Position numbers and translations under genes: made by a program | Part shown: in pieces, positions 1-64,000 of the stretch | Layout: every line of letters begins with the position of its first letter | Position numbering within the stretch: the stretch's first letter is position 1 | Origin: Fimicolochytrium jonesii | Lineage: Eukaryota | DNA: 64,000 bases | Direction: 5' to 3' | NCBI RefSeq assembly: GCF_025526975.1 | Contig: NW_026515681.1 | Coordinates: 558,001-622,000, forward strand | The notes under the pieces: generated by a model | Told to the model about the DNA's origin: nothing | The model's database searches: none | Seen by the model: the letters and a program-made list of their open reading frames with translations, nothing else

Positions 1-14234: not shown

Positions 14235-16107
14235 ATGACAAGCGACACGTACCCCGTCCATCGCCTAGTCTTCAAGAACGATCTTGACGGCCTTCGACAG
14301 GCCCTGACCACCATCGCGGATAGATCGTCGCTCGACCAGAAATGTCGCGGTCAAACTCCACTCACCCTCGCTGTCTCTCTCGGGCGGAAGGAATGTGCGA
14401 AGCTGCTATTGGAGGCTGGGGCGTCTACGCTCGTGAGAAATGCACAGGGATGGACGCCATTCCAGGAAGCGACCAGCTTTGGTGACCGTGAGCTTATGGA
14501 GCTCATTTTTCGGAAACGACGCGCTGAACTCGCGAACTGGTTGAAGACGACTGGGAGGGATGTGCTTTGGAAGATATCTGAGGACCTGAACAACTTCTAT
14601 CTCGAAATGCGGTGGTCGTTTGGATCATATGTCCCCTTTGTCAGCTCAATATGTCCATCGGACACTTATAAGATCTTCAAGAAGGGACGGAACGTTCGCA
14701 TTGACACCACGCTCGTTGGATTTGAAAGCCTATCGTGGCTTCGAGGCGATATCTCAATTGTCTTCACAGAGGAAAGCGAAGGTAGCGTGTGTGCGATAAT
14801 GGTAATCTTTTCTTCCTCAGGCGTCCGGGCATGAACTAATGCAGCACATGCTTCTGTGGCGCCTCAGGTTCTCGGCTGGTAATCTGCGATCATCAACGGA
14901 AATTAGTGCAACAGCTGTGGCCACGGGATTTCACAATTGGAGATGATGAGATTGCAGAGGAGCTCAGCATAAGCTTGAACACGACGATGGTAGTGTGCCC
15001 TGAATACAGAAGAATTGGCTACTCTGCTATGCGGAAGAACTCACTTATTTGGCTCGCTTTGTCTAGGTGACCCCACCAGAGTTTGATCTATCGCGCTTCA
15101 GTCTATCTCGGACGAAGAGTGGATTCTGGACATTCAAAATCGATCGCAACGAACGCGTCGGCCCCTGGGAAACATCGGTATGGTCGGTCGACGCCGTTGA
15201 ATGCGTCACTAAGACCCGCACAGAACATCTCGAGGTGCATCCACTCCCGGTCGTCGAAACAGAACCGGAGCCGAAGAAGGAGAAAGAGCCACCAAAGGCG
15301 TCTGGATCGGATACCGAAGCTGGATCGGATGAAGGTGACGATCGCACAGCCACCACGACCAAGGAAGAAGAAGACGAGCTCATTCGCAAATATGAGACGG
15401 GCGAATGGACAGCCGAAGAAGGCGAGATCGACGCCAAGAAGGCGATACGCAAATTCGCTCACTTCCGGCCGACACTGGACCCTCCACCGTCAGATTCCGT
15501 CGTCTCCTACGACGACTTCTTTGCAGAAAGCAAGCTCGATGAGTTTCTCCATGTCGGTAGACCCATGAAAATCGAGCATGGCGTCAAAAAGGGCAGCGCG
15601 ACGCTTTGGATGTACAACGGTGCCCCGATCGTCCACGGCGCGTCTGCGGTCGCCGCGCAGTCTGTAGAAGATTCAGAGGAGGCTGCGGCGACTTACTCGT
15701 TCTTCCCGACGGTGGTGCAGGCGAAACCCACGCCGCCTATCTCCATTCAGTCCGATGAGTTTCCGCTGAAAGTGGAGACCCTGTGGCCGCTTCTGGATCT
15801 GATTGGCATGGGCGCGGACAAGAATGTCGGGGCTTTCAAGGAATTCTTGAACAAGAACCTGCCTCCTGGGTTTCCTGGTACGTGTGTGCAGCGCTACTAT
15901 TCCTTTTGGTCCCCTATTGACCTCATGATCTTCTTTTCCGCAGTCCAAATCGAGATCCCCGTCGGTCTTCTTCCCCTCAGCGCACTAGTAACCTTCCAAA
16001 ACATCAGCACAACATTCCCTATCGAAGACAAGATGTTTGCAATACCCGGGAAGAAGGAAGGATATAGGCGGGGCGAGGTCGTTAGTGGTAGCGACGGTTC
16101 TATCTAA
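14235..16107 (+). CDS. ANKRD13-family protein (ankyrin repeats + GPCR-chaperone domain)
   Basis: GQTPLTLAV and GWTPFQEA ankyrin repeats, FYLEMRW, PSDTYKIFKKG, RIDTTLVGF, C-terminal LPPGFP-VQIEIP; spliced. Confidence 0.9.
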
Positions 16108-16280
16108 ACGATATGTAGCGGATATATATACTGGGAACCGGGCTGGACCACGGGGTAGGAAGGAAGATGGTCATAATGATTTTATAGTAGGGCTGCCCAT
16201 GCATCGCTGATTTGTCCTGAGTTCTTGTGCTGTGCACTCCTTGCTGATATACCACCTCAGGACGTAGGTTCGTTTCAAAA

Positions 16281-16466
16281 GGGAAATGCCAAAACGACAC
16301 CGGGTGTCGCCACGACACCCCTAATTGTTAAGTGCCCCAGTTAGGGTTAGGGTTAGGGTTAGGGCTAGTAACACCCAGCCCTAACCGGCCGAAAGCCGGA
16401 GCGTGTTGTTATGGTAGGTTAGTTACCCAAAAAGTCGTTCATATGGGTGTCGTTTTAGCAATTCCC
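16281..16466. mobile_element. 186-bp MITE with ~21-bp TIRs, 8-bp TSD and internal (TTAGGG)4
   Basis: Left end GGGAAATGCCAAAACGACACC; reverse complement of right end GGGAATTGCTAAAACGACACC (2 mismatches). TTTCAAAA is duplicated at 16273-16280 and 16467-16474. Confidence 0.85.
16341..16364 (+). repeat. Interstitial telomere tract (TTAGGG)4 inside the MITE
   Basis: Four perfect TTAGGG units. Confidence 0.95.
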
Positions 16467-16613
16467 TTTCAAAACCCGGCGAATAAAACCTGCAAGCAAT
16501 TCAGATGCCGGTCACGTGCATTTAACCTACTGGACGCATTCTTGCTCGTCCGATCCTCAGGCTCTGTTGAGCCAGCTGAAAGTAATCCTCAGATCTTCAC
16601 GCACACTGCAACA

Positions 16614-18549
16614 ATGGGTGACGCAGGATTCTTCAAGGTTTGTACATACATTGGAGCTCCATACCCGCCGGCCGATATGAGTGCCCTATTCCCGCTTTGA
16701 GTTGACCCTTCCTCCTCATCCTAGGGCACAAGCGCCGACCAAGACAGTCGATTCGGCGACAAGCAAAAAAAGCTGCTGAAATCCCTGAAGTTTCCCAAAA
16801 TCTTCGAGGAGAAGGTATGGACTTGGTATTCACTTTCTGGAGTTGTATCTGGGTGGCGGGACCGGCATGAGCGTGGGGTTGTGGCTAGCGCAACCTCGTA
16901 TGAAGAAAAGTTTTGATCTCAAAGATCCTCCTTGTGCCAGCCACCAAGTGCTTGTATCTCAATGCAACGCAATTAGCTGAAACTCGCCCTCCAATGGTTT
17001 CGCTTTCGCTCAGGTAGACATCAAAAAGGTCAATTTGGATGTGCTGCGGCCATGGGTGACTTCGAAGGTGGTGGAGTTGGTAGGGTTTGAGGATGATGTG
17101 CTGGTGGAGTTTGTTTTCAATCTTCTTGAAGCAAAGGTTTGTGCGACTTTGATTTTGCTGGATGTCTCTCATCCCACTTATTGGAGTCCCTGCCATTCTC
17201 TCCAGAAACCGGATCCGAGGACGATGCAAATAGAGCTGTCCGGCTTTTTGGAAAAGAATGCGCCAAAGTTCATGGAAGAACTGTGGGGGTTACTGGTCAG
17301 CGCGCAAAACAGTATAGGGGGGATACCGCAGCTGTTTTTGGACCAAAAGAAGGAGGAGATCATGAAGAAGAGGCAGGAGGAGGAGGAGATACGAGCTCAA
17401 CTCGGAAAATTGCGTGAGAAGGAGGCTGCCGAGCGGAAGAACGCACCGCCAGCCTCGTCGCGCATTGGCGAGGCTCCTGCGCGGCGACCAGAGTACGGAA
17501 ACCGTTACCAAAGTGGAGAGATGGACCGGGATCGCGACCGGCGGCGTGATTCGTATAGAGACCGGAGCAGGAGCCGGTCCCGAAGCCGAGATGCATACAG
17601 GCGACGCGATGACCGCCATCGATACGACTACAGATCTGACGACCGACGAGGAGGATATCGTGATCGGGAGCGCGAACACGACCGGTACAGAGATGATACT
17701 TGGGAGAGGGATCGGGACCGCGACCGCAGGAGAGATGGCGGCGACCGTTACCGAGACGATGACAGACGTAGGGGCCGAGACGGCGATCGGCACAGAGACG
17801 GGGACCGGGAGAGGCGGTATGACAGCGATACGACCCACGATGAATTTGGGCGAACACGGGACAGTCGCCGCCGCTCGCGAGATGACCGTGCAGACTCTGA
17901 TCGCAAGCGAGATGATGGGCGGACAAACGACCGTCGTGCATCTCGCGACGAGCGAAAGCGCGGTCGTAGTCCCAGTCATAGTCGTAGCCGCAGCCGCAGC
18001 GTAAGCAAAGACGTAGCGCGCGACCGGAAACCCCGCGACACTGCTCCCGAAAACGGAACCCACAACCGTGCCTCGGTCTCCCCGCGCCGTGAAAAGCCCT
18101 CCGCATCAAAAGACACAAAGGAACCCGACCGCCGACGACACCGCTCCACCAGCCGCGACTCACGCAAGCCAGCAGACGACACGCATTCCGACACGGGCTC
18201 CGAATCCGGGTCTGGCTCTGGCTCTGGCTCTGAGTCTGGATCGGAGTCGGGCTCAGCCTCCTCGCGCTCACGCTCACGCTCACGGTCCGCTAGCCGGTCC
18301 CCATCTCGCTCGCCGTCCCGGTCACCCTCCCCGAAACGCCGTCGGCGTAGGCAGAGTCCTAGTCCGTCGCCTGTCCGTGGAGGCCTGGCGAAGGGCGATG
18401 AGGGGCGGAAGGATGGCGGGAAGAATGGGAAGCGGGAATCGAGGTATAGGAATGACGCGGATGACAAAAAACCGGTGTCAGATAAGAAGCTGGCGGAGAG
18501 GGCGGATGGTGATGATGAGGAGAGTAGGGCGAAGAGGGTTAAGCGATGA
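16614..18549 (+). CDS. SRRM1: PWI-domain RS-rich splicing factor, SRRM1/SRm160-like
   Basis: MGDAGFFK|GTSADQDSRF...LRPWVTSKVVELVGFEDDVLVEFVFN...MQIELSGFL...FMEELWGLLVSAQ, followed by an RD/RS-rich tail. Confidence 0.92.
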
Positions 18550-19333
18550 ATCTCAGTGGTATGCATACCGCTCCATGTGGTGGTTTTGTCGATATGTATC
18601 TAGCTGGCGTTCACTTGTCATTCAGCAATGGCATGAATATGTATGCAATGGCGAGAATCATATTTGATGTTCGAAATTGTACAAAACAGGAAAGCGGGAT
18701 AACTATGGGGACGCTCGGACGTCGGGATGTATTCGTAATCCCTACTCCTCCGTCTATGGGAATATCTAACGAGTGGGCAAACCTTTTTAATGTGGGCTAG
18801 AAGACAAGTCCAGCCGTGGATTAAAGGGCCGGGAATGGCCGTCGCTAGTTCAGATTACGGATTTGACTTATTGCGGAGCAGAGAGGTATGGATATGTACA
18901 GTACCATGGATAGATAGATCCAGACAGTGTTTGAATGAGACTCACATGAACCTTTCGGAATGAGCCCCTCAACGGCATGTTAACAAGCGATGATTTGGAA
19001 ATCTTCGCTAGATTTTTGATCTAGAGCTACTCTGCGAGATCCATTGAATAATCTGTCAGTGGCTCCGTCAATCCTTGGAATGGCGATCGACTTGAGTTGG
19101 TGGCAGCTGTCCAATGAAGCCGCTCTCCTCTCTGCATCGAAAGCCCCTTATTGAGATACTGCACACTCTCAAAAAACGCAATCCTGACTATTCCCATAAG
19201 ATAAGGTACAGAGACAAGCCGCGTATGAAAAGAGGTCGGGACTAATGGCATGTCTACATGGATAAGTGAGTACTATGTAGATGCGAGATGTTGTCAAGGC
19301 TCAAGGGGTGAGATGTGATGAGGCGTTCGGGAT

Positions 19334-21044
<1,711 letters not shown>

Positions 21045-22325
21045 TCAGGCTTCGAGGACAAAACGACGGAGTATGGATTGAGGTTTGCGCTTTATGTAGC
21101 CCGGGGGTGGGGCGGAACGCAATGAAACCTTGGGAGATGCCGGGGGGGATGGAGGGATGTTCGCTATGTTGTGTGGTGTCTTGGCAAGCCTTCTATGGCT
21201 TTGACAAGTTCGCACGAGTCCACGAATTCCCAACGCTGATGACGTGGGACGCCCGCCTTGACTGGCCCGCCCACTGTCCAGCTGTCAATCACAGACATCT
21301 CCGTCCATTGCCCCACAGCGCTTTCTTTGCCAACCGCTGATATGGACTACCAAGATAGGAAGGCAGGAAGGCTCCCTCGGAAACCCTCATCGTCTTCAAA
21401 CCCCAATTCTGTCAGTGAACTGGTACATACACTGATCTCTGTGTGAGGCTATATGTATACATGTCGGAATACATGATTGCTTGCAGCCTCGCACCGCTTT
21501 CATCTGTGAAACTGTCAGCTTCAAGGGCCGCAGGGGCGTGCTGCCACTTCGCTTCGCGCCGATGCTGTCGGCATACACCACAATCTCCATGTCGTATCTA
21601 CTACAGTGTATCTGAGGATATTTTTGGACAGATATCCGCGGACCGGCGGACTTATGTACTACTTTGATCGCTCGATACTCGCATATTTCTTTCGGACAGA
21701 TACACTTTTCATGCATCGTACGCCACGGATTTCGTGTAAAGGTGTGCCGGGTCAGAACATGCACGAACGAGTAGCACATACATGTACAGCTAGCTGATCG
21801 GGCAGTTTTGCGTATCGGATGAACGCCAGTAGATGTAACCTACAGAAAGGCCGAGGAGCACAATGGCCGGTGGGACCCTGCATGATCGATACTGACGATC
21901 GCAAGATCCCAATACTGTACCATACACCCGTGGTGCTGAGCTGGAAGAAAAGGGGTGATGAGAGCTCTAGCAACCTGCCAAACGGGCCGCTAATACATGG
22001 GCGCCTTCGCCTTCCTGATGTCCGCAAGATTCGGACGCCCAATAAACCCTCACGTGACAATAATAAACACAAAAGCTCGTTGGAACTTGGAGTGTGCTTG
22101 GGGTCGCGTCATCTGGGGATTCTGGGCGACTGTGGGCATGTCAAGAACCACTAAAAGCAACTTGGCAGCTGGCTAAACAGCCCTGACTAACCCAAAACAA
22201 CAGGCCGACTACACTATATATACCCGACGTCGGACCACTGTGAACTGCAATACTTACCCGAATCTTATCTATCTCCCAATTGTCCATTATCGCCCCGCCT
22301 CCAAATATACGATTCTTCAGCCGTT

Positions 22326-24264
22326 ATGTACAGAAGTGTCAACAACAGCGACCAGAACGGTCCTGCCGCGACCGCACCGCCAGCTGGCGGATACCAGCCC
22401 TCTCCCGCAGGTAGTGGGGGCCGCTCGAGACCCGGGACTGGGCCTGTTGGGAGAGGACATGACCCGCTGACGAGACCGATACCCAAATTGAAACCGAAGG
22501 GGGACTATAGCGAGTGTGCTTGTGGGTCAGTGACAGAATATCCATGTGATTTTTGGAACGAGCTGACTGACGAGTGATCACTTTCCTAGGACGAAATATG
22601 GCTTTTGGAGGAAGAAAACAAACTGCCATTATTGTGGGGATGGTGGGTATGCTTCTCGCGCGTCTCTTCGACCAGATTACGCCGATTCTCAATTAGAGGC
22701 CGTTTTCCGCAGTCAAATGCCCATCGTGCGTTAACGATCAGAAGCTCTTGCTCCCGCAATTCGGGGAATTCAACCCCGTGCATGTCTGCACATACTGCGT
22801 CTTTTTCGTCACGAGTAAGTCAAGTAATCTTTGAATCACAGCCCAATGGCACCTGCTGATATGGTGCCCAATTAGCCGGCCAGATGTCTGAAGTGGAACT
22901 CTATAAACTTCCCACGAAAGACTTACAAAAGTACATCAAGGCGTATAACCTTAAAGGCGATGGGCTGCTAGAGAAGAGTGAGCTCGTGAAGCTCATAGCA
23001 AATACAGTCATCGGGGCGGCCGAAGAAAAGGCGTTCCGGGCACAGGTGAACTACGCCCCTGTGGATAAGAAGAAGGAGGGACGAAATGAGGATGCGGGGG
23101 AATACCCAGGGGCACGGGCAGGGTCGAGTCGTGGCTCGAGCGCAGCCGGACGCCGGAATAGGAATGAGGAGGCTACTCCGGAGAGAGGAGAACGCGAGCG
23201 GCGTGAAAGGAGGGAGACTGAGGCGCGGGCTCGAGCACGAACGGATGCGGATATCGTTGAGGAGAGGGCCAGGAGGGCGAGACGGGAAGCAGAAGCGGTG
23301 CATGAACGGGCGCGGTCGGAAGCGAGGCGGGCGAGACCTCGACCTCCATCGAGTTCGCCTCCTCATTATCCATACACCGGGGCTGCTGCCCCGCCGCCGC
23401 CACCACCCGGTATGCCTCCAGGCTATGCCGGTATGCCAGGCTCCGAATATCTTCCGGCCGGCGTTGCGGAGCTGTTGGCGCAGATGACCGGGCAGTTTAC
23501 CTCCCATCCTGGACCAACCCCGAATGGAGAGTCATATACCTACACTACTACAAACACGAATACCTCACATAATGGCATGCCGTACTCGAGCGCGAACACT
23601 GCACAGAGCGGGATGCCGAGCTGGATGGGTGGTGTCCCGCCGATGCCTAACCATCCGGGCCAGCCGCAACAGCAACGTGCTTCGCCATCCACCCACGCCC
23701 CACGACCACAGCAGCCTCAGCAACAGCAAAACCGCCCATCACAACCACGCCCAGCGGCAATCCCACCGCCCCCATCCCTCAAATCACTCCTCGCGACCAA
23801 AACCGACCCAAGCACCCTCTCTGTGAAGACCCTCAAACAAATCCTCGCCGAAAATCTCGTCGACCATGCCAACGTCCTCGAAAAATCCGAGCTGGTAACG
23901 CGAGTGAAGCGGTTACTTGATGCTGCGAAAGTGGAGGCTGAGATACAGGCTGCCGCCGACGAGAGTTATAAGAATGCTGGTGGAGGGTCTACGGCCACGG
24001 GGGCAGGGCAGTCGGGTGGAAACGATTTGGAATCGATGCTGTGCAAGATTTGCTGTGATAAGGTGGTTAATTGCGTCTTTTTGGAGTGTGGGCATCTTGT
24101 TACTTGTAAGTTGTTGCGAAATGTGTTGTTCATTTTTTGGGTTCTGCGTTGCTGACTGCTTATCTGTAGGCATGGATTGCGGAAAGCTTCTTGAACAGAC
24201 CTCGCGGGAATGTCCCATTTGTCGCGAACGGATCTCCAGGATTGTTCGTACCTTCAACGCTTGA
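22326..24264 (+). CDS. RNF34/RFFL-like E3 ligase (FYVE-like Zn finger, two SAP-like repeats, C-terminal RING)
   Basis: Spliced CACG...KKTNCHYCG...CPSC...VCTYC; two LEKSELV repeats; CKICCDKVVNCVFLECGHLVTC|MDCG...CPICR. Confidence 0.88.
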
Positions 24265-24973
24265 CGAGCTACATATACAGTATGTCTGATAATGCCGTTG
24301 CAAGCAGTTTGGAATAGGCAGATTTATAGTAGTTCTTTTTGGCGTGGTATACAGTAGAACCCATTTTGCAAAGTATGAGTGATCCCAGACACGTTTGGCA
24401 ATGAACTATTGGCCTGGCTCAGCCGGGGACGGCGAAACAACCACCAAATCAATGCCCGACATGCTCATGTGGAGGTCAGAGAAGCGTTGCTGAACTGTGC
24501 AATACAAGGCAGCCCCTCTTGTCTTTTTTTGTTCGCCAAGCCCCAACGACGAAGCAAATATTAGGGCTGGATATCACTCCTCGGAAACGCGTTGGAACCT
24601 GGACATGGTTTTAGGGTTCATAGATGTGATTATGTCAGCAGAGAATATTCGGACATGAAGAGACACGGAGGGATACGAGATAAAGATTCGTGAAGCAAAA
24701 TGATTAGACTCGGGAAGCATTTTGATTAGGGAATCGACATGGAATGCCCAGATCCGGGTTAGAAGGCGCCCAGAGCCTCCCTGGCCCCTGAGGTGTCTCA
24801 TGCAGCCACAGCGTCGGGTCCAAGTGTCTCTCTTCTGAATCAAGCGGGGAAGGAGCCATAATCAGCACAAGGGGGATGGCTCACCTGCTGTCACTGCCTG
24901 CATGCATGCTCACAATTGAACCCTGCACGCCCCTCCACAAATATCGCACAACAAACCAGTGGTGCGAAACACA

Positions 24974-25002
24974 CAGACAGACAGACAGACAGACAAAGAC
25001 AG
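24974..25002 (+). repeat. (CAGA)n microsatellite
   Basis: cagacagacagacagacagacaaagacag upstream of the PSP1-like gene. Confidence 0.8.
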
Positions 25003-25213
25003 CAGGCATCTGCGTCTCACGTCACTGCAACTCAACTCCAAAGATTCGTTTGCCTCGCAGCGTTATCCGGTATCGTCTCAACTTGTACATACATCACTGA
25101 TTAATACCACCTCGGACAACTGGATCCTGCCCTTCTGGGAAAAGAAAAGGAACACCACACCCGAATCACAGCCGCCTCCCATAACAACAACCGGAGTGGC
25201 AGCTAGAAGAACC

Positions 25214-27467
25214 ATGTCAGCCAGTCCCGAGGAGCGCTCTCAAGGGCGACTCGTTTACTCCCCTTCGGGAGCCAACCCGCCAACGGGGCCCTCAGCAGGT
25301 CGATCCACGCTGGCCCATGTCGCGCAATCTGCCGCGGCTAGGTCGACTAAGCAGGGTCAACCACAATGGGCTAACAGGAATAACTCTGATGGTGCGTTTG
25401 AGAGCTCGTTCGGGGGCTGGAGGGAGGGAGAGCAAGACCTTCGTTTGGCTCACTGTCATATGCCGTCTTTTTGTCCAGATTCCCGACTAAATTCCCTTAC
25501 GCGTCAAGCAGAACCCTGGAAAGCAGTCGGACAACGTATCGCCTCATCCTCCGTTCCAGAACTAAGCTCCTCGAATGAAGAGGCGTACTATGGCAGAGAT
25601 GAGGGGTTAGGTGGTGAGGGAGATGAAGAGCACCCACACTCGTTACGGACACGCACCACGAGCGTCCCGCAAAATGTCACAGAGTATGCGCGTAGGTTGA
25701 GCGTGGCTCTGGAAGAGACGGGAGGAGCAGGCGGTGCCAGCGGCAGCTGGAATGGAACAGGAACCGGGCCTAGGTGGCAAACCACTCAAGCGCAAGGTTG
25801 GAACGAGGGAGGTGCGCCGAACGCACAAAGCAGCCCGACGGTTGTTGGGAAGCCGACGTTTATCCCTGCTGAAGCTGCTGTGTCCGGTGCGGCATTCCCA
25901 TCAAGACAGTTCCGCAGCTACTCCTTCTCGTTTGACTCCATGAGTGCGGGTGGATTGGGTGGAAATGGCTACTCTGATTCCAAGTCGGGTGATGGCAATC
26001 ACGTAACAACGGCACCTCTGCGTGGAGGCGACGACGATGATGACAGTGATGATTACAACCCCGTCCCGACTTTTCGATCCCGCTCAAAATCGTCCTCTGA
26101 GATCTACGGGCTCCTTTCTGCTCAGGAGCAGAGCAGATACACATATCCGGCCGAGGTTGCTGCGAGCCCAGAGACGCCGCCTGCAGATTTCGGCGCGATG
26201 AAAGAGTTGTGGCAAGGGACCGGATCGAGAGTCCCAGTAGAACCGGACATTCCTTCCATCACGCACAGGCGGGCGTCTGTGCAATCGGGCGTGACGTGGG
26301 GCTCGAATGGCGACCGCCATGGCGCACAGTCGACTGCTTACACGGCTAGACAGGATCGTCGGTTCTCTCATACCCCTGGTTTATACCAGAATTATGGACA
26401 GGAGCTTATAGCTGGGTGCGTGTTTCGGACGCTGTACCTTTTCGGTGGTCCTATTCGTATGCTAACTCTTTCTTACTTTAGACCACCACACGGCGAGAAC
26501 AACCCCTATGACCTCGCAAGGCGCCGGCACTCCGTAGCAGGTCCTTTGTACGGTTCCTCGATAGATCCCGACTACATCGCCGCCGGTCTCCAGAACATGC
26601 GCATAAACGAGCAATCCGGCACACCCTTCCTCGACGAAATCGACGACTACTTTGAAAACACGAACCGTCGCACCAAAGCATGGGTGGAAGCTGGTAAAAA
26701 CCTGCAGATGCACGCTGGCGGCGGCGGTCTCACCTACACGTGGCCCCTCTACATCGTGGAATTCAAAGCCGGCCGCAAAGATTTCTTCTTCCACACCCCG
26801 GACGCGCACGCAGGCATCCTTCCCGTCAAACGCGGCGATCTGGTCATCGTGGAAGCCGACCGCGGGAAAGATCTCGGAAAGATCATCCATGATAACGTGC
26901 TGAATGTGCAGCAGCTGCAGATGTTCCAGGCGCAGTTTGCAGAGTCCCTGCCGGATTCGCATAACCCGAGCAAGGAAGTGCACCCGAAACGGATCTACAG
27001 GGCTGCTGTGCCTGCGGAAGTCACGATGCTGGTGTCGAAGAGTCAGGATGAGGCGAAGGCGGTGGCGGTGTGTCAGACGAAGATTAGGCAGAAGAAACTG
27101 CCGATGGAGGTTGTTGATGCTGAGTACCAGTGGTAAGTGGTGGGACTTACTCATCAGACGTAGGCGCTCAATATTTCGGCGCCTTCGATGACTACCTACT
27201 CACTGCTGTCTGCACGTAATATTGTCTCAACAGGGATAGGCGAAAACTCACGTTTTATTTTGTGGCCGACCGCCGCATCGATTTCCGTGAACTCGTTCGG
27301 GAACTGTTCAAGTTGTACAAGACAAGGATATGGATGTAGGTCTTTCCCATAACTTAGCACTTCCTTCGATTTCATTGGTCAATCCTGTATCATGGCGTTT
27401 GCCTGACCTTCTTCTCTTCCCCTTCTCCAGGTGTGCCGTGAACCCCATGAAAACCATGATGCATTAG
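25214..27467 (+). CDS. PSP1-domain protein
   Basis: [50 protein letters not shown]...[23 protein letters not shown]. Confidence 0.92.
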
Positions 27468-28209
27468 AAAAAACATTGCATCTCCGCTCACACGACCCGG
27501 GAGGCATTTCCTGGTACGCCAACATCCATCCACAAAACGAACACGTCGAAACCTACCCGCACGGCAACCCGCGTCCCATACGACGCCCCCCAACACAGTG
27601 TGGATCACTGCCTCTCTCCCGCCTGCTACTTGCCCTCACCCCGCCCCCTTATAAAGAAACCCCCAAGACGTAGAAAGATTTACACAGCTGCCTCTCCCCG
27701 AACACATAAAAGTGTTCAGATTCTGTAGGGGTTTCTCTTGTTGCTTGAATTGTTCAGCTTTAGTCTAGGTTCTCTTGCTGATGGTGCTTTTTTCTCGTGT
27801 ATATCTACAGTTTTTTGAGATTTAGAGTAAGAATGAGAGAGAAGATATAACTTCTGCTGTCGTCTGAGGATGGCCACATCCTTTTTTCATCGTTTGTGTG
27901 GAGTTTTGCGGAAAAGCTGCCCGTCCCGCAAGACATGCAGAATGGGCTTCGAAGCATTGATTGGTTCATCGCATTCCATATCTTGATTGACAGATTGATA
28001 GATGTATACCGCCGCACCCATCTCCATCTGGTTTTCCGCCCCCCATAACTTCCTCTCCACCAAAAGCCTTCTACGGACATCGCCAAAAAAAAAAACTCGG
28101 GCCGTCTCGTCTGGCTGCCCCAGTGTTCTGCACATCTGTCGACCCAGGTATATCCATCCCCTCCCCCCACATCCTCCTCACATCCCGACGTACACCCCAA
28201 AAAGGGCCT

Positions 28210-28618
28210 TTACTTCCGCTGCGGCACAGGCGGCCCGGTCGTCGACATGAGGTTATTGACGTACTGCAGCAGCATCTGGTTCTCGGCCGTCAGCCGGCTG
28301 TGGTCGTTGCGGGTCGATTCGACGCGTTGGAGGGTTGCTAGATATAGATAGAAAAGCCATGTCAATGAGTGCCAATGCTCTTCCCCAGCTCGCTACATTG
28401 GAGAAAAGGGGGGCTTACCCATTAAGGCTTCTTGCAAATCCAAAATCTTGCTAAAATTCCAAGGGCAAAGCAACAGACGGTAAGTCATCACGGATCTCAC
28501 CACCCCCGACAGAAACACCTGTTTTCGTGACGCTACAGGATACATACGTCACAAGCTCCTCCTTCTGCGAATCGGTGTATTCAGGCTGAGCAGCCCTGGC
28601 TTGCGATGTTTCCGTCAT
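28210..28618 (-). CDS. Short coiled-coil protein (SCOC/Slo1-like); not represented in the ORF track
   Basis: Three exons give MTETSQ...QKEEL..SKILDLQEALMATLQRVESTRNDHSRLTAENQMLLQYVNNLM...RK*, matching the SCOC pattern (LELQ...RV...ENQ.L.QY..NLM). Confidence 0.82.
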
Positions 28619-30013
28619 GGCTTTTGAAGAACGAGTGTTGTGATCGTTTTCTGTGTGGTTTTGTAAACTGGTCGTTCTACTCTCTTATGTTGAGAGTGAG
28701 GGTGGGATGTAGAACGATCTTTGTGCTTTTCAAGTGATCTAAACTGGGCTATCAATAAGGGATGGTCTGCTCATCCCACCCCGGGATTGATTCCAAAAAT
28801 AGAAACGGGGCTGGGGTTGGTAAGGAAAACGTTAAACGTGAATATAGAACATGGCCGGAGCGAACTGCCCTCCGTCCAGTGGAGACATTCTGACCGTCCT
28901 TCGAAGAAGGGACTCGTCCAAAAATCCGTCCTGCTTCCGGCAGCGATTGTGGACAGGTGATTTTGGGCCCGTCTGAGTCTTCACCGAAGCATCGTCCAGA
29001 CCCGTTTCTATAACAATCGGAGCCGGTCGGAGAACGCTCGTCCTGGCACTTGCAAACTTTTGGGCATGGAACTGACGGAATCATGACCATCATCCATGAT
29101 CGGCCATATCCCAGACTCCCAGAGCGCCTGTGAGACTCCGGTGCAACATTTGAAAAGCTCCAACTCACCAAAAACTTCGAGAAACTGTGCTGTGGGAAAC
29201 TGGCTGCGCAGCGTTAGCTTTTTGGCCAGCTTTCTTTATGAGCCTCGCCCAATTGCATTATTATCAAAGCCGCCGTGGACCAAAAACCCGGGATGGGGGA
29301 GTAGGGCGGATCAGAAAGACAAACCGTTGATGCTGGTGGACATATTGAATGCGAGATTGTCATCGAAGCTGTCAATATCGTCGCGAGCGCGATCAAAGGA
29401 ACGCAGCATCTCCTTCTGGCGGCGTCGTATAGACTCGTACAGTTGGACTTGGTATCTATCATTGGCACTTGCATGGCTTGAAGCGATATGTGCATCGACG
29501 TCCAACAATAGTCGAGGCCGCTGGGATTGATGGGGTGTATCATGCGTGATTCGGAAGGGTAGTGCACCGGAAGCACTGAAGCAGGTTGGAGTGGTTGGAG
29601 TGAACTTCGCAGCTGCTCACACAAGGAGAGGCTTCGACGGAAAAGGAGACCGTAGGAGTAGCCTTTGCCGCCTCCTTCAACCCAAGCCCCTTTCGGTGTT
29701 CGTTGCCGCCATACTCCCCGCTCGCCTCCGAGTCCATAGGGGTGACCGTGAAAAAAACCTTCTCTCCAGTGGTTTCTACATCTTCCTCCACTCAACGCTC
29801 TCCTCCGTGACCGCGAGGGGGTCTTGACTTTCGACCATTCTCACACTTAGAGCTGCATCGCGCGAAACCGGGCTTCTGTGCAGATCTCGGCAGCTCCCAT
29901 TCTTTTCGTATTCGGCGGGGCATCGTCGGCGACGGTCAGCTCCGTAGCGACGGCACAACTGCGAAGCATTCATACAGCAGCCCCAATACTAACGCCCTTA
30001 TACGCCGCCGAAG

Positions 30014-32917
30014 ATGGTTCGCGAGCCGGAACTCAACTTGTACGAGCTGGACGTGCCGTTCGTAGTATACGGCTCTCACCGTTTCCTGCCGGAAGAAGAG
30101 GACGAGATAAACTTCGAAGTTGGGGAAGCTATTGTCGTTATGGAGAGGGACGAGCTGTACTCTGACGGTTGGTGGAAGGTACAGTGAAGAAGGAGGCCGC
30201 GAGTGGAATATGTCGGCCGTGGCGTGAGGCAACTCGGGAAGCGAGATATTGAGAGGAGACTGATAAGTTTTCTCGTATTTGTATAGGGTCGTAACCGTGC
30301 GGGCAAAACCGGTCTGTTTCCCAAAAACTTTGTCTCTTACGAACCACCAACGGCGAAACCAGGAACAGCACCAGCGGCAGTCGTTCCGGAGGGGGCCAAA
30401 AGCCCCGCGCCAGTGAAAAGCGTCGTAAACGCAGTTAGCGCCCCTCTCGAAACCCAACGAACATCTAACCCGTTCCATAGCAAACGCTCGTCATCATCAC
30501 ACAGCGACTATCGTTACTCAGCATCAGTCCTAGCCGGACTACGGGAACCCGTTATTCAGGAAGGAAAAGCATCCTCGGCGCAGTCGAAAAATCATGTGAG
30601 GCATCCCAAAGATTGGCGTCCGCAAGAAGTGGAAGAGTGGCTCGTGAAGGAGGGGTTTGCATCCGCTATCGACGTTTTCAGAGGTAGACATGTTCCCGTG
30701 CAATGCCATCGATGGCCATCAACATAACCCAACTTACTCTGATTTCATGTAGAAAACCAAATCGGTGGGGCTCGGTTGATGGAAATGAACCTATCAACCT
30801 TACGCGACCTAGGCATGGAATCCCTGAACGACCGCATCAACATCCTCCACTCCATCCTTGCTCTCCGAGAGGAGTATGCTGATCGGGTGGATCAGCTCTC
30901 TTCCAGACTCTCACAATCCCGGATCTCCTCCAACCGCACCTCGTTTGCGGAACACCGCACCTCCATCATCACCCCGCAACGGACTTCCTCGTTTCTGCAG
31001 CAAAACGTACCGTTGGCACCCGCTGCTGAGTCTGATTCACACCGATATTCCGTATCGACGATGACGAGGGATGCACTGAATGGCACCAAGGAGAGACCTA
31101 CGAACACGACGCGGGATGACACGACTGATTCCGGCAAAGCAGCCAATCACTTATCGATGGACAGATCTGTGTCGCAGAGAATTCCTTATAACGAGCATTT
31201 ACAAGATCTGAACGATACAATAGTACGTGCAGCAGAGATCTTTATGTGCCTCACATTTTCTTGTGCTTAAATCTTGTGCCGCAGACATCACGTGAAGAGA
31301 TTCCGACTGTCATCGACCGCGATCTTCGCAAACCGGCATCCGACTTTACTCTGAGTGACTACTACTACGCCAACGAAGGAGGCGTGCTGACCCTGCAACG
31401 ACGGCTGAAATCACAAGGCGATGAACAGCTTGAGAAACCTGCACCCGCACCAAGACGCGACTCGTTGAACCATCACAACGAGGTACATCTCACCTTGCAC
31501 TCGGAGAGGTTCGTAACACCTTGCTGACTTGAACTGATTCCTCTAGGGTGGACGCGAACCTGCCAGTTCAGGAAAGGAGAATCACTCCCCACCAATCCCC
31601 TCTCAGCGCTCGGATAGCAATGCTGGGAACATGGGCTCTTTTGGCCGCCAGCCTTTGACGCGGCCGATGGACAGCGGTCCCAGCCCTTCTAACAACAACA
31701 TTCTGCAGAGCGGATATCACAGCCAACAGGGCTACCGTGACTCGGAACTACCTCCACCACCGCCACCGAAGAATGATTTGAAACCTCCACTGTGGCAAAG
31801 CAACGTTGGAAACCTGAATACCAGCCCACCAAACGACCAACTGCACGCAATCATCTCGAAGACAACGTCACCACCTTCTGGCGGGCGGAATGGCGGACCC
31901 AGACGCATCGTCTCCCATGCGAAACAGCGACAGCAAATGATGATGGCGCAGCATATTCCTCCCGAGGAGATTGTTGATGGGCTCAAACATTTTGGTGCCC
32001 CGGATTACGACGGAGAGCTGCACGTGAGGAGCTGGGAGACGGGCCGATGGAAGAAACGGTGGTGTGTCATCGATGCTGGGGCGTTGTGGATTCTCAAGTC
32101 TAGGGTATGTCCGTTTTGCACTGAGTACTTCTCATCTGACCGATACTTACCCATTTTCTCCCTTCGATATGAATCCTAGGAGGTCCCAAAGCTGACACTA
32201 CGCGTGCCATTAACCGAAAACACGCAATTCCTACCGTCCACATCAACGCCTGCCCACAAATTCACCTTCCTTCTGCAATCCGTCGCAATGCGCCTTCAAT
32301 TCGCAGCCGAATCTCAACTGTCCATGGTCACATGGCTTAACAACCTCGTCCGAGCAGGGCAGAACAGAGAGCGCACACGGCCCATGCAGCTCATCCCAAT
32401 CAAAGCCGACCCCGAGGTCGTCGCTAAAGAGATCGAAGAACACAACAGGCGAAGCACAGGCGTCGCCGCAGCCATGGACTCCCTGACGCGGAACTCCGGC
32501 AAAATGCGTTCGGGACCAGGTCCCGCCTCGGCGCAGGCATATGCACCCCGCCTGACATTGCAGACCCAGCCAAGCAGCTCACACTCGGACGCCAGCTCGG
32601 GAAGGCGGCCACATACCGCTGAATACCACCCTCCGTCTTCCGCGGGCTCGTCCGGCGCGTCGCCCATGGGCAATCTACTCAGCAGGTTCGGATCGCAAAG
32701 CAAACGCGACCGAGAACAACGAGCCGGCCACCCATTCGCTACAGAGTTAGCCGCCGCCCGAATGCCCCATGGACCTTTCAGTTCCTCCGCGACCGATCTT
32801 AGATTGAATGCTCGGGGAAATGCTAGCGACCAGCATTTGCCCTCGCAGGTATACCACCCCGAGCGCCACGATGCGCAGCGCCTGAGCTCTGCCGGGTCGC
32901 CCGAACACGCGTGGTGA
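30014..32917 (+). CDS. SH3-SAM-PH polarity scaffold, Boi1/Boi2/Pob1-like
   Basis: SH3: EDEINFEVGE...DGWWK|GRN...GLFPKNFV. SAM: WRPQEVEEWL...LRDLGM...DRINIL. PH: DYDGELHVR...WKKRWCVI...FAAESQLSMVTWL. Confidence 0.88.
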
Positions 32918-33434
32918 TCATGAAACGCACCACATCAAGCAAGCACCTACGGGATGATGTCTTCGACTCCCTTGTTTTCTCGTTCTTCCATCTTACATAT
33001 TACTTGATTTCTCTAGATATCCTAATTGGCCCCCCTTCATTACGCGCATCGGCGCCGGAATATCCTCTAGGGATCAGTGTTTTGTACCTTTCTACCCTTT
33101 TCATACCGCTAATCCCCTTACTTGCTTGATTCGGTTTATCTTGCCGGACGGTTGAACGGAGTATATATAGGTGCCGGGACCTTTGTTTTCCGTATGCTTT
33201 GGAATACCATATAGAAGTGCTTTTTGATGGACAATCTGAACTTCTTCTTTCGTACAAGATCACCGTACGCTCGCAAGCATGAATGGGGTTGAATCCACCC
33301 CTCACATAATCCAACGACTTTGACCTGTCCATCGGGTCATTTCCAAAAAAACCAACGGCTTGATGTCCGCCCCTTGCACATTCAAGCACTCTGTTTGGGA
33401 ACTCAGCAGATTCCGGAATCAAGTGTTTCACGAA

Positions 33435-33506
33435 TCCTCCATGGTCCAACGGCTAGGATCCGTCGCTTTCACCGACGTGGCCCGGGTTCGACTCCCGGTG
33501 GGGGAG
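33435..33506 (+). tRNA. tRNA-Glu (TTC)
   Basis: Acceptor stem TCCTCCA/TGGGGGA, anticodon arm CGTCG-CTTTCAC-CGACG, T arm CCGGG-TTCGACT-CCCGG, downstream T-runs as Pol III terminator. Confidence 0.96.
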
Positions 33507-35065
33507 CATATACAGTCCCTTCTTTTTCTTTTTTCCGACCTGGCTGATTCATGTCTATCTTGGATCAGACATTTACTCTCGCCGTTTAAAAAGCGCTAGG
33601 AGAGGGGCTCCTCGTTCCTCGTTTACGAAGCGGACACGGAAAGAAATCACGAGCAAGGCGAGGTGGCCAGCTAACCCTATGATTGATGAGGATTGGAAAG
33701 AAGAAAGCGATTGCAACATCCACGCTGTGGCGTAACTGACAAGAAAGCGTGAGCAATCAGACTTCTCCAAGACAAAAAGCCACTGCACTCTTGAAAAGCC
33801 GCATCAGTTGCGTCCGCCGCGATCCACATCAAAATGCCTTTGCATTGTCAACAAATGTCATAGGAGATAATCCCCACGTCATCTTCATCCTGGCCAGTGC
33901 CATGTCCGCAAATGATCATCCTGTGGCTCATGACGGCCGGCGTCGAAGCAGGGGAAGGAAAACACAAGGGTGCAGAGGCGAGAGTGGAATCTTGGCAGAA
34001 CTTCGGGCTTACCGTGCTGTATAGAGGAACAGCGCATGACAGTAAACCATCATCTTGTTGATAACCCGTTCAGATACCCTTTTTCGACTCTTGCTCACCG
34101 ACGAAGCTGCAGCACCCTCTTCTACAACGTCCATCATCACCGCATCCCCCTCCCCGTCCCCCCTCAACGACCGCACAATCATCAATATCCATTCTGCCCT
34201 CCTCCTCTCAACACGCTCGCTTCGCAGCGCTTCCCAAATCGTCGTGGTTTTGATTGGGAACATAGTTGCGTCGATTCGGCATATGCCTTCCTTGTTTGTG
34301 GCGCCACGTTCGCTTCCTCGACCTCCTTCGTCGACCTTGCCCACTGCGCCCTACTGCCCAGTAACGGGCTGTTCTTCTGGAAGTACGGCGCTTTCGCGGC
34401 GTCGGGTTCTGGTAGTAGTTTCGGGTCCAGCTCGTCGGATATATGCCGGAGAAGTGTTCACAGGCATGCCGAACCCTCTGCGGCGAGGGCGTCTCTGTGA
34501 GTTGCGATGGTCAGTTGATTGGCGGACAGTACGGGTTACGTATTGAAGATGGTGGGTGCTGGGAAAATGCGGGAACCGCGAACGGCCTGGGGGTCGGGTA
34601 AAAACCAATATATGTACAGTACTGTAGTTGGGGTAGCTTCTTCAACTCTAGGGCGGTCCTGTCCTGCACCCCAGGCGTCCACCAGTAACCATGTCGTGGG
34701 AAATAGCAACGGCTCGTCGCCTCGTCAGCAAGATGCGGGTGCGGCCTGTGCGGCGAACCTTCGAGGCCTGCTTCGAGGCTTTGGCCTCCGCGTCTCCGAG
34801 CCTCCGCGTTACGCACAAGTTGAGGACAAGTGAGGGGAATGGCTTGTTCCCCGCGGGCATTTTGTGGGGAAGTGCAAGAACTGGCCGCTGGGGTTACGAA
34901 AGTTCTACCCTTGCAATGGAGGTGCACACCGCACAGTATCACATATATATCTCGGGTGATAGGAGGAAGGAAAGTCCGCCAATCCCGCAACCCACATATT
35001 GACCTTTTCGCATCCAGGGAGTTCAAGCATCTTCTCAGTATCCACTCACTTTCTCAGGAAAAACA

Positions 35066-35716
35066 ATGACGTCGGAGCGTGCCGCGACGAAGACTGCGAC
35101 GTCTGCGACAACGACAACAAATACGGTCGAGACGACGGTGGTCCACGTCCTCACCCCCGAGAAGGAGTGGAAGCCGGTGGAGGTACCACTACCAAAATTG
35201 ACAGCCTCACTTCATTGGGAGGAGTGGGAGCGCCAAGAGGGCGTGCGCATCGAGAAGCAGACGGCCCGAACCCACTCGCGCCATCGACACGCCACCCGGC
35301 CCACTGCCACCCTCCACTGCGACTACTCTGACGACGAGGAGGAGCGAGAGGTGAGGAAGTCGCGGGGCAGGGTGGCGCGGAGTCAAAGACGCTCGCACGA
35401 CCCAAACCAACGTCGGAAATCCTCGCCGGCTGGTCGCACCATCGGCAACTCCCTCCGCAGCTTCTGCACCTTCTGCAACCCGCAGCTCGCGAACCGCGTC
35501 CTGCGTCGACACGACGCCCACGAGGATGCGAAGGAGACTGATAGTGACGCTGCACCAATCGGGAAGGAAGAGACGATGGGGCAGTTGGTGGGGCAGTTCT
35601 TGGAGAGGTGCAGTTTGCATAGGCAGAACGACGACACCATGGACAGCGACACAATGGACCGCTACACCTGCATACCCGCGCAACCTACCCTCTCTACACA
35701 CTTGCCACAATGCTGA
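35066..35716 (+). CDS. Hypothetical protein (216 aa)
   Basis: ATG-initiated ORF followed by AT-rich sequence; no recognisable domain. Confidence 0.35.
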   Translation: MTSERAATKTATSATTTTNTVETTVVHVLTPEKEWKPVEVPLPKLTASLHWEEWERQEGVRIEKQTARTHSRHRHATRPTATLHCDYSDDEEEREVRKSRGRVARSQRRSHDPNQRRKSSPAGRTIGNSLRSFCTFCNPQLANRVLRRHDAHEDAKETDSDAAPIGKEETMGQLVGQFLERCSLHRQNDDTMDSDTMDRYTCIPAQPTLSTHLPQC

Positions 35717-37046
35717 GCGTGGAAGTGAGCTAGATCCGCAATGGGATCCAGAGTGCCAGGGGCTAGGCAGAAAGTTTACTAAATATAAATAATGTTCCGA
35801 TGCGGCTCGGTTGATTACAGACCGTTTATCACCCTTTGTATAATATAATTTATGGCGATGTAAATGAGGAGCTCAAGAAATAGCTCGCGTCTGCATTAGC
35901 TACTGGCCGAGAGGGTTGTGGAAGTCCCGGATGTGCATGTGCAGTGTGATAGCCATGGAAAGAAAGGTGTGGGAAGAGTGTCGCCCTCCGTCGCGGCAAC
36001 CCGCTGCACGAAAAGTCCGGGAAAAGCAGCAGGAGAATGAAGGGCGAAGGGGTGATCAAAGCTGGTGGACCTTCGCGTGGACGGCAATCATGGTGGGAAA
36101 ATGGCTGGAATCTCAAACAAATGGTGAGAATCCGAGGTGCAAAGGCTGGGATGGCTCCGGATGACGAGCTACTCAGGGTCTCCCACACCCGTTTTCTTCT
36201 TCTCGCCATCCGGTTGGGAACTGGCGTAGGATCAGAATCTCGGGGGTCTCCTTGTGTAAACACCAGCAGAAGTGAAAATTCGCGTTATTCACCGGTTCAA
36301 ATGATATGCACAGCACAAGATGCACCAGTATTTGGTATGCGGTCACTTGAAGCACATCAGCACAAGTAGATAAACAGATAGTGATGCATTCCTCTTTCAT
36401 TTCCGCCACCTGTTTTTCTGCTATTCTTCTGACGTCCCTGTTCGTGTACATAACAGATCAGATTACCATTCTTTCTCGGTTCCCCACGCTTTCGCTTTGT
36501 CTGAGCTATATGGTGCCAGATTCAGAAATGACTGAGGAAAGCCCTCCAATCCATGCCTTACAAAGTTTCGTAACGGGTCATCCACTTGAACGCGTTGCGA
36601 AGTTGACCCGCGAACGCAACGACGCGTTTGGTAACGTCAGCCGTTAGGACATGAGCGCCTCGCGAACTCGACAGCGCTACATGTCCGAGAAGTAGCAGTC
36701 GAGGGTGCGATATTCACGATGTACTACTGATCTTATACCGCTCGTCATGTGGTTCAATGCTACTACAACACAATCATTCACCAGGCATATTTTCATTATA
36801 AAGGAAAGCTGGCCTTGCCGAGGTACAACGGGAGTAGGTCTATGTGCAAACGAAGGGGAAGAAGGCGGCGCCGAACAGAACAGCAAACAGCAAACAGCAA
36901 CAGACCAGCAGGGCATGGCGTGGCCGAATACAACAACAAGAGTGGGGGAGATCGAAGGGCATTGCCAAATATCACAGAGGTACATAGACTTTGGACAACC
37001 GGGTACCGGCTAAAGTGAAGGTTCCACCTAAGTTCTACTTCATTCT

Positions 37047-38506
37047 CTACGCCGACTGGGATCGGAAGATACGGTTGCGCCCACGTTGGTGGCAGTCCAC
37101 CTCATTGCAGGGCACACGGCGTTGAGCCTGAGCCTCAACAGCAACATCATCATCGCCACGAGCAGTAGATTCGGGAATGCAGCCCCTGACCACCGTCTGA
37201 TGAATAGCATTCAAGAGATCACCGTTGTCGTTGTTAATAGCCCAGAACATGATTCCGCCGGCGTTCCTCAACGCGTATCGGGTGCGCTGTCGAGCAAAGC
37301 GTGGGTCAGGCAAGGTGGTGAACGATGCCTCGGCGGCGTTGTACCAGAAGGATTCTTTCTCGGCAGTGTCCCAATGACGCTGCCATCCAGGACCGCTGAC
37401 GACCTCAATCTGGGTGTTATAAGGCTGGCCATCGTCTACGGTGCCGTTGTAGGGTTGGTTGAGACCGTTGTTGGTGGGAGGTACGCCGTGGAAGGTTTTG
37501 CCGTAGAAGGGGATGCCCGGCACGACTTGAGATGGAGCGAAGCCTAGGCCTGTCCAGGTGTTGATAGCGCCGCGGAACAAGGAGAAGGGAGAGTCGGATC
37601 CGGTCGTTTCAGTCCATTCGCCGACGGTATCGTACACCATGGGGTAAACGTAGTTCATGACTCGGGCGAATGCAGAGAGATCCGTCACTTCCGTGCCGTT
37701 GCGGATCCAAGGATCGATGGAAACAGCGGCCGTGATCAAAGAGCCCCTTGGGGAGAGCGGCACGAAGCTCTCGAACCAGGAGGAGCAGGTTGTCAACATC
37801 GAAGGGATCTATTTGGAGACAAACTCCGGTCAGCAGATTAATGACGAATGCTTTCTTTCATAAAGGCTTACCAATGGTGTTGCCAGGCGCTCCCTCGCTT
37901 CCCGGGAACTCCCAGTCAATGTCTACACCGTTTAGCCTGAATTTCCTGACGAGGGACAAGGCGCTTCGTACGAAATTGGCTCTGAGTTGAGGGCTTCTAG
38001 GAATGACACTGAAGAAGGTGCTTCCTGTAAAAAATTCAAAGAGTCTAGCGGTTGCTCGCGAACCCATAGCAGATGAGCTATGCGAGCCTTACCACCCCAT
38101 CCTCCAATACTCAAAACCACCTTCGTTTTGGAGCCAGATGCAGCCGCAGCCGCTCTGAGTGCGACCAGGGTATCCCAAGACCCTGATTCGGGCTCCAAAG
38201 TACCATTCGCCTGAGGAGTCGCGAAAGCTGCCGCACACAAACGATTGGAATGACATCAGCATCTGGAAGGACAACGACGGCGCGGGAAGTACAACAAAAG
38301 CAATACTAACCGAAGTTGAGGATAGTGACCTTGTTAAACTGAACATTAGGGATGTCGCTGGTTTCACCGTAGAAGTAACCCACGACTTGGAAGTTTCTCG
38401 AGGGACAGGTGGCAGTGTCCACGGACGACTCGGAGAGAGGGCTGGCATAGACGGCGGTAACCAGGAAGGCGAGCAACGACAACAGGAAGGCGACCGAGAA
38501 GCGCAT
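37047..38506 (-). pseudogene. Secreted GH18 chitinase with an apparent +1 frameshift
   Basis: Signal peptide, LSIGGWG, NGVDIDWEFP, MVYD, GIPFYG, GGIMFW. Exon 4 reads DPFDVDNLLLLVRELRAALPKG and must change frame at the C4 run (37744-37747) to continue SLITAAVS. Confidence 0.85.
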
Positions 38507-40651
38507 GGTTCGTTGCGTTTCTCTGCTGCGATTCAGTGAAGTCTTGGTAGAGATGGTCTAGTATAAGATGCTTCGTCGTTGTGTATACTGTGATGAATAT
38601 GCGAGTGACAGGTAATCGAGAGATCAAACAGGTTTTGCGGCGACGAAACCTTCCACTTACCCTTGAAATTATGCAGGACGTAACTTCCTGCAGCAACAGC
38701 TTGAGTTGCGAGGGATGAGAATACGGGATGAGGAGCCTGGGGACCAGCCGTCTTTTATAGACAACTGCGACTGCAGCTGGCCCTCCCGCAACATGAGGGA
38801 GCGGTGGCGGCCAACGTGAGCGACATATTCTCCCACACAGTTCAAATCGATGGGCACACAACCTGTAAGTTTGGCTGCAACGTAACCCAACCCGCATGTT
38901 CCCAAGGATACATGTATATGTAACGCACTCTGTGCACCCGTCGTCTTTTGTTCAAATGCGCTTTTGTTCGTCGGAAAGCCTGGAACCGCTCCTTCAGCTG
39001 TCAGTCGCGCTGTCAAATACCTGTCATTCTTTTCAAATACCCATTCTGAATGCGTGATGCTAGCCCTGTACGCAAAGCTGAGCGTGGTTTGTGGATGTCC
39101 CTACTCACAATTAGAATTCTTCGGAGCAGGAAGGATGTGTTCCGTTCACTGCACACCGATCATGTGGCCATCGGCGTAAGATGGTTGTGAGGTTGATTGG
39201 GGTGTCATACTCATCCTTTGCCTTCGAATGAAAGGCATAGTTACGTTGCACAATGAAAGTGCAATGAAAAAGAAAAGATTGTCCCAGCGGCGGGAAAAAG
39301 CTTTTCGAGAGATACTGTATTACGTTCTCAATCTTCGATGCTATCGGCCTGGAGGTTTACGCGAATGTGTTGCGCTGGCATGACCCTCGCTCGGTATGCA
39401 CTGCGTGAGCCTCGCTGTCATGTTCACGGCTCGAAGTAGTCTGGACACTCCACGGCTCCGGTCAACCACCGCATCCTATGCTACTCGATGAACGGGTCGT
39501 GACCTTTGACATGCGTTGATGACAGGATAGGTTTGTTTTAGAAATGGATTTGCGGAACACCTCAGTCCGTGGCACTTGGACCAGACGTCGGCAGCGGTAC
39601 ATCTGAATTCAGGGGCATCTCAAATGGCAAGCGTCTGGTGACTGGCACAGGTGGCAGTACTCCAGTATCTCGGCAGATTGCCCGCAAACTTGGAATCTGT
39701 ACACAGAGCAAAGCGGTTGGCATACGCCTACCGCTGGGCTGGCGCTGCCTTACGAGTATATCCAGTGGTATCATGGATTCCATGGGAAAGCAAGATCCAA
39801 ACGGAAGGGCTAGTCATCCATGAGCGGTGTCGACAGAGAGCAGAATTCGAAACGGCCTGGGTGAACGAGGTTTCCTCATGATTATTTGCTCTTCTGTTTT
39901 CCTTCAGCTTAGATCATTGCTTGGTTGTGTTCGGGGAGCAGTAGACGAAGAGGGTTATTCTGGTGTGCAGCCGTGCCAGGGTTGAAGTTCGGATTCTCCG
40001 TGATCAGTGTGTCCGAGAACTGAAGGTGGGCGCTTCAGAAGTTTGAGAAGAGATTTTAAATACATCCGATCACGAGCGGTCAATGAAACTTCTGCGTTCT
40101 GTGCGATCGTTCATATTTTGTATGTTGCATTGGAAGTTCGGCTGCCATCCTACTGCAGCCTTACTGAGGGGTACAGGTGAAATTCATTCCCCCGGGTATG
40201 TCTCGTGATGTCCAGCAGTATCCGGCGATAAGGCGGCCTAGATTTGGCCAGGGGCAGGCTCTACGCAAGTCAGAGAACTCACATCCACCCATATCGGGAT
40301 CATTCGCCTAGTATCTCATCGCCATGCGCCCTTCATCACATCACCCCGAGTCAAATCTCGACCAGTCAAGCTTGTTTGAATGTGAATACGTTATATTTGC
40401 TCGGAGAGGTCACAAGAAATTTTCTCCAAAAGTCTACCTGGCACTTGATCGTCGTATAAAAACAAGGAAAGAGGAGATTTGCGATGACATGGTCATATAC
40501 ATCCATGTAAACCGCAAGTTACATGCAGGAAGGAGGGGGGGCGCCCCCACGGCGAGTCAATAGAAGCATTCCACGGGAACATTCGTCACATCCGCCGCGT
40601 GAAAATGAAGCTAAGGAAGCCTCAAACGGGTTGCAGGGTTCCTCTCCATCC

Positions 40652-41559
<908 letters not shown>

Positions 41560-41763
41560 TCACCGGGTTTTAATTGTCGCGTCAGCACGTGAGGAGGAGG
41601 GAGTTTTAATGCATGCGTTTGTTGATGAAGCACAGCGTTGACGCCGTTGAGTCCTTTCCCCTTTCCCACTTCTCGCGTGCGTCCACCGGTCCCTGGGAAC
41701 CGTCTGCATCGTCTCACGGCCACGGACAACCGACCACTTCGCCTTCATATCACACTCGAAGCT

Positions 41764-42995
41764 ATGCCTAGTCACCGCGGCTTGAAAGTGCACGTTCAGG
41801 TGGACAACCAGAACCTCAAGGAATACAAGACGACTGTCTCGGACGATGGCAAACTGTCACTTGTTATATCATCTCGCAGGAGGACAAGGAATACCAGATT
41901 CTCTACACACTCGGTCCGGAGTTTGGACAGGTTGACGAGCGAGAACCCGGAGCAAAGGCCCCTTAGTATCTGTGCACTGCATCTTTGGATGGGGTCCCCT
42001 CGACCAAATCGGTCATCGCGCCGCCCGGTTGGAAGGAGAAAGGTGTTCGCAGCGGGACAAAGCTATACCCGTTCCGTTTCGGCAAATTGGACCCAGAAGC
42101 CGCTGAAGAAAATGATGGCCCACCACCGCAGTTGAACTCGAAATTGCAGGAGCTGAGTACCATCAAAGTGGAAATAACGAGGGTCGCTGACAGGCAAATA
42201 AATGTCCGGTCCACCGAGCCAATGGCGCCTCCTGATCTATCAGCCGGCAACATCTCAAAGAAGAAGGACGCTTTTCTTAGTCACCGCAGTGTGTATGTTG
42301 ACGGAGCGAACGAGAATAACCTTACTTTTGGAGCTTTAAACGTTTTCGTCCTATAGTCTAGGTGAAGCAGAGGAGATCCCACCAATCTTTACGTGTCAAG
42401 CTGAGTACATGGATAACAAGCAACCAGTTGTCACCTTCATCTTCAAGTACCGATCCCGTTGTACGTAACCCTCACAGGTTTTCGCCTAGACCGACTTGTA
42501 CAATCTTACTGACTTAATCTATCCTCAGCACTCCTCGAAGCCGACGACATCATCCCTTACATCCCAACCGAAGCAGGCGCCGCAGAATTCAACCCCGCTA
42601 CGCCCCAACCCCCCCGCATCCCCCGCCGCCGCCTCCTCCTCCCCCAACGCTCTACAACCCCCATAAAAATCGACTCGGACGAGGACATCACAATCGACCT
42701 CACAGCAGAAACAGACTCGTTCACCGTCACACGCCGCAAACGTGAAGCTGGCTCCTCATCCTCATCCTCTGTCGTTGTCAAACGTGCCAAAACAGGGGAG
42801 GGGGGTGTGATTGATCTTGTGAAACAGGAGGGTGAAGGGGCAAGGGAGAAGGAGGAGATGCGGGTGTTGAGAGAGCAGGTGCGGAGTTTGCAGGAGAGGT
42901 TGGGGAGACAGGGGGAGGCGAGTGGGAGTGGGAGTGGGAGTGGGAGTGTGGATGGACCGGCTGGACCGGCTGCTCAATCGTCTTCGACGGCGTAA
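41764..42995 (+). pseudogene. Fungal DUF7918-like gene with a frameshift and an in-frame stop
   Basis: V.VD...LKEY...TVTCYI, PFRFGKL, STIKVEI, FIFKYRSR.LLEA..IIP motifs. Frameshift at the A-run 41851-41853; TAG at 41964-41966. Family name is from memory. Confidence 0.7.
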
Positions 42996-43355
42996 ATCTT
43001 TTTCGCGCGGCGGTTCAACCTTGGGACAGGTTCGTTATCATGCGCCACGGCGGTTGCGACCTGCATATGGGCGTTCATCAGCAGCTCTCAGCATATTATT
43101 TCTCTTCACCACAGCGCATCCCTATTTGGCCCCCTACTGCAAAGATGTTTTCCACCCTTTCACGTTATAACCATCGCACAAAGTCTTGCTAATCAGAGAA
43201 ATTGAATGTGAGCATTTGCCTAGTGTACGAATGTCAATGAACAAGATTTTGAGCAAAAAAGATGGATACAAATGGTGTACAAAGGGAACTACGTTTCCCG
43301 GCAAAGTGGTTGTGGCGGGGGCCGGGAGTAATAAAACCCAGCCCAGGGGGTCTTG

Positions 43356-43394
43356 TAACCCTAATCCTAACCCTAACCCTAACCCTAACCCTAA
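43356..43394 (-). repeat. Interstitial telomere tract, ~6.5 CCCTAA units
   Basis: TAA CCCTAA TCCTAA (CCCTAA)4. Confidence 0.95.
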
Positions 43395-43736
43395 ATGTTG
43401 CGCGTCCACGAAATGTGCGAGCGAACAATCCGTTGGGATGGGGGATGGAATAGTTCGATGGGAAACAGAATGTATTTAAAGGCGATTTATGATGATGCAG
43501 AAAAAAAGGGAAGGGAGGAAATACGGGACGCAAAAAGGGTAAGAAGCAGGAGAAATATCTATCACAAACAGTTTTCTATGACGGAACATCAGTCTAAAGT
43601 GCTCGCGCTAGCCTTGGAAAGTCTATAATGAAAGCAAACGGAGGAGTGACGAAGGAGAATGAAAATAAATGAGCAAAAGGTACAAAGTACGAGCGAAAAC
43701 CATAGAAAAGCGGCCGAGTGCGATCAAATGCTGTTC

Positions 43737-46700
43737 TCAGTCCGCATTGGTGTCGTCCTTGAGGAGAGCGTTGACGAATTGCGACGGCTTCGGCACGGTG
43801 GAATTTCCTTTGCGGGTCTCGATGGCCCGGGACACGGCTGCGAACCGAGAACTCTTCTTGAGGATTTGCCGGCGGAGTCGCAACCAAACACTTTCCGAAC
43901 GCTTGGAGGTGTGGAGGTTGTGAACGGTCGCATTGGCCGGATTCTTGTAGCGGATCTTGAGGCCGGGAAGGAGGAGCTCGGGCGTGATCGGGAAGGGCGT
44001 GAATGCGCCGTCTGGCAAACCGGCGTCCTTTGGATGAACGATCTTGTAGAGAGGCATCGGGATTCCGGCCTTGACGTAACGCGTGATGGTGTCGTGGATC
44101 TGACGAATGTAGAAAGACGAATCTTGTAGGACCTCGCCGCTGCTGGTAGCAAGGCTAGCATTGCCGATAGCGGAGATCGGGTTGGGACGGGGTGAGCCAT
44201 TGGAGGGCTTGGCTCCCGAAACGTCGGCAAGTGTGCGGTTCACGAGGATTGATTCGTCACGTCGGTGAACCTGAGTAGCATCCTTTTCCCAAAAGACCCA
44301 AAATCCGTACTGATCGTTCAAGAATCGTCGTGGTGGCGTCATCCAATAATCGTACAGGGCAAGATTGTACTGGTTCATCTTTCGGATGAATGTGTTTGCG
44401 CCTGACTGGTGCCACTCATCATAGTCCGTTAGCAAATGCGAGAAGGGTTGCCCTTTGTCCAGGCGTTCCATAAAGTAACCGAGGAATATATCGGCCTCTC
44501 TGTTCAACGTGTCATCATCGAAATCCTTTCCCGTCTCCCATTTGCCTCTTGCGTCTCCGTCGAAGGCGTTCAATTCGAAGGGGGCGCGATACTTGTTGGC
44601 CTGGCGCTGCCACGATAAGATTGTGGGGACATCGCCTTTCATCGGACCATCTTCCCAATTGTGTTCATAGAGGTTTGCCGTCGCTCTCACTCTGTTACCC
44701 GCCGAGTTGGTGACGTCGACGAGCTGAGGGCGGTAACGACGTTTTTGTAGCCTCCATTGCTGTACCATGTTGTGAATATGATCTTCTTATTGTTGGTGAC
44801 ATGGGTCTCGAGAGGAACCCGGAGAATGTCCGCTATGCCTGTTTTGTCGTCGTTCTTCAGGATCATGGCGCATGTGTTTGTTGCTGCACATGCATTGTCG
44901 ATGGCAACGTCCAGCAAATTGACGAGACCAAAGTAGTGGGCGCCGTTGCCGGCCACGGAGGCATCCGCATTCAGATCGTCCGCCTGAAACTGAGAAGGGA
45001 ATCAGTCGGGTGGAGGTCGGAAAGGTATTCTAGCCCATGAACTACTCACCACCACAAAGGTTCCGAGAGCCTGCACCTTGAGCCACTTGAACACCTCAAT
45101 CAAACTCTGCTCGATTGGCTGCGCAAAGAACGGCCCATCAAAGACGCTCAAGACGGGTCTCGGCAGGTAGTAACCGTTGGTTAACGTATTCCCGTTGAGA
45201 AGCAAGTCGACATTGAGCCACCGGACACCGTTATTGAGCTGTGCGACGAAACCTTGCTGTGTGGCCTTATGGCAAGACCACAAGGCACTTATGCCCACCG
45301 ACCCCGTCCCCATGCCGGCATTATGCTGGCCCCTGAAAGCGATCCAAGGAATGGGCAACCGGCAAATGTTTTTGTCTCCATTGCAAATGTAGTTCTTTTG
45401 CCCGATTGGGATCGTAGGAGTCGTGGGGTTTGGCGGAGTGATGGGGACTGATGAGAGCACCGGAAGCGCTCTCGCGGCGGCGGCGATGGTGACGGGATTC
45501 GTATTCAGATCGGTGGCCCAAATCATGATGCCCCCCATACAAGCTTTCTTGGCGAATTCGAACTTGATCGCCCACGTTTCCGGATCATCATAAGTGACGA
45601 GGTCGCCGTTGGCGGTGAAATACTTGGTTCCGGTGGCAGCATCCAGCTGAGGCCGGACACCCGACTGCTGAATCATTTCCTCCACTTCGAACTGCGCAAG
45701 ATATCCGGTTTCACCGGAACATTTTCCGGCCCTGCCACCGCCAGTCATCGCGCAACCGTAGCCTTGGCAGCCCGGATTGACCAACTTGAAGCTGCGTCCA
45801 TAGTACGCCACTCCCAGGTTGAGCTTGTCGGTAGGGATGCCAGCGCGTATGTAGAGAGCGAGGCTCTCCTCGATTTCTTTCATGCTTGTTTGGGAGGCAG
45901 CCTTCATGTAATGAGCGGGATCCCAGGCACCGGCACTAGTGGCATCCCACGGGCCGTGGAAATCGTAGGCCATGATGTTGATGAACGACACTGCGGGCAA
46001 CACATCGTGCGTTAGTTTGGGAGGAGCTGCCGTTCTTCTGGACCACTCATACGACTCACTGCGGTGTTAAGACCACTCAAGTCGAAGCCTTTCAGGAATC
46101 AGTATCCAGCGGGAGTGGCCATGCTGATTTCTTTCCAGTACGGAAGTTTGGATCGCATGTTCTGCATAAAAGCTGAGAGGTTGGCAGTCTCCGTGGGCGG
46201 GCCGTTCCTTTCGATTGAAGCTGGGTACTCAAAATCGATATCGATTCCGTCGAACTTGTACTTGTCGAGAAACTCTCGGACCGACGCGATGAAGCGGTCT
46301 TGCTTCTCTCGCGTGCTTATCATTTCCGAGAAAAGTGACTTCGTGGGATCATCTTGCGAAAACGCCCATCCACCGACCGCGATGAGGATGTGTGTCTGAG
46401 GAAATTGAGCTTTCCTTGCCACAAGACGGCGAGCCATCGGTTCGTCGAAAGCAGGGTCCTCGAAACCTATAACTCCGTTTTTGATGACTGCAAAGGAATA
46501 AATCATATGAGTAAACCCCGTCATATCCAGTTGTTCTGGCGCCAACGGGCTGCATTTGCGTGCCGCTCCCCTATACATCCGACGAGTTTCAATAGGTAAG
46601 AGATCCAACAGAAATGTACCGCAGAATCCTCCCGGAATCGCTTACCATCCAGCGTAATACCCGACCTTGCGCTTCACGTTGGAACCGTCGCAAGTGCTAG

Positions 46701-47591
46701 GTACTTGTGGCATGAAGCAGTTCGAGAGACATGGAAACCCGTTCGGATCCGGAAGGCAATGCTCCGCAGTAACTCCGCAGTAACTCCGCAGTAACTCCGC
46801 AGTAGCCTCCGGAACTGCAGCAGGCGTTGAGAGGGCATTTCTTGTTGCCGGCCGACTGTGGGCCGCACTCGACTCCATCGACGACGGCGGGGACAGGAGG
46901 CGTGCCTGTGGAAAGGCAGATTCTTGCGCCGTCCTGGATTTTATCACACCCCATCCATCGAAACGTGGCTTGATTGTAGGCTTCGAGCTGTGCGAGTGTC
47001 AAATCGAACTTTGCGGCGATCCCGGAACAGGATTCGCCTGCGAGTACATCGTAAGGGGCGCAGGTTCCGTCGGGGTTCTGTTTGGGTGCACGAGAGGGCT
47101 TCACGCCCAAACCGCAGCACATGCGTTGATTGGCTTGTAGCGCTTGGCAATCGAGTCCTGGATTGGCACGCATGAATGCCGCCAAGCTGGTACCGCAATC
47201 AGTCGCGATCTTTTCGCACCAACCCCCTTCCTTAACTTCCTTGAAACGACAGGTTCCGTCCGGATTGGCTGGCAACATGGGAGGCGGCGGCATGGGGCCG
47301 GCCGAAACGCATAGGCGGTCCCCCGGGGAAATTGCATCGCACTTGAGTCCGGGGTTGAAAGCGAGCAGCTAAGGCAAGGTAATGTGCTGACTTTGAGCAA
47401 CCTTCTCGCACCAATCATTGGCAGCAACAGTGTACGTCCTAAATGGTGGTAGCAACGGAAAAAGAAGGTTATGACGGGCCTAATGTTGTTGATCAAGAAC
47501 TGAGAACCGTAACGAACCTGCAAGGGGATTGGGCCAAGCTCCCTGGCGTGAGAGCCAGGGAGGTAACGAGGAGGAGGCCGCGCATAAGCAT
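43737..47591 (-). pseudogene. Killer-toxin-like (subgroup C) chitinase: signal-3xLysM-CBM18-GH18-PI-PLC-like; multiply disrupted
   Basis: LysM repeats (C..IA.......NPGL.C), CBM18 CPLNACCSSGGYCG, GH18 AVGGW, FDGIDIDFEYP, MAYDFHG, GGIMIW. Lesions: TAG 47369-47371, 11-mer expansion 46762-46805, TGA 46099-46101, frameshift near 44742-44746. Confidence 0.9.
46762..46805. repeat. 11-bp tandem repeat (CTCCGCAGTAA) x4 in the CBM18-coding exon
   Basis: Three perfect copies plus one ending in TAG. Confidence 0.95.
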
Positions 47592-48667
47592 GGCTGGGAC
47601 GTTACGATCGAATAGCAATGCCTGCGAGACCAAGTGGGTCCGGGGCCGCAGTCCCAGCTTCTTATGCTCACCTCCGAGGTCAGCACCTCCCAACGGGAAA
47701 CCTGGTGGATTTTTTTCTCCCGGATGGCGGCATTGCCTCATTTCCCATTCCATTGCCCCCTCTCTTAGCTGTTTTGTACATCTATTTTGTACAGTAGCTG
47801 CATGCAAATCTCGCGTCCGCATGAATCGAGATGCCGCTGGGCCATTATTTCTCTTCCCGCGGGGTGATATTCCGGCGGGGTCGGGATATGGGGCCGAAAG
47901 AGGCCCGCGAGAGAGATTCTGGCGCGGCCTACTAATTCGCCCTCATAGAAGCGCAATTTCCCGATGGAGGGTCGGTCGATCTTCGACACAGCGGGGACGA
48001 AAATAGTGGTCGTAAACGGTCAGATTCCGACGCATCTCCGCTTCTGTCAATATTGGCCCATGCCAATCAGAAAGGAAGGAATTAACCTTCGAGCTTACTA
48101 TATCGGCCAGGAGTTTTCTGGTCACATCCGAGTCTTTTTTTGCACTATCGGTGCAACTGAAAATTTTGCAGATTAGATGTGGTGAGGCCAGGTGCCGAAA
48201 ATGTTACCGTGCCGGTCACGGTACTACTAAGGTTGTAGTGGTAGTTTGCAACTTGCCAACCTCAACAGACTCACGGCGCCAACTCCTCGGTGAAATTGAA
48301 ACTGATAAAATATAGAGAATCGATGCTTTCAAACTTTGAAGTTTGTAGCTCGCCCTGGTGGCCGTAATTCAACCTGCCGGCTGAACCAAAATTAGAGCCA
48401 CTGCGCGCATTCGCTCGACGCTAAAAAGCCTGGTGCAACCAACCGCCAAATGAGGGGACGGACGTAAAGTCGCCAACCAGCCCCGCCTCTCGAGTCTCGA
48501 CTCTTCGCAGGCGAACTCCAAAGCAGCTTTCTGAAATACAGTACAAGCACCGTACAATAATGGCCCGCGAACCCTCCCGAAGTCGCCAGCCTCGCTCTTG
48601 CACCCTCACCCTATCTTAGCCGCATTGCACTCCAGCCTCCATCACGGTCCTCAGAAAGCACTCGGTC

Positions 48668-49738
48668 ATGTCCGCCACCCAAATTACCTACCAAATCCCG
48701 TGCTCGCCGGCGAATAGTTCGACCGCAGATCGCAACCCCTGCCTCGCTTTTCACCCTCGAGCAGTTTGCAGCCCTGCCGCCGTGACCACCACGCAACCGC
48801 TTTTTGACCATGTCTGTACGCTGTCGCCCCAAGATGCTGCCACCAGGGATCAAGCTATCAGCAGCCTCAAAAACCGCAACCTAACACTTCCTGCCAACTA
48901 TTCTTCGACAATTTTCTTTCCGTGTGTGCGGGACAAAGCCGACCCGTCCCTTGAGCTGTGCTCTCGTTCGCCCACATCGATATGTCCTGAAGGATACTTT
49001 TGTGGTCGGATGTACGACTCGACGATTGTGCAGAATGGTCGGACTTCCCTGACGTTAAGCGACGGGTATATCAACGTTTGCATGCGGAACATACCTCAAG
49101 GTGTGGCCTGCTCCAACGGCAACAGTAGGACTTTCGACGCACCCATGGGTTACATCAATGTCACATTTTCTGCTGAAGACGTGAACCGATGCGAAAGTAC
49201 GGAACTGGCATGTTCGGCTACTACTCGGCGGTGTGAGCCCCGGAGTCAGATACCACTGGGCTACCCCGCAATCGCCCCAAACCCTGCAGGATCGGATGTT
49301 CCCCGCCAATGCCTCGTCGTAAAAGGTGCAACCCCACCTTTCAACACCTGTCCCTGTGGTTATCGCTGCATCAACAATGGCACATGCGTGGACGAACGTG
49401 TCGCGAACATCCGGTATCCGTGCGCTAATGCGGATGCCACAGATGTGTGCCCGGTGGGCTGGGGCTGCGACAGCACCCAGCAGTCCATGTCAGGGTTCCC
49501 CGAATGCAAACTCATTGGCACTTATTCACCCGGGGATTTTGTGAGCAAAGGGCGGGATGGCGCAATCGGCACGCCCGCAATCATCATGATTATTGGTGCA
49601 ATTGTGGGAGGCCTGCTTGTATGCATTGGGGGTTGCTACTATAGCGGCAAGTTGATGGAGAGATGCTCGAGGGGAAGGAAGGCGAAGAAGGCGAGGGGGA
49701 GGGCAGAGATGGCAGGGTCTAGGTCCGCTTTGGTATGA
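48668..49738 (+). CDS. Intronless Cys-rich single-pass membrane protein
   Basis: Repeated CPxG(Y/W)xC motifs, hydrophobic helix AIIMIIGAIVGGLLVCIGGCYY followed by a basic tail; no clear signal peptide. Confidence 0.75.
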   Translation: MSATQITYQIPCSPANSSTADRNPCLAFHPRAVCSPAAVTTTQPLFDHVCTLSPQDAATRDQAISSLKNRNLTLPANYSSTIFFPCVRDKADPSLELCSRSPTSICPEGYFCGRMYDSTIVQNGRTSLTLSDGYINVCMRNIPQGVACSNGNSRTFDAPMGYINVTFSAEDVNRCESTELACSATTRRCEPRSQIPLGYPAIAPNPAGSDVPRQCLVVKGATPPFNTCPCGYRCINNGTCVDERVANIRYPCANADATDVCPVGWGCDSTQQSMSGFPECKLIGTYSPGDFVSKGRDGAIGTPAIIMIIGAIVGGLLVCIGGCYYSGKLMERCSRGRKAKKARGRAEMAGSRSALV

Positions 49739-50026
49739 GAGGGAGAGTAGGCGTACCGGCGTATGTGCAGTAGGCTGCCAGATACTGGTTACGACGGGTT
49801 GTTGAGCCTCCCTGTGCAACCCAGAAGTCACCGGCCAGCTGTCAGTCCTGCCCTGGGCTAGGGGTCGTGCTGAAAGGATTTGCATGGGGGTCGGCAACTT
49901 GAGTCGGTGGCTATGCTCGGAATGATGTGTCCTTGGGGCGTCGTAACCAGATATCTGGCAGCCTACTGTAGATGTAGATAGGTCACGGCAATCTTGCGAA
50001 CATAATGATAGAGCGAATGATATACA

Positions 50027-50068
50027 CGCCAAATGTTTGGTGGGATCGCCAAATGTTTGGTGGGATCG
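50027..50068. repeat. 20-bp tandem duplication
   Basis: CGCCAAATGTTTGGTGGGAT occurs twice in tandem. Confidence 0.9.
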
Positions 50069-53000
50069 GAAGTTCGGCGCCAACACCACTTGCGCGATCT
50101 CAATACGTAGGTTGATCTCCATATATAGGTTACTTCTGGAATCCGCAATCCATGCGGTGCGGGTAGATTGGCCGATGGACCCGACGGGTCCCTGTTCTTC
50201 CAGTGACTCTGCAGAGGCTTGAGTAAGTTATATGAATCCTAACGTCAGTTGGGCGCGCTGTGAGGCACCGGGCCTTGGAGGGCAAGGTTCCTCAGACCTA
50301 GCCAGCAAAGAGGCCACGATCAACTGGTACGGTCACCTGCTGTTCTCGAACCCGTTTCTTCCAGGGGATTTCAACCCAGTAGTAAGATGCATCGGCAATT
50401 TCTAAGCTTGTTCAACCTCATACAATGTGTCGCATGAACGCCTCAACTGATCTCGGCGCACAATTCTGGGAATGTCCTGTTCGCTGTCCCATGGATGAAT
50501 ATGAAGATCTTCAATCGTACAGTATAGTCTGTGTCCATATGTCTGCGACCACCTATGACGTCCAGGCCGGCCGTCGCAATGCACACTGACTTAATCACGT
50601 GAGGTTGCAGACATATGGACACAGACTGTACTAGCAAAGACTTCCTCCTCCGTATCGTCATCGCTATCTTCCAACGAAATAAACTCTTCGCCAGCACCTC
50701 GCATATTGACTAGAACCGCTTGAGCAAAGTGCACGAAGAGTAGTTCCGGTTCGGGAAAAAGGTCTCGAAAATAAGTTGGAGTCGGTCCGTTAGGAAGAAT
50801 CCGAGGGGTGGATACTTCTTGCCCGTGCCGTAAGCCAGTGACAGGATGGAATAGATGGACGAAAAACTATTTGGAAAGAACCCCACCAGTCAGGCGTTGA
50901 TGCGGAAGATAATGACAATTGGTCTGACCTTGTTTTCACGTGGCCAGATAGAAAACCGAAATGCGCCAAAACTCTCATGTATTGATGAGGACATGGTCAG
51001 TCTATTCTTGATGTCAAACACAGGGAGATATTGACCTGCAACAGCTGGGAATCCACATAAGAAGTCCGCTCTATCCCGGTCTTCGGCAAACTGTGTTGGA
51101 AGACATGTGGAAGAATTTGTGAGACCCACGACACAGTCTCCAATCTCCATCTACCGCTAGACGTACCCATTTTGTGCCATACTCTGGTGAATCCCTCGAA
51201 CGGAAGCCCCACTGGTCCGGTGTAGCTCGACCATACTCGGGGGCTAGGTTATGGACGTGGTCATATCGCGAGGTAGCCTCCGCTAAATCTTGTCCCTCGT
51301 TTCCTGGAGCAGGCGGAAGGGGATCTCTCTTTTCTGAAGAAGGTCGGCAGGGAAACCCCGCAGACCTCTGCCGCTCGACTGGCGGAGTAGGTGGCAAGCT
51401 GATATATTGTGGATGCTCCGCTGACTTGGGGCTCCCACCACAGGAAGGGCTCGGCAGAAGGACAGCATATACCTCCTCCCTCCCCGCATGATGTTCTTAG
51501 ATAACAAGAATTTCTCATCAGCTTGGTGGGAACTTGTTTACTCCCAGCCAGTCGCTCCCAAACCGACAATGGTACATGCTTGGGTTCAATCTCGCCTGGC
51601 TCCTGCAGCAGCAAGTTCGCATCATTGTCCACCATCCGGTTTGCGGCTTCCGGGCTGATATCCTATCCTTCAAGTGAAAGTTCCGTAAAGAGACCTTCGC
51701 TACTATATCCAATGTCCCGAAGAAGCTTCCCTAGGACAGCCTGCTGCACGAAGGCCAGATGGGATGCGGTCGTAGCGTACGTCATTGCCGCCTTGAACTC
51801 CCTCAGTTCCGCCCCACTCAAAATCAGCACCAGCACCGCAGAGCCAGACTTTCTCCTGTTCAGCAGGCCTCGGATCCTGCCATACGGGACTCCCAAAGCA
51901 GAGCAGTCATCTTTGAGAAGGACAAAGGAAACTCGCGAGGCTACGTCTGTAAGCAACTGGAGTTAGCAGCTTTTCCAAGGGCAAGTTGGCCTCGTAAACA
52001 AGTATCTTACCGACCTTTCAGTACGGGGAGGGCAAGCTCCCCAACTTGCTGGCGGCACACGGTTAGAGGAGAGGGATACGAGCGTAGCTGCAAGGTCATC
52101 TCCTTCGGATACCGTTGTGCTCAGGATGAAACGACGACGGAGCACTGAAGTATCAGGAATCTCTTGTTGCGGCTCAATTTATTGTCCCCGCTGCAACGAA
52201 TGGTTGGCATCCGGGCACGTGATGCGTGTTGAGTGTTCCCAGGAAATGGAACCGTCATGGCTGGCCTCCCCGCACATTGAATGGACCGGGTTGCTTGGCA
52301 CGACGCTACAGCGCTGAAAACAGATTGGGGTAACCGTCAGCTTCAACACTGCTACTGTCATCACTTGACGAGGCATACCTCGGGAAAGCTCCTTCGGAAA
52401 ACCCGGTATCATCCAAGATTTCCTTCCCAAAGTGGACAGAGGAGTTCGTTAAGGGGCCTGAAGACCGGACATTCGTATAACAGCGGCTTTGACAAGCTAA
52501 TAGTGTCCCACCCAGGTAACACATGCACGCATCCATGTGATGTGCGTAGCCTGCCTGTAGCCGGCCGTACTCCGAAGTCGGCGAGCTTCCTGGCTCGGTT
52601 TAGGTGTAGCTTGCCTGGCATTCCATCACGTCTGACACCTTGTTCGAGGCGCGAGAGGCATCCCTGCGTTGGTTGATATCCCAAGTTCTGAATCCCGATA
52701 GAACTCTCATGCCCCAGTAGAGAGCGCCCAGTGCTGTGATTCCATTGGCGTAGAAACGTGTAGTTGTAGTTTCGCTTCTCCTCCTCTTATTTGGGTAGGC
52801 TGCCACATCCATCCTGACTGGCGCTCCTTTCTCTGAAGTCCGGTTGCCCGCGGAACTTACGCGTGATCACTTTGAGGTTTGGTTTCAGCTCGCTTGCTGG
52901 TCCTCCTCGCCAAATCAACCGTTATCCTGTCTGACCACGAGGAAGGCAGCTGGAACCCTTGCAGCGAGGAAGGAAGGTTGCGAAAAAAGCACCTGCTGTT

Positions 53001-53703
53001 GGGGCGGATCGTTGACCTTGCAGCTTGCAAGCGGTTGCTGCTTCGCACCTACGCAGGAATTCTGGCCCCAGAGAGCCCTCCGGTACAACCTGAGACCAGC
53101 TGTACAGGATTGACTGCCACCCAGTTTATCTGGTGACTTGCCAAAGGTGGAAGATGTTGCCGCGACTGTGCTTCTTGGGTTAGGGAAAGTCAAGTTGAAG
53201 CGGCTCATTCTTTCCCACGCCCCATTCTTGCAGCGGCGCGTGGACGCGTGACAGTGAATACTGTAGCTCTGGCCTCAACCTGGGCCTCAACGGTTTGCCA
53301 AATTGCCAGCACGCTGGCCAGCAAGCACGATTTGACAAGAACCCATGGGATTGTTCACAAAAGAGCTGGATAGAACCCGCCACTGGTTGTGGCATCCATA
53401 TATGATACAAAGAAGAAGGCACCCCAAACCTATACTAGCCTCCGCGAAGCACCGAGCCTACAGCGAGTTGGTTTAAGAAGGAGGACCTGGCTCAGGACGC
53501 GAGCCGAGTTGTCTGCTGCCGACACCTCTTCTGTAAGCAAAAGTCGGAATGCAGCCCAGGGTGGAACTTCTTTCCCCTTTTCTTGCACAGCGCAACATGC
53601 CTGACGAAGCTGCGGATAGACGCCTGGACAGAGAGCTGATATAGCGGCTGGAGTTCTCACTCCTGGCAGCCATGGCCAACCTTTGAGCGCTTCAGTACGG
53701 GTC

Positions 53704-53721
53704 GGGTTAGGGTTAGGGTTA
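53704..53721 (+). repeat. Interstitial telomere tract (GGGTTA)3
   Basis: Three perfect units. Confidence 0.85.
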
Positions 53722-54372
53722 CCGATGCATGGCTCCCTCAACACATCAGTCCCTTTTCCTATTGCACCATTTTCAAAACATCGAAGAGCCATTCACCGAT
53801 GCTCCCTAGATAATTCGCGCTGCGAAGAACCAGTTTCAGGTGAGTTCCATTTGAGAATCCTGTAACACACCTCAAGTGGGTAAGGAGGCACGAACATCGA
53901 CTTTTCCCCAGATGTCATTGAGGCTCTACAAGGGCCCGGTGTATGGCGTAAGTGACTGCCACCCAGCAGAGTTTCTCCGGAATTCGTGGAGATTTCGTCA
54001 AAATGGGAATCAATATGCGGGGTTTGCCATGTGCTGCTGTGCATACACTAAGCAGCTAGGGTTCCACCCTGATCTAGGATGTTCGTGACGTCTTTCCTTT
54101 CAACTGGCAGGCCCATTCCTGTCAACACCACATCCTACGCTTGGTCTACGGGCGGCTCCTATTCTCCGGTCTCTATAGATCTAAACGCCGCGTGGTAACT
54201 TGACGTCATATCACCAGCACGAAGAGCAGACTCTTGACAAAGCCCACGAGGCCTGTGAAGGCTGGTCTTTCTTCGTTGTCACTGTAAGGTCTAATGTGCC
54301 GCACCGCCGTTGGGTTCAACGAACATTCTTTCTCAACCCATTGTAAGATACCCGCAGGTCAACCAACCAACC

Positions 54373-55484
54373 ATGGGGGTCGTCTCGAAATATGAAAAGC
54401 TTGCACGAGAGCGTTTCGAAGCAATTCCAGCCGACAAAAAAAGAAAGTTTGACGAATTGGCGGCAGATAATCCCGAGGCCAAAGCTTTTTTTGATCTTTT
54501 TGTAAGCATACCTTCGTCGAAGTTGCCCTTCTTATTGTATTCTGACGCCATGTCTGGGTAGGCAACCGTCTCCAAAACTGTCCAACCGAGCTCCGTCACT
54601 CGAAAGGATCTCATAACCGTCTTTGGCAAGGAGTATGATCCTTTCATGATTCTTGAGGCTAGCGGCAGCGGTTTCACTACCGAGTCTTTTACCATGCCAG
54701 CGGATCTGCCACCAGTCGAAGTCTCTCAGTCATTCGGTAAGCTGTGCTGTGCTGCCATACATCACCCGATACCCTTGTTGACTTTCCCTCATGTGCACCA
54801 TATCCTCTATCAGAAACTCAATGGGCGGACCTTGAAAAATACTTTGATATGCGGTCGGAGCCGCTGACACGCACCTATATTGACTGCATTTCCTTGGAAG
54901 TGATGCGCCACACAGCGCCCGAGCCAACCATGCAGCAGCTGCGTTTGTACGGCGAGATCTCGGCGTCATACACTTCCCCAGAAACCGGGTTAACTCTCTC
55001 AGGAGCTGGGGATTACTTTTTGGGATACGGAGAACGAAGTGGGGAAAGCCTCGAGAACCTTTCCCTAGTTGGAGAAGCCAAGACCCGAGGAACCAAAATT
55101 GGGGACACCATCATTTTACAAACACTTTCCTACATGTTAATGGTCCATGTAGCTCGCAAACGCACAAAGAAAGCTCACCCCCGAGTCTATGGATTCGCGA
55201 CAAACGGTTACGAGTGGGTGTTTCTTGTCATTGAAGACAACGGGAAGCTCGGACGCTCCCGCCAATATGACATAAGGTGGAACAAGGTGGAAATTTGGAA
55301 ACGGCTCAAGTTCGTCTTCGAGGCGGCTCGGGATTCAAGCCCAACAACCACACCGGCCGTGTCACGGGAAGCCACGGAATCTGAATTGGTCGAAGCAGAG
55401 GGCAAAGAGGAGTCGGCGCCATACACGTTCAGGCTCATAACGCAGCATCCACCAATGAGAAGCGACGAAGAGGACCCCGAATGA
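54373..55484 (+). CDS. PD-(D/E)XK restriction-endonuclease-fold protein (Crinkler/HsdR-N-like)
   Basis: Three exons; E...LSGAGDYFLGY...LVGEAK...QTLSYML...VYGFATNGYEWVFL motif series. Confidence 0.8.
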
Positions 55485-55893
55485 AGGCCCTTCCTTTTCT
55501 GACAACGCGGGAAGCCACTGCATCACCACATATTCGGCGTCATCTCTTTTGTCGTTTTTCTCTTCTATTCTTTGTCTGCAAATCTTTATCGTTAGGTACA
55601 GAAGTCGTTCTTGTGATCTGTCGATCTCGGCTTTCACTGTGGAGTAAGAAATCCCTTCCTGTAACGTAGTAGCACGAATATGATCCTCGTCCGTATCCCA
55701 AAATTCTGTTCCAGCGGTTACGGCCAAACATTGGTTTCGATTTTCGATCCCAGTTGATCTTTGCAATACTTGAGAAACTTCACGGTTCGTGTTAGCGGTG
55801 GTCGGGACTCGGCAGAGATAGCTAGAGATGAACGGTAACCGTAGGAGAGACGAAGTCCTATAAGAAGTCTTGTCTAAAGTACAAAAGAGAAGT

Positions 55894-56054
55894 CCCTAAC
55901 CCTAACCCTAAACCCTAAACCCTAACCCCCCGCCTTCTCCATTCCATCCCTCGTCCAACGGGTCCGCTGTTATTTCAACAAGGCTGCCGCCCCCCTGAAC
56001 CCCCCGCCTTCTCCATTCCATCACTCGTCCAACGGGTCCGCTGTTATTTCAACA
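55894..56054. repeat. Variant telomere tract followed by a 57-bp direct repeat pair
   Basis: (CCCTAA)2(CCCTAAA)2CCCTAA at 55894-55925; repeats at 55924-55980 and 55998-56054 differ by one base. Confidence 0.95.
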
Positions 56055-56340
56055 TCATTCTCCAACGGGCTGTCAACCATCACCAAGCCTGTGCGCCCAC
56101 TATACCCCCTCCCGTCTGCTGTCATCCTCCACACGCAGACTCCACGGTGCTTCCGAATGTGGCCCAGCAGAACACCAAATGCATAACGGTTCTGCCCGTC
56201 GGGCAAAAAACGCTGGCACCACATGCCTTCGTAAAAGTACTTTACGAAGTACTTTACGGCAATGCGCGTGTTCTCACAGAGTAGAAGCAGTGTATGCCCG
56301 CCTTATATACACGGCGGAGTCCAAAAGATCCGTCACCAGT

Positions 56341-59300
56341 CTAGAGGCAGCACAGGGCATTGGCTTCTGCGATCACCGGATTCCTCCAGCCTTCTAGCAG
56401 CATTTCGATGATGCTCTGTAGCTTCTCGCGACCTGTCTCGGATGGAGAAGCGGTCGCGAAACTAAGGAACTTTGCGAAGGCCGTTGGGTTCGAGAAGTTC
56501 GCTAGGGTAGCGTAATCTGCAACCTCCAGTTTGCTAAGCTTCGCAGCCAGCTCCACTGCCTTGTCACTCTTCTGTATCTGCGCAAGACGCTTGTCTAAAC
56601 TTTGAATGACCATCACCGCTTTGTTGGCGTCGGGATCGTTGAGGGAGGCTGCGGCGTTCGCAGTGGTCTTCTGAACTTCCTGTTTCGATAAGTCTCCAAG
56701 AACCGACTTGACAACTTCGTCGATCTCGGCTGCAGGCGCTTCTTCACCGGTAAGCACACGCCATGGGATCCTGATACGTTCGGCATCGCTGGAAACCTTG
56801 TCCAGATTGTCTTTAGAAGCGCTCCCTGCGGCCTTGATAGAGACATAGGGGTCCCAGTTTTGAATCTTCACATTGGCAATATCTACTCCCCACGTCTCTG
56901 AGATGCGCTCTTTTTCGCCCTCCATCTTCCCAATGACCTCCACGACCCCCGAATCGTTTCCTTTCTTTCCACTTGTGAGTACCGCGTTCTTAGCCTTCTT
57001 GTAGCGAGCACTTCGTTTAGCGTACATGTTGGCGCAGGCTTCGGCGACATGTTTGTGATGCGTCTCAGTGGTTCCTCCATATTTGGCGATGGTCCGAAGA
57101 TAATCAATGACGATACCGAATCCGCGGGTCTTCTCAATATCAGCCGGCTGCTTTTCCAACATGCGCAAAGCTACCGTGCGAACTTTCTCCTTTACAACTC
57201 GATCATCTGTGCTTGATTTGCTCTTTTGCAGATGGCGCACGACTTCCACGGCGATTTGAAGGAACTGCAGCTGAGCGTTCCGAGTCTCGAGGCTTTCATT
57301 GGCCTCCGCCATTTTCATCGCGGTGACCGCCTTCCTCATCGGTTCGGTTACCGGGTCGGTTATCCTCTCTCGCAAGGTTCGGACGAGGAGAAGCTTCACG
57401 TTCTTTCGGAAGCTGTCCAGCGGCCAACCCGTGTGGGGCAGAAGATCACACATCGCAGTGTACATGAAGATCTCATCCGAGGGAGGCAGTTCAAGCTTGG
57501 GATTCTTGAGGACAAGCTGCCACACCATGGACAAGGGTTTGCCCGAACCGGAGGCGGCGATACTCAGAAGCTGGCCGAATAGCCCGCGCATAACCTGACA
57601 GTAAGGACCGGAAAAGTCGGTCGGAATGTCCCCCTTACGTGATGTCGCGTAGTCATACATGAGATGCAACAATGCGATGATCATGAAGAATCCGATATCT
57701 CGGTTGCCGGGGTGGATGTTCAAAGATTTTGCAGCGGTGGCGCCAACGATGGTACTGCGAGTCAAGATGCGCAGCTTAGCTATGTGACCTTCCATGCACG
57801 CCTGGGGCCAGTACATCTCCGACGGGTCCTTGAGGTTCACGAACTCGTCGAAGCAAGCCCAAAGTAAGGCCGAATGGTGACCATCGCCTTCGTGGCTTGG
57901 GCCTGATTGAGGAATGGCCATGCAGATGGTGTCATCACCAGCCTTCGCCGATGCCAATGGACCCTTATGGAATGATCTGACCAGTGGGAGGACGGTTGCA
58001 ACCTCGGTGCCTGCGCGGACCGTCAATGCTGCGGAGAGTCGCTTCTTGTTCAGCGGAGGGTGATTGACGGCCCCCAACAGGGTGTTCTTTGCAACTTCTC
58101 GAAGCATGTCTTGCAAGACGTTACCGTCAATTTGGCCACTGACGACACCGATCTCGCGACAATGCAACCCCAGGATGTGATTTAGATCATCCATTGTCAT
58201 CGTCTTGGCATCAGCCACGTTTGTTGCCACCTTGTTCTTCCTCTCCAGCTGTTTGAGATCATGTTTCTTAGCGGATGATGTGCGGGTGGACACTAGGTTT
58301 CCGAGTCCGTCGATCAGCCACTGACAAGCTGCGGTTGCTTGCTTCTCAGCATCGCGGTAGGCCGCATGAAGGGTATTCTTTCGAACCTCCATAGCCTTGA
58401 TGTCTTCAGGGCTCCTTGACCCCAGTGAGAAATTCGAGATCATGAAATCGATGTATGGTCCCTTGTAAGGTTCGATGGCCTTCGATATTTTATCCTTCAT
58501 CGTCTCAATCAGCTTCTGTGCAAAATGCGTGATGTCCTCTCCCGCCATGACGGTCTGTAGTTGTGTCAAGATGTCGGTAATGTCCTCCCGACGCTCTTGA
58601 ATCATGTCGAAACTCATAGCGGCGAACGTGTCCGGTATGCTCGATACAGACACCTTGGTGCCGAGGAAGTAAGGCGAAAGAGAGTTCCCCTCTTTTCCGA
58701 TGGAGACCCGCCTCGGCCAGGGAAGGTTGACATCAGCGTCTGCCAGAGATACAATTTCATCTGTGATGTCGTCTCCGAACGACGGCAAGAATTCGAGAAG
58801 CCCAGGCCATCGGATACCGCGGTAGAAAAAAAAGTTTTCCGCAAGTTGAACCACCACCAGCGATTGTGGGCCGGCAAGAGAAGTGATCGCATTGATGTTC
58901 AGATCGATAAGAAACGCATGGCGGAGGTCCTCCTTATCCAGGATCTTGAGATCAAAAGGCGTCTTTGGTTTGATGATGAAGAGCCCGTTGATGCGCTCCG
59001 TAGGATTCAACAAGCGACATTGATCGGTCATCGTGTCTGACACAATGATAACCGGGGCCTTTCCCTTTTCAAACAAGGAATCGAAGGTGTCATTTCTTAC
59101 ATTCCCAGGAAGCCCCATAGAAGGTTGACCCAGCGCTAGAAGCTTCCGGCCCTCAAGAATGTTCCCCAGGCAACACGGAAAGACAACCTCATCGGCCAAA
59201 ATGCTACTACCACCGCGATCATCATACTCGGTGAGAGTGATACCCGTTTTGAACCACAGCACATGACTGGGACGAACGAATTCTGGAATGGATGTTCCCT

Positions 59301-60282
59301 TCTCGACGATAGCGACTTCCGATATGTGAATGAAACCCGCATCCCCGGTCCTTCTCACCACCGCGGTACTTTCTGATGCAGACGCAGGCTGGATAGGTAG
59401 TAATGCCGCTGAGGAACGTTGCTTTGCGGTCGCGATGGTGTGATCACAGATGGAACGGGCCGTCTGAATCGCCTCTTGAAAGGCGTTACGGGCGCCACGG
59501 AGCATACGGCCGCTTGCGTGCATACCTCTGCAGGTCGGGGGATTCGGAAGGAATGTGAAGCGAATGTGGGTGTCGGATATACGTTGTCCGACAGCCGAAC
59601 AGCAAACAGTCGTGTCTGTGCCGATACTCGCAGGGTCCAAAGGGATGGGGACGAGATACAGGCTCCTCGTTTCGTGATTCACAAGCAGCACCGCTGGATT
59701 CTGTTGAGCGTAGCGATGCAAGGCATTATTGCTATAACCAGACACAAAGACAACAAAAGGGTCTCTGTGAAGGTTCTCCTCCATTTGAACGTGATGCAGG
59801 AGGACTCCACCGGATGACTTGTCGCCGCTGTGCCAGATACCCGTGAGATGCTGAGAAGTCACGGATGCCCAGCATATGATGCTCTCATTTACGCTTCCGA
59901 CGCCCAGATCATAGAAGGTGGGTTTCCCGGTCAAGGAAAGAGCGAACAAGAGGTTCTTCCCAGCAATGTGGGGCAGATCGATAAACGGTTCCGTTGGCGT
60001 GACTACCGTATAACTTTCTTCATCCTTGAGATTTCCCTGGTGATTCTTGATCCTATCATATAGGGAGGTACCAATAGCGTTCAAGTCGGTGTTGTCGAGG
60101 AAGAAAGACGCAGGGCGGTTCGTATAATCCACTTCTGAGAAACACTTTCCGTCCCATACTTGGAGCTTCTTTTTGTATACATGGGCGGTGCCTGGAAGCT
60201 GATCTTTGAGGAAGGAACGAACATCGTCCCTTGTGGCGAGAAGCGGATTGAAGAGGATGCGTTTCACGTTGGTGTTGCTCAT
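56341..60282 (-). CDS. Large intronless protein (~1313 aa) with a TerD-like N-terminal region
   Basis: Uninterrupted 3.9-kb ORF, first ATG at 60282. Segment FYDLGV...GIWHSGDKSSGG...FVVFVSGYS...AVLLVN resembles the TerD fold; the remainder looks largely helical and is unassigned. Confidence 0.85.
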   Translation of the reverse strand: MSNTNVKRILFNPLLATRDDVRSFLKDQLPGTAHVYKKKLQVWDGKCFSEVDYTNRPASFFLDNTDLNAIGTSLYDRIKNHQGNLKDEESYTVVTPTEPFIDLPHIAGKNLLFALSLTGKPTFYDLGVGSVNESIICWASVTSQHLTGIWHSGDKSSGGVLLHHVQMEENLHRDPFVVFVSGYSNNALHRYAQQNPAVLLVNHETRSLYLVPIPLDPASIGTDTTVCCSAVGQRISDTHIRFTFLPNPPTCRGMHASGRMLRGARNAFQEAIQTARSICDHTIATAKQRSSAALLPIQPASASESTAVVRRTGDAGFIHISEVAIVEKGTSIPEFVRPSHVLWFKTGITLTEYDDRGGSSILADEVVFPCCLGNILEGRKLLALGQPSMGLPGNVRNDTFDSLFEKGKAPVIIVSDTMTDQCRLLNPTERINGLFIIKPKTPFDLKILDKEDLRHAFLIDLNINAITSLAGPQSLVVVQLAENFFFYRGIRWPGLLEFLPSFGDDITDEIVSLADADVNLPWPRRVSIGKEGNSLSPYFLGTKVSVSSIPDTFAAMSFDMIQERREDITDILTQLQTVMAGEDITHFAQKLIETMKDKISKAIEPYKGPYIDFMISNFSLGSRSPEDIKAMEVRKNTLHAAYRDAEKQATAACQWLIDGLGNLVSTRTSSAKKHDLKQLERKNKVATNVADAKTMTMDDLNHILGLHCREIGVVSGQIDGNVLQDMLREVAKNTLLGAVNHPPLNKKRLSAALTVRAGTEVATVLPLVRSFHKGPLASAKAGDDTICMAIPQSGPSHEGDGHHSALLWACFDEFVNLKDPSEMYWPQACMEGHIAKLRILTRSTIVGATAAKSLNIHPGNRDIGFFMIIALLHLMYDYATSRKGDIPTDFSGPYCQVMRGLFGQLLSIAASGSGKPLSMVWQLVLKNPKLELPPSDEIFMYTAMCDLLPHTGWPLDSFRKNVKLLLVRTLRERITDPVTEPMRKAVTAMKMAEANESLETRNAQLQFLQIAVEVVRHLQKSKSSTDDRVVKEKVRTVALRMLEKQPADIEKTRGFGIVIDYLRTIAKYGGTTETHHKHVAEACANMYAKRSARYKKAKNAVLTSGKKGNDSGVVEVIGKMEGEKERISETWGVDIANVKIQNWDPYVSIKAAGSASKDNLDKVSSDAERIRIPWRVLTGEEAPAAEIDEVVKSVLGDLSKQEVQKTTANAAASLNDPDANKAVMVIQSLDKRLAQIQKSDKAVELAAKLSKLEVADYATLANFSNPTAFAKFLSFATASPSETGREKLQSIIEMLLEGWRNPVIAEANALCCL

Positions 60283-60600
60283 GATTCTATCGACCGTGGG
60301 CTGATGATAGGTTAAGATTGGTGAGGAAATTCTCAACGCTTTGCTACTTTTAAAGGTAACGCGTTGAGAATTTCAGGCGAGTTTATCGATAAACTCAAAC
60401 TTTCTGTGAGTCGCGTGAGTCATCAATTTGGCGCGCTGTCGAATTTCTGAGTATCTTCACGCGTGCCCCACAACTTTCCCACTTGCGAAAAGAAAACGTG
60501 ACTAAGATGAGTAACACCTGTCAACAGAAGGGGACTATATAAACGCTAAAGCAGCGGACAGGGCGAAGAGGTAATCTTAAGGTCCTACACCTCCACCACA
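60283..60600. promoter_or_regulatory. Bidirectional promoter with palindromes and candidate MCB/E2F/TATA motifs
   Basis: 14-bp inverted repeat 60326-60339/60361-60374; perfect 18-bp palindrome 60379-60396; ACGCGT at 60359 and 60459; TTTGGCGCG at 60427; TATATAAA at 60536. Confidence 0.6.
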
Positions 60601-63600
60601 ATGAGTACGGCCCGGTCGAATCTCGATTTCGTCATCATCGCCGACTCCACCTCGTCGATGGTGGAAGTCCAACGGTCACTGAAAAATACCCTTTTTCAAG
60701 TCTTCAACCTGGCAACACTGACGGGGTCCTTCAACCGGATTGGTTTGATGTGGTACACCGACTATACGCTCCCTGCAAAGTATCCAGTGACCTCCTGGTC
60801 TGGTTGGTGCACCTCATTCACCGAAATACAGGAGTTCATCGGTAACGGAGAACTCTATCCGGGTGGCGACGAACCGGAAGCATGCAAGACTGCGCTTTGG
60901 GAGGTGTTGCAGCTTGTAGACGTCTCTCGAACTACCGTGGTCATATGGTACGGGGATGCTGCGCCACATCACATCAGCAACGATGACGGACACCCGAACT
61001 ACTCAAGGGAACTGAAACGGTTGAATCAAGATTTCGATTGGGTCCACCTTTGTCAACTCGCAGCCGCCCGGGGTTGCGTGGTTTGCCCCATCATCAATAC
61101 ACAAGAACGAGCGGTCATACCTTTCTTTGCTCTCATCGCGACGATAACGGGCGGTCAAGCGCATACGATCCCCGTATCAAGCCCGGCGGAGGAAGTCACA
61201 AGAGATACCATTCGTATCCTTTTGAGGATCCTTGGGACCGAATGTGGCCATGTCGAGGCAAGCCGTATGGGCTACGGCAAACCGCTGCCTTCATTGGCAG
61301 CTAAGGATGAGAACAGCCTTCAAGGATACCTCCCGTTCGTGCCAGTGTACAGCAAGAAAAGCAATCGGTACAGTAATCCGCGCCGCACGGGCAAAACTGC
61401 CACCGCGACCGTGGTAGTCCCTGCGATTCAAGTGCGAATCGAAGGAGCGGAAGCCGGCGGGGAGGCGACTGCAACCGCAATTGCAGGCATGCCTTTCCAA
61501 TCCAAGATACATGGACATGGTCTCTCCATGAAGGAGCTCAGGCGGCGATTTGCTGAAGAAGAGGGGTATACCGATATCGCTTTCACTGTATTCGAGAACA
61601 TCGTCAAGGACTCAGCAGCGCTTGTGTCTCTCACTTACAACAACGTCTTCGCTGCTGTATGGCGCAAGGTGATTCGACGGTTCCATGACCCCCGAAGAAG
61701 CAAGATAGCTATTCAGTTCACTAGGATGCTACAGACACTCAACACTTTGCAGAAACAGCAGGTTAGAGAATGGCTTGAGGCGAGTTATGATGCATTAGAG
61801 GAAATTCAGGAAACCATCGACCGGGTACCCGCGGATAAACGTTATCCGGCTTTAGCACTTCAATCTGTGGAGACGTTTCGTCCGCAGGAGCTCACCGCTG
61901 TCACCAGCTCTTGCGACCGGGAATCTCTGTCTCGAGTGATCAAGCTCCTTGCGAATGTTTACGTAATCAAAGAGGAGAAGGCGAACGTGCGGTCGATACC
62001 ATTAGCGCTGTCAGATGGGGATCTCATCCCGCTTCTACCTCATCTGATGTGCAAAGGGCTTACCTTTTCATCGAGATCCTCAGCGATTCTCGCCATCCTA
62101 GCGGTCCTCAGCCGCAATGCTGTTCTTCACGGGAGGGCACGTTCATATTTGGATCTGGTCCGTGGGCAATGGCTTGACATGGAAGTAGCTGGAAACTACT
62201 CCGTGGGCTTCATACGTTTGGCAATCAAAGCGGAGAAGATCCTTACCGCGGAGGAATCGGAAAAGGTCAACATCGTGCGGGAGCTGCAAGGGCTTCTCAT
62301 GAATAAGCGGACTGAAGTCGTCGTTAAGGTATCAAGTAATCTCAAAGGAACCCGGCTACCTGACTGGAAAAGTCCCTGTGCGAAATGTGGAAAACAAAGA
62401 AGCGGGACTCTGCTCACAGCAGCGGGAGAGTGCGCCCCTTGTGTACTCGGGTACAAACCCAAGACCGACGGACCTGAAGATGGGAGTCACATGTACGATT
62501 GTAGCAGATGTCTAGTCCGGTATGCTGTCATCGAGACAGCAGATCTCAAGGTTGTTCGCCCACGTTGCCACTATTGCCGTCTCGACCTCCCTTCCCCTGT
62601 CATAAGATGTATCTCTTGCAACGTGCGTTACATCGACGCCAACGGTCTGCTCGCGAAGAATGGCGATGGGAAATGTGCGCCCTGTGCAGTCGGTCCCCGT
62701 GTCGATGCAATCACTGGCCCGATGGAGAACGTAGAGACGACCATAGGGCGATTGTATGTCGAATCGCCCAGCAATCGGTGCACGATCCATGAAGCTTTAA
62801 ACCTCCTTGCAACGCCGCCGGCCTACGACATTATGCAAAATTCAGGTGGAGGCGTGTACTCTATGCGGCATGTCTTCCGCAGAGTATCTTGCCCTACAGA
62901 TGCAAATGGGCATTACCGATACCAGCTCACATACCGTGGCAGATCAATACACAACATCGAAGCTGTTCTGGATACGATACGGGAATGGGCAAGGAAGCAT
63001 ACTGCGGAACTTGGGATGTGCATGATGTGCTGCGAGGAGATGAAGAAGGAGACAATGGTCACGGCTTGTGGGCGGAGCGGTTGCGTCGTGAAATGTTGCG
63101 CTCCTTGCGTAACCACGTGGTATGGTTATCTTCAACGCGGCCACGTCCTGCCACCAGCAAATATGGTTTGCCCTTTCTGCAAAAGATCTCCGTCTTCGCG
63201 GGTTCTCGCCCGCCACAACCGCGAAGCCTGTGAGCTTATTAGACAGCGGCCTGCGAACGGATACGATCCGGGGTGGTACTATGGATGGTGTACGATGTGC
63301 ATGAGGCCTCGGCAATGGATGGAGAAGGTGTGTGCTCAAGATGGGCCTCCAGCGACGGGCGAATTTCGTTGCGAAAGCTGTAGTTACCTGAACACAGCGC
63401 CTGGGCTCAATGCGCGGGATTGCCCTTCTTGTGGAGTCACGATCGAGAAGACCTACGGTTGCGATCATATCACATGTCGCTGTGGACAACACTGGTGCTG
63501 GCGATGTGGAAGCAAGTTTACAGCGCAAACGATATACTCGCACATCTACGGGTGTCGCGGAGATGAGATATTTGCAGCTTTCAACAACAACAACGGACAG

Positions 63601-63672
63601 AATGACGAAGGCTATGGCGGAGGCTATGAAGGTTATGATGATGAGGAAGATGAATATTATGATGATTATTAG
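60601..63672 (+). CDS. Intronless vWA-Zn ribbon-RBR (Ariadne-like) E3 ligase, mimivirus R811-like architecture
   Basis: MIDAS motifs ADSTSSM, GGDEPEA, GDAAPH; central CxxC pairs; RING1 CMMC...C...CAPC...CPFC; RING2 CPSCGVTIEKTYGCDHITCRCGQHWCWRC; acidic tail. Confidence 0.9.
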   Translation: MSTARSNLDFVIIADSTSSMVEVQRSLKNTLFQVFNLATLTGSFNRIGLMWYTDYTLPAKYPVTSWSGWCTSFTEIQEFIGNGELYPGGDEPEACKTALWEVLQLVDVSRTTVVIWYGDAAPHHISNDDGHPNYSRELKRLNQDFDWVHLCQLAAARGCVVCPIINTQERAVIPFFALIATITGGQAHTIPVSSPAEEVTRDTIRILLRILGTECGHVEASRMGYGKPLPSLAAKDENSLQGYLPFVPVYSKKSNRYSNPRRTGKTATATVVVPAIQVRIEGAEAGGEATATAIAGMPFQSKIHGHGLSMKELRRRFAEEEGYTDIAFTVFENIVKDSAALVSLTYNNVFAAVWRKVIRRFHDPRRSKIAIQFTRMLQTLNTLQKQQVREWLEASYDALEEIQETIDRVPADKRYPALALQSVETFRPQELTAVTSSCDRESLSRVIKLLANVYVIKEEKANVRSIPLALSDGDLIPLLPHLMCKGLTFSSRSSAILAILAVLSRNAVLHGRARSYLDLVRGQWLDMEVAGNYSVGFIRLAIKAEKILTAEESEKVNIVRELQGLLMNKRTEVVVKVSSNLKGTRLPDWKSPCAKCGKQRSGTLLTAAGECAPCVLGYKPKTDGPEDGSHMYDCSRCLVRYAVIETADLKVVRPRCHYCRLDLPSPVIRCISCNVRYIDANGLLAKNGDGKCAPCAVGPRVDAITGPMENVETTIGRLYVESPSNRCTIHEALNLLATPPAYDIMQNSGGGVYSMRHVFRRVSCPTDANGHYRYQLTYRGRSIHNIEAVLDTIREWARKHTAELGMCMMCCEEMKKETMVTACGRSGCVVKCCAPCVTTWYGYLQRGHVLPPANMVCPFCKRSPSSRVLARHNREACELIRQRPANGYDPGWYYGWCTMCMRPRQWMEKVCAQDGPPATGEFRCESCSYLNTAPGLNARDCPSCGVTIEKTYGCDHITCRCGQHWCWRCGSKFTAQTIYSHIYGCRGDEIFAAFNNNNGQNDEGYGGGYEGYDDEEDEYYDDY

Positions 63673-63738
63673 GACAATGCTACCCCTATTGTTGTATCCT
63701 ATCCTAGAGGGCAATGGACTGTCAAGTAGATAAAGCAG

Positions 63739-64000
63739 GTTCGCCCTCTCCCAATACAACATCCACCCCGATATCATCGCCATCTCCAAAGGCCTCACAT
63801 GCGGGTACCTCCCCATGGGTGCCACCATCTATACCGAAGAAGTCCACAAAGTCGCCAACGCCAACCCGGCCACAAAGCTCTCCCCCTCCGACATCTGGCA
63901 GCACGACTACACCTGGAGCGGACACCCCACCTGCGCCGCCGTCGCGCTCAAGTGTCTGCAGCTCCTGAAGGACGAGAACCTCATCTCACGCGCGGTGGTG
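63739..64000 (+). pseudogene. Internal exon of a class III PLP aminotransferase whose 5' half was not found in the window
   Basis: After the acceptor AAGCAG: FALSQYNIHPDIIAISKGLTCGYLPMGAT...HDYTWSGHPTCAAVALKCL, containing the PLP-lysine motif. Not represented in the ORF track. Confidence 0.85.

What the first reader, a model, noticed from the sequence alone, without database searches (positions are those of the whole stretch)
56341..63672. Candidate new system: divergent TerD-like giant protein plus vWA-RBR ubiquitin ligase
Seen: two intronless ORFs (3.9 and 3.1 kb) head-to-head across 318 bp, while the housekeeping genes here have short introns and several neighbours are broken. Both are fully open, which suggests selection or recent arrival. 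Known: vWA + Ariadne-RBR is the architecture of mimivirus R811, and TerD and vWA proteins co-occur in bacterial Ter stress/anti-phage gene neighbourhoods. Inference: a co-regulated, probably horizontally acquired sensor plus ubiquitin-ligase module for defence or stress, or a virus-derived cassette.
Basis: partly seen in the sequence, partly recalled or inferred. Interest (0 to 1): 0.9.

Follow-up and report, generated by a model that had tools for sequence, protein, structure and literature searches.

The report
Ancient fungal TerD-protein/ubiquitin-ligase gene pair
Two genes sit back to back here and in a distant relative, one predicted to be a protein-tagging (ubiquitin) enzyme with giant-virus cousins, the other a large unnamed protein with a predicted bacterial stress-sensor fold, and they likely form an old, jointly switched stress module of chytrid-like fungi rather than a recent viral import.

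Summary
In detail: two open, intronless genes (1313 and 1023 aa) lie head to head, 318 bp apart. The smaller is a vWA–zinc-finger–RING1–Rcat protein. It keeps its catalytic Cys/His, matches mimivirid proteins over its full length, and has a reduced IBR and no Ariadne domain. The larger has a predicted TerD fold (residues 92–270, Z 8.8–11.5), a weak vWA-like domain and a helical remainder. It belongs to an unnamed family of at least 234 clusters in fungi, protists and giant viruses. The same head-to-head pair recurs in a contig at 42%/36% identity and probably in two more. It is absent from 11 of 12 ligase loci with enough flank, from the one viral giant-protein locus, and apparently from Phlyctochytrium and Arthrobotrys. 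The host looks chytrid-like. Both gene trees nest among chytrid-type sequences, codon use matches the host, and grouping with a giant-virus copy is rejected, so recent transfer is not supported. A TGA(C/G)T-rich promoter recurs upstream of fungal ligase homologues. Verdict: an old, lineage-restricted, probably co-regulated pair of uncharacterised genes. The sensor-plus-ligase role is plausible but untested.

The parts
56341..60282 (-). Giant TerD-fold protein gene (1313 aa, intronless), member of an unnamed family of about 1200-1400-aa proteins
   Evidence: 234 clusters at E<=0.001; model of residues 1-1200, mean pLDDT 87
59473..60009 (-). TerD-fold domain, residues about 92-270, with conserved D125, H151-S-G-D154 and H163 (predicted metal site)
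   Evidence: VIA Z 8.8-11.5 to TerD-family structures; HSGD aligns with the TerZ/TerD H-x-G-D motif; conservation
58720..59325 (-). Degenerate vWA-like alpha/beta domain, residues about 320-521 (weak match)
   Evidence: Z 6.1-6.2 to two vWA domains, inside the background range; no profile match to TerF/TerY vWA
56344..58689 (-). Helical C-terminal region, residues about 532-1313, with near-invariant S665, N688, W825, R838, R842, R899, S911; fold unassigned
60283..60600 (.). 318-bp divergent intergenic region, candidate bidirectional promoter with a cluster of TGA(C/G)T sites including one TGAGTCA
60601..63672 (+). vWA - helical - zinc fingers - RING1 - reduced IBR - Rcat ubiquitin-ligase gene (1023 aa, intronless)
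60613..61245 (+). vWA domain (residues about 5-215) with MIDAS-type D15-x-T17-x-S19, D90, E93, D119
   Evidence: Z up to 17.7; Foldseek to integrin beta-I domains
62377..62685 (+). Six CxxC pairs (about three zinc fingers), residues 593-695
63019..63180 (+). RING1-like domain with eight Cys ligands (C807-C860; no His)
   Evidence: conserved in 9 of 9 rows examined
63289..63381 (+). Reduced in-between-RING segment, five Cys (C897-C927), at most one zinc site
63421..63555 (+). Rcat (RING2) domain with predicted catalytic C954 and H956
   Evidence: Pfam IBR_1 above cut-off; matches to parkin and ARIH1 Rcat; 9 of 9 rows
63740..64000 (+). 3' part of a class III aminotransferase that begins 67 bp after the ligase stop; 5' half not found in the window

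Best explanation
The two head-to-head genes are likely an old, vertically inherited pair of a chytrid-like fungal lineage, likely switched on together from a shared stress-type promoter, in which the smaller protein is predicted to be an RBR-type ubiquitin ligase and the larger is predicted to be a metal-binding TerD-fold sensor or scaffold of the same pathway. Shown: gene layout, domain folds, intact catalytic and metal-binding residues, the same layout in a distant genome, and tree positions. Inferred: RING1 binds a ubiquitin-loaded E2 and passes ubiquitin to C954 of Rcat. The MIDAS vWA domain captures a substrate or partner. A bZIP (AP-1/Gcn4-like) factor drives both genes through the TGA(C/G)T cluster. 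The giant protein binds a metal or small ligand at D125/H151/D154/H163 and acts upstream of, or as a substrate of, the ligase. The partnership is not obligate, because both families also occur unpaired.
For: Same head-to-head layout in L001 at 42%/36% identity with a 255-bp gap, and different genes downstream of the giant. Two more giant/ligase protein pairs share a longest-contig length (321,979 and 8,731 bp; the latter barely holds both genes). Giant tree: the window groups with Spizellomycetales chytrids (SH-aLRT 100) inside a fungal clade whose other half is Pezizomycotina. The ligase tree has the same branching. Codon-use correlation with housekeeping exons is 0.89 (giant) and 0.79 (ligase), against -0.04 for a viral giant-family gene. 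C954, H956 and the eight RING1 Cys are kept in 9 of 9 rows; D125, H151 and D154 in 96 of 100 rows, the other 4 being gaps. TGA(C/G)T: 6 sites against 0.82 expected (window) and 4 against 0.68 (L001). It was the top shared motif, with 8 of 300 shuffles reaching it, and 3-5 sites lie upstream of 7 of 8 other intron-bearing ligase loci with a full 300 bp, against 0 in 4 virus-like loci.
Against: Linkage is restricted: only 1 of 12 ligase loci with 1 kb or more upstream has the giant gene. In Phlyctochytrium arcticum the two best hits lie on different scaffolds. In Arthrobotrys flagrans the genes numbered next to the giant homologue align over only about 300 aa. The viral locus L020 has no ligase within 10 kb. 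Congruent trees are expected for any two vertically inherited genes. The promoter motif is short, its loci are partly related, and six control starts in the window had 0-3 sites. The host group is inferred from gene content using recalled knowledge. The IBR is non-canonical, so ligase activity is a prediction.
Confidence: 0.45

Rival explanations
1. Passive neighbours: two unrelated accessory genes, perhaps captured together long ago from a giant virus or another eukaryote, have stayed adjacent in some chytrid lineages by synteny or a shared promoter, with no functional link between the proteins.
For: Both families occur in giant viruses and both genes are intronless here. The pair is apparently broken in P. 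arcticum and absent in other fungi. No data on binding or co-expression.
Against: The pair keeps its orientation and a 255-318-bp spacing at about 40% protein identity while the flanking genes differ. No viral contig with both genes was found.
Confidence: 0.33
2. Obligate two-subunit E3: the giant protein is a dedicated activator or substrate adaptor (cullin-like role) that binds the ligase, possibly through vWA-vWA contact, and couples TerD-type sensing to ubiquitination in defence.
For: Conserved divergent layout. Both proteins carry vWA-type folds. Ariadne RBRs are activated by binding helical cullin scaffolds (PMC3940038, passages).
Against: Each family occurs without the other nearby, and the ligase lacks an Ariadne autoinhibitory domain that would need release.
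Confidence: 0.14
3. Recently acquired viral or horizontally transferred cassette.
For: Intronless; full-length giant-virus homologues of both proteins; a 5'-truncated aminotransferase right after the ligase suggests a past rearrangement.
Against: GC is flat across the region and codon use is host-like. Closest relatives are 71-76% identical and paired on a 322-kb contig. The AU test rejects grouping with the viral copy. No capsid, integrase or terminal repeat was found nearby.
Confidence: 0.08

Closest known systems
Mimivirid vWA + 'ariadne-like' RING proteins (Borely moumouvirus A0A6G6AAA4, Megavirus courdo7 H2ECJ9/H2ECK0, Yasminevirus A0A5K0U8U4; the R811 label is recalled and was not among the listed hits)
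   Same: Full-length structural match (Foldseek E 3e-61, 28% identity); same domain order and cysteine pattern as virus-like loci L005 and L013.
   Different: Here the gene is cellular, nested among fungal sequences and paired with a TerD-fold gene; the virus-like loci seen are unpaired.
RBR E3 ligases (parkin, ARIH1/HHARI)
   Same: RING1-like domain followed by an Rcat with catalytic Cys and His (definition from PMC3940038 passages).
   Different: All-Cys RING1, middle domain cut to five Cys, no Ariadne domain, N-terminal vWA and three extra zinc fingers.
Bacterial TerD/TerE/TerZ and TerF (TerD-like + vWA) of ter operons
   Same: TerD fold (Z 8.8-11.5) and the aligned D...H-x-G-D residues; a TerD-then-vWA-like order as in TerF; TerD and vWA genes lie side by side on plasmid R478.
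   Different: The acidic GxGxGDDE loop is replaced by a short loop and a His; no sequence match to Pfam TerD or to TerF/TerY vWA; a further 780 helical residues; eukaryotic; no other ter genes.
Tetraselmis virus 1 uncharacterised protein A0A2P0VN52 and the giant-virus gene in L020
   Same: Full-length homologues of the giant protein (Foldseek E 3e-54, TM 0.57).
   Different: L020 lies beside a major capsid gene with no ligase within 10 kb, and falls outside the fungal clade.

Membership tests
RBR E3 ligase | Rcat (RING2) with catalytic Cys and His | tested here: met
   C954/H956; Pfam IBR_1 32.6 bits over cut-off 27; parkin/ARIH1 matches; 9 of 9 rows
RBR E3 ligase | RING1 with eight cross-brace zinc ligands | tested here: inconclusive
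   Eight conserved Cys with RING-like spacing, weak match to FANCL RING (E 0.004), but no His, no Pfam RING hit, and model confidence below 50 there
RBR E3 ligase | BRcat/IBR domain with the same fold as Rcat | tested here: not met
   Only five conserved Cys (897-927) between RING1 and Rcat and no second IBR Pfam match: a reduced domain. It works like an RBR but is a variant.
Ariadne subfamily | C-terminal Ariadne autoinhibitory domain | tested here: not met
   The protein ends about 40 residues after Rcat in an acidic, Tyr-rich tail
RBR E3 ligase | Thioester-dependent ubiquitin transfer | not testable with these tools
   needs an in vitro assay
vWA (MIDAS-type) | vWA fold with D-x-S/T-x-S and distal acidic ligands | tested here: met
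   Z 15-17.7; D15, T17, S19 in 8 of 9 rows (one truncated), D119 in 9 of 9
TerD family (PF02342) | TerD beta-sandwich fold | tested here: met
   TerD structures are the only 2 of 48,161 chains at Z >= 8; Z 8.8-11.5, rmsd 3.3-3.5, 147-160 aligned
TerD family (PF02342) | Sequence match to the Pfam model | tested here: not met
   0 of 39 members matched at E 0.05; profile-profile E 0.005, probability 7%
TerD family (PF02342) | Acidic GDNxTGxGxGDDE metal-binding loop (its Ca2+ role is recalled; 2kxt title) | tested here: not met
   H-S-G-D kept, rest of the loop shortened and non-acidic
Endogenous giant-virus region | Viral hallmark genes, foreign composition, nesting among viral sequences | tested here: not met
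Bacterial ter system | TerB/TerC/TerY-P triad and other ter genes alongside | tested here: not met
   no such family among the window frames scanned

The most novel reading that the evidence does not exclude
A eukaryotic counterpart of the bacterial Ter stress/defence logic: a TerD-fold metal or nucleotide sensor fused to a vWA-like and helical effector, wired to a non-canonical RBR ligase under a shared bZIP promoter. It would be an undescribed chytrid immune or stress module whose two halves giant viruses have captured separately.
Probability: 0.2. Interest if true: 0.8.

Novelty: new variant of a known kind. Interest (0 to 1): 0.52.

Why it matters
The giant protein defines an unnamed family of at least 234 clusters across fungi, algae, diplonemids, rotifers and giant viruses, with a confident model and invariant residues ready for testing. 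The ligase is a cellular version of a mimivirid enzyme of unknown function, with a non-standard RBR core. If the pair is a functional unit, it links TerD-type sensing, whose biochemistry is still unresolved, to ubiquitination in a eukaryote and suggests what the viral copies do. If it is not, two uncharacterised families remain worth naming.

Tried and rejected
No whole genome is held for the window, so copy number and the fate of the aminotransferase 5' half are unknown. Sequencing runs: none was listed, so no RNA holder listed; expression is unexamined. Scans of viral contigs found nothing for A1, A2, P0072, L005's ligase, P0034 or P0044 and one locus for P0101 (1 of 7); these exact-pattern scans miss distant relatives. 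One scan of prokaryote genomes with the L001 giant protein found none. Phage tblastn with the ligase found none. PDB sequence searches with the giant protein gave nothing significant. NCBIfam gave 0 of 10. The Atlas gave only sub-0.9 leads, one a cluster with 32% TerD members, and no hit for residues 690-1200. The helical half was not folded alone, so its lack of a fold match is inconclusive. Profile comparisons of the vWA-like region with TerF, TerY and the ligase vWA were negative. My first guess of an ascomycete host was dropped. The database's ligase-aminotransferase fusion model P0008 was rejected: it drops the conserved Rcat that all full-length relatives keep. No terminal repeats bound the pair; TAACCC runs are scattered through the window. 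Earlier findings: none. Literature searches for R811/ariadne/mimivirus, TerD with vWA/RING/fungi, giant virus with RBR and von Willebrand, chytrid with giant virus and ligase, and Tetraselmis virus with TerD returned nothing describing this pair; the library lacks most subscription papers, including the original Ter-system analysis.
Full report
Observation. The window holds an ORF on the minus strand at 56341-60282 (1313 aa, P0001) and one on the plus strand at 60601-63672 (1023 aa, P0002), with start codons 318 bp apart. They are the two longest open frames in 64 kb. Alignment with relatives shows no window-only insertion of 5 or more residues in the giant and one of 7 residues in the ligase, so both are read as intronless. 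PFK, aspartyl protease, Arf and citrate synthase are each spread over 2-3 frames. GC is flat at 0.50-0.54 across the region.

Host. The window encodes a citrate synthase whose best solved matches (about 400 bits) far exceed the bacterial ones, and which I read as the plant peroxisomal type. It also encodes a PFK with a long N-terminal extension matching the yeast beta subunit, an ANKRD13 and an RNF34-like gene. From recalled knowledge this combination fits an early-diverging, chytrid-like fungus better than a filamentous ascomycete. The named closest relatives of both proteins are chytrids. The assignment is an inference; no marker tree was possible.

The ligase. Its model (mean pLDDT 58, low in the middle and the RING region) has an N-terminal vWA fold (Z up to 17.7; Foldseek best hits are integrin beta chains). 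The MIDAS-type residues D15, T17 and S19 are kept in 8 of 9 rows that reach the C-terminus (one is truncated; 11 of the 20 alignment rows were partial and left out), and D90, E93 and D119 in 9 of 9. A helical region follows, then six CxxC pairs, an eight-Cys RING1, a five-Cys middle segment and an Rcat matching Pfam IBR_1 and parkin/ARIH1, with C954 and H956 in 9 of 9 rows. By the definitions in PMC3940038 (passages seen) it works like an RBR ligase but lacks a full BRcat and has no Ariadne domain. The best viral structure matches are full-length mimivirid proteins (moumouvirus E 3e-61, Yasminevirus 9e-40, Megavirus 'ariadne-like' 3e-35). The R811 name is recalled and was not listed.

The giant protein. 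A search with residues 1-661 found 234 clusters at E <= 0.001. Named members include chytrids, Orbiliomycetes, Leotiomycetes, Sordariomycetes, Cymbomonas, Diplonema and Adineta (30 proteins were looked up by cluster and most have no name). The model of residues 1-1200 is confident (pLDDT 87). Residues about 92-270 match TerD structures (Z 8.8-11.5, rmsd 3.3-3.5), and TerD entries are the only 2 of 48,161 chains at Z >= 8. Pfam TerD is not hit in 39 of 39 members, and the profile comparison with six R478 Ter domains is weak (E 0.005), but it places the invariant HSGD on the TerZ/TerD H-x-G-D. D125, H151 and D154 are present in 96 of 100 rows (4 gaps) and position 163 is His in 78 and Gln in 17; the acidic loop of TerD is gone. 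I infer a changed, His-containing metal site. Residues about 320-521 resemble vWA domains only weakly (Z 6.1-6.2). The helical half has invariant Arg, Trp and Ser residues and no assigned fold. A full-length homologue exists in Tetraselmis virus 1 (E 3e-54), and one cluster member lies next to a giant-virus major capsid gene (L020). PMC7159879 (passages seen) says TerD domains might recognise nucleotide derivatives in bacterial conflict systems; it does not describe this pair in the passages seen.

Is the pairing conserved? Of 19 metagenome loci found with the ligase, one, L001, carries a giant-family gene: head to head, 255 bp apart, 42% and 36% identical to the window proteins. Its downstream neighbours are glycosyltransferase-like and histidine-kinase-like genes not seen here. 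L001 is the only one of the 19 in the window's own ligase subclade. Twelve loci hold 1 kb or more upstream, and 11 of them show no giant gene with 18 diverse queries; these include virus-like loci (TBP, RNA polymerase, capsid-associated genes) and intron-bearing loci. Indirectly, P0003/P0009 share a longest contig of 321,979 bp and P0004/P0010 one of 8,731 bp; I could not fetch that DNA. Against: the Phlyctochytrium arcticum hits lie on 496-kb and 2,972-kb scaffolds. L020 has no ligase within 10 kb. In Arthrobotrys flagrans the genes numbered on either side of the giant homologue align over only about 270-310 aa (PMC6453484 supplement, Table S5 rows; two nearby numbers have no row). So the pair is real but confined to part of a chytrid-type clade.

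Origin. In trees of 67 rows (FastTree) and 31 rows (IQ-TREE quick; fragments and redundant rows left out), the window's giant groups with three unnamed proteins. That group is sister to Spizellomycetales chytrids plus L001 (support 100). Nowakowskiella lies further out, Pezizomycotina form the sister half of a fungal clade (98), and viral and protist members lie outside. AU tests reject joining the window clade to Pezizomycotina (p 1e-6) or to the viral copy (p 8e-6) (groups were named after seeing the tree). The ligase tree has the same order, and pairwise identities of the two genes track each other (r 0.97 over 10 pairs), as vertical descent predicts for any two genes. Codon use correlates with housekeeping exons at 0.89 and 0.79, inside the 0.64-0.96 range of resident genes (part of that range comes from the exons that built the reference), against -0.04 for the viral gene. 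Recent arrival is therefore not supported; an ancient exchange with giant viruses, in either direction, is not excluded.

Regulation. TGA(C/G)T was the top shared motif of the two intergenic regions among all 5-mers with one degenerate position; 8 of 300 shuffle pairs did as well. Counting from true start codons, the 300 bp upstream hold 6 sites (0.82 expected) in the window and 4 (0.68) in L001. Seven of eight other intron-bearing loci with a full 300 bp hold 3-5 (0.8-2.1 expected) and the eighth holds 2. Four virus-like loci and L003 hold 0, L002 holds 1, two loci were too short and two had no start found. Six other window gene starts hold 0-3, one of them mis-set. Several of these loci are close relatives. 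The AP-1/Gcn4 label for TGA(C/G)TCA is recalled. This is a lead for stress-type control of the fungal ligase family, and of the giant gene where the promoter is shared.

Mechanism. Most likely (0.45) the two genes are a co-regulated stress module: the ligase ubiquitinates a target captured by its vWA domain, and the TerD-fold protein acts as a ligand-binding sensor, scaffold or substrate in the same pathway. Passive adjacency (0.33), an obligate complex (0.14) and a recent viral cassette (0.08) are the rivals. Folds, residues, layout and trees are shown; activity, binding, expression and function are inferred.

Novelty. The ligase is a cellular variant of a known mimivirid architecture. The giant family has no Pfam or NCBIfam model, and nine literature searches on the topic found no description of it or of the pair (listings only, open-access library). 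I rate it a new variant of a known kind, interest 0.52.

Noticed in passing
window 63740-64000 (+): 3' half of a class III (omega/GABA-type) aminotransferase starts 67 bp after the ligase stop; no 5' half found in the window with E. coli BioA, a distant query. The public gene model P0008 splices it onto the ligase and drops Rcat.
   Followed up: partly
window 54849-55484 (+): Intact 211-aa ORF with no Pfam or NCBIfam match; its D...EAK pattern looks like a PD-(D/E)xK nuclease fold (recalled resemblance).
   Followed up: no
window 36700-47400 (-): Two GH18 chitinase regions, one with LysM and chitin-binding modules followed by a long unassigned frame (43740-44786); resembles killer-toxin-like chitinase architecture (recalled).
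   Followed up: no
window 6341-7600 (-): Citrate synthase that appears to be of the plant peroxisomal type, used as a clue to a non-ascomycete host.
   Followed up: partly
window 16340, 43356, 53704, 55894: Short interstitial TAACCC/TTAGGG runs; the one at 55894 abuts a 57-bp direct repeat (55924/55998) just downstream of the giant gene.
   Followed up: partly
window 26900-27400: Second cluster of TGA(C/G)T sites (up to 7 in 318 bp) near the PSP1 gene; the only other comparable cluster in the window.
   Followed up: no
L007, L008, L015 upstream of the ligase; L008, L015 downstream: Intron-bearing ligase homologues share an unassigned upstream ORF of about 245 aa, and two have a DUF6535 gene downstream.
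   Followed up: no
L012 6718-9844: Virus-like ligase copy split over two frames, while the near-identical L013 copy reads differently at the N-terminus; frameshift or assembly error.
   Followed up: no
window 2366-4939 (+): RasGEF gene with N-terminal ubiquitin-like (FERM F0-like) domains.
   Followed up: no
window 49763-50632: Two near-perfect inverted repeats (22 and 30 bp arms) and an HNH fragment near 51 kb, possibly remains of mobile elements.
   Followed up: no
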